A stretch of DNA of 64,000 bases from Acidobacteriota bacterium (GTDB taxonomy: Bacteria > Acidobacteriota > UBA6911 > RPQK01 > JAJDTT01): assembly GCA_965222655.1 (NCBI GenBank), contig CBDCUP010000022.1, forward strand, positions 1,802,955 through 1,866,954, given 5' to 3'. Within the stretch, counting starts at the first letter, position 1, and every line of letters starts with the position of its first letter. Positions 1 to 64,000 of the stretch are shown here, piece after piece. The position numbers were made by a program, and so were the translations under genes. The notes below the pieces were generated by a model. It did no database searches and was not told the origin of the DNA. It saw only the letters and a list, made by a program, of their open reading frames with translations.

Positions 1-92
1 GCAAGGTTCGAAAAGGGTCACGGTAGAGGAGCCAAGCTCAGATTTTGAACTCCTCTTGGAAAGTTCTTGGTATCGCACAGACTGGGGAGCCA

Positions 93-130
93 ATTCGAAG
101 TTCGAAGTGCGAAGTTCGAACTTCGAATTG
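93..130. repeat. Perfect 15-bp-stem palindrome (aattcgaagttcgaa / ttcgaacttcgaatt, 8-nt loop) upstream of the four-helix-bundle gene
   Basis: Read directly: arm 93-107 is the reverse complement of 116-130. A 'cttcgca(c/t)ttcc' direct repeat follows. Confidence 0.7.
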
Positions 131-218
131 GCGATCCTTCGCACTTCCCATTCTTCCTTCGCATTTCCCGAACCCTTCCCCCCGAAAATCGTTTCGCACT
201 TCTCCGATCGCGGCCGTA

Positions 219-587
219 ATGATATGCATGGGAAATGCGCCAGACCTTTTGGAACGCACCAAGACCTTCGCCATGGATGTCCTTAGACTTTGCGCCACCC
301 TCTCCGCGGGTGCCGAAGGCGGTCACATTAAACGGCAGCTTCTACGAGCCGCGACGTCGGTGGGGGCCAATTACCGAGCTGCACGCCGGGCACGCAGCCG
401 CCGCGAGTTCGTTTCTCGGCTCTCCGTCGTCGAGGAAGAAGCGGACGAGTCGATCTACTGGCTCGAGCTGCTGGAGCAACTCGGGGCAGCTCCTGCCGAT
501 CGACTCCGATCGCTCCAGTCCGAAGCCGACCAATTAGTTGCGATAATGGTTGCTGCCAAGAGGACGGCTCGCCTCAAAGGTCTCTGA
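219..587 (+). CDS. Four-helix-bundle protein (23S rRNA intervening-sequence protein family, TIGR02436-like)
   Basis: ORF 45..587, trimmed to internal Met (MICMGNAPDLLERT...). Family-typical helices: ...AMDVLRL..., ...LRAATSVGANYRAA..., ...ESIYWLELL.... Confidence 0.6.
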   Translation: MICMGNAPDLLERTKTFAMDVLRLCATLSAGAEGGHIKRQLLRAATSVGANYRAARRARSRREFVSRLSVVEEEADESIYWLELLEQLGAAPADRLRSLQSEADQLVAIMVAAKRTARLKGL

Positions 588-818
588 TCGGGAAAGGTCA
601 CACAGATCAAGCCCCCCGTCGCCAGCCCGTGGATCGGCGCAAGGCTGCAGGTTTGGTTCAGCTCTGCTTTGATCGGGACGCACGCCTCTACGTGCTTCAG
701 TTCCAGTTGGACTGAACCATTATTCACCGAATATCAGGCGAGGCCATGATCTGACCCGAGCTAGATGCGAGAAGAGACAACAAGATGACACGTTTTAATC
801 AAGCTGTTAAAGAACGCG

Positions 819-1223
819 CTATCCGGACGACTGATGGAGCCAAGGCGTGTGGCTAAGACCGACGATAAGGCCTTCGGGACTGATGAGTCGAGCGATCGTT
901 TGCTTCCAGGGCTCTACCTTCGCGGGGTGAAGAAGCTGGTAACCCTTCGCTTCGAGTTCCTTTGCGGCGGCGTCAACATCCGCCACTTCGAACTCGAGAT
1001 TCGCCTGCGGTAGGGGGATATTGCTCGGCCACTCCTCGGTTCCAAAGCAAGACTTCGCAGCGTCGCTGAGGGACCAAAGGCTAAAGTGATTAACGCCACC
1101 AAGTTCCTCGGTCATTGGATAACTGCCCTGTAGAGGTAGATTGAGAGCGTCAATGTACAGCCGCTTACTGGCTACCATGTCAGTTACGATGGGAGAAAAA
1201 CCGGCGACGAAGAGAATTTCCAT
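819..1223 (-). CDS. VOC (glyoxalase/bleomycin-resistance/dioxygenase) family protein
   Basis: 134 aa, beta-alpha-beta-beta-beta module-like sequence, size typical of VOC proteins. Confidence 0.5.
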   Translation of the reverse strand: MEILFVAGFSPIVTDMVASKRLYIDALNLPLQGSYPMTEELGGVNHFSLWSLSDAAKSCFGTEEWPSNIPLPQANLEFEVADVDAAAKELEAKGYQLLHPAKVEPWKQTIARLISPEGLIVGLSHTPWLHQSSG

Positions 1224-1842
1224 GGTTGGCTCCCCTGCTGACTCAAGATCCCAGTCCGAGCGATCGTGGGCATATTGTAGCAGGCTTCAAAGAGGAGGCC
1301 CTGACGGGACCGGGCGACGCTATCCCTTCCAGAGGCTCCCTCTCGAGCTGGACAGAAAGGGTTTGTAAAACGTCACGATTGAGGAGCCAATTCTTTCAAT
1401 AACTTACCCCGATCGTCTGAACCTCGTCAACCGAGATCTCCAGCTTCTCAAGTCCATGTTGAACCTGATACAGCTCCCTTGAGTCTGATCGCACGTTTTA
1501 CTCATTCTTGATGTGTTGATACGCTTGACAGAGATGCTGAGGTCATCCCATCGTCGCGAGTCTATTGTGGTCTCCAGGCCGCCGCGGCGACCACAGACAC
1601 TACCGGTCAATAGGCAGGATTGCCTGCCTTATGTCTCGCGATAAAAGGTGGCGCCGATGTAGCCGAGGGTGACGGCGCTGTTGGAGAAGCCGGCGAGCTG
1701 CGAAATGTCCGCTTCGCGCTGCGATCCTGCCTGGGTGGTTGACCGATCGGCTTCACAGAGGTACCAGGAGGTCAGGATCCTTCCATCAGGCAACATGTAA
1801 AGCATTCCATAAATACGGTCACTAGAGAAGAGAATCAGTGAT

Positions 1843-3054
1843 ATGAAGCGATTTCGAAGCCAAGACTCGACCTCAGCCCTGGACTCGGATGGCGCTGGCG
1901 AAAAGCTGAGCCGGCGAGGCTTTTTCGCTGGGGTCCCCGGGGGGCTACTCTTAAGTCGGATCGGCGGAACGGCACCTGGAGGAAGCCAGAAAGAGTCCTC
2001 GCCGCCTGCGATCCAAATCAAGACCCGGGAGGGAGAAGAACTTCCTGTTGTTCTGCATCCACTCGATCGCCAGATCTGGGAGGAAGAACTCTCTGGGTTC
2101 GTTCCCCAAAGAGTCTTCGACGCCCATTGCCACATGTACCGGCGCGAGTTCGATCTGAATTATCGAGCGGCCCTCAGTAGCCGAACTGATTTCACCGCCG
2201 AAACGGTTTGGAGGGACTGCGACCTGGAGGTCGTAAAGACTGCGGAAAGTGTGTTGATGCCAGGATGCAAGATCACCCGCCTGGCCTTTCCCTTCCCTTT
2301 CCGGCGATGCGACTTTGAAAGTTCCAACCAATTCATCGCCGCCGAGATCGAAAAGGAACACGGATCGGCCGCCCTCATGTTGGTCGAACCAGCGATGTCA
2401 TCCGAGCAGGTGGAGAAGACAATCCTTCGACATCGTCTGCTTGGACTGAAGCCGTATCCCAGGTACTGCCTAAGGCAAGAGTGTCGGATCACTGATTTTC
2501 TGCCCGAGCACCAGATAGCCATCGCCGACCGCTACGGCCTTTTGATCATGCTTCACGTGGGAATGAAGAAGTCTTTTGCCGATCCGAGGAACCTGGACGA
2601 CCTGCTGAGACTGACGGGGAAATACCCGCGAGCCAAGTGGATCCTGGCCCACGGTGCCAGGAGCTTTGCTCCTTTTCCGATCGAGAAGGCAGCGCCGAAG
2701 CTGCGAGGCATCCCCAACATCTGGTACGAAGTTTCGGCCGTCTGTGCGATGGAGTCCTTCGATGCCCTGTTCTCAGGAGTGGAGATCGATCGGATCCTCT
2801 ACGGTGCGGATTCAGGGGACGTAGGATTCGGACGTGGAAAAATCGTCTTTTACGGGAAGAGCTGGGGTGATCTGACTCCCCGTACCAACAATCTCGGGGG
2901 TCAGTTGACCTTCTATCTCTACGAACAGCTGCGAGCGATGCGGAAGGCGGCCCTTCGCATCGGCCTGACCCGGCAGCAGATCGAAGACATCTTCTTCACA
3001 ACCGCGGATCGGCTGGTTGGTTCGGTGGCCCAAGCGCTGGGAAGACGAGATTGA
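1843..3054 (+). CDS. Tat-exported amidohydrolase-2 family metal-dependent hydrolase
   Basis: Twin-arginine motif SRRGFFAG. HxH metal motif FDAHCHMY. Length and TIM-barrel hydrolase-like composition. Confidence 0.6.
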   Translation: MKRFRSQDSTSALDSDGAGEKLSRRGFFAGVPGGLLLSRIGGTAPGGSQKESSPPAIQIKTREGEELPVVLHPLDRQIWEEELSGFVPQRVFDAHCHMYRREFDLNYRAALSSRTDFTAETVWRDCDLEVVKTAESVLMPGCKITRLAFPFPFRRCDFESSNQFIAAEIEKEHGSAALMLVEPAMSSEQVEKTILRHRLLGLKPYPRYCLRQECRITDFLPEHQIAIADRYGLLIMLHVGMKKSFADPRNLDDLLRLTGKYPRAKWILAHGARSFAPFPIEKAAPKLRGIPNIWYEVSAVCAMESFDALFSGVEIDRILYGADSGDVGFGRGKIVFYGKSWGDLTPRTNNLGGQLTFYLYEQLRAMRKAALRIGLTRQQIEDIFFTTADRLVGSVAQALGRRD

Positions 3055-3382
3055 GCACACTTGGAAGCCAGGCCATTCACCACCAGGTCTCTCCCTGGGC
3101 CAGGTCGAGGAGGCCGAGGGAGTGTGCTCGGGTCGGGCTCGGCTGGCCAGGTTCATGTAGGGCAGCTCCAGGATCTTTAACATCGACGAGATTCACCGAC
3201 GTCGGTCTCCTGGGTACGCCGCGAATCAACAGGTTGGTTGGGCCCAGGGGGGGCCTTCGCGGTTGATTGTGACGATCTGACCCCTTGCCTGACGCGAACG
3301 GACCAGCCTGGCACCTACCGATGGAGGCGCAATACAGAATCCAATTTGGCAATCAACCCAAGCCGCTGATACTCGTTCGTTG

Positions 3383-4672
3383 TCAGTCTCCCGGCTGCGA
3401 TGCGGGAGCGTTCTCCAGATGCCAGAACAGCGCCCGTATCCCCAGCCAGGGGCAATCTCCCGGTTGATCTCCCTGGACACAGGGGCTCTTCGGATCCTCG
3501 TAGTATCGCTTCAGCGACTCCTCCTCCCAGTATGCATAGACCGTAAGGAAATGGTTGGGAGACAGCTCAAGCATCGGGGCGGTGAAGGAAACAGTGGGAG
3601 GGGGACTTAGGAGTTCGAACCCTTTCGACCGATTCAGAAGGCGGCTTCCACTGCGGCTTCCGTCCACCCAGCTCCGGCCGCCATCCAGGCTGATGCGCAC
3701 GACCCGGCGCCCGTCCTTCTGGCCCACGCCGGAGGCCACAACGACGGTGTCACTGGTGGTCCACAGGATCGTCGCCCGGTGGCTATAGTAACCCAGATAG
3801 CTGCCGGGCACTTCGCGAAAGGAGCGGCCTCCGTCGGTCGACTCCAGCAGCAGCGCACCCTTCCAGGGCCAGGCGGTGCCCGGCGGTACTCCGGCCGCCT
3901 TCTCCTCCGCGGCCGCGTCCTGGCCTCTCAGGGGCGGGCGCTGCAGTCGTGTCACTGCCAATAGGTGGTCCGGGTCGTTGGGATCTACTGAATAGCCGGT
4001 TTCGGCAACATGCTGGTGCACTTCAGTCGGATCACCCCAGGTCTTCCCTCCATTCGCAGAGCGTATGAGCGTCTCGTGAAAGCCCGGCCGAGATTGATCT
4101 TCCTGCTGATAGTCCCCATGATCCTGGTAGCGCAGGCCGACGCCCAGCACCATGGTGCCGTCGGGGCGCTGAAAAAAGGTGTTGTAGTCGTTGTAGCAGA
4201 AGCTAAACGGATGCTTGGGGGCGCCCGGAGCCAGGTTGGCATAGTCGATCGAGGTCTGGGTCCAGGTGAGACCAGCGTCCTCGGAAAGCGACACAGACAG
4301 ATCCTTGCCGCCAGGGGATTGGTGCATCAACCACAGACGCCCGTCGCGGCTCACGCCCACACCGTGGAGGATCTGTTTGTCCGGTGTCTCCGAGAGATCC
4401 ACGGGTAGTCTCTTCCAGGTCTCGCCCAGGTCGCCGCTGGTCAGAAGGCCCTGGGTCTGGGTCCTCAGGTAAATCGTGCCGTCGGGATGGCGGACCATGC
4501 CCAGCATCTCGTGGGTCAGGCCTGTTTCCGGGCTCGGCTCGACCACGTTCAGCTGCTTGTCGATCTTGATGAAGACCCGCTCCGGATCGAGCTTCTGCTG
4601 GGCAGGTGGCGCGGTGCAGGCGGCGATCAAGACAACGACCGGCAGAGTACCGGTGACCAGATGGAACCTCAT
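3383..4672 (-). CDS. BNR/Asp-box repeat sialidase-like lipoprotein
   Basis: Signal peptide with Cys (LIAAC). Four Asp-boxes: SEDAGLTW, SANGGKTW, STDGGRSF, SLDGGRSW. Confidence 0.7.
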   Translation of the reverse strand: MRFHLVTGTLPVVVLIAACTAPPAQQKLDPERVFIKIDKQLNVVEPSPETGLTHEMLGMVRHPDGTIYLRTQTQGLLTSGDLGETWKRLPVDLSETPDKQILHGVGVSRDGRLWLMHQSPGGKDLSVSLSEDAGLTWTQTSIDYANLAPGAPKHPFSFCYNDYNTFFQRPDGTMVLGVGLRYQDHGDYQQEDQSRPGFHETLIRSANGGKTWGDPTEVHQHVAETGYSVDPNDPDHLLAVTRLQRPPLRGQDAAAEEKAAGVPPGTAWPWKGALLLESTDGGRSFREVPGSYLGYYSHRATILWTTSDTVVVASGVGQKDGRRVVRISLDGGRSWVDGSRSGSRLLNRSKGFELLSPPPTVSFTAPMLELSPNHFLTVYAYWEEESLKRYYEDPKSPCVQGDQPGDCPWLGIRALFWHLENAPASQPGD

Positions 4673-4929
4673 GGCGTTGTCCCCCCTATTGGAATCTCTT
4701 GTCAGAGCAGCATATCATCCTCAGGCGGAAAGTCTATCTGGGCCGGCCCCGGGCGTGATAGTCCGTTGCGTCGGACAAGCCCACCCCGACCGCCGGCGGG
4801 GCTTCTATTTCAGATCCCACCGCTTGAGCGATGACCGGCGGCCGAAGTTCAATTTCGGCTGGTGCAGGAGCACCAGTTTGCGGGAGCTGAGGTGAGCGTG
4901 CGGCGCTGGGTGCGGGAATGGAAAGCCGC

Positions 4930-7164
<2,235 letters not shown>

Positions 7165-7764
7165 CTATTTTTCCCAACCTGCTCTGTATACAAGGATCAT
7201 GAATCCTTGAAAAGTGATGATGTACACGCCGTACATGCCCCGAATAATCTCAACTCGACCTCATCGATCGCACTCAAGTGGTAATCGGAATCCTTCAATT
7301 CTCGATTGGACTTCCCAAAGTTTCGTAGACACTCTGCTGACTATACTGAGGCAGCGATCAGGAATGTAAGGCAAGCAGCGCTGAATTCGTGGGTCTGGCA
7401 ACCGTTGAGTTCTGCCATCGTACAACTCCTTATGATGAAACGGGATGAATAACGCCGCCCATAGACGATACCGCAGCTTGGCGTGAAACATCAATGCAGA
7501 GGTGCTTTAGTGTCCCCATCGGGGATGGTGAAACCCCTCGCTTTGACGCGAAGAGAAGGTCCCCGAAGTCCCGCAGGGACGGTAGGGTGATCTTCAAGTG
7601 AGTTGAAAACGGAAGAGTCGGTCTCTGGACGTGGCTTTGGTCTCCAGGCCGAAGTGTACCGGTCGAGCGTAGCTCGACCGACGCGGTGTGTAGGTCGGGG
7701 GTGAGAAGTGCGGGCCAGGTCGGGTTCCCGATCGAGTCCCGTCTCAAAGAGTCTCAAAACTCAT

Positions 7765-7930
7765 CTAGGAGCCTGCGCGGTAGAAATGATCGTAGCCAGA
7801 AAGCGGGGAATCGAGGCCAGATTTTCTCGAGTGCGAGATGCATAGTTGTTCTATTCGTCGAGAAATCGGGGAAATATGGGCCGATTCTACCGTTTTCGCA
7901 GTAGATCAGTTTCTACCGCGCAGGCTCCTA
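7765..7930. repeat. 22-bp perfect inverted repeat (ctaggagcctgcgcggtagaaa ... tttctaccgcgcaggctcctag) with a 122-bp spacer containing an internal direct repeat
   Basis: Read directly. The right arm overlaps the stop codon (7928-7930, minus strand) of the aldolase gene. Inner direct repeats 'agaaagcggggaatcgaggccagatt' and 'agaaatcggggaaatatgggccgatt'. Confidence 0.75.
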
Positions 7931-8665
7931 GGCCGGCGCATCTTCCTGAAAGAGGGTAATCCCGATCTCCAAATACTTGTCGCGTTCTTCTGGCGTCGTT
8001 GCCGTACCCATGGCCAGACGAATGCCGGTGCCTGCCAGTTGGGCGGCCACATTGCGCATACAGTCATCGACGTTTCGCAGCGGATATTCCGGGTGGTCTT
8101 CGAGGCTGAACAAGAGATCGTTTGGTCCGAAGGTGACCACGTTCACTCCTGGTTTGGCCAGTTTCAGAATATTGCTCACCGCTTCAACGGATTCTACCTG
8201 GATAGCTAAAACCACATAGTCGTTCCACCACGCCGCATAGGCGTGCCGATCCATCCCCTGGGCCGCGCCGCGCACACCCCGGCGATTAGGTCCGCCCCAG
8301 CTGCGCCGTCCTATGGGCCCGTAATAGGCATAGGCAATGGCGTCGTCTACGGTCTCGGGTTCCATTACTTCTGGGACCAGAACCGCGCTGGGCCCAAAGT
8401 CCAGATAGCGCCCGACCAGATAGGCGTGCCGGGTGTGGGTGATGCGCAGTTGCACGTCGATGCCCAATTCTTCGGCAGCGCGGCAGTAATCGACCAACTG
8501 TTCTTCGCTGAAAGGGCTATGCTGACCATCTATCCAGATATAGTCATACTTACCAGTCGACAATATCCCGGACAACTGGTCCTTACTGGTGGTTAGCGAT
8601 CCACGCAGGGCGACCAGTACTTCACCGTCTTTAATGCGTTGTCTGAGTGTTTTCGTGGGCGACAT
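7928..8665 (-). CDS. HpcH/HpaI-family aldolase (2-keto-3-deoxy-acid aldolase type)
   Basis: ORF 7928..8737, trimmed to Met at MSPTKTL. Motifs IWIDGQH, VESVEAV and GPNDL match the HpcH/HpaI fold. Confidence 0.6.
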   Translation of the reverse strand: MSPTKTLRQRIKDGEVLVALRGSLTTSKDQLSGILSTGKYDYIWIDGQHSPFSEEQLVDYCRAAEELGIDVQLRITHTRHAYLVGRYLDFGPSAVLVPEVMEPETVDDAIAYAYYGPIGRRSWGGPNRRGVRGAAQGMDRHAYAAWWNDYVVLAIQVESVEAVSNILKLAKPGVNVVTFGPNDLLFSLEDHPEYPLRNVDDCMRNVAAQLAGTGIRLAMGTATTPEERDKYLEIGITLFQEDAPA

Positions 8666-9047
8666 GGTTGGCTCCTGTGTTTGCTGGTTCTGTTGGGCAA
8701 GGGGAGGTTTCTGCCACTGGAAGCAATTGGATGCCAATCCCTTCCTTGGGGTCTTTGATGGGCAACCGCATGGAGGTCACCGCCGCACCGGCAGGACCGT
8801 ATTTGTTCTTTCACAGATGCTCGTGACTACCCCCGACAAAGAGGCTCCCATCCTGGATCGCGCAGGCGTTGGGGTAGTAGGCCAATGGGTCATGTTGAAA
8901 GCCGCGATCTTCGGCAGCCATGATCCAGCTTCTCCTGTTGTCGCTGCTGTAGACGACTTGACCATTGCCTCCAACGCCGGCGCAGTAGGTGACAGCAACA
9001 GCACCGTCGGGAAAAAATGAAGCGATACCTAGTTTAACGGATGCGCA

Positions 9048-10562
9048 ATGGGCAAACTAGGGCGGATGATGACAATGGTACTGGCCTTGATGTGTCTACT
9101 GTCGACATTTTCAGTGCAGGCTGGGAAGCCGGCCAAACCCGAGGAACCGCTGCACATAGGCTCTCGGCTGGAGTTGTTCGTTGATCACTATTTGATTGAC
9201 GCTATGCAGGGGGCGGAGTTGAAACTGCACTCTCCCCGTCCCGCGGAACCTGTCTTGACCTTCGATAAGCCCTGGGAAGGCGCCACCTCCGACTACATCT
9301 CAGTGCTCAAGGACGATGACCGCTATCGGATGTACTATCGAGGAAGCACGCACGCCGGCAAGAACCTTACGATCCCGTCCTTGCTGAAGCCGGACGAAAC
9401 ACTGATTGCCGATCATCGGGAGCTGACCTGCTATGCCGAGAGCCGGGATGGCATTAACTGGACGCGGCCGTCCCTGGGTCTGTTCGAGTTCAAGGGTTCC
9501 AAGGATAACAACATTGTCTGGACGGGTGTCCGTGGTGACGGATCCCACTGTTTCATGGTCTTCAAGGACACCAACCCTGAGTCGCCTGCCGATCAGCGCT
9601 ACAAGGCTCTGACCAACTATCACTCGCCCGGGTTGAAGCATGTCATGGGAGCCGTTTCAGGCGATGGGATCCACTGGAGGCTGGTGCGAGAGGACCCTCT
9701 CATTACCCAGGACGTTGACTGGGGGGGTGATCTGGCATTCTGGGATTCGCAGCAGCGACGATACGTTGCCTATCTCCGAGGTTTGAGGAAAGGAAGAATT
9801 CGAGAGGTGGTGCGCTCCAGCTCTCCCGATTTTCTTCATTGGAGCCCACCTGAGTTCCTCGATCTAGGCAAGACGCCGTTGGAGCACTTCTACACCAACG
9901 CTGCCACACCCTACTTCCGGGCTCCTCATATCTATCTCGCATTTCCCCGCCGCTTCGTGCCTTGGCGCACCCTGGAGCCCTACCGGGTAAACCCGAGGTC
10001 CGGTGTCTCGGACGCGGTCCTACTCAGCAGTCGAGACGGGTTTCACTGGCAGCGCACCTTCATGGAAGCTTTCATACGCCCGGGCAGGCACACCCGAAAC
10101 TGGATTCATCGCGCCAACACCCCTGCTTCGGGAGTCGTGGCCACGGCAGAGGATGAGATCTCTCTGTACGTCCAACGCCACTACACTTTCCCCAGCGTCC
10201 ACGTGCAGCGGATGGTCCTGCGAACCGACGGCTTCGTCTCAGTGAACGCGGGGTACTCAGGGGGAGAGCTCGTCACCAAGCCACTGGTGTTCCAGGGAGA
10301 CGACCTGATCCTGAACTACTCCACCTCGGCCGCGGGAAGCATCCGCGTCGAGATCCAGGATGCAAGGGGAAAGCCTGTTCCGGGATTCGCTTTAGAGGAA
10401 TCTCCCTTGATCTGGGGAGACGAAATCGCACACGCCATCCAGTGGACTCGCAGCCATCCCGGGGCTACGTCTGACAAACCCTTAGCACGCCTCTCAGGGA
10501 AACCGGTTCGGCTTCGCTTCGTCATCAAAGATGCGGATCTCTATTCCCTGCGTTTCCAGTAG
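9048..10562 (+). CDS. Secreted hypothetical protein (possible beta-propeller glycoside-hydrolase-like fold)
   Basis: 504-aa ORF with N-terminal signal peptide (MTMVLALMCLLSTFSVQA). No family assignable by eye. Confidence 0.5.
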   Translation: MGKLGRMMTMVLALMCLLSTFSVQAGKPAKPEEPLHIGSRLELFVDHYLIDAMQGAELKLHSPRPAEPVLTFDKPWEGATSDYISVLKDDDRYRMYYRGSTHAGKNLTIPSLLKPDETLIADHRELTCYAESRDGINWTRPSLGLFEFKGSKDNNIVWTGVRGDGSHCFMVFKDTNPESPADQRYKALTNYHSPGLKHVMGAVSGDGIHWRLVREDPLITQDVDWGGDLAFWDSQQRRYVAYLRGLRKGRIREVVRSSSPDFLHWSPPEFLDLGKTPLEHFYTNAATPYFRAPHIYLAFPRRFVPWRTLEPYRVNPRSGVSDAVLLSSRDGFHWQRTFMEAFIRPGRHTRNWIHRANTPASGVVATAEDEISLYVQRHYTFPSVHVQRMVLRTDGFVSVNAGYSGGELVTKPLVFQGDDLILNYSTSAAGSIRVEIQDARGKPVPGFALEESPLIWGDEIAHAIQWTRSHPGATSDKPLARLSGKPVRLRFVIKDADLYSLRFQ

Positions 10563-10700
10563 GGGCGCAAGGCTCCCTACCCTTGCCCTTGCCCTTGCCT
10601 TCACCCTCAAACTTGCCTTTGCCTGTGCCTTTGGCTTCCCCATTCCCTCGCCCCGCCCTTGCCTTTCGGACCTGTGCAAGTCGCTGGATAGGGGACCACG
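10563..10700. repeat. Imperfect heptamer repeats (cccttgcc / cctttgcc) between convergent genes
   Basis: Read directly: 'cccttgcccttgcccttgccttcaccctcaaacttgcctttgcctgtgcctttggc...'. Confidence 0.5.
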
Positions 10701-10758
10701 GCGATAGCCAGCAAAGAAGTTCACTGGCCTCTGAAGCAGTCTCTGGGCGCGGCTAACG

Positions 10759-12489
10759 TCATGTCTGGAAGTCCTCGGGAGAGAAGTAGACCCCGTAGAG
10801 ATGAGAACCCGGTGCGGGATCGCCCCGGTTGCTGTAGTCCACCATGAAGATGCGTCTATCACCCAGCTCCACCCAGGAGGAGTAGCCATTGTCAGGCCGA
10901 TGTGTGGCGGAGGGGGAATTGGCGTGGAGCTCCAGCATGTGGTCCAGCTGATACTGGTCGGGATGCTCACCCCCCTGGGCTTGCCACTCCCAGCGGTGAT
11001 CCGGCTCGGTCTCGTTGCCGACCTGGTAGGCGACGCGGTGCCACCAGCTCTTGCCCACTCCCTTCGCCGCCCGACCGAACCAGGTTTCCTGCAAAGGGAA
11101 GTCGTTGTACAGGGCCCGGCTCAGGACGACCTTCCCGTCCACCTCGACGGTGAACAATCCCTTTCGGGCCTGGAGTCGGACGCTTCGTGACTTCGTCATA
11201 TCCACTCTATGAATCAGGTCGATCCTGCCGCCACTAGCCCGGTCCCGATCGAGATCACGCTTGGGTGCGTAGAGCCAGAGGCCGTTGCTGCAAACATCCA
11301 ATCTCCTTTCCAAGCGACCGATCTCCAGCGAGGCGACGGGCCGATCAGGAGGTCCCGCTACTCGAAGCGTAGCCTCCAGGAACAGATCGCTACGGAAGTT
11401 CTCGGGGGGAAGGAGAATGTAGCGGGTCTCAGCATCGGGGACATCCTCTATACACAGCTCCTCCGACTCGAGCGTTACCTGGTCGTGGTAGTGGACCCCT
11501 CCCGGCTTGAAGCCGGGGTTGCGCCTCAGATCTCCGATCCAGGCATGGGTGCCCCGATTACCGGATCGGTTCCGGTAGGTGACCAGGACCTGGCCCCCAG
11601 GTAGCTGCTTCGCGTAAGGACGATCTCCTGCAAACGGCAAGGGTTTAGGTTGGCTCCAGTTCTTGCCCCCATCGGAGGAGAGACTCAGGTAGGAAGGGTA
11701 GCCGTGATGGTTGCTCTCCCTCATCACGCAGCCAAGGGTGCCGTCCGAGAGCACCACAATGGCTCCTTCCGTGTGATGGTGCACGATGTCGGCGGCGATG
11801 ATGCTCCGATCCTTCCAGGTTGTACCTCCGTCGCAGGAGCGCATGACGAAGACACCGAGCTTGCGGGTTGCCTTGAAGTAGATCTGGGAGGCCATTAGAA
11901 GGGTTCCCTCACCCAACTCCACGATACGGTCGGGCTCGAAGCCGGGAACACCCGTCAGATGGGGTTCGCTCCAGCTGCGGCCCTCGTCTGAGCTGAACCA
12001 GATCCAGATGCCCGGAGGCTGATCCTCGTGGACGTGACTGAAGTCATTCTGATCGCAGATGATCACCAACCGCCCGTCGCTGAGACGGCTGATTCGAGGG
12101 CTCACCCAGCGTTCCTGGCCTTTGCGCTTGTCCGCCTCCGAGACCACCCGCGGGTTCCCCCAGGTCTGGCCGCCGTCCAGGCTTTCCAGGGTCGTGATCC
12201 GCGTTGTCTCCTGGGGCCAGTGCGCATCGCAGTCGTTGTAGACCAGCATCATCTTCCCGCGGGGAAACCGGATCAGGTCGGGATTTTTGGTGAAGCGCCC
12301 CTGGGACCTCCACACCACCACCTGGCGTTTGGAGAAGGCGTCTAGAGAACGCATCCGTCTCCGCCCGCCTGCAGGGGCAGCTCCCAGGGGAGTACCGGGG
12401 AAGGGCGGGAAAACGGAGACAAAGCCTCCTGCTCCCAGAGTCCCGCTCAGGAAACGGCGCCGGTTCAAGCCAACATTTCTCATATGCAA
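10759..12489 (-). CDS. Tat-exported BNR/Asp-box sialidase-like protein
   Basis: Tat motif NRRRFLSG. Asp-boxes SLDGGQTW, SSDEGRSW, SCDGGTTW, SSDGGKNW. Confidence 0.7.
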   Translation of the reverse strand: MHMRNVGLNRRRFLSGTLGAGGFVSVFPPFPGTPLGAAPAGGRRRMRSLDAFSKRQVVVWRSQGRFTKNPDLIRFPRGKMMLVYNDCDAHWPQETTRITTLESLDGGQTWGNPRVVSEADKRKGQERWVSPRISRLSDGRLVIICDQNDFSHVHEDQPPGIWIWFSSDEGRSWSEPHLTGVPGFEPDRIVELGEGTLLMASQIYFKATRKLGVFVMRSCDGGTTWKDRSIIAADIVHHHTEGAIVVLSDGTLGCVMRESNHHGYPSYLSLSSDGGKNWSQPKPLPFAGDRPYAKQLPGGQVLVTYRNRSGNRGTHAWIGDLRRNPGFKPGGVHYHDQVTLESEELCIEDVPDAETRYILLPPENFRSDLFLEATLRVAGPPDRPVASLEIGRLERRLDVCSNGLWLYAPKRDLDRDRASGGRIDLIHRVDMTKSRSVRLQARKGLFTVEVDGKVVLSRALYNDFPLQETWFGRAAKGVGKSWWHRVAYQVGNETEPDHRWEWQAQGGEHPDQYQLDHMLELHANSPSATHRPDNGYSSWVELGDRRIFMVDYSNRGDPAPGSHLYGVYFSPEDFQT

Positions 12490-12851
12490 CTCCTGGCCTG
12501 GATCGCAGTGAGTCTAGATTCGCTTCTTTGTAAGCGAAGCGCAAGCGCAATGGTGAGAAGCTCTTGGTCGACAAAGCCCCGGCCTCTAGGGTGGGAGATC
12601 CCTAAGAAAGCACAGGTGAGCGCAAACAGGACCAGGTACGACGAAACCGGGATGCCCCGGATCGATCGCTGCATTTCTCGTTCCCCCCAACACCAGCATG
12701 AAGCTGAGCGGGGCCATGTTCGCGTATCTGGGACCATTCCGTCAAATGAAAGGTGTTGTTCCAGTACCCTCCAATGGATGAGTAATTTCCCCCTTGATTC
12801 CTGATCGAAGAGGACGCACACGAAGCCAGTAGTGTGGTGGCAGCAGCAGGA

Positions 12852-15764
12852 TCAGGGCCCGCAGTCGACCACTACCTCTGCAAGGATGGGGGAATTGCCG
12901 CCGTCGGGAGAGGTCAGGATCGCCCGGTATTGCAGCCAGTCGTGATCCTCGGGGACAGCGGAGAGGGTCTGGCCGGATTCCAGATAGAAGGACTCGCCAT
13001 CCCGGGGACCCCTCCAGCGGGAGGATTCCAGATCCCGCTGGTTCGGAGCCGTCCTGACCTGGAACTTGAGCCCCGTCCCCAGAGGGGTCTCCCCCGACCA
13101 GCTCAGCCGCAGGAAACGGCTGCCAGAGGGAGCCTGGACCGGCACTGACAGGTAGTCCCATTCGGGTTTGCGGGTGTAGATGTTGCCGGCGTCTACCATG
13201 GCATCCAGGTGGACTCCGACGGTGGGCAGATGAGTGCGATCGGACCAGGAGAAACCAGTGGACGAGCCCCAGTAGATGTTGGTCCCGGCGCCGTGGTCGA
13301 AGTCGACCTGGTGGTTGGAGACGACCAGGTCCACCCAGCCATCCCGATCGAGGTCCAGGGAATCGATCGCCGAAGAGGACGACGCCCTCAGAAGACTGCG
13401 ATTCTGAGTGCCGTAGCCGCGCCCACCATCTCCCCAGTAGATGAAGGCGGGAAGGTCCCGGGTAGTGCCCGACTTGTAGTTGCTGAGAGCAATGTCCAGA
13501 TCTCCATCGTTGTCCAGGTCAGCCACCGTGGCATCCAGGCTGGTGAACCCTTCGAGCGGGGTCGGTTTCTCTGCCTGCAGTCCCTCGGGACCGCCCCAGT
13601 AGATGAGGCCCGGTCCATCCACATCCCGGTACCTGGGACTTGCACTGCTGGTGAAGATCAAGTCCAACCAGCCGTTCCGGTCCAGGTCGGCCGCGACCGC
13701 GTGGGCGGCGCCATGGGCCTCGATGAGGAGCCGATTGTCAGGCCCGTAGCCCTCGTCGCCACCCCAATAGATCTCAGAGTAGTCCGCGTAGCTCATGGGA
13801 AAGATCAAGTCCAGGTAACCGTCACGATTCAGGTCGGCGATGGCGTTGGATTCCAGCTCCTTTCGGCTGAGGTCCCACTGGGTGGTTCTGGGATTCTCGA
13901 AGCGCCCCTCTGCTCCCCAGATGATGGTGCCCCGGGCGGTGTTGCGGCCCGCTGCGGGGCCGATACTCAACAGCAGATCCAGATAGCCGTCCCGGTTCAG
14001 GTCGGCCACGCTGCTGCTGCCGGGCGGGGGGAGGTCCAGGCGAGTTCGCGAATCAGTGCTGTAACCCTGGGGACTGCCCCACCAGATGGCCGGGCCATCA
14101 CTGTGGGTCAGGAACAGGTCTGGGAAGCCGTCGTCGTCCAGATCGGCGATGCTGTGCTCCATCATGGCGCCTGGTTCCAGCAGGCTGGAGGAGGTCGTGG
14201 AGTAGCGGTGTTCGGAGTTTCCCCAGAAGATGGAGGTGGGGAGCAGGCCTCGGCGGCCGCTGTGGTGGCTCACCAGAAGGATATCCAGGTATCCGTCGGC
14301 GTCCAGGTCGGAGACACCGGATCCGATGACACCAAATCCGCTGAGGAGACTGCGCCGGTGTTTCGAGAAGCCCTGGGCGCTGCTCCAGTAGATGTAGGAA
14401 GGGGCGTCGCTGCCCCGATCGTCGCGACTGTTTCCGAAGAGCAGGTCGGGGAGACCATCCCGGTTCAAGTCGGCAGCCTGTACGGTGGTCGCGGCGAGGG
14501 TAGGTAGACGCGTCCTGTCCGCTGGCGAGAAGCCGTGTGGAGATGCCCAGAAAATGTCAGATGGCGGCGGCGGGCCGGAGCGTCTCCCCTCATTTGCGAA
14601 TACCAGATCGGCTCGACCGTCCCCATTGAGATCAGCCACAGCCAACCCCTTGCAGGACTCCGCGGGAAGGCGGAGCGCGCGGTCCAGGCGCAACCCGTCG
14701 GGTGAGCCGTAGAGCACGACACCGCTGTGCGAGCCGGCGGCCACCAGATCGGAGAACCCATCGCCGTCCAGGTCGGAGGCCAACAGGGTGGTCATGCCGC
14801 TGGGGAAACCCCTTTGTGTCTTCTCCTCGGGCTGCAGCAACAGATCCTGGCGCTCCAGGACCAGGCGTCTCTGCGGAGTGTAGCTGTCGCTTCCATCGCC
14901 CCAGTAGACGAAACAGCTCTGAACCTGGCTGTCGTTGTTGGCGAAGGCCAGATCCAGGTTTCCGTCTCCGTTGAAGTCTCCGATGGCCACGTCCTCGGCA
15001 CTGATGCTGGGGATCGAGCTCCGGCTATTGGGGTCGAATCCCCGCACATTCCCCCAGTAGACGTAGGACTCCAGGTGGAGTCGTAGTCCCAGGCTTTCTC
15101 CCAGCTCATCCCCTCGGTTGGCCAGGACCACATCCAAGTGGCCGTCCCGATTGAGGTCTCCCACCGCCACGCCGCCGGCTCTGAGGGCGGGCAGCTCGAG
15201 CCGCTTCGTGGGGCTGAAGCCGGCGGATCCGCCCCAATAGATGTAGGCATTCTGATCGGGACGATAGTTGTGCATGAAGTTGGTGAAGACGATGTCCTGG
15301 TATCCGTCTCCATTGAGATCGGCAATCCGACTCCGCCCTCCCCCCTGGCTGGGCAGGCGGGTGATCCTGGAGGCGGCACTCTCCAGTGCCTTCAGGATGG
15401 AGAAGGGTGCCCGCAGCTCCCAGCCGTCGGGGAGCAGGGACTGATAACCCCCAGGACCTCCCCAGTAGATGAGAGAGTCGGGATTGTAGACGCTGTCATG
15501 ATCCTGGGTGAAAACCAGGTCCAGCTCAGCGTCCAGGTTCAGATCCCAGCGGTTGATGGTCTGGAGTCTTCCGCCGCGGGAGACGTACAAGTTGGCTCCC
15601 GAGTCTCCGGCGCGGCCCAGGGACAGGTCGTCGAAGCCGCGGTGACGGATCTGACTGGAGCCAGCCTGGATGGAGAGCGCTGCAACCCACAGCATGGCGC
15701 TCGACACCAGGACCAACCTCAAGCGGGAACTTCTGGGAGAGTCATGGCTGGCTAAAGGATTCAT
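12852..15764 (-). CDS. FG-GAP/VCBS repeat (ASPIC/UnbV-like) secreted protein
   Basis: 970 aa with signal peptide. Many DxNxDGxxD repeats (DLNGDGYQDIV, DFNGDGNLDL, DLDGDGFSDL, DLNGDGRADLV, DLNRDGLPDL...). Confidence 0.75.
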   Translation of the reverse strand: MNPLASHDSPRSSRLRLVLVSSAMLWVAALSIQAGSSQIRHRGFDDLSLGRAGDSGANLYVSRGGRLQTINRWDLNLDAELDLVFTQDHDSVYNPDSLIYWGGPGGYQSLLPDGWELRAPFSILKALESAASRITRLPSQGGGRSRIADLNGDGYQDIVFTNFMHNYRPDQNAYIYWGGSAGFSPTKRLELPALRAGGVAVGDLNRDGHLDVVLANRGDELGESLGLRLHLESYVYWGNVRGFDPNSRSSIPSISAEDVAIGDFNGDGNLDLAFANNDSQVQSCFVYWGDGSDSYTPQRRLVLERQDLLLQPEEKTQRGFPSGMTTLLASDLDGDGFSDLVAAGSHSGVVLYGSPDGLRLDRALRLPAESCKGLAVADLNGDGRADLVFANEGRRSGPPPPSDIFWASPHGFSPADRTRLPTLAATTVQAADLNRDGLPDLLFGNSRDDRGSDAPSYIYWSSAQGFSKHRRSLLSGFGVIGSGVSDLDADGYLDILLVSHHSGRRGLLPTSIFWGNSEHRYSTTSSSLLEPGAMMEHSIADLDDDGFPDLFLTHSDGPAIWWGSPQGYSTDSRTRLDLPPPGSSSVADLNRDGYLDLLLSIGPAAGRNTARGTIIWGAEGRFENPRTTQWDLSRKELESNAIADLNRDGYLDLIFPMSYADYSEIYWGGDEGYGPDNRLLIEAHGAAHAVAADLDRNGWLDLIFTSSASPRYRDVDGPGLIYWGGPEGLQAEKPTPLEGFTSLDATVADLDNDGDLDIALSNYKSGTTRDLPAFIYWGDGGRGYGTQNRSLLRASSSSAIDSLDLDRDGWVDLVVSNHQVDFDHGAGTNIYWGSSTGFSWSDRTHLPTVGVHLDAMVDAGNIYTRKPEWDYLSVPVQAPSGSRFLRLSWSGETPLGTGLKFQVRTAPNQRDLESSRWRGPRDGESFYLESGQTLSAVPEDHDWLQYRAILTSPDGGNSPILAEVVVDCGP

Positions 15765-15849
15765 GTCCTACTTTCTACCAGATCCGAATGGGGTAGGAAA
15801 CCGCAGGCTCTGGAAACTGCGACGTTCAAAGGTTCCGACGAGTCGTTCG

Positions 15850-16410
15850 AGTTTCAGCTTAGTGTCCCCCAGGAAGCCCTGGCCCCATTCGAGAAAGAAA
15901 CTTCGGTTGTCCCTAGCCACGAGCATCGATAGCAGCGTGTCCGTTGTAGGACGGGCACTCCTGCCCGTCGAGGACACCGACGGGCAGGAGTGCCCATCCT
16001 ACGAAGATCACGGCCTGTGTCAACTGGAGGCTCTTGAATGATCTTCTCGTCAATGAAGTTTCAGCTTAGTCCCGCCCCCACCGAGTTGGCCCCATTCGAG
16101 AAAGAAATTTCCGCCATTTCTAGCTACGAACATCGAGAGCTGAGTGACGCTTGTAGGACGGGCACTCCTGCCCGTCGAGGACACCGACGGGCAAGAGTGC
16201 CCGTCCTACAGGTCACTGCTCTTTCAGATGCTGTTTCCTACACCTTCTGCAAATGAAGTTTCAGCTTAGTGTCCCTCCGTGGCGCTGCCCCATTTCAAGA
16301 AAAAGACTTCAGTCGAGGGACGTGGGGGTGGCCTCCAGGCCGCCGTATTCCTTCCGTCGAGCCTTTGGCTCGAAAAACGGCGGCCTGGAGGCCACCCCCA
16401 CCGTCTTCAG
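15850..16410 (+). repeat. Tandem array of three ~200-bp hairpin-core MITE/REP-like units delimited by 'aatgaagtttcagcttag'
   Basis: Unit ends at 15850-15862, 16052-16069 and 16251-16269. Cores: gtaggacgggcactcctgcccgtcg palindrome (15956-16002 and 16153-16209) and gtgggggtggcctccaggccgccg palindrome (16322-16400). Confidence 0.8.
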
Positions 16411-16432
16411 ACAATTGTTTGAGAAATGCGGG

Positions 16433-18058
16433 CTAGAGGCTTTCCTTTTTACCTGGGTACACGACTCCACTCTCTCCCCGAGGATCGGACCCTCCGTCAA
16501 GCTTGCCATCCTCCCCCAGGATCACCAATTGGGCCAGGGCGCGCCTGGGGGCGAGGGAAGCCGGGTCCTGGACCACGGTAAAACCCTTCTCTCGCAGCGC
16601 CTCGCAGGTGTCCGATCGGGTGCGAGCCTCGCACCAGATCGTGGTGCCTTCGGCATGGATTCTAGGGGCCGAGACCGCCTCCACTGCAGTCATCCCGAAC
16701 TCCACCACATTGGTAAAGACCTGGGCCAACGCGCTCAGAATGGCATTTCCCCCGGGCGCACCCAGGATCAGGGCCGGCTTCTTCTCCTTGAAGACGATCG
16801 TCGGCATCATCAGGTGCATCCGCGCCTTTCCCGGCGCCAGCGAGCTGGCATGGCCCGGACGCGGGTCGAACCGGTTCATCGCGTTGTTGTAGATGAATCC
16901 CAGCCCCGCGGTGATCACCCCGGAGAACCCTCCCAGGCTGTGGGTGATAGCGGCTACATTTCCATCCTGATCCACTACGGTCAGGTGAGTGGTGTCCGGC
17001 TCAGCATAGGCTGGAGCTGTTCCCCCGACCACACCCTGGAGCACGGCTTGCCGGAGCTGCTGGGCTCGCTTCCTGGATGTCAGCACCCTCCCCGGAGCTT
17101 CCCCAACGACTTCGGGGTCTCCCAGGAAATCGCGCCGGTCCTGGTTCACCAGCTGCAGCGTCGCTCCAACATAGCTCAGGTACTCGACGCCCCCGTGTTC
17201 CAGCCTCGCCAGATCCAGACCCTCGAGAACATTGAGGGCTTCTTGAAGCAGATAGCCCGCGCCCGGAGGCCGGTTGGAGAACACCTCGAAGCTCCGGTAT
17301 CCGGATGACGTCGGAGCATACGAGCGCGTCTCATAAGATCGGAGGTCTTCTCGGGTCACGAAAGCCCCGTTCTTCTCCAGGTCCTGGGCGATCGTCCGGC
17401 CGAGCTCGCCCTGATAGAAATCTTCGGGACCGTGGGTCGCAAGCCGTTCCAGGGTATTGGCGTAGTCCGGATTGCGGATGATGGCGCCTTGCGTGAAAGG
17501 AGATCCATCTGGCTGGAGATAGATACGGGTACAGTCCGGGGTGGCCTGTATCCGGGTGACCGTGTCCGGTTCGATCTGCTCATCCCGCCTTGCATACAGG
17601 CTCTCCAATTGAGGTGTGACAGGGAAGCCTTCACGCGCGATGCCACAGGCAGGCTGAAGTAGGTCTGCCCAGGGCAGTGAACAATGGCGTCGATGGATTT
17701 CGGCCAGACCAGCCACGGTAGCGGGCGTGCAGATAGAAGTATATCCCATCGTGCTGCGGTGGCCCTCGAACAAGCTGCTCCCGCTCAGATCGGCCTCGCC
17801 AAGATAGTCCGGAGCCCACATTCCTGGGCTTACCAGGGAGCCGGCACGAACGCATCCATCGATGATCCGATGCTCTCTTTCTGCGGGAGCCCATAGGTGG
17901 GCGGAGATCATACCGCCGAGACCGCAGCTGAAAGGGCTCACGATCATCTGCACAAACGCCGTAGCGACGGCAGCATCGAATGCGTTGCCTCCTGCTTCCA
18001 GTACCTTGGCCCCTGCTTCGGCAGCACGGGGGTGCACACAGGTCACGATACCTCTCAT
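16433..18058 (-). CDS. ggt: Gamma-glutamyltransferase family protein
   Basis: ORF 16433..18118, likely start MRGIVTCVH. Thr nucleophile context ...AEPDTTHLTVVDQDGNVAAITHSLGGFSG.... No signal peptide. Confidence 0.8.
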   Translation of the reverse strand: MRGIVTCVHPRAAEAGAKVLEAGGNAFDAAVATAFVQMIVSPFSCGLGGMISAHLWAPAEREHRIIDGCVRAGSLVSPGMWAPDYLGEADLSGSSLFEGHRSTMGYTSICTPATVAGLAEIHRRHCSLPWADLLQPACGIAREGFPVTPQLESLYARRDEQIEPDTVTRIQATPDCTRIYLQPDGSPFTQGAIIRNPDYANTLERLATHGPEDFYQGELGRTIAQDLEKNGAFVTREDLRSYETRSYAPTSSGYRSFEVFSNRPPGAGYLLQEALNVLEGLDLARLEHGGVEYLSYVGATLQLVNQDRRDFLGDPEVVGEAPGRVLTSRKRAQQLRQAVLQGVVGGTAPAYAEPDTTHLTVVDQDGNVAAITHSLGGFSGVITAGLGFIYNNAMNRFDPRPGHASSLAPGKARMHLMMPTIVFKEKKPALILGAPGGNAILSALAQVFTNVVEFGMTAVEAVSAPRIHAEGTTIWCEARTRSDTCEALREKGFTVVQDPASLAPRRALAQLVILGEDGKLDGGSDPRGESGVVYPGKKESL

Positions 18059-18244
18059 CAATCTCCTCCTGATCCTCAGACGGAAAGGAACCCTTCGATT
18101 TGCCCTCGGCGGGCACAAAGAGAAACCTATTCACGCTTTCGAGGAACTGAGCGTCTCAACGCGAGCGGTCCATAGAGTTGCTGAAGCCGTTAATAGTCAC
18201 AATACTGCGAGCATTTGGCCCCGTGCGCCGACCGTGTCTTGCTC

Positions 18245-19573
18245 TTACATCAATCGCTGTCGTTCCTCAGCGACCTGCGACTCGTTCTTCAAGCTCGTGG
18301 ACAACGCCTCAACCCGGTAGAGCCCCGCCATCGTCAAGATATAGAGACGTCCGTCTGCCCCGAATTGCAAATCCACAATACCCGTCAGCCCTTCCAGAAA
18401 CGTACCGATGCCGACGGCCGTGTGCCGTGTGCGTTTGTCCAGGGTGAACTGTCTGACTCGCTCCGAGCCGTATTCGCCCACCAGGACTCGTCCCGCCATA
18501 CCCTGACCGTATCTATCGTCGACGAGGACCTGGACGGCGGTAGGTACTGAGTTTTGCTCGAAGCTTTCCCTCAGGGGTGGTCGAAAGCGTTTCCCCAGCC
18601 ACCACGCAGCCCAGCGTTCATACCACTCGTCGACCGTACCCCAGATGAGGGGCCAGCCCAGATTTTCGCCGGGAAGCGCCTTTGTCAGACTGTCATGGCC
18701 CTTCGGACCGTTGTCACTGACCGACAGGCCGCCGTCGACGGGGTCGAAAGCGAAGCCAAACGAATTTCGTATGCCGTAGATATAGATCGGGTTGTCGAGA
18801 CCAAGGGGGTTATCTGATGGGATGCTGCCGTCGTCGTTGTAGCGCAGGATCTTGCCACGAGGATTGCCTGAAAGCTGACTCATGAGGTTGGCGTTCTTGT
18901 TGAGCTCCCCCAGGCTGACATAGAGCTTGCCGTCCGGTCCGAACAGGATGCAACCCTCGTTGTGGAGGGGTCCTGGACGCGCCGGCAAACTGATGAGTAT
19001 TTCGGGTGGTGCCTCGGCAGCCTCGTCATGCAGACGGAAACGTGCCACACGGATATCACATTCCCCGTCGCGCTCGGTACTGTCCTGGCCGGATGCGTTG
19101 GCCACATACATGATATAAACGTAGCCATTGCGCTCAAAATCGGGGTGGGTGGCAATGCCCAATAGGCCCCTTTCCCCGGCATGATTGACGGCGACATCCA
19201 CTACCGGCAGGTCCTGAAGTGTAAACGTCGCATCGAGGAGGCGCACTTGTCCGGAATGTTTTTCCGTAAACAGGAAACGGCCGCCGGGAAGAAACGCCAT
19301 TTTGACAGCCGCTACGAAGCCGTCCGCCAGTATCTCGAGGCGGACCTGCGGAGCAGTCAGCGGTGCTGGCGCTGGTTCCGTCTCAGAGGTGCCACAGCCG
19401 ACGCCACTCAAGATCAGCAACAGCAGACAACCCTTCGCGACGACCCCTAAAGCAGGTAGATCCGCCTTCGGAAGAGTAGCGACTCCTCCGCAACAGGAAG
19501 CATCGTCTCGGCGATCCACGCTTCTGTCTGACTGGACGAAGTCGCTGCCACCCCAGTCGCCCCGGATATTCAC
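18245..19573 (-). CDS. Soluble PQQ-dependent aldose sugar dehydrogenase (glucose/sorbosone dehydrogenase family) lipoprotein
   Basis: ERGLLGIATHPDFERNGYVYIMY motif of the GSDH beta-propeller family. Lipoprotein-like LLLILSGVGCGT. Confidence 0.7.
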   Translation of the reverse strand: MNIRGDWGGSDFVQSDRSVDRRDDASCCGGVATLPKADLPALGVVAKGCLLLLILSGVGCGTSETEPAPAPLTAPQVRLEILADGFVAAVKMAFLPGGRFLFTEKHSGQVRLLDATFTLQDLPVVDVAVNHAGERGLLGIATHPDFERNGYVYIMYVANASGQDSTERDGECDIRVARFRLHDEAAEAPPEILISLPARPGPLHNEGCILFGPDGKLYVSLGELNKNANLMSQLSGNPRGKILRYNDDGSIPSDNPLGLDNPIYIYGIRNSFGFAFDPVDGGLSVSDNGPKGHDSLTKALPGENLGWPLIWGTVDEWYERWAAWWLGKRFRPPLRESFEQNSVPTAVQVLVDDRYGQGMAGRVLVGEYGSERVRQFTLDKRTRHTAVGIGTFLEGLTGIVDLQFGADGRLYILTMAGLYRVEALSTSLKNESQVAEERQRLM

Positions 19574-20097
19574 GGGACGCGTATCCGCCAGGAGGAGAGC
19601 GCATTCTTCTGGAAGGGGATGTTTTCGGGCGACACTCAGTTCCTGAGCTTAACGGAGCCGGTCGAACAACTCAATCTGCGGCCGTATGGGGCCAAACTCG
19701 ACTGAATTCTCGCGCCGGGCTGCTCCAGTCCCTCACCGCCGTCATCGCCAACTGGACGAAGGCATTGCGCTCGTCACTGCCGCCTTCGCGATGAACCAGG
19801 AAGACCCCAATGATGTCCTTCTTGGGGTCAATGAAACAAAACGTGCCGTAGCGGCCGCCATGGCCATATGTCCCTAGCGACGGCAGTCCCAGGGCCCCCA
19901 GATCGCGAACAACTGACCAACCCAGCCCCCGATCACTTTAGTAGGAGACCTCTTTCCCACCGTCTCTGCCTTTGTCCGGGCGCAGACTATTCCTATTTCT
20001 TCAATACGTTCCGCGCGTCCTCATCGGAAATAACTATTGGAAATACTCCTCCTCAGTTCAGTAAGGTGAGACGCTGATTGGAGTAAGGAGGATCCCG

Positions 20098-21147
20098 ATG
20101 GGCTCAGTAGCTGTTCGCAACCTGTCTTGTGTGACATTGATTTTCTTGTTGGGGACTATTTCTACCTCAATTCCCACCGAAGGCTCCGAACTCTTTGGCG
20201 GAAAAGAGAAAAGAGACCAGCTTCGCACGCGGACGTTCCAGTTGACTCTTCAGGCCACAATTGCCGAGGCCCCACACGGGACAAAACGGCTGGAGGCGTG
20301 GCTCCCTTATCCCAAGTCTGATGAAAACCAGGAAATATTTGATATACAAGTGGATAGTCCGGCCAGGGCAGCTGTGTATATAGAACCAGTTTACGAGAAC
20401 TCTATTCTCCACCTGTCCATTGATGACCTCCAATCGCCTCCCTTCCACATTCAGCTGAAATTCAAAGTACGACGCCGTGAGTATTTGCGAAAGGATTTCC
20501 AGCAGACCGAAAGAGACGGTCCCGTCTCCTGGGATCCGGAGCTGGCGAAGTTTCTGATGCCGCAAAGACTGGTGCCAATCACCGATGAGATTCGAAAATG
20601 GGCTCAGGAGGTCACGCTTGGGAAGAGCACCGACCAGGAAAAGGCTCGAGCGATTTATGATTACGCAATAGCCATTTTGAAATATGACAAGAGTGGTCAG
20701 GGATGGGGTCGAGGGGACCTTCTCTATGCCTGCGACGAGAGGCGGGGAAACTGCACCGACTTCCATGCGCTTTTCACCGGTTTCTGCAGAGCCGTGGGAA
20801 TACCCGCCCGCTTTTCCATTGGCCTGCCTCTTCCTTCAAAGCGGGGGCAGGGGGAGATTTTTGGCTATCACTGCTGGGCCGAATTCTATTTGAGAGGATA
20901 TGGCTGGGTGCCGATTGACGCCAGTGAGGCCTGGAAACATCTTGAAAAAAGAGACTACTTTTTCGGCGGTCACGATGAGAACCGCGTCCAGTTCTCTGTG
21001 GGCCGTGACATTGTGCTGCGACCGCGGCAACAGGGCAGTCCGCTCAACTATTTCGTTTATCCCTATGTCGAAGCGGACGGCAAACGCCTCCAGGACTCCG
21101 TAGATTACAAGTTCTATTTCAAAGATATCCCGAACACTACCGGATAG
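20098..21147 (+). CDS. Secreted transglutaminase-like cysteine protease superfamily protein
   Basis: Cys-His-Asp core RGNCTDFHALF...GYHCWAEFYL...WVPIDAS. Signal peptide. RBS aaggagg upstream. Locally lower GC. Confidence 0.7.
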   Translation: MGSVAVRNLSCVTLIFLLGTISTSIPTEGSELFGGKEKRDQLRTRTFQLTLQATIAEAPHGTKRLEAWLPYPKSDENQEIFDIQVDSPARAAVYIEPVYENSILHLSIDDLQSPPFHIQLKFKVRRREYLRKDFQQTERDGPVSWDPELAKFLMPQRLVPITDEIRKWAQEVTLGKSTDQEKARAIYDYAIAILKYDKSGQGWGRGDLLYACDERRGNCTDFHALFTGFCRAVGIPARFSIGLPLPSKRGQGEIFGYHCWAEFYLRGYGWVPIDASEAWKHLEKRDYFFGGHDENRVQFSVGRDIVLRPRQQGSPLNYFVYPYVEADGKRLQDSVDYKFYFKDIPNTTG

Positions 21148-21609
21148 CCAAGACGCGGCTGAGCGCGCGCCTACTGGTGCATTCTGCTAGCTTTGCGGAC
21201 GAGATCGGTGAAAGCCGAGCTCAGACGAGCGGCGGACGTAGCCAGAAAGAACTCGTACTCCGGTCCTGATCGTCGCGCAGATCGCCTCTCCCAAGAAAAG
21301 CAGGAACGGTCCCACCCGGTCTGGATTTGACGTCAGGCGTCTTCGGTTACAATGGCCAAGGGGTCTTCGCCGAATTGGCCGAATCGTCAGCCCTCTGAAG
21401 CGAGTTCAGTTCAGATGCAAGGTCAACAGCAGTATCCGGAACCGACCCCCCTCGATGGATTCGTAACACCAGGCGGGAGTTATGTCGCGGAAATCCCTGG
21501 ATGATGCCGCCGAGACGATGAAGGTCACGGTGGACACGAAAAACCGCTCCGGCCCGCGCCTCACGAGCCTGCAACTCCGAGCCAAGACCCAGACCGACTG
21601 AAGGGCTCC

Positions 21610-23178
21610 ATGTCTTCATTTGGCCGCTTTCCTGCAGGCCCGGATACAACCCCTCCCACCTCCATCAGCCCGCGAGAGAAATGGCTGACCACGTTCACGG
21701 TGCTGTTCGGAGCCGCCATGGTAACGACGGACATGAGCATCGTCAACGTGGCGCTTCCCCATCTGATGGGGGCCTTCGGGGAGACACAGTCGGCAATTAC
21801 CTGGGTTGCAACGAGCTATATCCTCGCCGCCGTGGTCTCCTTGACCCTGGCCGGCTGGCTCTGCACGGCCTTCGGACGTAAGCGGGTCTACCTGGTCAGT
21901 TTCCTCGTCTTCATCGCAGCCTCGGGTCTGGCAGGTGCGGCTCAGAGCTTCCCCCAGATGATCTTCAGCCGGACGCTCCAGGGCATCGGCGGCGGAGCCC
22001 TGTTTCCCATCAGCATGGCAATCGTGCGGGAGAGCTTCTCGCCTCGGGAACGGCCCATGGCCATGGCCCTCTATGGAATGGCCATCATGCTCGGAACCGG
22101 AGCGGCGCCGGTGCTGGGAGGCTGGATCGTCGAAAACTATGGCTGGCCCTGGATCTTCTACATCAATCTGCCCACAGGGATCCTGGGAATCTATTTGGTC
22201 AGGACCTACATCAAGGATCCCATCTACCTGAAGCGCGGACTGGAGCGAATCGACTGGGTGGGCATCCTCCTGCTGGCGGTGGGCCTTACCGCCACCCAGG
22301 TCGTCTTGGAGAGAGGGCAGGAAAATGACTGGTTCGAATCGAGGTACATTGCGATGGGGGCCTTGCTGGGAACGGTGGCGCTACTGACGCTGATTTTCCA
22401 GCAACTTCGCTCACCCGAGCCGGTGATCAACCTGCGTCTCCTGAGCGACAGTACCCTCGCCGCCGGGTGCCTCATCGGCGTGACCGTGGGAATGACCTAC
22501 TACGGACTGACCTTTATGCTCCCTCAGTTCACGCAGAATCTGCTGGGCTATCCTCCTCTGCAATCGGGAATCGCTCTGCTACCGAGGGTCGCCGCGCACA
22601 TCATGGTCATGCCGGTAGCGGGTTGGTTGTACCATCGGATCGGACCCGTGACCTCTTCGATACTGGGATTATTGATCCAGGTCTGGAGCTTCCGCCAGCT
22701 ATCCCAACTCTCCTTGGAGGCAGGACTGTCGACCCTGGCTCCCATCCTGATGCTGACGGGTATGGGCCTTCCCTTCATCCACGTCGCCGTCTCCACGGCG
22801 ACCTTCGACCGGACCCGGCAGCAGGACATGACGGAAGCCTCCAGTCTGTTCAGCCTCTCCTACCATTTGGGAGCGAACCTGGCTTATGCGGTGATATCGA
22901 CGGTGGTGGCCAGGCGTACCCTCTTTCACCGCCTCAGCCTGGTATCTCAGATCAGCCTCTTCAACACAGCCTACCTGGAAACCAGTCAGACGCTACAGGA
23001 ACAGATGACCGACTCCCTGTCGGGCCTGGCCGAAGAAAAAGCCTTGGCGCTCACTGACTCCCTGGTCAACATCCAGTCCTCGGCGCTCGCCTACAACGAC
23101 GTCGCCTTGCTGCTGTCGCTCATCACGCTGGCGGCTGTGCCCTTCTGCCTGCTGCTGAGACGACGAGAGAAATCCTAA
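21610..23178 (+). CDS. MFS transporter, DHA2 (EmrB/QacA 14-TMS) drug:H+ antiporter family
   Basis: 522 aa, 14 hydrophobic segments, MFS signature region GRKRVYLVSFLVFIAAS. Confidence 0.75.
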   Translation: MSSFGRFPAGPDTTPPTSISPREKWLTTFTVLFGAAMVTTDMSIVNVALPHLMGAFGETQSAITWVATSYILAAVVSLTLAGWLCTAFGRKRVYLVSFLVFIAASGLAGAAQSFPQMIFSRTLQGIGGGALFPISMAIVRESFSPRERPMAMALYGMAIMLGTGAAPVLGGWIVENYGWPWIFYINLPTGILGIYLVRTYIKDPIYLKRGLERIDWVGILLLAVGLTATQVVLERGQENDWFESRYIAMGALLGTVALLTLIFQQLRSPEPVINLRLLSDSTLAAGCLIGVTVGMTYYGLTFMLPQFTQNLLGYPPLQSGIALLPRVAAHIMVMPVAGWLYHRIGPVTSSILGLLIQVWSFRQLSQLSLEAGLSTLAPILMLTGMGLPFIHVAVSTATFDRTRQQDMTEASSLFSLSYHLGANLAYAVISTVVARRTLFHRLSLVSQISLFNTAYLETSQTLQEQMTDSLSGLAEEKALALTDSLVNIQSSALAYNDVALLLSLITLAAVPFCLLLRRREKS

Positions 23179-32768: not shown

Positions 32769-35124
32769 CTTTCAATCCCTCCTTCTGGGTAAATCCAGCA
32801 ATTTGTCGCGAGCCGTCGAGTTTCATCAGCAACGGCGGCAAGAACAGCAGGTCGGCCAGCAAAGCAATCGCGAGGGTCAGCGCGGTCATCTTGCCCATGC
32901 CGGCGTTGAATTCGAACGTAGATTGAGCGAGCACCAGAAAGCCGGCTACGAGAATCATCGAGGTGGCGACCAGCGCCAAGCCCACAGTCGAGAACGCGTA
33001 GCGTACGGCTTGCTCGGAACTCAGTCCCTTTTCGCGGCGCGCTCGCAGGTACTTGCTCAGGAAGTGCACCGTGTCGTCGACGACAATGCCCAGGCTCATG
33101 CCCGTTACAATCGAGAGCCCAAGGTTCACTTGCCCAACGAAAACGCCCCAAAGCCCGAACGCGAACACAGCCGGCATTACGTTCGGAATCAAGCTCAGCC
33201 ATCCGAATTTCATACTCCGCAGGGCGAAGACCAAGGTGACCGAAATCAGGATGAAAGCCAGTACTGTGCCGAATAGCATGCTGCGAATGTTGCGCGCCGA
33301 GATATAGGAAAAAATCACACCGGGCCCTACTCCGTGAGTATGCATCGGTGGGGGCGCGTTCTCCCGGAGCCATCCCTCCCCTCCTTCGACCAATCCGACC
33401 AGCTCTTTGGAAGTAACGTTCTCGACGGTGACAATGAAACGCGTCGCCGACTTGTCGACGTTGATCTGATTGTTGAGGTCGAGGCCGTAGGGCAGTGACA
33501 TCTCGTAGAGCAGCAGGTACTGCGCGGCCATATCGCGCTCCTCGGGCAGGCGATACCAGGCCGGGTCATCGCCGTGCAGATTCTTATTCAGTCGCTTCAT
33601 GACGTCACTGATCGTGGCGACGTGCATGACTCCCGGTCGTCCTCGGTACCAGTTTGCGAACTCATCGATCTTCTGAAGATAGTGGGGGCTGCTGATGCCT
33701 CCCTCCTCACCCGCGGCCAAAGAGAACTCGATCTGATAGATGCCGCTTAGATTATCCATCGCGTAGTCGGCATCCTGCCGGAACGTCGTGCTCTCGTGGA
33801 AGTAGTCGACAAACTGATCATTCAGATCGTTCAGGGGAAGGCACCCCGCAAGGATGAAAGCCAGGACGGCCGATGTCCACAGCAACGGCTTGCGGCTGCC
33901 AAGGACGAAGTCGGCCAGGCGATCCATCCACTTCGGTGAGACGATCATCTCGCCGCGCGCTCGAATAGGCAGAATCGCGACAGCTGCGGGAAGGAAGAGC
34001 ATCGAGTAGACCCAGGCCGCGACGACACCCAATGTCGTGATGTTGCCCAAGTCATTGAGCGGCGGCACCTCGCTGAAGTTCATGCTGAGAAAGCCGATGC
34101 CGGTTGTCAGGCTTGTTATAAAAACGGGTTGGGCATTGGTCCGCAAGCTTTCGACTATGGCTTCATGCTTCGAACGGCCCCGGCGCATCTCCCGTAGCAT
34201 CGAGATCAGGACGTGAATGCTATCCGCGACCGCCAGAGTGAGAATCATCGTGGGCGCTGCGGATGAGGGCGGCGTCAGCGAGAATCCGAGCCAGCCAGCA
34301 AGACCCATGGCCGTTGCCAACGACATTCCGATGACGAGCACGGCCGACAGGGTCGCCGTAAACGACCGCAGCAAGATCACCATCACGACGATGATGCCCA
34401 CATACATCATCGGCACCAAAGTTCCCAAGTCGCGCATCGCCGACTCCTGGAAGGCGTTGTTGAGCATGGCCATACCGGTCATCGCCACGGCACTTCCCGG
34501 ATAGTCCGTTTCGATCCGTGCGGCGAGTTTGCGGGCATGGGCGACGGAGCGTGCCGTTTCGTCCAACTCTTCGCGAGGGAATTGCAGAGTCACGTTCACG
34601 CCGTTGACGTGTGCGTTGGCGGGTACGAGTCTGCCTCTCAGAAAGGGCTCCTGGAGGGCGATCTGCTTTGCTTGCTCGGCCTCGCCGGCGGAAAGTTCAC
34701 GGGCACCCGAGACGAGGTCTTCCACGGTCAGGTCGTCGCCCTCGGCGTAGCTATGCTGGAAGTTGGTGACCGATTCGACCCGAATGGCAAAGGGGATCCG
34801 CCAAGCCTCCGCGGTGAGGTCTTCGACGGCCGCGAGGGCATCGGGAGAGAACCCATTCCCGTCAGCAGGAGTGACGACGAAAAGGATGTTGTCATTCTTC
34901 GTGTAGATGTCCTGGACCGCGTCGAACGCCCGTAGCTGTGGATTGTCCTCTCCGAAGAAGACTCGATACTCGTCGATGAACTGCAGCCGCGAAGCGCCGG
35001 ATGCGGCGAACAGGGCGGCGAGCAGGGAGAGGGCCACAACAGCCCATCTCCATCGAATGACCCACTCGGCGTAGCGGATAGCCCGAATGTCCCACTTGCT
35101 TGTATTCGAAATGCTTGCTTTCAT
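32740..35124 (-). CDS. RND superfamily exporter (MMPL/HAE3-type, 12 TMS with two periplasmic loops)
   Basis: 794 aa. Two 6-TMS bundles each preceded by a large hydrophilic loop. Confidence 0.8.
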   Translation of the reverse strand: MKASISNTSKWDIRAIRYAEWVIRWRWAVVALSLLAALFAASGASRLQFIDEYRVFFGEDNPQLRAFDAVQDIYTKNDNILFVVTPADGNGFSPDALAAVEDLTAEAWRIPFAIRVESVTNFQHSYAEGDDLTVEDLVSGARELSAGEAEQAKQIALQEPFLRGRLVPANAHVNGVNVTLQFPREELDETARSVAHARKLAARIETDYPGSAVAMTGMAMLNNAFQESAMRDLGTLVPMMYVGIIVVMVILLRSFTATLSAVLVIGMSLATAMGLAGWLGFSLTPPSSAAPTMILTLAVADSIHVLISMLREMRRGRSKHEAIVESLRTNAQPVFITSLTTGIGFLSMNFSEVPPLNDLGNITTLGVVAAWVYSMLFLPAAVAILPIRARGEMIVSPKWMDRLADFVLGSRKPLLWTSAVLAFILAGCLPLNDLNDQFVDYFHESTTFRQDADYAMDNLSGIYQIEFSLAAGEEGGISSPHYLQKIDEFANWYRGRPGVMHVATISDVMKRLNKNLHGDDPAWYRLPEERDMAAQYLLLYEMSLPYGLDLNNQINVDKSATRFIVTVENVTSKELVGLVEGGEGWLRENAPPPMHTHGVGPGVIFSYISARNIRSMLFGTVLAFILISVTLVFALRSMKFGWLSLIPNVMPAVFAFGLWGVFVGQVNLGLSIVTGMSLGIVVDDTVHFLSKYLRARREKGLSSEQAVRYAFSTVGLALVATSMILVAGFLVLAQSTFEFNAGMGKMTALTLAIALLADLLFLPPLLMKLDGSRQIAGFTQKEGLKDDDAYAAAS

Positions 35125-35198
35125 GTTTCAATCCTTTGCTTATTACATTCCGACTGGTCGGTATGTGAGAACGTCAACAGAACCACAGTTGTGCTTTG

Positions 35199-35822
35199 TC
35201 ATGCGGGGTTCTGGGGCTTGCGGAGTGTCTCAACGTAGCCAATCATTGCGTCTCGGCAGTCGGCCAGGACTTCGGGATTCTGGGCTGTCTTTGCCTGGCT
35301 GATGCCACCCTCCAAGCCAGCGACAAAGAAGCAGCCGATCTGGTCGGGATCGATGTTCTCACGGACATGTCCCGACCGCTGGCCACGCCGCAACGCTTCG
35401 GCGACCGCGCCACGCCACAAGGCGAAGAGCCCATCCAGGCGACGCCGAAACCCCTCGTCCACGGGCGACATTTCCTGGGCCAGGTTGTTCAGCGGGCAAC
35501 CCAGTTGGCAGCCTCGTTCCATGTCCTCGTCGCTGTAGCCCTCGAGAATGGCAATCATGTCGTCGATCGGATCTTCCCCTCGGCTGAGCGGTTTCAGCCA
35601 AGTATCCGAGATCATATTGTGGACCAACTCATCCACGACCGCGTAGCCCAATTCGTTCTTGTTGGAGAAGTGGTGATACAGTGCACCCTTGGTCACGCCG
35701 GTATTGGCCAGGATAGAGTCGAGGCTCGCCGCGCGAAACCCGTTGCGGTGGATTTCATGGAAAGCGGCCTCTAGGAGCCGCTGCCGGGTTTCATCGGAAT
35801 TTCGCTTATTGACCCTCATGTG
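35199..35822 (-). CDS. TetR/AcrR family transcriptional regulator
   Basis: N-terminal HTH ...RQRLLEAAFHEIHRNGFRAASLDSILANTGVTKGALYHHFSNK.... Confidence 0.85.
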   Translation of the reverse strand, partial: HMRVNKRNSDETRQRLLEAAFHEIHRNGFRAASLDSILANTGVTKGALYHHFSNKNELGYAVVDELVHNMISDTWLKPLSRGEDPIDDMIAILEGYSDEDMERGCQLGCPLNNLAQEMSPVDEGFRRRLDGLFALWRGAVAEALRRGQRSGHVRENIDPDQIGCFFVAGLEGGISQAKTAQNPEVLADCRDAMIGYVETLRKPQNPA

Positions 35823-36000
35823 AATCGCTACCAACCGGACCAAGCCGAGTTACATACCAACTAGTATGCATGTAGAGAAGCTGGTTGTCAAGACAGTACG
35901 CGAGCCAACCTCAAGTCCTGATCGAATCCACGCGAAGAGATGATGCTGATGTGCCTGCGACTCGATGCTGTCCGCGCTCGCCACGCTGACCTCCAATGGC

Positions 36001-37778
36001 TCAATGCGCTGTGTCGGTCTCTGGTTCGTAGACTGGTTCGCCTCGGTGAAGACGTAGGGCAACCCGGAGTGTCTGTTGCATGGCCCGCTGTGTCGGGGAA
36101 TGAGCGGCCAGATAGCGGGCCGCTCCAACCATCACCAGCCGTTTCTCATCAGCATCCTCCAGGTCCTGGTACTGACGAATCGCCGCTTCCAGCATCTGGA
36201 AGCTGTGGAACTCGGCGTCCTCACGAAGCAAGCTATCAGCCATCGTACGAATCAGCCCTCCGCCGTCTCCGGTCGCCTCCAGATAGCTGTAGACCAGCTG
36301 GCCAGCCGCGTCAGTCTGTTGTTGGAGGTTCATCAGGGCGAGCAGCTCCGTGTGCAGTGAGTCGATCTCCCTCCGGTGCGCCCCTCTTCGAGGTGCGCCC
36401 CTCTTCGATTGGAAGCAGGCAATCGGGCCGGTGGGATGTTGAAGAAGCGATCGAGATAGACACGCATGGCACCGTGGAAGACTCCTCGCAAGAGTTCGGG
36501 AGATTGGTTTCGTTTCAACAATTGGTGGAGTGCATTGGCATAGCTGAAACTGTGGAGCACCGCTATCCAGTCGGCAAATTCGTTTTGAACGTGGAAGCGG
36601 ACAATGCGCAGGGCCGCCGCATACGCTATCGCCTGAGCCAGTTGCACGGGCTGGGCCCCTTTTTGAATGGCGTCCTTGAGCGCCTCAATCGGGATGTAGG
36701 GATCGTCGCTGAAGAGGGCCTCAGTGAAGTCTTCCGGCTTGCTCCAGGTCTTGTCCCGTCCTGCCTCGACCAAGCTGGGGAGCCCATCGAACGCTTCTCG
36801 TAGCAGGGGCACCAGATCGATGGGATGACGCCAGGCGTTGCGCTCCTCGCTGCGCACCCCGGTGCAAAGCGGTCGGATCAGGGACGGCAGAACTCGGCTG
36901 GCGTGTTCCCAACCAACCCGGTCCAGCAGTTCGAAAGCTTTGTCGATGAAGTCCATCACATGGCCATCGTCCAAGTAGAAATGATCGGTTGCGGCTGTCA
37001 CCACGATGTCGGCCAACTGGGCGTCCGTCATTCCCTTATGTATCGCTGTTAGCAGGCAGCGCTCGGCCCCTTCGGTGCTACGCACCTCGACGAAGTAGCG
37101 AAACCAGCGCTTGAGATGTTCCTGCGGGATGTCCTGGTTGTGGAGCGGCTGGATGTTGAACTTGGGGGTCTGACCGGCACAGTCCCGGGCAATGTGTACC
37201 AGGCCGTGATACAGCGGAGCAATGCGCTCCTCGCCCTGCAGGTGGTCGCAGAGGTTGGACATCGCGCTCAGGATGGTGAGGCCGGAGCTCCAGTCCTCGC
37301 GATGCTTCACCCCATACGAGGCACCCTGTTTGGCGATTTCGTTGTGGGACACACCACTGTGATGCAGTCCGACCACCGATTTGCCCACGATCAGATTGAG
37401 ATTCTGCTCTAGTCCTTCCTGCAGTCGTTGGGTCCAGCGTTTGACGGGATCGGTCTGGGGCGGCATGGTGTCCAGAAAGACCTCTCCGTCCCTGACCTCC
37501 ACCGCATAGGAATCGACATCGTCGGCGAACAGATTGAAGGTGCATCCGCTGACCAGATCGAAGCGGGCGTGATGCCAATAGCAGGTTAGGATCCCGTCTT
37601 CAACCGTCCCGCGATGCAGGGGGAAGCCCATGTGAGGACAGCGGTTATCAACGGCATGGAGCTTATCGCCGTGATGAAAGATGACGATGGGTACTGGCCC
37701 CTGGGATATCAGCAGGGGACTCTTTCCTTGAACCTCCTTCAGGGAACCAACGTGGATGACCCCATTCTTCCGGTCCAT
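36001..37778 (-). pseudogene. Rieske [2Fe-2S]-domain protein gene split into two ORFs by a 17-bp tandem duplication
   Basis: Rieske boxes CPHMGFPLH and CYWHHARFD in ORF 36333..37778. Deleting one copy of the 17-mer fuses it in frame to ORF 36001..36333. Confidence 0.7.
36375..36408. repeat. Perfect 17-bp tandem duplication (ggtgcgcccctcttcga x2)
   Basis: Read directly at 36375-36391 and 36392-36408. Confidence 0.9.
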
Positions 37779-37964
37779 ACTGTCGACCTCCGTACCTCAG
37801 ACCACGCTCCGAATCTCGATCGTAGCAAAGATGAGCTCGGCTAACCATGTTGTAGCGGGAGATCCAGGAATCCCCCCGATCAGAGTAGGGCAAGGAAGAC
37901 TGCGATCCAGTACGGTGACAGAGCCCGCTGGCGTGCTACAATCGGCTGCCAGAGGGGGCGTGCG

Positions 37965-39440
37965 ATGGGTCGACACTGGACGCGGCGGCAGTTCGGAAAG
38001 CTCGGAGCGGCGCTGGCACTTGCCCCCGTCCCGAGCTGGTCCCAGGCAGGGTCTTCGCGGGGGCTGGTTCGGGTAACGCGGGGTGCGGCACTCCTGCGCG
38101 CGCCCGTTTCTGTCCCGGCTGGCGAGGTCTGGCGCTACGGAATTACCTACCCGTTCCAGGTCGCGCCGCGCTTGGCTGGCGTGTTCTGCAACATCCGCAA
38201 GGCACTCAATCCCGGTGTCGATTTCGAGCTCGGCTCCGACGTGCTGCTCTTCGACAGCCTCGATGCGATCCGTAGCGAAGCTGCGGTCCAAATCTCCCGT
38301 AACCACGGGGAGCCGAACCCAAACTCCCGGCCTCCGAACGAGCGGGCGGTCATGGTGAAGTACCCGGTGGCCGGCGCCTTCGTGCCCACCGGCGCGAAGC
38401 GGGCCGACGGCTCGCCCCACCCGCATGCCGGAACCGGGTTCGGCCTCTCGACCGCCCAGGCCTGGCCCCAGCACGACCGGGACCTCGGACACAACGCCGA
38501 CCGGATTGGGCGTCGCGCCTACCCGGGGGCCCAGGCCTACGAGTACCTGGAGTTCCAGCAGCTTTCGTACGACGGTACCCGGTTCCGGGCGGAGAAGGCG
38601 GAGCCGCTGGTGGAGGGTCGAGCAAGCGTCGGAGACTGGTTCCTAGCCGGCAACCCGATTCGGAACGGGATCGCCGACGGCGACGATCTCCTACTCCCGT
38701 ACAGCTGCCGCCGCGGGGAGCCGGCCGGCCCGAAGCGGTCCCTGGTCGCCAGCGGTGTCCTCCGTTTTCGCCGCACTGCGGGTCTCTGGCAAGCGCACAC
38801 GTTTGTCCCGGTGACGCCCGAGGACGGCTCCTGGGAGCCAACCCTGGTTCGCGACGTCGACGGGACGCTGCTGCTCTGCGCACGGGGCAAAGGGGAACCG
38901 AACCGGACGAGCATCCGGGTCTGGCGCTCCGCGGACGGTGGCACGACCTGGCGGCTACAGATCGAGGCGCTGGGGCCCATCTCGATGTCGCCGGTGTCGA
39001 TCAACCAGGCTGCCGACGGCACTCCCTACGTGGCCGCCAACCTCTTCGAGGTGCCGCTCTGGCCGATCGGCGACGAGCGCTACAACCACAGCGGGTACAA
39101 AGGTACCGGGGATGGCGGGCGGATGCGCCTCGGGGGGTGGCTGCGGGAGCGCCTGGTGCTCTGGCCGCTCTCGGCCGACCGCAAGAGCCTGGCGTCGCCG
39201 ATCGTCGCCCGCGACTGCCGGTCGGAATTCGGACCGCCCCCGGGCGGCAGCAGCTGGCACGCCGACCACCCTTCGGCCATGAACCTCCAGCTTGGCGACG
39301 GGAGCTGGCACAACATCCTCGGCTACCGCGTCCTCGAGCGCGCCGAGGCGACGCACGCGATCGCTCCAGCACCCCAGTCGGGAGCCTACCTCGAGGAAGT
39401 CCTCTCGTCGGGTCCGCCGTTGCCCGCCTGGCACTTCTAA
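37965..39440 (+). CDS. Tat-exported hypothetical protein with an Asp-box (SADGGTTW); locally very high GC
   Basis: Tat motif TRRQFGKLGAALALA. 491 aa. About 70% GC by eye. Confidence 0.55.
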   Translation: MGRHWTRRQFGKLGAALALAPVPSWSQAGSSRGLVRVTRGAALLRAPVSVPAGEVWRYGITYPFQVAPRLAGVFCNIRKALNPGVDFELGSDVLLFDSLDAIRSEAAVQISRNHGEPNPNSRPPNERAVMVKYPVAGAFVPTGAKRADGSPHPHAGTGFGLSTAQAWPQHDRDLGHNADRIGRRAYPGAQAYEYLEFQQLSYDGTRFRAEKAEPLVEGRASVGDWFLAGNPIRNGIADGDDLLLPYSCRRGEPAGPKRSLVASGVLRFRRTAGLWQAHTFVPVTPEDGSWEPTLVRDVDGTLLLCARGKGEPNRTSIRVWRSADGGTTWRLQIEALGPISMSPVSINQAADGTPYVAANLFEVPLWPIGDERYNHSGYKGTGDGGRMRLGGWLRERLVLWPLSADRKSLASPIVARDCRSEFGPPPGGSSWHADHPSAMNLQLGDGSWHNILGYRVLERAEATHAIAPAPQSGAYLEEVLSSGPPLPAWHF

Positions 39441-39625
39441 GCCACGGGCGGGCCGCAAGCGCGTTGACGGCCGTTGTCCCCACCCGGCTCCTCCACAATA
39501 CCGGCTCTGTCAGGGTTGCCTGCGATATTTCTGGTAGTGCTGGGCAACTCCCTCGACCTCAAGGATCCGCTTCGGCTGGGTGGGGACTGAGCTCCAATCG
39601 CCGCAGCACCAGAGGATTGCCGTAG

Positions 39626-41173
39626 ATGTTCCATCTTGCCCGCACGCTGCTGGCCTTGTTCCTGGTGGTGGGCAGCTTCCCCTCCCAGCTTGGGGGTAGC
39701 TGTGCCCTCTATGTGGGTCGGAATCTTACCGCGGATGGGAGTGTTCTGCTGGGAGGTTACGGGGACGAGCCCTCGAGCCACTGGCTCGAGGTCACTCCGG
39801 CTATCGATCATCCGGAAGGCGCTACCCTTGAGGTCGGCGTCACTGCGGCGTCCCGATATCCCGGCCTGCGATTTCGGATCCCCCAGGTTTCTCGAACCCA
39901 CAAGTATCTGGCGGTCTCGTATTCCTCCTTTGCGGGTTTCCCCGCTCCCCTTACCAACGGCGGACTCAATCAGCACCTGGTGGCAGGACGGGATGTCTCT
40001 GCGGGCTCCCGGCTCGAGTTGCGCCAGATGACCCCCAACCCACAGCGGGGTCTCAATTACAGCGACCTGGCCCGGATCGCCTTGGAGCGAGCCAGGACTG
40101 CTCGTGAGGCTGCCCAGATTGTGGGCTCCCTGGTCGAAGAGCACGGCTACGCTACCTTCGGGGGGAACTCCCATATCTTTGCTGATACTACAGAGGGCTG
40201 GATCGTGCTCGAGTTTGCGGGGGGCCAGGGCCTCTGGGTCGCGCAGCGCCTGGGTGCGGACGATATCCGGGTCTTCAGGGGAGGCTACATTGGTGAAATT
40301 CCCCTCGACTATCGAACCCATCCGGACTACATGGGGTCCGAGAACCTGATCTCCTTTGCGGTGGAACAGGGCTGGTACGCTTCCGAATCGGGGGACGGTG
40401 GACCGACTGAAGAGCCCTTCAATGTTCATGCCGTTTATGGTGTCGATAGGCAGCCCAACCTGGAGGGGAGCCAGATCCGCACCGAGGCGATGGAATACAT
40501 GGAGGCGTGGCTTCGGCAGCGCTCTTCCAGACTGACACTTCAGGACATGATGGAGGCAGTCCGCAGTCCAGTCATTACCCGCGAGTCGGCCGGATACGGT
40601 CAGGTGGCCCACCTCAGGAGGGAAGTCAGGAGTGAAGTGGCGCCACTCTGGATTGCCCTGGCTCCTTCCCTGGCCAGCCCTTTCCTGCCTTACTACCTTG
40701 GGATTACTGACGTGCCCGCGGAGTACAAGGAACATCGCTATCTGACAGAAGGTGAGGCCAGTCGATTCATCCCACGAAATCGCCAGGGAAGGGAATCCAC
40801 GCGCTCCGCTTATCAGATATATAAGCGACTTTTCCACCTGGTCTGTGAGCACCCCTGTAAGTTTCAGGCTGAGGTAGTGGAGGCGTTGGCTGCCTTTGAG
40901 GCACAGTTGATTGGAAAGCAGGCTGGGGTGAAGAGGACGGCCCACACCCTGCTGGAGACTTCTCACGATCTGGCTGCGGACTACTTGACCCGTGTGACCA
41001 GTCAGACCGCGCTCGAGGCCTTGGAGCTAGCCGAAAAGCTGTCAGCCAGCATCGAGATCCGGACAAGACTTCTCTACGGCGTCCGTGAGCCAGAGGCAGC
41101 GGAGGCAGGAATCGTTCACTGCCGCTGTCAGTCGCGGCCTCCAGCGGGCCGCAGCAACTGGCCTTCGGACTGA
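39626..41173 (+). CDS. Peptidase C69 family dipeptidase (Cys-nucleophile Ntn hydrolase)
   Basis: Signal peptide then GGSCALYVGRNLTADGSVLLGGYGDE, matching the C69 N-terminal C-x-x-x-x-V-G-K-x-x-x-x-D-G-S pattern. Confidence 0.6.
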   Translation: MFHLARTLLALFLVVGSFPSQLGGSCALYVGRNLTADGSVLLGGYGDEPSSHWLEVTPAIDHPEGATLEVGVTAASRYPGLRFRIPQVSRTHKYLAVSYSSFAGFPAPLTNGGLNQHLVAGRDVSAGSRLELRQMTPNPQRGLNYSDLARIALERARTAREAAQIVGSLVEEHGYATFGGNSHIFADTTEGWIVLEFAGGQGLWVAQRLGADDIRVFRGGYIGEIPLDYRTHPDYMGSENLISFAVEQGWYASESGDGGPTEEPFNVHAVYGVDRQPNLEGSQIRTEAMEYMEAWLRQRSSRLTLQDMMEAVRSPVITRESAGYGQVAHLRREVRSEVAPLWIALAPSLASPFLPYYLGITDVPAEYKEHRYLTEGEASRFIPRNRQGRESTRSAYQIYKRLFHLVCEHPCKFQAEVVEALAAFEAQLIGKQAGVKRTAHTLLETSHDLAADYLTRVTSQTALEALELAEKLSASIEIRTRLLYGVREPEAAEAGIVHCRCQSRPPAGRSNWPSD

Positions 41174-41295
41174 AGTCTCGCTCGGCTCTCTCCTCGAGCA
41201 ACGCCGCACCGAAGCGGGTACCTGGTCCCCGGTCGCAAGCCTTGCCAGGACGGCCCTTGCGGCACCTCGCTACGACAAGCGATGAGAAATCCGGG

Positions 41296-42222
41296 CTAGA
41301 ACGTTCTCGTCCCCGCTACACTGGTCGCGACGTAGTACACGGAGGTCCGCGCGGTGATGTAGAGTCCGAGAATCCCGCGGCCCCAGCAGCAATTCGACGG
41401 CTGCTCCGGAGTGACGATCGTGCCCAGGTGCTTCCCCGTCGGGCTAAAGATCCAGAGTCCGCCGGGGCCGGACGCGTAGACGTTGCCCAACTCGTCGGTC
41501 TTGAGGCCGAAGCGGCCACCCAGCTCATCGGACACGAACTCGGCAAACACTCGGCCCTGGCCCAGAGTTCCGTCGTCGTTGAGTGGCTGGACACGGATGT
41601 TCTTCTGGCCGTCATCGGCCACGTAGAGCAGGTCTTGCTGCGGGCCCAACGCAACGCCGCTGGGGCGCGCGCATTCCTGAGAAACCCGTTCCACCCTACC
41701 GGCTCCGGGCATCTGTGTGCGGGTGATGCGGTAGACGGCCGGCGGGTTTGTTCGCTGGGGGGCGATCCGGCTCCTCCCTGAGAGGTCACTCCGTGGCAAG
41801 TCACTGAAGTAGACCGAGCCGTCGATGTTGTAGACCAGATCGTAGGGTCCGTTCAGACGCTTGCCTCCGTAACGGTCCGCCAGTACCGTGATCGAGCCGT
41901 TCTTCTCGGTCCGCGTCACCCGGCCAGCGCCCTGCTCACAGGTGAGCAACCTTCCCTGATGATCGAAGGTCAGTCCACAGGCACCTTGGGACTTTTCGCG
42001 AAAGACCGTCAGTTTGCCTCCGTCCGGCTCGCTTTCCCAGACCGGAATCGTCCACTTGTAGATCTTCTCGCCGCCCAGGTCGCTGAATAGGAGGAACCCG
42101 ATGCGGCTGAAGACGGGAGCTGCAGTCGACAGGAAACCGTCGGCCACTTTGACGATCCGGGCGCGTCGCTCCACCAGATCAAAGATCTCGGGATGCTGGG
42201 CGTAGATTCCCGGTGCTCGCAT
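41296..42222 (-). CDS. SMP-30/gluconolactonase/LRE-like beta-propeller protein
   Basis: 308 aa. ...GACGLTFDHQGRLL... and ...NGPYDLVYNIDGSVYFSD... typical of the family. Confidence 0.65.
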   Translation of the reverse strand: MRAPGIYAQHPEIFDLVERRARIVKVADGFLSTAAPVFSRIGFLLFSDLGGEKIYKWTIPVWESEPDGGKLTVFREKSQGACGLTFDHQGRLLTCEQGAGRVTRTEKNGSITVLADRYGGKRLNGPYDLVYNIDGSVYFSDLPRSDLSGRSRIAPQRTNPPAVYRITRTQMPGAGRVERVSQECARPSGVALGPQQDLLYVADDGQKNIRVQPLNDDGTLGQGRVFAEFVSDELGGRFGLKTDELGNVYASGPGGLWIFSPTGKHLGTIVTPEQPSNCCWGRGILGLYITARTSVYYVATSVAGTRTF

Positions 42223-42223
42223 C

Positions 42224-43459
42224 TCAGGATCCCAGTCCGTGGGCGTAATAGGATTGTGCGGGTCCCCGGTAGCTGATGTCGAGCACCGGTGTTTCGATTC
42301 GCACCTGCCCGCGATACCACGAGTCCATCAGGAACGAGAGCGCGCCGCTGGTCAGCAGCGTGCGTTCGACCGGATAGTCGAGCGTGCCTTGGGTGAACAT
42401 CCGTCCAATGGAATCAACCAATGGGCTGAAGTTGTTGGAGTTTTCGATCGGGATGTAACAAAGCGTAGCCTTCGGCTCACGCTCTCCCTGGATTTTTACC
42501 GCGCCCAGATACTCGGCCACCTTGCCGCCCAGGGCGAGGGCCGTTCCACGAAAACCGTCGTTGTATTCGATCAGACAGGCGACGGGCCTTTCGGCTATCT
42601 CCTCGACGGGGCCCGGCGTGACCCTCTCTCCTCTGGCGAGCGCTGCATCCAGAAGGCTGCGGCTCCAGCGAGCCTCCTTCGCAGCTTCCCAGACGGCATC
42701 GTCAGTAAGTAACTGCACGGCCTTGACGCCGGTCTCGCCTCCTGCCCGGCGCTCGGCGAGGCACTGCAGCGTCTCGAGCAGATGAAACAGCCCCCCATCG
42801 GACACCCAACCGCCGCCGACGGCGAGCACTTCCTCCAGCTTCGTATCGAGAGGAAAATCGAGCTCGGGGCGGCGAAAGGTCACCGAAACCGACGAACCCG
42901 ACATCAAGGGAAACTTCAGCTCTTTCGACCAGTCGTACATCTGCTTCGACTTTTCCCAGTCGAAGGAGAGCTGCTTGTCATTGAAGACCGGGACAGAGCG
43001 ACCGGATCTCCTGAAGACGCTCACGATCTCCTCCATGAAGCGATGACGTGGGTAGAGTTTCTGGTTCCTGACATTCGTCGGATAGTCGCCGTGCTCACCG
43101 ATGAGCAGGACACCATCCACGGCTAGATCTTCGCCGCCCAGGGTCAACGCCTTCCGGATCGTCGGGTACGTCGAGACGCCCCAGCTCCTCGCGAGTCGCC
43201 CGCTGATGTCGGCGTCATGCTCCTGTTCGACGAACAACGACCTCACGTCGCAAGGCGGCTCGTAGTACCGATCGTTGATCCAATAGCCTTCGAGGAAACG
43301 TGTGATGAAATTGTCGCTGTGCGAGCGGACATGATAGGTGGTCGAGAGGGCCGCAATCTTCTTGCGTCCTGAAGCCAGCACCGCTGCCGGCGCCCAGAAG
43401 CCCGTGGCCCCAATTATTCCCGCCGCCGCCGTCGCCTTGAGAAAGCTCCTTCGATCCAT
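42224..43459 (-). CDS. Tat-exported hypothetical protein
   Basis: Tat motif DRRSFLKATAAAG. Translationally coupled to the gluconolactonase gene. Confidence 0.5.
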   Translation of the reverse strand: MDRRSFLKATAAAGIIGATGFWAPAAVLASGRKKIAALSTTYHVRSHSDNFITRFLEGYWINDRYYEPPCDVRSLFVEQEHDADISGRLARSWGVSTYPTIRKALTLGGEDLAVDGVLLIGEHGDYPTNVRNQKLYPRHRFMEEIVSVFRRSGRSVPVFNDKQLSFDWEKSKQMYDWSKELKFPLMSGSSVSVTFRRPELDFPLDTKLEEVLAVGGGWVSDGGLFHLLETLQCLAERRAGGETGVKAVQLLTDDAVWEAAKEARWSRSLLDAALARGERVTPGPVEEIAERPVACLIEYNDGFRGTALALGGKVAEYLGAVKIQGEREPKATLCYIPIENSNNFSPLVDSIGRMFTQGTLDYPVERTLLTSGALSFLMDSWYRGQVRIETPVLDISYRGPAQSYYAHGLGS

Positions 43460-43493
43460 TGCAGGTCCGTTGTCCGTGGTGCTTGGTTCAGTG

Positions 43494-53531: not shown

Positions 53532-56500
53532 ATGTGGATGGGCTACCGTCTAGAATCTGAGGTGCGCAGGCTTCCTGCCCTGGTTGTTTTTCTCTCCGTC
53601 CTGACGGCTCAGGGGACAAGCCTAGGGCTGGCAGCGTCGTCATCCCCAATCTCCTCGATACTGGACCGTTGTGTTTCCTGCCACCGAGGGAAGGCGGCAC
53701 AGGCGAGCCTGGATCTGAGCTCCCGTAGGGGAGCCCTCGAAGGCGGATCCTCGGGCCCCGCGCTGGTGCCGGGCCATGCCACCAGGAGTCTGCTCTTTCA
53801 AAAGTCTTCTGACGGGAAAATGCCGCCAGGAGCTCCCCTGAGCACTGCGGAGATTGTAGCCCTGCGGCTCTGGATCGATGAGGGGGCCGCCTGGCCCGAT
53901 CTGAAAACTGACTTGCCGGCTCAAGAAGCAGCGTCCGAGGGGCCCACCTGGTGGTCTCTCCGTCCCCTCGGACCGGCCAAGGTGCCGGACGTATCCCACG
54001 CTTCCTGGATCCGGCGCCCTTTGGATACCTTCGTGCTGAGGGGGCTGGAAAACCAGGGATTGGAGGCTTCAGGCGAGGCCGACAAGGTGACGCTGATCCG
54101 GCGAGCGACACTGGATTTACTGGGACTACCTCCCACACCCGAGGAGATCGATGACTTCGTCGGCAACGCATCTCCCCGGGCCTATGAGCAGCTCCTGGAC
54201 CGGCTGCTGGCTTCGCCTCACTATGGCGAGCGTTGGGGACGCCACTGGCTGGACCTGGCCCGCTTCGGTGAGAGTCATGGATATGAAAGGGACCAGATCC
54301 GGGATAACGCCTGGCCCTATCGCGACTACGTCATTAGCAGCTTCAACCAGGACAAACCCTATCCCCGGTTCGTGAGAGAACAATTGGCGGGAGACGTCCT
54401 GGAGCCGGTGACCCGAGAAGGTATCGCCGGCACGGGCTTTCTGGTGGCCGCTCCCTGGGACGACGTCGGGCACACGCAGCAGAGTCGCATTATGAGGGCT
54501 CGCGTCCGGGCGGATGAGATGGAGGACATCGTGGGGACCGTGGCCCAGACGTTCCTCGGTATGACGGTTAACTGCGCCCGCTGCCACGATCACAAATTCG
54601 ATCCCATTTTGCAGAAGGACTACTACCGTTTGAAGGCTGCATTGGATGGAGTCTGGCACGGGGATCGGACCCTCTTCGAGGCCGCCGAGGCGGAGGAGCG
54701 CCGCCGCCGAGTGGAGCCCCTGCAGAGGCGGATCCGCGAGTTGTCGAGTGAGGTCGCTGCCCTTCATGAATCTGCGAGGCAGAGGATCCTCAAACGGAAG
54801 GCCTACCCGATGTTGGCTCAGGTACCCGGTCTTCTGTCTCGCTGGGCCTTCGACGCGGACGCCTACGACCAGCTGGGCGGGCTTCACGGGAACCTGGACA
54901 GCGACGCCGTCATCGATGACGGCGGTCTCCAGTTCAAGCAGGAAAGAGCTCGGTTCACCACCATGCCTCTGCAACAGGATCTGAGAGAGAAGACCCTGGA
55001 GATCTGGCTGCGCATGGAAGATCACGCTGGGTATGGGTTTTACATGACGGTCCTGGGTGAGGGGCCGACGTCCAGGGGGGTGTTCGACGGACTACGCTAT
55101 GACGGGGGCTCCCGGACCTGGAAGAGCGAGAGCGAATTCAACAACCGGACTCTTCAGGTCGAGAAAGCCCACGAGGCGGAGGGTCTTTCCGAGCCGCTTC
55201 ACCTGGCCATCGTCTACGGTCCTCAGGATCGGATCTCGATCTACCGTGAGGGGAAGCTTTACACCAGCTACGGCCCCCAGCGGGAAGGATCCGAGACGAA
55301 GCTTCAGGTTTTTCGGGCCGGGAAGGATAGGGTCAGGTTCGGCAGGTTGGAAGGAGGAGGACAGATCGACGAGGCCCGTCTCTACGAGAGAGCCTTGACG
55401 GCAGAGGAGGTCCAGCGCTCCTATCGAGGCGGCATCCACAACGTTACCCGCTCAGAAGTGCTCGAGGAGCTGAGTGACGAAGAGGGGCGCCAAAAGGACT
55501 TGCTGTTGGAGGAACTGGTCCGCCGGCAGGCAGATCTGGAGAGGGTTCCACCGATTCCCCTGGCTTATGCTGCCAACTCTCTTCAACCCGGACCGACCTT
55601 TGTCCAGAACCGCGGTGATCCCGCTGCGCCCGGTGAGCGGGTGCTGTCAGGGGGACTCTCCGGCGTGTCCACCCTCTCACCCGAGTTCGGACTCGCCGAG
55701 AATGCGCCGGAAGCCCAGCGCCGTCTACGTCTGGCGGAATGGATCGTGGACCCCGACAATCCCCTGACCAGCCGTGTTCTGGTCAACCGGGTCTGGCAAT
55801 ATCACTTCGGACGAGGCATCGTCGGGACGCCCAACGATTTTGGTTTCAACGGAGAGCGGCCCTCCCATCCCGAGCTGCTGGACTGGCTGGCGCGTTGGTT
55901 CATCGATCACGGTTGGAGTCTGAAGGCCTTGCACAAGGAGATCATGCTCTCCAGCAGTTATCGCCAGTCCTCCCGCTTCCGGGAGGCGGCTGCAGACAGA
56001 GATCCGGAGAACAGGCTTCTGTGGAGGTACTCCCCGCGTCGTCTCGAAGCTGAAGTGATCCGTGACGCCCTCCTGGCCACCAGTGGCGAGCTGAACTGGA
56101 AGAGGGGAGGGCCTGGCTTCCGTCCCTTCGAAGTCCGGATCTTCAACACTCACTTCTATGATCTGAAAGATTTGGACGAGGCCGAGATGAAGAGGCGCAG
56201 CGTGTACCGGATCGTCGTCCGATCCGCTGGGGACCCTCTCCTGGAGTCCTTCGACTGTCCCGACTCGGCCTTCAAGGCTCCCCGGCGCGGTATCACGACT
56301 ACTCCCCTGCAGTCGTTGGCACTGATGAACAACTCCTTCGTCCTGCGCCAGGCAGATCGGCTGGCACAGCGGATCGAGGGTGAAGCGGTTGGAGTATTGC
56401 CGATTCAAGTGGATCGCGCCTACCGACTCACGCTGGGCCGGATTCCTCGAGGGGAAGAAGCAAGCAGGGCTCTCGCTCATATCCAGAGGCATGGTCTGGA

Positions 56501-56552
56501 GAGCCTCTGCTGGGCCCTCTTCAATTCCAGTGAGTTCCTCTATCTCAACTAA
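53532..56552 (+). CDS. PSCyt1 (Planctomycete cytochrome c-like) + DUF1549 + DUF1553 domain protein
   Basis: Start MWMGY...signal peptide. CVSCHRGKAAQASLDLSS (PSCyt1). ...WIRRPLDTFVLRGLE... (DUF1549). C-terminal ...FDCPDSAFKAPRRGITTTPLQSLALMNNSF (DUF1553). Confidence 0.8.
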   Translation: MWMGYRLESEVRRLPALVVFLSVLTAQGTSLGLAASSSPISSILDRCVSCHRGKAAQASLDLSSRRGALEGGSSGPALVPGHATRSLLFQKSSDGKMPPGAPLSTAEIVALRLWIDEGAAWPDLKTDLPAQEAASEGPTWWSLRPLGPAKVPDVSHASWIRRPLDTFVLRGLENQGLEASGEADKVTLIRRATLDLLGLPPTPEEIDDFVGNASPRAYEQLLDRLLASPHYGERWGRHWLDLARFGESHGYERDQIRDNAWPYRDYVISSFNQDKPYPRFVREQLAGDVLEPVTREGIAGTGFLVAAPWDDVGHTQQSRIMRARVRADEMEDIVGTVAQTFLGMTVNCARCHDHKFDPILQKDYYRLKAALDGVWHGDRTLFEAAEAEERRRRVEPLQRRIRELSSEVAALHESARQRILKRKAYPMLAQVPGLLSRWAFDADAYDQLGGLHGNLDSDAVIDDGGLQFKQERARFTTMPLQQDLREKTLEIWLRMEDHAGYGFYMTVLGEGPTSRGVFDGLRYDGGSRTWKSESEFNNRTLQVEKAHEAEGLSEPLHLAIVYGPQDRISIYREGKLYTSYGPQREGSETKLQVFRAGKDRVRFGRLEGGGQIDEARLYERALTAEEVQRSYRGGIHNVTRSEVLEELSDEEGRQKDLLLEELVRRQADLERVPPIPLAYAANSLQPGPTFVQNRGDPAAPGERVLSGGLSGVSTLSPEFGLAENAPEAQRRLRLAEWIVDPDNPLTSRVLVNRVWQYHFGRGIVGTPNDFGFNGERPSHPELLDWLARWFIDHGWSLKALHKEIMLSSSYRQSSRFREAAADRDPENRLLWRYSPRRLEAEVIRDALLATSGELNWKRGGPGFRPFEVRIFNTHFYDLKDLDEAEMKRRSVYRIVVRSAGDPLLESFDCPDSAFKAPRRGITTTPLQSLALMNNSFVLRQADRLAQRIEGEAVGVLPIQVDRAYRLTLGRIPRGEEASRALAHIQRHGLESLCWALFNSSEFLYLN

Positions 56553-56791
56553 GCTGAAACTCGATTGGTTAGGAGATCATGCAAGAGCCGCCAATGACAG
56601 AGCCGTGACTGCGAAGGAGCGGGTCCGGCATACGGATGCCGGAAACAACGCACCAAACGGACGGTGGCCCGTTGGACCCCATTTGCCGCATGTTCCGATC
56701 GGTGATCGGTACCGCTCCAGTCACGGCTCTGTCAGAAGCGGTAGCGACAATCACGGCAAACGTAACCGAAGTTTCTTTCCCAAATGGGGCC
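56549..56791 (-). repeat. MITE/REP-like unit with the gccaatgacagagccgtgactgc core, overlapping the stop codon of the DUF1553 gene
   Basis: 'ctaagctgaaact' at 56549-56561 contains stop taa 56550-56552. Ends 'gaagtttctttcccaaatggggcc' 56768-56791. Confidence 0.8.
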
Positions 56792-56819
56792 ACGCTGCCC
56801 GGGGGAGACTGAACTGAAA

Positions 56820-58271
56820 ATGAAGACGAAATCGAGTCTCGCTGAAATTCCTCTTCTGCCCCGGCGCCACTTCCTGTTGGGAGCAGGCAGTGGGCTGGGG
56901 GCCCTCGCTCTGGCTTGGCTCCTGCATGACGAGGGCCTCGGCAGAAGTCTTGGCAAAGGGGGGAAGTTTGGGTCCAGGCAGCCCCATTTTCCAGGCCGGG
57001 CCAAGCGGGTGCTGCACATCTTCGCGTCCGGTGGCGTCAGCCACCTGGATACGTTCGATTACAAGCCAGATCTGGCCAAACACGACGGAAAGGCCCTGAC
57101 CAACAAGGGCGAGATTGACACCTTCTTCGGCAAGCCTGGGAATCTGATGAAGTGTCCCTGGACCTTCCGCAAACGAGGCCAGAGCGGTCTCTGGGTCAGT
57201 GATCTTCTGCCTCACCTGGCCAGCTGCGCCGATGAGCTCTGCCTGATCCAATCGATGGTGGCCAAGAGCTCCAATCACACCCCCGCCACCTTCCAGATGA
57301 ACAGCGGATTCGTGCGCAATGGCTTTCCCTCAATGGGCTCCTGGATCTCCTACGGTCTGGGAGCGGAGAGCCAGGATCTGCCTGCATTCGTCGTCCTTCC
57401 TGATTCCAGGGGCCTGCCTGCCGGCGGTTCTATCAATTGGACGGCTGGATTCCTTCCAGCTGCCCAACAGGGCGTGGCTTTCAGGCACACCGGCGACCCC
57501 ATTCCAGATCTCAAGACCCCCGAAAGCGTTTCCCCTGATCGTCGCCAGGCAGAGATGGAGCTCGTAACCCAGATGAACCGGGAGTACCTGGAAGCCTATC
57601 CCGGGGACTCTACTCTGGAGGCGCGACTCCGGTCCTACCAACTGGCCGCCCGGATGCAGTTGAGCGTGCCCGATATCGTGAGCCTCAAGGACGAAGGCCC
57701 GGAGGTCCAGAGACGATATGGTCTGGATCACGAGGTGACGGCTGGGTTTGGCCGGAACTGCCTTCTCGCCAGAAGGCTCCTGGAGCGTGGAGTTCGCATG
57801 GTTCAAGTCTGGAGTGGAGGCGCCTTCGGGAAGCCCCGTATCAACTGGGATGCCCACGAGGATATCGTGGAGAACCACGGCAACCAGGCGGCAACAATGG
57901 ACAAGCCCCTGGCCGGACTATTAACGGATCTGAGAGAGCGGGGGATGCTGGAGGACACGCTGGTGGTATGGTCCACCGAGTTTGGCCGAACACCGGTTAC
58001 CCAGGGGTTCGGAGCCACCGGCCGGGATCATCACCAGCACGCCTTTACCTGCTGGCTGGCGGGCGCTGGCGTCAAGAAAGGTTTCTCCTACGGGATCACC
58101 GACGAAGTGGGCTACAATGTCGCCGAGAATCCCGTGACCGTCTATGATTTCCATGCCACCATCCTCCACCTGCTGGGTCTGGACCACAAGAAGCTCACCT
58201 TCTACCACAACGGAATCCAGCGTCGTCTGACCGATGTCCACGGGCATGTTGTGGAGGCTCTGCTGGGCTGA
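56820..58271 (+). CDS. DUF1501 (sulfatase-fold) Tat-exported protein, partner of the DUF1553 protein
   Basis: Start MKTKSS...PRRHFLLGAGSGLGALA (Tat). ORF 56784..58271 trimmed because the first codons lie in the repeat. Confidence 0.8.
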   Translation: MKTKSSLAEIPLLPRRHFLLGAGSGLGALALAWLLHDEGLGRSLGKGGKFGSRQPHFPGRAKRVLHIFASGGVSHLDTFDYKPDLAKHDGKALTNKGEIDTFFGKPGNLMKCPWTFRKRGQSGLWVSDLLPHLASCADELCLIQSMVAKSSNHTPATFQMNSGFVRNGFPSMGSWISYGLGAESQDLPAFVVLPDSRGLPAGGSINWTAGFLPAAQQGVAFRHTGDPIPDLKTPESVSPDRRQAEMELVTQMNREYLEAYPGDSTLEARLRSYQLAARMQLSVPDIVSLKDEGPEVQRRYGLDHEVTAGFGRNCLLARRLLERGVRMVQVWSGGAFGKPRINWDAHEDIVENHGNQAATMDKPLAGLLTDLRERGMLEDTLVVWSTEFGRTPVTQGFGATGRDHHQHAFTCWLAGAGVKKGFSYGITDEVGYNVAENPVTVYDFHATILHLLGLDHKKLTFYHNGIQRRLTDVHGHVVEALLG

Positions 58272-58281
58272 CAGAAGTAGA

Positions 58282-60756
58282 ATGACCCCAGAGCCCTTGA
58301 ATCTTCCTGAAAAAGCACGGGTTGTCATCATCGGCGCCGGGGTTGTTGGCTCCAGCGCCGCCCACTATCTGACCCTTCACGGCTGGCGCGACGTTGTGGT
58401 GCTGGATCAGGGCCCACTCTTTGAGGTTCTTGGATCCACCTCCCACGCTCCGGGTCTGGTATTCCAGACCAATCCCTCCCGAACCGTTTGTCAGCTAGCG
58501 CAATGGACGGTGGATCTCTACAACGAGCTGTCGTTGGAAGACGAGGGTCCGTGCTTCTATCCCGTAGGCAGTATTGAGATCGCGTACAGTCGCGAGCGTC
58601 AGCGGGAGCTGAAGCGGAGGCTCGGTTTCGCTCGATCCTGGGGACTACCCGCCCAGATCATCACGCCTGCGGACGTGAAATCGCTGATTCCCAACCTGGA
58701 CATTCAGCGAGTCCACGGTGGCTATCATGTCCCCTCGGACGGATTGGGGAAGGGTGTCCGCATCCTGAAGGCCCTGGCCCAGCAGGCCCAGAGCCGCGGC
58801 GCCATCTTCGTGCCGAATGCCCGGGTCAATCAGATTGAATCGAAGCAGGGAAGGGTGAGTGCCGTCATCTGCAATCAGGGCAGGATCGAGACCGAAGCGG
58901 TGCTCCTTTGTGCGGGAATCTGGGGCCCCAGGGTGGGAAGGCTTGCCGGGGTTCCGGTACCGATGCAGCCCATGCAGCATCTCTATGCTCGGACTGAGCC
59001 ACTGCCGGAGCTGGCCGGGACCAGTACAGAGGTCGTCCACCCCGTTCTGCGGCACCAGGATCGATCCATGTACTTCCGGCAGGACTTTGACAGTTATGGT
59101 GTCGGGTCCTACCGCCACGAGCCCCTGACAGTCGACCTGGAGGATCTGGGCGAGGAGGAAACCGGGCAACCCAGATCGGCCCTCAGACCTTTTACGCCAG
59201 AACATTTCGAAAACGCCCGGGCCGATGCGCTAGAGCTTTTTCCCTCTTTCCGGGACGTCGAGTTTCCCTACCGCATCAACGGAATCTTTGCTTTCACGCC
59301 AGATGGGAATTCCCTCCTGGGACAGTCGTCCGTCCTGAAAGGATTCTGGCTGGCGGAAGCAGTGTGGTTGACTCATGGTGGCGGTGTGGGTAGGGCCATC
59401 GCCGAATACATGGTCGAGGGAGCCCCGCCGCTGGATCTGCGGGATGTCGACTGCAATCGCTTCCATTCCTATGTGCCCAGTCGCCCTTACGTCAGAAGAC
59501 GTGGGGCGCAGCAATATCGAGAGGTCTACGACATTATTCATCCGCTCCAGCAGATGGAGCATCCCCGCCGGCTGCGGCTGAGCCCCTTTCACGCTCGTCT
59601 CGAAGAGCTGGGAGGGGAGATGTTCGAGAACGTGGGCTGGGAGCGCCCACAATGGTTCTCCTCCAACGTATCCCTTCCCCAACCCGCAGCGGGATGCGAC
59701 CGCGAGGGTTGGTCTGCTCGTCACTGGTCGCCCTTGATTGCCGCCGAGCATCTGGCGACTAGAGAAGGTGTGTCCCTATTCGATCTGACCCCCTTTACCA
59801 AGCTCGAAATAAAAGGGACGCGGTGTCTATCCTTTCTCCAGCATCTGGCGGCCAATCAGATGGACCAGCTCCTGGGTAGGATCACCTATACCGCCCTGCT
59901 CAACCGGAACGCCGGCATCGAATGCGATCTCACGGTGACGCGGTTGGAGGAGCAGCGGTTCCTGATCATTGCCGGTGCCGGCACGGGTATGCACGACCTG
60001 GCTTGGATCCGTTCTCAGCTCTCAGGAAGGGAGGGGGTCCAGCTGACCGATCTCACGTCAGCTTATTGTTGCCTGGGACTGTGGGGGCCCGCCTCGCGGG
60101 ATCTCCTCCAGTCTGTCTGCGAGAACGATCTGTCCAACCCTGCGTTTCCCTACCTGACAGCCCAATCGATCTACGTGGGCCAGGTTCCGGTTCTGGCACT
60201 TCGAATCTCCTACGTGGGGGAGCTGGGATGGGAGCTCTACGCACCTACCGAGTACGGGCTTCATCTCTGGGACACACTCTGGGAAGCCGGCTCCAGCCTC
60301 GGCCTTGCGGCTGCCGGTGGTGGAGCCTTTGAAAGCCTGAGACTGGAGAAGGGCTACCGATTCTGGGGAAATGATATCCACTCCGAAAACAACCCTATCG
60401 AGGCCGGGTTAGACTTCGCCGTCCGGATGTCCAAGGGAGATTTTCTGGGCCGGGAAGCGCTGGAAAGAATCCGTCAGGAGGGAGTCCGGCGCAAGCTCTG
60501 CTGTTTTCGTCTGGAGGATCCCCGAGTGGTGGTCATGGGCAAGGAGCCGATCTGGCACCAGGGCCGGGTTGTCGGGTACGTGACCAGCGCCAACTTCGGT
60601 TACACAGTTCGGGAGAGCATCGCCTATGGAAATCTCCCGGTCGAACTCGCTCCTCTCGGCAGCAGTGTCGAGGTCGAGTTCTTCGGCGAGCGGCATCCCG
60701 CGACGGTAGTTTCCGAACCACGCTACGATCCGAAGAACACCCGACTCACAGAGTGA
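58282..60756 (+). CDS. FAD-dependent oxidoreductase fused to an aminomethyltransferase (GcvT-like) folate-binding domain; dimethylglycine/sarcosine dehydrogenase family
   Basis: N-terminal VVIIGAGVVGSSAAHYL (FAD GxGxxG). ~820 aa two-module architecture with C-terminal GcvT-like region. Confidence 0.75.
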   Translation: MTPEPLNLPEKARVVIIGAGVVGSSAAHYLTLHGWRDVVVLDQGPLFEVLGSTSHAPGLVFQTNPSRTVCQLAQWTVDLYNELSLEDEGPCFYPVGSIEIAYSRERQRELKRRLGFARSWGLPAQIITPADVKSLIPNLDIQRVHGGYHVPSDGLGKGVRILKALAQQAQSRGAIFVPNARVNQIESKQGRVSAVICNQGRIETEAVLLCAGIWGPRVGRLAGVPVPMQPMQHLYARTEPLPELAGTSTEVVHPVLRHQDRSMYFRQDFDSYGVGSYRHEPLTVDLEDLGEEETGQPRSALRPFTPEHFENARADALELFPSFRDVEFPYRINGIFAFTPDGNSLLGQSSVLKGFWLAEAVWLTHGGGVGRAIAEYMVEGAPPLDLRDVDCNRFHSYVPSRPYVRRRGAQQYREVYDIIHPLQQMEHPRRLRLSPFHARLEELGGEMFENVGWERPQWFSSNVSLPQPAAGCDREGWSARHWSPLIAAEHLATREGVSLFDLTPFTKLEIKGTRCLSFLQHLAANQMDQLLGRITYTALLNRNAGIECDLTVTRLEEQRFLIIAGAGTGMHDLAWIRSQLSGREGVQLTDLTSAYCCLGLWGPASRDLLQSVCENDLSNPAFPYLTAQSIYVGQVPVLALRISYVGELGWELYAPTEYGLHLWDTLWEAGSSLGLAAAGGGAFESLRLEKGYRFWGNDIHSENNPIEAGLDFAVRMSKGDFLGREALERIRQEGVRRKLCCFRLEDPRVVVMGKEPIWHQGRVVGYVTSANFGYTVRESIAYGNLPVELAPLGSSVEVEFFGERHPATVVSEPRYDPKNTRLTE

Positions 60757-60766
60757 GATAGCTGAA

Positions 60767-60995
60767 CCATTCGAGAAAGAAACTGTGCTCACCCCTGCCA
60801 TGATTGTCGCTACCGCTTCTGACAGAGGAGCGGTCCCGATCACCGATCGGGACATGCTGCAAGAGGAGGCCAATCGGCCACCGTCCGTTTGGTCCGCTAT
60901 TTCCGGCATCCGTATGCCGGGACCGCCCTTTGCAGTCCCATCTCTGTTATTGGCGGTTCTTGGGTGACCTCCTAGCCAAATGAAGGTTCAGCTTG
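60767..60995 (+). repeat. MITE/REP-like unit (gccaatgacagagccgtgactgc family, opposite orientation) directly after the oxidoreductase stop
   Basis: Begins 'ccattcgagaaagaaact' 11 nt after stop 60754-60756. Ends 'aatgaaggttcagcttgg'. Confidence 0.75.
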
Positions 60996-61220
60996 GGATT
61001 CCAGCATCAACTGCTCCCCTTGATGGGGTGGGTGGGCAGGTGAAGATCTCGTTGACAGTGAACGGACCCTCTGCGATCATCGGTCAGATACGCAGGTAGC
61101 AACGAGTTTTCGTTCCCCACTTCCTGTCCTAGCAGCCTGTCGGACTTAACTCGAAGACAGGTAAGCCACTGGTTTGACCAGTGAGACTTTAAAGGTTTGA
61201 CATTTAGATTCAGTAATAGG

Positions 61221-61261
61221 ATGCCTCCTTTGGGGCTTGGCGGTACCCACAAAGGAGGCAT
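61221..61261 (+). promoter_or_regulatory. Stem-loop sequestering the tnpA ribosome-binding site
   Basis: atgcctcctttg (61221-61232) pairs with caaaggaggcat (61250-61261). RBS aaggagg lies in the 3' arm, 6 nt before ATG 61267. Confidence 0.6.
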
Positions 61262-61266
61262 AAAGT

Positions 61267-61686
61267 ATGTCATATGAGAGCTTAAGCCATACCCGATGGG
61301 ACTGCAAATACCACATCGTGTTTGTCCCCAAAGGGAGGAGGAAAGTGCTGTACGGAAAGATTCGAGAGTTTCTGGGCCCGGTCTTCCGAGAATTGGCGAG
61401 GCAAAGGGAGAGCAACATCCTGGAAGGGCACATGGTGGTAGATCATGTGCATATGTTGATCCAGGTCCCGCCAAAGTATTCGGTGGCTCAGGTGATCGGT
61501 TACCTCAAGGGGAAAAGCGCGATTGCTGTAGCGCGCCAATTTGGGGGCAGGAAGCGCAACTTCAACGGCGAGAAGTTGTGGGCGTGCGGCTATGCGGTCT
61601 CCACAGTTGGATTCGAGGAGAAGCAAATTCGCAAGTACATTCGCCACCAAGATCACCTCGACGGCAAAGACGACGGCTTGTTTTAA
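61267..61686 (+). CDS. tnpA: IS200/IS605 family Y1 (HUH) transposase TnpA
   Basis: 139 aa. HIVFVPKGRRK. HUH motif VDHVHMLIQ. C-terminal Tyr region YLKGKSA. Confidence 0.9.
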   Translation: MSYESLSHTRWDCKYHIVFVPKGRRKVLYGKIREFLGPVFRELARQRESNILEGHMVVDHVHMLIQVPPKYSVAQVIGYLKGKSAIAVARQFGGRKRNFNGEKLWACGYAVSTVGFEEKQIRKYIRHQDHLDGKDDGLF

Positions 61687-61894
61687 CGATTAAGGATTGG
61701 CCGCCCTTGGGGCGGCTCACAACCGCCAAGCTCCCCGCTCTGCGGGGACGTTATGACTTACAGGCGTTTCTGAAATTTAAGTAGGCACTTCGTGCCGACG
61801 GCCAAGGCCGTAAAAGGCTGTTTCGGGACACCCCGGCTGTGACGAAAGGGCGGTCTCAGAGAACAGCTCACTTGATTGAAATTCCGAGACTGTT

Positions 61895-63480
61895 AAGTTT
61901 AAGGTTTGATTAAAAGTGTTGCATGACCAAGCACGAAAAGCGATGAGTCATCTGCTCTGCGGCGGTGATTTGGCCGCTGAAACGACGCGGCCCACCTCTT
62001 CAGAGGGTGGCACGGGCCATCGTCGGCTGGCGGCAGGAGAGGTTGTACATTCTTTTCAGATTCCAGGCGATGCTGGCCAGAGTCCACTCCCGGTCTGCTG
62101 CCTCCGCTCCTCTGAGAGAGAACTGCGTAAAGCCCATCACCGATTTGATGATCCCAAAGACGGGCTCCGGGACGGCTTTGCGTTGCCCGTAAATGGCTCG
62201 ACCCGCGGGGGTCTTCAACCGGTATCTCATCTGCTCCACCGCATCGGCGTCTTGCCCGGGCGGCTCCGGTTGTTTCCAGCGTTCGGTCGGCCGCAAGTGG
62301 TGGGCTTCCCGCTCGACCGCAATATAGGGGACAATCGCGTGCTCGCCACAAAGCTCCACGTTGGGGCCACTGAAGTAGCCGCTGTCGGCCAGCAACTCCT
62401 GGGCCCGACCCAGCGACTCGGGCAGGGCTTGCAGCGCCGCCAGGGCCGGCTCCAATTCTTTCTTGTCGTCGGCGTTTTGCGGGACATGAGCCGCCACAAT
62501 CAAGAAGCTGTCGTTATCGACCAAGGCCTGAGCGTTGTAGCATTGCTCAAATCCCCCGCCCGAGACCGGCATGATCCGAGACTCTTCATCCGTCAGATTG
62601 ATCTGATCCTGGTCTCGAATTCCTCCTTGGGGCGGTTGGGGGGGGCGACCCCGCGGTTTGTTTCCCCGTTTCCTCTGGGCTTGCCGCTTGGCCACTTTGG
62701 CTTCATATTCGGCCTGCTCACCTGCCTGCCGCTCGGCCGCCCGCTGGGCCAGCTTCTGCTTTGCTTCCTCGATCGCTTTCAACCGTTCCTCCCGCCGCGC
62801 CAGCTCAGCCGGGATGTCCATCCCTTCCGTTTCTTCTCGTCCATCCGCTGCCTCGGCCAGCCGCATCAACTCTTCCACTTCTTCTCGCAGCCGCGCTTCC
62901 AGCTTCCGGATGTGCCCCCAACTCAACGCACTGTGCTTGGAGGCATTGGCTTTGACCTTCGTGCCATCCAAACTCACGCGGCCCAACTTCAGAAATCCCA
63001 TCGCCTGGGCCAGCAGCAAGATCTCCACAAACAGCGGCTTCAGCTCTTGCAAAAATCGCTTCCGGAAATGGGCGAGGGTGTCGTGATCCGGATGCGTGTT
63101 GCCGGCGAGGTAGCGAAACGCCACCGAATCGTAGCTGGCTTGCTCCAACTTCCGACTCGAAAACACCCCCGTGGCATAGCCGTAAAACAACAACGCCAGC
63201 ATCATGGCCGGATGGTAGCCTTCCGATCCCCGCTTCGTGTAGGAATCCTCCAGCTTCCTCAGCTCCAGCTTGCTCACAACCTCCACCACGAAGCGAGCCA
63301 GATGCGTCTCCGGCAGCCATTCCTGCACCGAAGGGGGAAACAGATAAGGAGTCTCTCGATCGACTACTTTAAATCGATTCGCCATCACTAATGATGCCTG
63401 TGGGGTATGACCTCGAAAGTCCGACAGGCTGCTAGGAGTCAAGAATGAGTTTGTCGAAGTCACTATCAGTCTCCGTCGTG
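61895..63480 (-). mobile_element. IS1182/IS5-like element (ends not resolved)
   Basis: Single long transposase gene abutting the IS200 right end. Terminal inverted repeats could not be identified by eye. Confidence 0.4.
62000..63385 (-). CDS. IS1182-family (IS5-related) DDE transposase
   Basis: N-terminal ...DRETPYLFPPSVQEWLPETHLARFVVEVV... (DUF772-type). DDE region ...VSLDGTKVKANAS.... ...ADSGYFS.... Confidence 0.8.
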   Translation of the reverse strand: MANRFKVVDRETPYLFPPSVQEWLPETHLARFVVEVVSKLELRKLEDSYTKRGSEGYHPAMMLALLFYGYATGVFSSRKLEQASYDSVAFRYLAGNTHPDHDTLAHFRKRFLQELKPLFVEILLLAQAMGFLKLGRVSLDGTKVKANASKHSALSWGHIRKLEARLREEVEELMRLAEAADGREETEGMDIPAELARREERLKAIEEAKQKLAQRAAERQAGEQAEYEAKVAKRQAQRKRGNKPRGRPPQPPQGGIRDQDQINLTDEESRIMPVSGGGFEQCYNAQALVDNDSFLIVAAHVPQNADDKKELEPALAALQALPESLGRAQELLADSGYFSGPNVELCGEHAIVPYIAVEREAHHLRPTERWKQPEPPGQDADAVEQMRYRLKTPAGRAIYGQRKAVPEPVFGIIKSVMGFTQFSLRGAEAADREWTLASIAWNLKRMYNLSCRQPTMARATL

Positions 63481-63507
63481 ATCAAGTGTCTGATTCTCCT
63501 CGCTGGG

Positions 63508-64000
63508 ATGTCGGTCTTTGTGTCCAACGCAGCGATATACAGAATCGGGTGTGGTTTCCTCGGGTCATTTCCCTTTTCCAGTGTCACAACTCTCTTCGAG
63601 GACCAGAAAATCGAGCTCGATGGCATCTGGAACAACACCTCTTTTGGTAGCAGCGGGAGCGCGAATTTCGCCTTGCAGCTGCAGAGTGATCAGCTGTCGA
63701 TGGACTTCAACCTGAACGGAGGCGTTTTCGGCCAAGGCGATCCTCCCAACGTAAGCGTACCCGGCACCGTCGGCACGGGCGGCATCATTTTCGAAGCCGA
63801 GAACGACCCCTTTTACGGAGATATAAGCTTCTTGATTGGCTACGATGCCTCGATCACCGCTAGCTTTACCGACGTTCCTTCTCCGGGAATCGATCGTGTA
63901 GAGGCAACGGGAACTATGGTTCCCCCGGACGGGGATGGGGGAGCGGCCGCGATCTCGGTGAACTATACCGTATTCTTCCCTGGTGGCGGTTCGGCTGTGG
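63508..64000 (+). CDS. Partial hypothetical protein running off the window end
   Basis: Open frame from ATG 63508 to window end (MSVFVSNAAIYRIGCGFLGSF...GDGGAAAISVNYTVFFPGGGSAV). Confidence 0.3.
   Translation, partial: MSVFVSNAAIYRIGCGFLGSFPFSSVTTLFEDQKIELDGIWNNTSFGSSGSANFALQLQSDQLSMDFNLNGGVFGQGDPPNVSVPGTVGTGGIIFEAENDPFYGDISFLIGYDASITASFTDVPSPGIDRVEATGTMVPPDGDGGAAAISVNYTVFFPGGGSAV

Follow-up and report, generated by a model that had tools for sequence, protein, structure and literature searches.

REPINs are doublets of REP sequences that are mobilised by RAYT (TnpA-REP) and occur in Pseudomonas, Stenotrophomonas and E. coli, and the REPs of E. coli have a role in transcription termination or mRNA protection. 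Canonical IS200/IS605 elements carry subterminal hairpins at both ends and depend on one TnpA. A GTAG-tagged REP architecture, together with REP termini that supply stop codons to flanking ORFs, is described in the accessible part of PMC3733652; tagged REPs were surveyed there in eight phyla, and Acidobacteria is not among the nine phyla or superphyla that this part names.

In the window (the whole 64,000-nt stretch of DNA analysed), a 668-bp gap between two minus-strand genes was the site of three head-to-tail repeat units, located at 15819-16432. It is fairly probable that this array is a cluster of non-coding, non-autonomous REP/BIME-type repeat elements, confined to a largely marine group of Acidobacteriota related to UBA6911, which spread by HUH/Y1-type single-strand transposition and are transcribed as 3'-UTR hairpins. 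The family combines a conserved frame with REP cores and is a lineage-specific version of REP/BIME repeats, not a new kind of system; literature searches returned no description of such a frame-plus-REP repeat family.

The cores resemble the GTAG REP superfamily, as they fall in the 20-40 bp palindrome class with an 8-bp stem and a 4-nt loop, and the termini of the elements here supply stop codons as well (accessible part of PMC3733652). The GTAG/GTGG tag and the head-to-head pairing into long hairpins are common to this superfamily and REPINs, and the high copy number, the extragenic location and the preference for convergent and co-directional spacers are those of GTAG REPs. Unlike REPINs, most dimers here lie within an asymmetric frame of 60-70 nt that is common to many unrelated cores, and the units are stacked strictly head-to-tail.

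Like E. coli BIMEs and the Neisseria mosaic intergenic regions, the units form mosaics of REP hairpins and conserved non-palindromic linkers and cluster downstream of genes. One linker, which recurs with different cores, matches the IHF consensus (AATCAATGGGTTA) at the same place in 14 units and recalls the IHF-binding BIMEs of the RIB/RIP type, the consensus being proteobacterial and the site putative. The likeness to BIMEs is one of architecture only, with no evident sequence resemblance in a comparison made without a formal search, and each core here is enclosed by linkers that together build a bipartite frame, unlike linkers placed between alternating REPs. Conserved, non-identical end modules and a variable middle are also typical of BOX elements (boxA/boxC) of Streptococcus pneumoniae and of similar modular repeats, as are short internal repeats in varying number, here (GACGTKC)n in the E-type units of 106-153 nt. 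However, the interiors here are unrelated palindromes rather than one module repeated, and both the sequence and the host phylum differ from those of BOX.

Organization of the array

Every unit of the array had a left module composed of a C-rich tract, a small hairpin and CCCCATTCGAGAAAGAAACTTC; units 1 and 2 terminated in AATGAAGTTTCAGCTTAG, and unit 3 was cut short (Table 1). The earlier note had described units with conserved ends and interchangeable palindromic cores at 15850-16410, and the sequence at 15845-16410 was as described. The three head-to-tail units also stood, but the true span was from about 15819, where a leader begins, to 16432, where unit 3 is truncated at the stop codon of a gamma-glutamyltranspeptidase gene. 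The leader preceded the start codon (15764) of a minus-strand FG-GAP gene by about 55 nt, and a comparable leader (GAGACGTGCGACGTTCAGACG...TTGAAGTTTCAGSTYAG) was present ahead of many arrays at MAG loci.

The hairpin arms were 35 nt long with a complementarity of 86% in unit 1, 26 nt with 96% in unit 2, and 28 nt with 96% in unit 3. With up to two mismatches allowed, the 14-mer AAGTTTCAGCTTAG occurred nine times in the window against 0.23 expected, and 0 of 100 shuffles reached nine. Unit 2 folded as DNA gave -48.9 kcal/mol (z = -8.4), and the whole array folded as RNA gave z = -13.1. The array was not reported by Tandem Repeats Finder because the unit cores are too divergent. All further sites listed in the earlier note turned out to be family members or decayed copies.

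Table 1. Repeat units and related elements in the window (positions are those of the window).
Feature	Start	End	Strand	Details
Array leader	15819	15862	+	GACGTTC-like short repeats, then degenerate right end GAGTTTCAGCTTAG; degenerate version GTTCGAGTTTCAGCTTAG of AATGAAGTTTCAGCTTAG at 15845-15862
Unit 1, 207 nt	15863	16069	+	Left module with small hairpin CCAGG-AAGC-CCTGG 15869-15882, box CCCCATTCGAGAAAGAAACTTC 15883-15904 and GGCCCCATTCGAGAAAGAAA 15881-15900; A-type REP dimer, arms 15946-15970/15978-16002, inside extended hairpin 15936-16012 (35-nt arms 15936-15970/15978-16012); right end AATGAAGTTTCAGCTTAG 16052-16069
Unit 2, 200 nt	16070	16269	+	Left module, box 16088-16109, GGCCCCATTCGAGAAAGAAA 16088-16107; A-type REP dimer, arms 16153-16177 and 16185-16209, 7-nt loop AGGACAC, stem reaching about 16136-16225 (26-nt arms 16152-16177/16185-16210); right end AATGAAGTTTCAGCTTAG 16252-16269
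Unit 3, truncated	16270	16432	+	Decayed left module with decayed copy of GGCCCCATTCGAGAAAGAAA; B-type REP dimer, arms 16322-16349/16374-16401; inner hairpin TCGAGCC-TTT-GGCTCGA 16357-16373; without right-end motif; adjoins stop codon TAG (16433-16435) of the minus-strand gamma-glutamyltranspeptidase gene
B-type unit	23175	23398	-	IHF-consensus match AATCAATGGATTA at 23218-23230; stop codon TAA (23176-23178) of MFS transporter gene 21610-23178 lies in the CTAAG end
C-type unit and upstream degenerate end	23399	23683	-	Unit 23399-23669, outer stem about 35 bp; end AAGTTTCAGGTCAG 23670-23683
Decayed B-type unit	48022	48185	+	Immediately past stop codon of sulfatase gene 46258-48021
A-type unit	51819	52022	+	Paralogue of unit 2 with inverted 7-nt loop (GTGTCCT); directly after TAG stop of gene 50895-51818
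Decayed B-type unit	53330	53470	+	Core orientation opposite to that of unit 3
C-type unit and preceding TTTTCAGTTCAG	56549	56820	-	Unit proper 56549-56808; stop codon TAA (56550-56552) of gene 53172-56552 lies within the CTAAG end
C-type unit	60763	60996	+	Left module truncated, right end degenerate AATGAAGGTTCAGCTTGG; 7 nt past stop of gene 58234-60756
Solitary or rearranged B-type REP	1566	1595		GTGGTCTCCAGGCCGCCG
Half B-type element	7626	7690		REP GTGGCTTTGGTCTCCAGGCCG and inner hairpin
Half B-type element	44925	44990		TTGGCCTCCAGGCCG and remnant of inner hairpin

Tandem small protein genes could be read from the ATG of AATGAAGTTTCAGCTTAG (MKFQLS...) with ATGA stop/start overlaps, and the window ORFs at 16038-16256 and from 16253 onwards do start at this ATG, the first overlapping the next by ATGA. 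This reading has almost no probability. The ORF lengths ranged from 6 to 300 aa over 112 copies, with sequences unrelated after residue 6, the unit lengths modulo 3 left remainders of 0, 1 and 2 in 27, 14 and 23 cases, and the spacer to the conserved box was either 18 or 20 nt. Coding units were ruled out by the scatter of ORF lengths together with the non-triplet unit lengths.

Conserved frame and its distribution

The frame lies behind a TYAG tetranucleotide and consists of a C-rich tract, a hairpin of 4-5 bp (hp1) and CCCCATTCGAGAAAGAAACTTC, with GAAGTTTCAGCTTAG at the far end. GAAACTTC is complementary to GAAGTTTC, and their pairing can close the unit as one large stem-loop. This closing stem was almost invariant, with one compensated example in a minimal unit at locus L021 (GAAAGTCGGC...GCCGACTTTC). 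RNAalifold gave no structure for the left module because the alignment has register shifts, and the hp1 helix was then tested directly. Pairing was found in 87.5% of the hp1 cells, against 79% in shuffles (0 of 500 reached the observed value) and at most 45% when the partner was slid; the pair at alignment columns 17-27 was A-U in 24 sequences, G-C in 13 and G-U in 10.

A scan with the 18-mer end gave at least 93 loci, and 88 of the matches listed belonged to five Acidobacteriota MAGs. Conservation of the ends, first seen within the window, thus extends to at least 88 loci beyond it, and among the matches listed the 18-mer was identical in five species. The listed loci and the window together contained 203 end motifs and 153 left modules, the end motif standing directly ahead of the left module in 105 of the 153 cases. 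At least 14 core types existed within the common frame. Identical unit types, for example type E (129 nt) and type D (342 nt), were present at many unrelated loci of one genome.

Head-to-tail units with one junction sequence and variable, hairpin-folding interiors would also be expected from an integron-like or other site-specific recombination system which stacks hairpin cassettes at an attachment site. Such a system is very improbable here, since the sampled loci hold more than 100 dispersed arrays instead of one platform, and at junctions inspected by eye no core site of the RYYYAAC/GTTRRRY type was seen. In addition, no integrase was found among 20 scanned ORFs of the window, including those beside every array, and the units are without ORFs.

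REP dimers as separable cores

Most cores are head-to-head REP dimers of REPIN-like form, in which each REP has a GTAG/GTGG tag, an 8-bp stem and a 4-nt loop, and some cores are other long palindromes instead. The A-type REP is GTAG-GACGGGCA-CTCC-TGCCCGTC, and the B-type REP is GTRG-CGGTGGCC-TCCA-GGCCGCCG with one T-G wobble. The tags (GTAGGACGGGC..., GTAGCGGTGG..., GTGGGGGTGG...) lie outside the REP's own stem. At least 258 A-type arms were present in the retrieved DNA, among them 109 head-to-head A dimers, and the same dimer was found in three sequence contexts, both of which are likenesses to REPIN-RAYT systems. Among the matches listed, 120 metagenome loci carried the A-type REP, 17 of them with the frame, 43 with an unrelated GGCGAGCGGCAG inverted-repeat element and 60 with neither.

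As the A-type REP dimer occurs without the frame and also inside another element, the cores are independent modules from which the frame is separable, and as such they have colonised frames. The earlier note had seen a MITE/REP-type family swapping internal cargo between conserved ends. A dispersed REP-type family with conserved ends and interchangeable palindromic cores was indeed present, but it is not a strict MITE, and the passive swapping of cargo had to be given up: the cores are REP dimers which were also found alone or in an unrelated inverted-repeat element in other metagenomes.

The A-type units at 16070-16269 and 51819-52022 were identical at 186 of 204 positions, and at 191 of 204 once the loop was flipped. 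The exact loop inversion reported between them was real and comprised 7 nt (AGGACAC versus GTGTCCT), the eighth base originally quoted being part of the stem. A single-base difference between the arms (C at left-arm position 16, T in the right arm) was kept in both copies, thus the inversion took in the loop with no more than the innermost 9 bp of its stem and did not include the whole hairpin. Cruciform-mediated flipping, which had been suggested as the cause, is one possible route, and the inversion is accounted for just as well if the arms recombined or if template switching took place between them. The flip may be a by-product of such recombination or template switching between perfect arms.

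Gene context and folding strand

With gene calls from a crude home-made caller, so that all orientation counts are approximate, the CTTAG end faced a gene 3' end in 78 of 112 arrays, about 30% of arrays had the other orientation or adjoined gene 5' ends, convergent spacers were enriched (32 of 102, against a background of 18%), divergent spacers were depleted (11 of 102, against 19%), and the 59 arrays in tandem spacers (of 102) were split 40 to 19 by orientation. A stop codon was situated inside the end motif in 25 of the 112 arrays. Orientation was uniform within arrays and formed one-orientation runs along contigs; its link with local GC skew was weak and inseparable from the gene-strand bias.

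Of 62 units, 50 folded better on the strand co-directional with the upstream gene, as did 11 of the 14 core families. On the minus strand at 16396-16379, a REP arm of unit 3 is followed by GTTTTTCGAG, a T-tract, and this segment was scored as terminator-like. These two results, together with the position of units directly after stop codons, the 18-mer end shared by the five species and the compensatory changes in hp1, would agree with functional structured RNAs, i.e. 3'-UTR terminator or stabiliser modules or small RNAs under RNA-level selection, whose copies would have spread for the most part through duplication and gene conversion rather than transposition. This explanation is possible, if rather unlikely. 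Rfam covariance models at the gathering score gave no match in the whole window and none for other unit types at locus L007, and in the array region at E up to 10 only generic hairpin matches far under the threshold were obtained, so a known structured RNA family, the identity that would have counted against the earlier note, was not matched. Moreover, 14 or more unrelated cores in one frame are hard to square with a single RNA function, the near-identical copies at many unrelated loci need a copying mechanism, and the arrays in the other orientation or beside gene 5' ends do not fit either. The wobble pairs of hp1 are also on the opposite strand: its G-U pairs form on the top strand while the cores fold better on the bottom strand, therefore no single 'active strand' explains both.

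A discrete small-RNA gene, which had been considered as well, found no support, as the RNA-level signal is a folding asymmetry towards the strand of the upstream gene and fits 3'-UTR hairpins. The elements would then form the 3' UTR in transcripts of the upstream gene, and their long G+C-rich hairpins with U-rich tracts behind them could terminate transcription or protect mRNA.

Mode of spread

TYAG was present at the left flank of nearly all units, and TTAG was the right end of nearly all. A conventional DDE-derived MITE (e.g. of the IS5 family) inserting into YTAR (TTAG) could produce this pattern, with the junction TTAG as target-site duplication. An IS5-like DDE transposase was identified in the window at 62000-63463, and a true inverted-repeat element, flanked by TTAG at either end, was found inserted in the terminal TTAG of the frame. 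Nevertheless, such an origin is distinctly unlikely. The left end (TSSCSCCCC...) shows no complementarity to the right end (...GAAGTTTCAGCTTAG) and there are no terminal inverted repeats, conservation reaches about 10 nt upstream from the right TTAG (GAAGTTTCAGC), which means that the TTAG belongs to the element, and in many single units a left TCAG is combined with a right TTAG, which is evidence against a simple target-site duplication. That units share one orientation within arrays and form regional runs along contigs speaks against a DDE-derived MITE too.

Single-strand transposition is indicated by ends that differ from each other, a hairpin close to one end, a constant tetranucleotide in the flank that is not clearly duplicated, and a single orientation within each array. 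The units are like IS200/IS605-derived PATEs and other HUH elements (IS91, Helitron-like) in that they have asymmetric ends without terminal inverted repeats, a subterminal hairpin on the left, TYAG 5' of the putative insertion, and copies of uniform orientation set head-to-tail in tandem. Unlike IS200/IS605-type elements, the right end has no hp1-like hairpin and offers the closing stem GAAACTTC/GAAGTTTC alone, and no autonomous copy bounded by frame ends was found. Searches by motif, tblastn and Pfam for a cognate RAYT gene flanked by the same REPs, as in REPIN-RAYT systems, have so far revealed no RAYT/Y1 gene for the frame in the window and about 1.5 Mb of retrieved loci, which represent a small part of any genome. 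The sole Y1 gene found belonged to an IS200 copy at 61267-61686 of the window. This copy was rejected as the autonomous relative, since its ends CTCGAAGACAGG...GTTATGACT (determined from seven copies) are unlike the frame and its target is TAA.

The elements are probably moved by an HUH/Y1 enzyme (RAYT or IS200-like), which would act in trans. Whole units, at times blocks of units, would be copied to new sites beside TYAG. Preferred insertion at the CTTAG end of a resident unit would give rise to the head-to-tail arrays, and insertion at the stop-codon region read on the opposite strand would explain that arrays abut or supply stop codons. We infer transposition, the exact junction and the absence of target duplication.

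No pair of filled and empty sites was recovered in orthologous-site and locus comparisons, and the comparison of the orthologous loci L003 and L031 was confounded by an IS insertion. Orthologues of the window gene 9048-10562 at loci L008 and L012 have units downstream, whereas the copy in the window is without units; this shows a between-species difference in unit presence, with no clean junction. Exact look-up of flanking proteins gave no strain variants on record, and insertion polymorphisms among all retrieved loci consisted of intron and IS indels only. The hairpins and the TTAG end are also targets of other mobile elements, namely a group II intron and the TTAG-flanked inverted-repeat element.

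It is unlikely that the frame, instead of being one more decaying repeat, is a dedicated landing pad, at which a site-specific HUH-type single-strand system would line up exchangeable hairpin cassettes in head-to-tail order precisely at stop codons. The 18-mer shared unchanged by five species, the stop-codon register and the co-opted independent REP dimers are compatible with a landing pad but do not demonstrate it. If it were true, a modular mobile 3'-UTR/terminator toolkit would be kept in this acidobacterial lineage, with integron-like logic and non-coding hairpins.

Significance for Acidobacteriota genomes

REP/REPIN/BIME-type repeats are hereby extended to Acidobacteriota, a phylum for which the accessible part of PMC3733652 names no tagged REPs. 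Their two-layer architecture, a shared asymmetric frame combined with independent REP dimers, is unusual. As units reach across stop codons and take up entire intergenic spacers, gene-end annotation and ORF calling are affected (spurious MKFQLS... ORFs), and 3'-end formation is probably affected as well for many mRNAs. Group II introns, IS elements and other MITEs have hot spots in the arrays, where short-read assemblies of these MAGs are therefore likely to break. The arrays would be useful as strain-typing markers, and the presence of one REP in three contexts gives a natural test case for the movement and co-option of REP dimers.

Structure of the repeat array

The array is a lineage-specific version of REP/BIME repeats, with REP dimers nested in a shared frame. 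It lies within a 668-bp spacer flanked by two minus-strand genes and is composed of a short leader and three head-to-tail units (see the table). Every unit started with a C-rich tract, followed by a small hairpin (hp1) and the box CCCCATTCGAGAAAGAAACTTC, and units 1 and 2 were closed by AATGAAGTTTCAGCTTAG; this left module and the right end form the frame around each core. Nine copies of the 14-mer end, with two mismatches at most, were found in the window against 0.23 expected, and three core types (A, B and C) were present. The long inverted repeats of the three units existed as the earlier note had claimed, and the other sites that it listed in the window were all family members or decayed copies. 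Folding, which that note had proposed, gave much lower energies than shuffled sequences did, with z-scores of -8.4 (unit 2) and -13.1 (whole array).

Components of the array, its flanking genes and the core types in the window
Feature	Position in window	Strand	Description
FG-GAP repeat protein gene	12852-15764	minus	970 aa; flanks array
Leader	15819-15862		ends in GAGTTTCAGCTTAG
Unit 1	15863-16069		207 nt
Unit 2	16070-16269		200 nt
Unit 3	16270-16432		truncated
gamma-Glutamyltranspeptidase gene	16433-18118	minus	flanks array
Core A			GTAGGACGGGCACTCCTGCCCGTCG dimers
Core B			GTRG...GGCCTCCAGGCC... dimers and inner hairpin
Core C			about 240 nt, 35-bp outer stem

The right boundary of arrays was sharp, directly after CTTAG. 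TYAG stood directly left of the units, usually as the often degenerate end of the preceding unit (TTTCAGGTCAG); in 48 cases the left flank was unique DNA and still mostly ended in TTAG, TCAG or CTAG. The left and right ends were not inverted repeats of each other in the units compared across the window and the loci, and terminal inverted repeats were absent. The hp1 stem occurred as CCAGC/GCTGG, CCGGC/GCCGG and CCAGG/CCTGG, and in an alignment of 48 sequences its central pair was A-U in 24, G-C in 13 and G-U in 10. Its cells were paired in 87.5%, compared with 79% in shuffles (none of 500 reached 87.5%) and 45% at most when the partner was slid. In addition, GAAACTTC of the left module was complementary to GAAGTTTC of the right end, a nearly invariant pair that would form a closing stem; a minimal unit of 60 nt (locus L021) carried a compensated version, GAAAGTCGGC...GCCGACTTTC.

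A small-RNA family, the alternative offered in the earlier note, was without support, and no Rfam family matched the window, the array region or units of other types at locus L007. The ATG in the end motif was rejected as a gene start, with following ORFs of 6-300 aa, unrelated sequences and unit lengths that were not multiples of three. An integron-type array was also rejected: no attC-type core sites were seen by eye at the junctions, and no integrase was encoded among 20 window ORFs, including those beside every array.

Distribution and copying of the units

The exact 18-mer end was found in at least 93 loci among the matches listed, and at least 88 of these came from five Acidobacteriota MAGs (CBDCOR, CBDCLS, CBDCMS, CAUZIZ, i.e. 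'UBA6911', and JAKZYH), so the ends were conserved beyond the window. The other five look like chance matches; in a collection of that size, an 18-mer would be expected about 17 times. None of the listed loci overlapped the window, and window genes had 65-70% DNA identity to some of them, which places the window in a genome related to those MAGs.

Together, loci and window contained at least 203 end motifs and at least 153 left modules; in 105 cases an end motif stood directly 5' of the left module. Units were 75-400 nt long and belonged to at least 14 core families, with the frame common to all. The earlier note's view of a REP/MITE-type family, in which the ends are conserved and the cores differ, was essentially right. 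Near-unchanged unit types recurred at many unrelated loci of a single MAG, for example the E type (129 nt; copies of 106-153 nt through a variable internal (GACGTKC)n run) and the 342-nt D type, and blocks of several units were also repeated. Thus the sequence was copied as units and not merely conserved in place. Long runs of units in one orientation were observed on CBDCOR contigs 12, 15, 21 and 22 (loci L001-L093), for example only '+' units between 729 and 952 kb of contig 12 and almost exclusively '-' units on contig 21. Replication direction or gene-strand bias could produce these runs.

REP dimers as cores

The arm of core A was GTAG plus GACGGGCA-CTCC-TGCCCGTC, and that of core B was GTRG plus CGGTGGCC-TCCA-GGCCGCCG. 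In both, the tag was GTAG or GTGG, the stem was 8 bp and the loop 4 nt long, and the arms were paired head-to-head; this matches the architecture of GTAG-tagged REPs and REPINs (PMC3116915; PMC3733652). The sequence of the E-type core resembles a hairpin with a CGTC tag, read on the opposite strand (cf. PMC3733652).

In a metagenome scan, the A-type REP was found at 120 or more loci, with at least 109 head-to-head dimers. Among those listed, it stood in this frame at 17 (mean G+C 57%), in another element, which has GGCGAGCGGCAG as inverted repeats and is flanked by TTA/TAA, at 43 (63%), and in neither at 60 (59%). The dimer formed the centre of the GGCGAGCGGCAG element (L101, L106, L110, L111, L113 and 38 other metagenome loci), and the frame and this element never occurred together among the matches listed. 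Since these contexts were separate, the REP dimer is an independent module which colonised the frames. The "cargo" that the earlier note saw between conserved ends proved to be independent dimers nested in a shared frame. The flanks in unit 1, still homologous to the C-type backbone, suggest that a C core was replaced by an A dimer.

Units 16070-16269 and 51819-52022 were identical at 186 of 204 positions, and at 191 of 204 once the 7-nt loop (AGGACAC and GTGTCCT, respectively) was reverse-complemented. The sole arm-to-arm difference, C versus T at position 16, had not changed sides between the copies, so the inverted stretch is the loop together with no more than the inner 9 bp of the stem. 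For B-type cores, the entire inter-arm segment was found in both orientations relative to the frame (16322-16401 and L049/L057 versus CBDCOR copies). Such inversion is expected where inverted arms that match perfectly undergo recombination or template switching; the flip reported earlier was real, but the data did not single out its proposed cruciform route.

Putative mobilising enzyme and associated mobile elements

HUH/Y1 single-strand transposition would best account for the fixed tetranucleotide at the flank, the asymmetric ends, a hairpin in subterminal position and the uniform array orientation, as well as for the orientation runs along contigs. A single active strand does not explain both the hp1 wobbles and the core folding, as the hp1 G-U pairs were on the strand opposite to that on which cores fold best. 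GTAG REPs are known to be partnered by RAYTs, which are typically single-copy, so it is uninformative that a search of the window and of about 1.5 Mb of fetched DNA gave no RAYT/Y1 gene apart from one IS200 copy. This Y1 gene belonged to a complete IS200-type insertion sequence of low GC3 (61148-61757), whose TnpA ORF (61267-61686, + strand, 139 aa, Pfam Y1_Tnp E = 9e-34) was identical in nine metagenome contigs. Seven aligned copies gave the boundaries CTCGAAGACAGG...GTTATGACT with NTAA always at the left flank. This element stands some 150 nt away from a repeat unit, and its ends (CTCGAAGACAGGTAAGCC...GGGGACGTTATGACT) were unrelated to those of the frame. No filled-and-empty site pair was recovered among the fetched loci and orthologous sites, so we infer, rather than observe, that the units are mobile, where exactly their junction lies and that the target is not duplicated.

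An IS5-like DDE transposase gene (DUF772 and DDE_Tnp_1; 62000-63463, minus strand) directly adjoined the IS200 copy, giving a small IS cluster beside unit 60763-60996. A 1.97-kb IS with an IS4/IS1634-like transposase was located inside D-type units (L002, about 1450-3420; also L005 and L071), and other high-copy IS of 1.3, 1.9 and 2.7 kb adjoined arrays in CBDCOR; the arrays are thus hot spots for mobile elements. In three different MAGs (L008, 5638-5830, and equivalent positions in L021 and L088), the terminal TTAG of the frame was the exact insertion site of a palindromic MITE, about 190 nt long, which had CCCGCATTTCTCATCGC as inverted repeats and a TTAG at either side.

CBDCOR also carried many copies, 98-99% identical, of a 2.1-kb group II intron, which was present in L029 (about 1600-3700; RT ORF 2218-3576, RF00029 at 3580-3654), L027, L032, L033, L041, L052, L060, L072 and L076. 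In L029, the one junction read closely, it stood at the base of a B-type REP hairpin; the junction, GCGATAGGGTA, was the same in L060 and L076. Class C introns home to terminator stem-loops, and by analogy the REP hairpin seems to be the homing site.

Two further features were observed in the window. A VapB/VapC (PIN) toxin-antitoxin pair (23899-24494, minus strand) adjoined the repeat array 23175-23683. A 95-nt direct repeat, 95% identical, occurred 20 kb apart at 4856-4950, overlapped by ORF 4918-5424(+), and at 24968-25062, where two ORFs had no Pfam match.

Position relative to genes

With genes from a simple codon-usage caller, which makes the orientation counts approximate, the CTTAG end was directed towards a gene 3' end in 78 of 112 arrays. 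The stop codon lay inside the end motif as TAA of CTAAG in 21 of the 78 and as TGA of CTAAGCTGA in four; in the window, the repeat end supplied the stop of genes 21610-23178 and 53172-56552. Convergent spacers were enriched (32/102 versus 18% background) and divergent ones depleted (11/102 versus 19%), and in tandem spacers the CTTAG end faced the upstream gene in 40 cases versus 19.

As RNA, the strand co-directional with the upstream gene was predicted to fold more stably in 50 of 62 units (by a median of 5.6 kcal/mol); by core family, this held for 11 of 14. It had 475 G-U pairs versus 309 on the opposite strand. On this strand the closing stem was followed by UUUCUC, and the REP arm closest to the gamma-glutamyltranspeptidase stop by GUUUUUCGAG, terminator-like by scan. 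Termini of proteobacterial REPs supply stop codons, as seen here too, and these REPs act as terminators or stabilisers (PMC3733652); by analogy, the present units may have such a function.

Two other observations concern gene borders. A sigma-70-like promoter match (TTGACA, 16 nt, TAGGAT; a consensus that may not be the host's) inside unit 1 (16023-15996, minus strand) was directed towards the FG-GAP gene. Short CCCTTGCC-like repeats (10565-10670) followed directly 3' of the stop of gene 9048-10562, and its orthologues in L008 and L012 had repeat units downstream in place of this run.

Significance

REP/BIME is already known as a kind of repeat, and no description of such repeats for Acidobacteriota was found in the literature searched; the present family is a lineage-specific variant that would be new for this phylum.

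Follow-up and report, generated by a model that had tools for sequence, protein, structure and literature searches.

A 17-bp tandem duplication in a Rieske-domain protein gene of an Acidobacteriota strain cluster: a probable nascent pseudogene

A short perfect tandem duplication divides the gene of a Rieske-domain protein, in an Acidobacteriota genome, into two adjacent open reading frames, and the question is whether the gene has been inactivated, has been split into two working parts, is turned on and off by loss and gain of a repeat copy, or only appears broken in the assembly. The locus was analyzed in a window of 64 kb, by which the whole stretch of DNA is meant (64,000 nucleotides); the gene and all the features described below are on its minus strand.

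The duplication and the two reading frames

The sequence GGTGCGCCCCTCTTCGA (plus strand) is present twice, head to tail, at positions 36375-36408, and its copies, located at 36375-36391 and 36392-36408, are 100% identical, as the first-pass annotation had stated. In gene orientation the unit reads TCGAAGAGGGGCGCACC; the copy at 36392-36408 comes first and codes for the native (N)RRGAH up to His462, while that at 36375-36391 is the second, downstream one. A partial third copy was not found beside the two. The array is the highest-scoring TRF array of the window (score 68), and no other perfect tandem in the 64 kb has a unit of more than 10 bp; by chance, a sequence of this size should contain about 7e-6 perfect tandems of period 17, or about 3e-4 if all periods between 10 and 50 are counted. 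DNA folding revealed a new GC-rich hairpin at the two-copy junction, with an energy of -18.8 kcal/mol where the single-copy context gives -10.5 kcal/mol; this leaves the origin of the duplication unexplained. The repeat extends 0 bases beyond the unit on either side, with no flanking microhomology to support microhomology-mediated slippage as its origin. The footprint of an excised transposon is also an unlikely source, as no IS sequence is found at the site; target duplications of 17 bp that leave no remnant of the element are unusual among bacterial IS families. No Rfam RNA family was found anywhere in the window.

The first open reading frame (ORF), of 481 codons, spans 36333-37778, and a Shine-Dalgarno-like GGAGG (37787-37791) precedes its ATG by 8 nt. 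Its end at 36333 and its length had been given correctly before; of the encoded residues, 462 are native, comprising the Rieske domain and most of a helical body, and they are followed by a 19-residue out-of-frame tail (codons 463-481, 36336-36392; LEEGRTGGRSTHCTRSCSP), in place of native residues 463-476 (RREIDSLHTELLAL), and by TGA. The additional 17 bp shift the frame after His462, and translation ends 110 codons early. The second ORF (36001-36333, 110 aa) corresponds to native residues 477-586 and carries family-invariant residues. Deletion of one copy in silico yields a single ORF, reading ...PASNRRGAHRREIDSLHTELLALMNLQQQTDAAGQ...; the fusion with ORF 36001-36333 that the first-pass annotation had proposed is thus borne out, but its length is 586 aa and not about 590 aa.

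The shifted-frame stop, TGA (36335-36333), overlaps the ATG of native Met477 (36333-36331) in the motif TGATG (36331-36335). The only Shine-Dalgarno-like element at this start is GGAG (36346-36349), located 12 nt 5′ of the ATG, which is a weak and sub-optimally spaced candidate ribosome-binding site. The arrangement resembles that of coupled overlapping cistrons, where the upstream stop and the downstream start share one base; such UGAUG overlaps join many operon genes, for instance trpB-trpA. Unlike these, the overlap described here is accidental, in that the frameshift ran into a CTG-ATG that was already there, and coupling is only putative. Indeed, CTGATGAAC is found at the same site in the intact orthologs L001 and L006 (L008 has CTGTTG there), indicating that the TGATG sequence is older than the duplication. 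Programmed recoding was rejected: there is no slippery A/T run between the duplication and the stop, and a +1 slip at CCC-TGA leads into the third frame, whereas the native frame would need a -1 or +2 slip. Gene callers list the 110-aa ORF as a separate gene in the assemblies L002, L003 and L004, and the public 481-aa and 110-aa “genes” should be read as two pieces of one gene.

A Rieske domain fused to a helical body

The Rieske [2Fe-2S] domain occupies residues 9-101 (37476-37754) and is recognized by Pfam Rieske (PF00355) with 51.9 bits, against a cutoff of 20.3. Both ligand boxes reported earlier for the 481-aa ORF are present, namely C47-P-H49 (37632-37640) and C66-Y-W-H69 (37572-37583), which form a CXH-X16-CXXH pattern. 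The structure was considered through an AF2 model of a 94%-identical ortholog (P0001, pLDDT 91.3), which was compared with the PDB. The N-terminal part of the model has the Rieske beta-sandwich fold, with hits to Rieske ferredoxins at target-normalized TM-scores (TMt) of about 0.65-0.87 and rmsd of about 2.0-3.9 Å over roughly 100-120 aligned columns; residues 111-573 are all-helical.

As in Rieske-type ferredoxins (CarAc 1VCK/2DE5, BphA3 2E4P, T4moC 1VM9 and mouse 3D89), the CXH...CXXH motifs are contained in the N-terminal 105 residues or so, and CarAc and BphA3 are the closest matches (TMt 0.81-0.87); however, those ferredoxins are stand-alone proteins of about 105 aa, whereas the present domain is followed in the same chain by some 470 all-helical residues. 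The combination of an N-terminal Rieske domain with a larger C-terminal domain in one polypeptide also recalls the alpha subunits of Rieske oxygenases (KshA, NdmA, SxtT/GxtA and CarAa), which gave weak matches through the Rieske part only (about 120 residues aligned). Unlike in these enzymes, the C-terminal part is predicted by the model to be entirely alpha-helical and matches no catalytic-domain family. Assignment as a ring-hydroxylating oxygenase alpha subunit is not supported, as the catalytic domain of these enzymes, of mixed alpha/beta fold with a mononuclear iron site, was not found and nothing matched beyond residue 105 or so; past this point neither Pfam nor NCBIfam gave any match, and the helical body has no match in the PDB either.

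Searches identified 7997 homologs of the protein, and the best 120 are nearly all 577-601 aa long, with no recurrent, persistent split architecture; over 100 homologs of 577-601 aa align over their full length with the repaired 586-aa protein. On this comparison the fused protein of about 586 aa is the normal form, essentially universal in the family. When the 110-aa ORF was used as query in a representative search, the module was found at the C-terminus of longer proteins; the contexts of the short hits were checked, and these proved uninformative or artefactual as natural split forms: L095 is a contig-edge fragment, L096 lies on a contig of 2x coverage with several frameshifts, and L093 has a second lesion. 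Among 80 genome loci, no gene neighbors are conserved across phyla.

The C-terminal segment lost from the 481-aa product consists of five helices and is strongly conserved, including, among others, the invariant residues R513, E514, D515, F518, H519, Q522, Q530, R549, P556 and R559. The helix 463-476 of the ortholog model, which includes the nearly invariant Leu474, is coded by neither ORF. The break itself falls at the end of the most variable segment of the family, a coil of about 20 residues (443-462) with pLDDT of 77-81; judging from the model, this is the most split-tolerant place in the protein.

Distribution and age of the allele

The sister strain L005, which is 97-98% identical with shared synteny, has a single copy and reads RRGAHRREIDSLHTELLALMNLQQQ, exactly as predicted for the fused sequence; L006, L008 and L001 (92-94% identical) are also single-copy. 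The copy number is exactly two in every allele with more than 99% identity and exactly one in every more distant relative. This distribution, with a single copy in each relative beyond the >99% strain cluster, shows the two-copy state to be derived. The comparison with relatives suggested by the first-pass annotation thus returned both the single-copy sequence, in these four strains, and fused homologs of about 586 aa.

The identical duplication, with the same stop, is found in L002 (a 4.73-Mb contig, ctg362384_42x_l of ERZ25766727), L003 and L004. These were drawn from the three ENA analyses ERZ25766727, ERZ25068966 and ERZ23495113 and show two styles of contig naming, and the duplication-bearing strains are separated by 3-6 SNPs per 6.3 kb. 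The event had been called very recent, and relatives with two copies and the same stop had been named as the observation that would speak against it; such relatives do exist, as L002, L003 and L004 are conspecific strains. What stands is that the event is derived and young, given the perfect copies, the 97-98% identity with L005 and the lack of a decay signal; it is not recent at the level of the clone or within the sample, since these three strains share the allele yet differ by SNPs.

Exact look-up retrieved 6 contigs that code for the 481-aa product and 8 that code for the 110-aa one. The 481-aa product of the window itself has no record in the look-up because of a private change, N279D, at codon 279 (36942-36944), which is GAC (Asp) in the window only and AAC (Asn) in L002, L003, L005, L006, L008 and L001; in the family alignment, which comprises 74 sequences, this Asn is invariant. 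Intact alleles, that is the repaired window, the repaired L002 and the IS-excised L005, had no exact match among about 15 billion proteins. Patterns allowing one or two copies matched nothing in the JGI metagenomes, and a search of the literature on the host group or on similar cases returned nothing specific.

The branch leading to the duplication lineage carries 10 synonymous changes and 1 non-synonymous change, with a ratio of 3:0 downstream of the frameshift, and comparison of the window with L005 gives a dN/dS of 0.065. Within the lineage only 3 changes are found, a small number for gauging relaxed selection, one of them being N279D. No signal of molecular decay was detected, and apart from the frameshift neither ORF is interrupted in any of the four sequences that carry the duplication; this absence of decay would be expected of a very young pseudogene as much as of two halves that both remain under selection.

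The same gene is hit by other lesions in relatives. L005 carries an IS630-type insertion of 1111 bp, with inverted repeats and duplication of a TA dinucleotide, which corresponds to 37050-37051 of the window, where the gene is uninterrupted; no copy of this element is present in the window. In L094 a DDE_Tnp_IS240 element (IS6-type) cuts the gene short near residue 192, and L093 has a frameshift in the linker and an insertion of about 130 bp. These distinct lesions indicate that relatives have disrupted the same gene independently, and the IS inactivation in sister lineages argues that the gene is dispensable.

Pseudogene, split enzyme, switch or artefact

A functional fission of the gene is a possible but rather unlikely explanation. 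According to it, the duplication produced two coupled cistrons: ribosomes would re-initiate at Met477 after the TGA, and the 481-aa and 110-aa products would associate non-covalently in a working enzyme. The TGATG overlap at 36331-36335, with GGAG 12 nt upstream, would suit re-initiation, but the overlap is an ancestral coincidence, as CTGATGAAC is present in the intact L001 and L006. The break lies at the boundary of the variable coil, where pLDDT is lower (77-81 compared with 91 overall), and only one short helix is lost; that helix, however, includes Leu474, and a junk tail of 19 residues is added in its place. Both ORFs are intact in the four duplication-bearing sequences and 3/3 post-frameshift changes on the lineage branch are synonymous, although these may be older than the duplication. 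Moreover, practically all members of the family have the fused form, the two short stand-alone hits (the contig-edge fragment and the one at 2x coverage) are uninformative, and sister lineages inactivated the gene outright by IS elements, which argues for dispensability. The fuller version of this idea, in which a fission has been caught at its origin in the tolerant coil, yielding a two-subunit enzyme by restart at TGATG and with rare reversion to the fused form, is somewhat less probable still.

The first-pass annotation had suggested that the repeat could act as a reversible switch. In such a switch, slipped-strand mispairing would remove and restore one copy at a useful frequency, and populations would mix expressing and non-expressing cells. 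By their nature, perfect tandem direct repeats tend to lose a unit precisely through replication slippage, and RecA-independent deletion of tandem repeats is established. As in contingency loci, the copy number sets the downstream frame, and loss of one unit would restore the gene exactly. Longer tandem repeats can also phase-vary in bacteria, as in Mycobacterium tuberculosis, where promoter tandem repeats vary in copy number at 1e-2 to 1e-3 per chromosome (PMC12817950). Those are promoter repeats with measured heterogeneity within populations, whereas here two 17-bp copies lie within an ORF and are known from assemblies only. No copy-number polymorphism was found among very close strains, with two copies in each of the window, L002, L003 and L004 and one in the other relatives, and the 15 billion proteins include no exact match to an intact allele from this lineage; two copies of a long unit also differ from contingency loci, which typically contain many units of 1-9 bp. 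The product is a cytoplasmic-type redox protein rather than one with a surface or restriction-modification function, and the losses by IS insertion or truncation in relatives cannot be reversed by slippage. A switch is thus unsupported and appears very improbable. Even less credit is due to an assembly or sequencing artefact, with the duplication absent from the DNA of the organism. The identical 34-bp structure recurs in three other assemblies, each from a different ENA analysis, and one of these is a short scaffold under another naming scheme that, to judge from the names, probably derives from another assembler and platform; SNPs between the carrier strains imply that these are not copies of one consensus, and homopolymer or indel errors do not typically produce perfect 17-bp tandem insertions.

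The explanation that we favor, with a probability of about 0.7, is a young and fixed loss-of-function frameshift, that is a nascent pseudogene, in a gene that would be dispensable to these IS-rich genomes. The ancestor of one Acidobacteriota strain cluster gained a second, tandem copy of a 17-bp segment of the 586-aa gene, putatively by replication slippage or template switching; the +17 frameshift past His462 puts 19 junk residues in place of helix 463-476, the early stop removes the conserved five-helix segment, and the two-copy allele then became fixed in the cluster. We infer the loss of function, the dispensability and this origin alike. The frame is disrupted with respect to intact orthologs, in a derived state, and the frameshift separates conserved residues, both of which are features of pseudogenes.

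Frameshift pseudogenes from short tandem duplications are an ordinary product of bacterial gene decay and are frequent in host-restricted, IS-rich genomes. The present case is similar to them in that a derived, out-of-frame local duplication truncates a conserved protein, relatives with a single copy are intact at this site, and sister lineages have IS hits in the same gene. It differs in that the allele is very young, with secondary lesions or a raised dN/dS not yet visible, and in that no flanking microhomology accounts for slippage.

In itself, this young frameshift allele, clean, well polarized and fixed within a single strain cluster, is of little import, apart from adding one small example of parallel gene loss among uncultured, IS-rich Acidobacteriota. 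The protein family is a more interesting by-product: widespread, about 580 aa long and with a helical body that has no characterized or solved relative, it is a reasonable structural and functional target. The family is found in Poribacteria, Latescibacterota, Acidobacteriota and Gemmatimonadota; these taxa, together with an ankyrin-repeat gene next to the truncated copy in L094, suggest the marine sponge microbiome as a possible habitat.

Tandem duplication and reading frames of the Rieske gene

The minus-strand Rieske-domain gene contains two exact, back-to-back copies of the 17-mer GGTGCGCCCCTCTTCGA (36375-36391 and 36392-36408), the second with no mismatch to the first. The 17-bp periodicity does not extend by a single base on either side of 36375-36408, and comparison of the repeat ends with the flanks found no microhomology at the duplication boundaries. 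With a TRF score of 68 this is the highest-scoring tandem array of the window, and the only perfect tandem in it with a unit >10 bp, the chance expectation for such a tandem in 64 kb being about 7e-6. According to DNA folding, a new GC-rich hairpin arises where the two copies meet, as a consequence of the duplication rather than its cause.

The gene starts at an ATG at 37778 (minus strand), with GGAGG 8 nt upstream. In the two-copy state the ORF ends at the TGA at 36335-36333 after 481 codons, the first 462 of them native and the last 19 (LEEGRTGGRSTHCTRSCSP) out of frame; a second minus-strand ORF of 110 codons (36333-36001) begins with an ATG that shares its A with the upstream TGA (TGATG). 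Deletion of one copy in silico yields a single 586-codon ORF, which reads ...PASNRRGAHRREIDSLHTELLALMNLQQQTDAAGQ... at the join. The perfect duplication and the 481-aa ORF stopping at 36333, both proposed in the first-pass annotation, are therefore confirmed; the proposed single-copy fusion also holds, with its length corrected from about 590 to 586 aa and its exact split point revised.

The fused form is the norm of the family. The repaired protein, i.e., the in silico single-copy translation, retrieved 7997 homologues, and the full-length protein expected from the first-pass annotation was recovered, almost all of the best 120 having 577-601 aa and a query coverage of 98-100%. Sets of 15 and of 74 sequences align end to end. 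The C-terminal 110 residues rank among the most conserved regions: they contain the motifs REDAEFHSFQ and RYLAAHxPTQR, and many of their Arg, Glu, Asp, His and Gln residues are invariant. Over the full alignment, conservation is lowest in the stretch that holds the duplication site (columns about 463-482 of the 15-sequence set). In an AlphaFold model of P0001, a 94%-identical orthologue (pLDDT 91.3, pTM 0.90), residues 443-462 form a lower-confidence coil and residues 463-476 a helix, so that the frame is predicted to be lost exactly at a coil/helix boundary; the 14 residues of this helix, including the nearly invariant Leu474, are coded by neither ORF.

Origin and distribution of the two-copy allele

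Outside the >99% strain cluster every relative has a single copy, and the two-copy state is therefore derived. L001, L006 and L008 (92-94% DNA identity) carry a diverged 17-mer, TCGAAGAATGGGGAA[C/T]C, encoding RRMGNRRE. The closest single-copy relative, L005 (97-98% identity), has essentially the same unit as the window, once only (TCGGAGAGGGGCGCACC), and the same gene order (491-aa ORF, Rieske gene, TetR, MMPL); its protein fragment P0128 reads RRGAHRREIDSLHTELLALMNLQQQ, the exact single-copy prediction, and the orthologue comparison suggested in the first-pass annotation thus gave one copy in all four loci. On these alignments, the duplication arose after the split from the L005 lineage (dS about 0.05). 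The 17-mer is also a substitution hotspot: the RRGAH allele and the RRMGN allele of L001, L006 and L008 differ at 4 of its 17 nt, but at only about 5 of roughly 170 flanking nt.

Eight contigs encode the 110-aa product, and six encode the 481-aa product (P0122). Three duplication-bearing contigs were read, and all three have the identical 34-bp structure: L002 (ERZ25766727, a 4.73-Mb contig, 42x), L003 (ERZ25068966, 21x) and L004 (ERZ23495113, a 1.3-kb scaffold with a differing naming scheme). Across 6.3 kb, 5 SNPs separate the window from L002 and 6 separate it from L003, while L002 and L003 differ by 3. At least three distinguishable strains thus share the duplication, which predates their divergence and is fixed among the sampled members. 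The earlier description of the event as very recent stands insofar as the allele is derived and younger than the L005 split, but not at the level of a clone; indeed, relatives with two copies and the same end, named beforehand as evidence against it, do exist, and they are the conspecific strains L002, L003 and L004.

No single-copy allele at >99% identity was found, with 15 of the 29 cluster members among those listed. The repaired window, repaired L002 and IS-excised L005 proteins had no exact match in about 15 billion proteins, a look-up blind to any allele that has a single additional change; neither the one-copy nor the two-copy state turned up in two pattern scans of JGI metagenomes. In L003, a G>T change at L003:4657 (window 34677) creates the stop E150* in the neighbouring MMPL/RND-type transporter gene (32740-35124, minus strand), splitting it into ORFs of 149 aa and 619+ aa; in the window and L002 the gene is intact (794 aa).

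Gene disruption in relatives and alternative readings

The Rieske gene of L005 carries, behind codon 244, an IS630-family insertion of 1111 bp (L005:2870-3980; window equivalent 37050-37051) that interrupts it; the element contains HTH and DDE_3 ORFs, has TACACAGCGCC and TACACAACGTC as its terminal inverted repeats and has duplicated its TA target. The 247-aa product of the interrupted gene is found on 6 contigs, short-read Logan assemblies among them; the 64-kb window holds no copy of the element. L005 also differs by 2.37 kb between the Rieske stop and TetR (L005:5034-7402 vs window ~35982-35991), absent in the window, L002 and L003, which codes on the opposite strand for a 199-aa ORF and a PQQ-propeller protein and represents an insertion in L005 or a deletion elsewhere. 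At L094:4001-5358, a DDE_Tnp_IS240 (IS6-family) element ends a copy resembling the intact homologue P0132 at about residue 192, the remainder of this copy being gone. At L093:3001-4901, in a 77%-identical clade, a same-linker frameshift is accompanied by about 130 bp inserted close to the 3′-end, at a coverage of 5x that makes errors possible. Intact proteins of 585-586 aa (P0001, P0132 and P0124) belong to other Acidobacteriota MAGs, in unrelated transposase-rich neighbourhoods. In two samples intact P0124 lies on a contig separate from the duplication contig and with unlike coverage (10x vs 42x and 2x vs 21x), which we take to mean that it derives from a co-occurring relative rather than a paralogue. 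The best argument for a dispensable role of the gene in this group is that relatives have disrupted it repeatedly and independently.

The window and L005 have a dN/dS ratio (Nei-Gojobori) of 0.065, against 0.09-0.13 for other pairs. Outgroup polarisation places 10 synonymous and 1 non-synonymous change (V275M) on the branch to the duplication lineage, with 3 more synonymous and 0 non-synonymous changes downstream of the frameshift; within the lineage, the window-private changes are two synonymous ones and N279D, which replaces an Asn invariant in 74 homologues. Neither dN/dS nor the polarised changes reveal a decay signature in this lineage, suggesting that either both lesions, the duplication and the L005 insertion, are recent relative to a dS of about 0.05, or the halves are still under selection.

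The split gene is most likely an ordinary frameshift pseudogene that arose when a short segment was duplicated in tandem, with IS-mediated loss in relatives, and we infer a young loss-of-function allele with a probability of roughly 0.7: the frameshift severs the C-terminal segment of five helices and its invariant charged residues, destroys one helix and appends a junk tail. The main rival, a functional fission into two ORFs, is unlikely. It accords with the TGATG stop/start overlap, a classical geometry for translational coupling, with a break at the most tolerant site and with two intact ORFs; however, CTGATGAAC is already present in the intact L001 and L006, so that the overlap is accidental, and the sole Shine-Dalgarno-like motif is GGAG, 12 nt upstream. 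Moreover, the fused architecture is essentially universal, and no persistently split form was seen among the family members compared; of the stand-alone C-terminal matches checked, one was a fragment at a contig edge and the other lay on a contig with 2x coverage and several frameshifts. That the fission has been captured at its very origin, and may also be revertible, is somewhat less likely still.

Slippage can precisely excise a unit from a perfect tandem repeat, and could here remove one of the two copies. Repeat copy number can be phase-variable in bacteria (PMC12817950), and the reversible switch envisaged in the first-pass annotation is mechanistically possible; however, it is improbable and was not upheld, since the locus shares with contingency loci a tandem repeat, but one of only two long units and with no copy-number polymorphism among the sequences compared, and relatives have lost the gene irreversibly. 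An artefact is hardly credible, the same 34-bp structure recurring in three further assemblies of strains that differ by SNPs.

The Rieske-helical family and other features of the window

Residues 1-105 form a Rieske [2Fe-2S] domain (PF00355 above threshold, CXH-X16-CXXH present), whose closest solved relatives are the Rieske ferredoxins of carbazole, biphenyl and toluene oxygenase systems (target-normalised TM-scores about 0.65 to 0.87, the best 0.81-0.87). Unlike these ferredoxins, which stand alone, the domain is fused to an all-helical body of about 470 residues: residues 111-573 are modelled with high confidence as entirely alpha-helical (AF2; pLDDT 91, pTM 0.90) and have no match in Pfam, NCBIfam or PDB, so a ring-hydroxylating oxygenase alpha subunit was rejected. 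Proteins of this family, of about 580 aa, occur in Acidobacteriota, Latescibacterota, Poribacteria, Gemmatimonadota and Zixibacteria MAGs, with no conserved gene neighbour found across phyla. As many His, Asp, Glu and Arg residues are invariant, a plausible guess is that the helical domain binds a metal or cofactor and takes electrons from the fused Rieske centre. This uncharacterised family is a more interesting by-product than the frameshift itself.

The divergent neighbour of the Rieske gene, a 491-aa ORF (37965-39440) with no Pfam match, has about 70% GC vs 58-60% around it, and its position is conserved in L002, L003 and L005. A perfect 122-bp inverted repeat (52807-52928 and 61775-61896) flanks about 8.8 kb coding for a PSCyt1/PSCyt2/PSD1 protein (53172-56552), a DUF1501 protein (56784-58271) and a DAO+GCV_T dehydrogenase (58234-60756), and could bound an invertible or mobile segment or represent a duplicated regulatory region. 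Self-BLAST also revealed intergenic repeats of about 70-210 bp, 76-91% identical and in both orientations (15850-16269, 23389-23598, 51811-52022 and 60819-60994), which look MITE/REP-like. A cluster of mobile-element remnants at 25428-30416 comprises a large serine recombinase of 694 aa (Resolvase+Recombinase+Zn_ribbon_recom; 25428-27512, minus strand) and a truncated IS21, with an IstA C-terminal fragment (28867-29574) followed by IstB (29571-30416).
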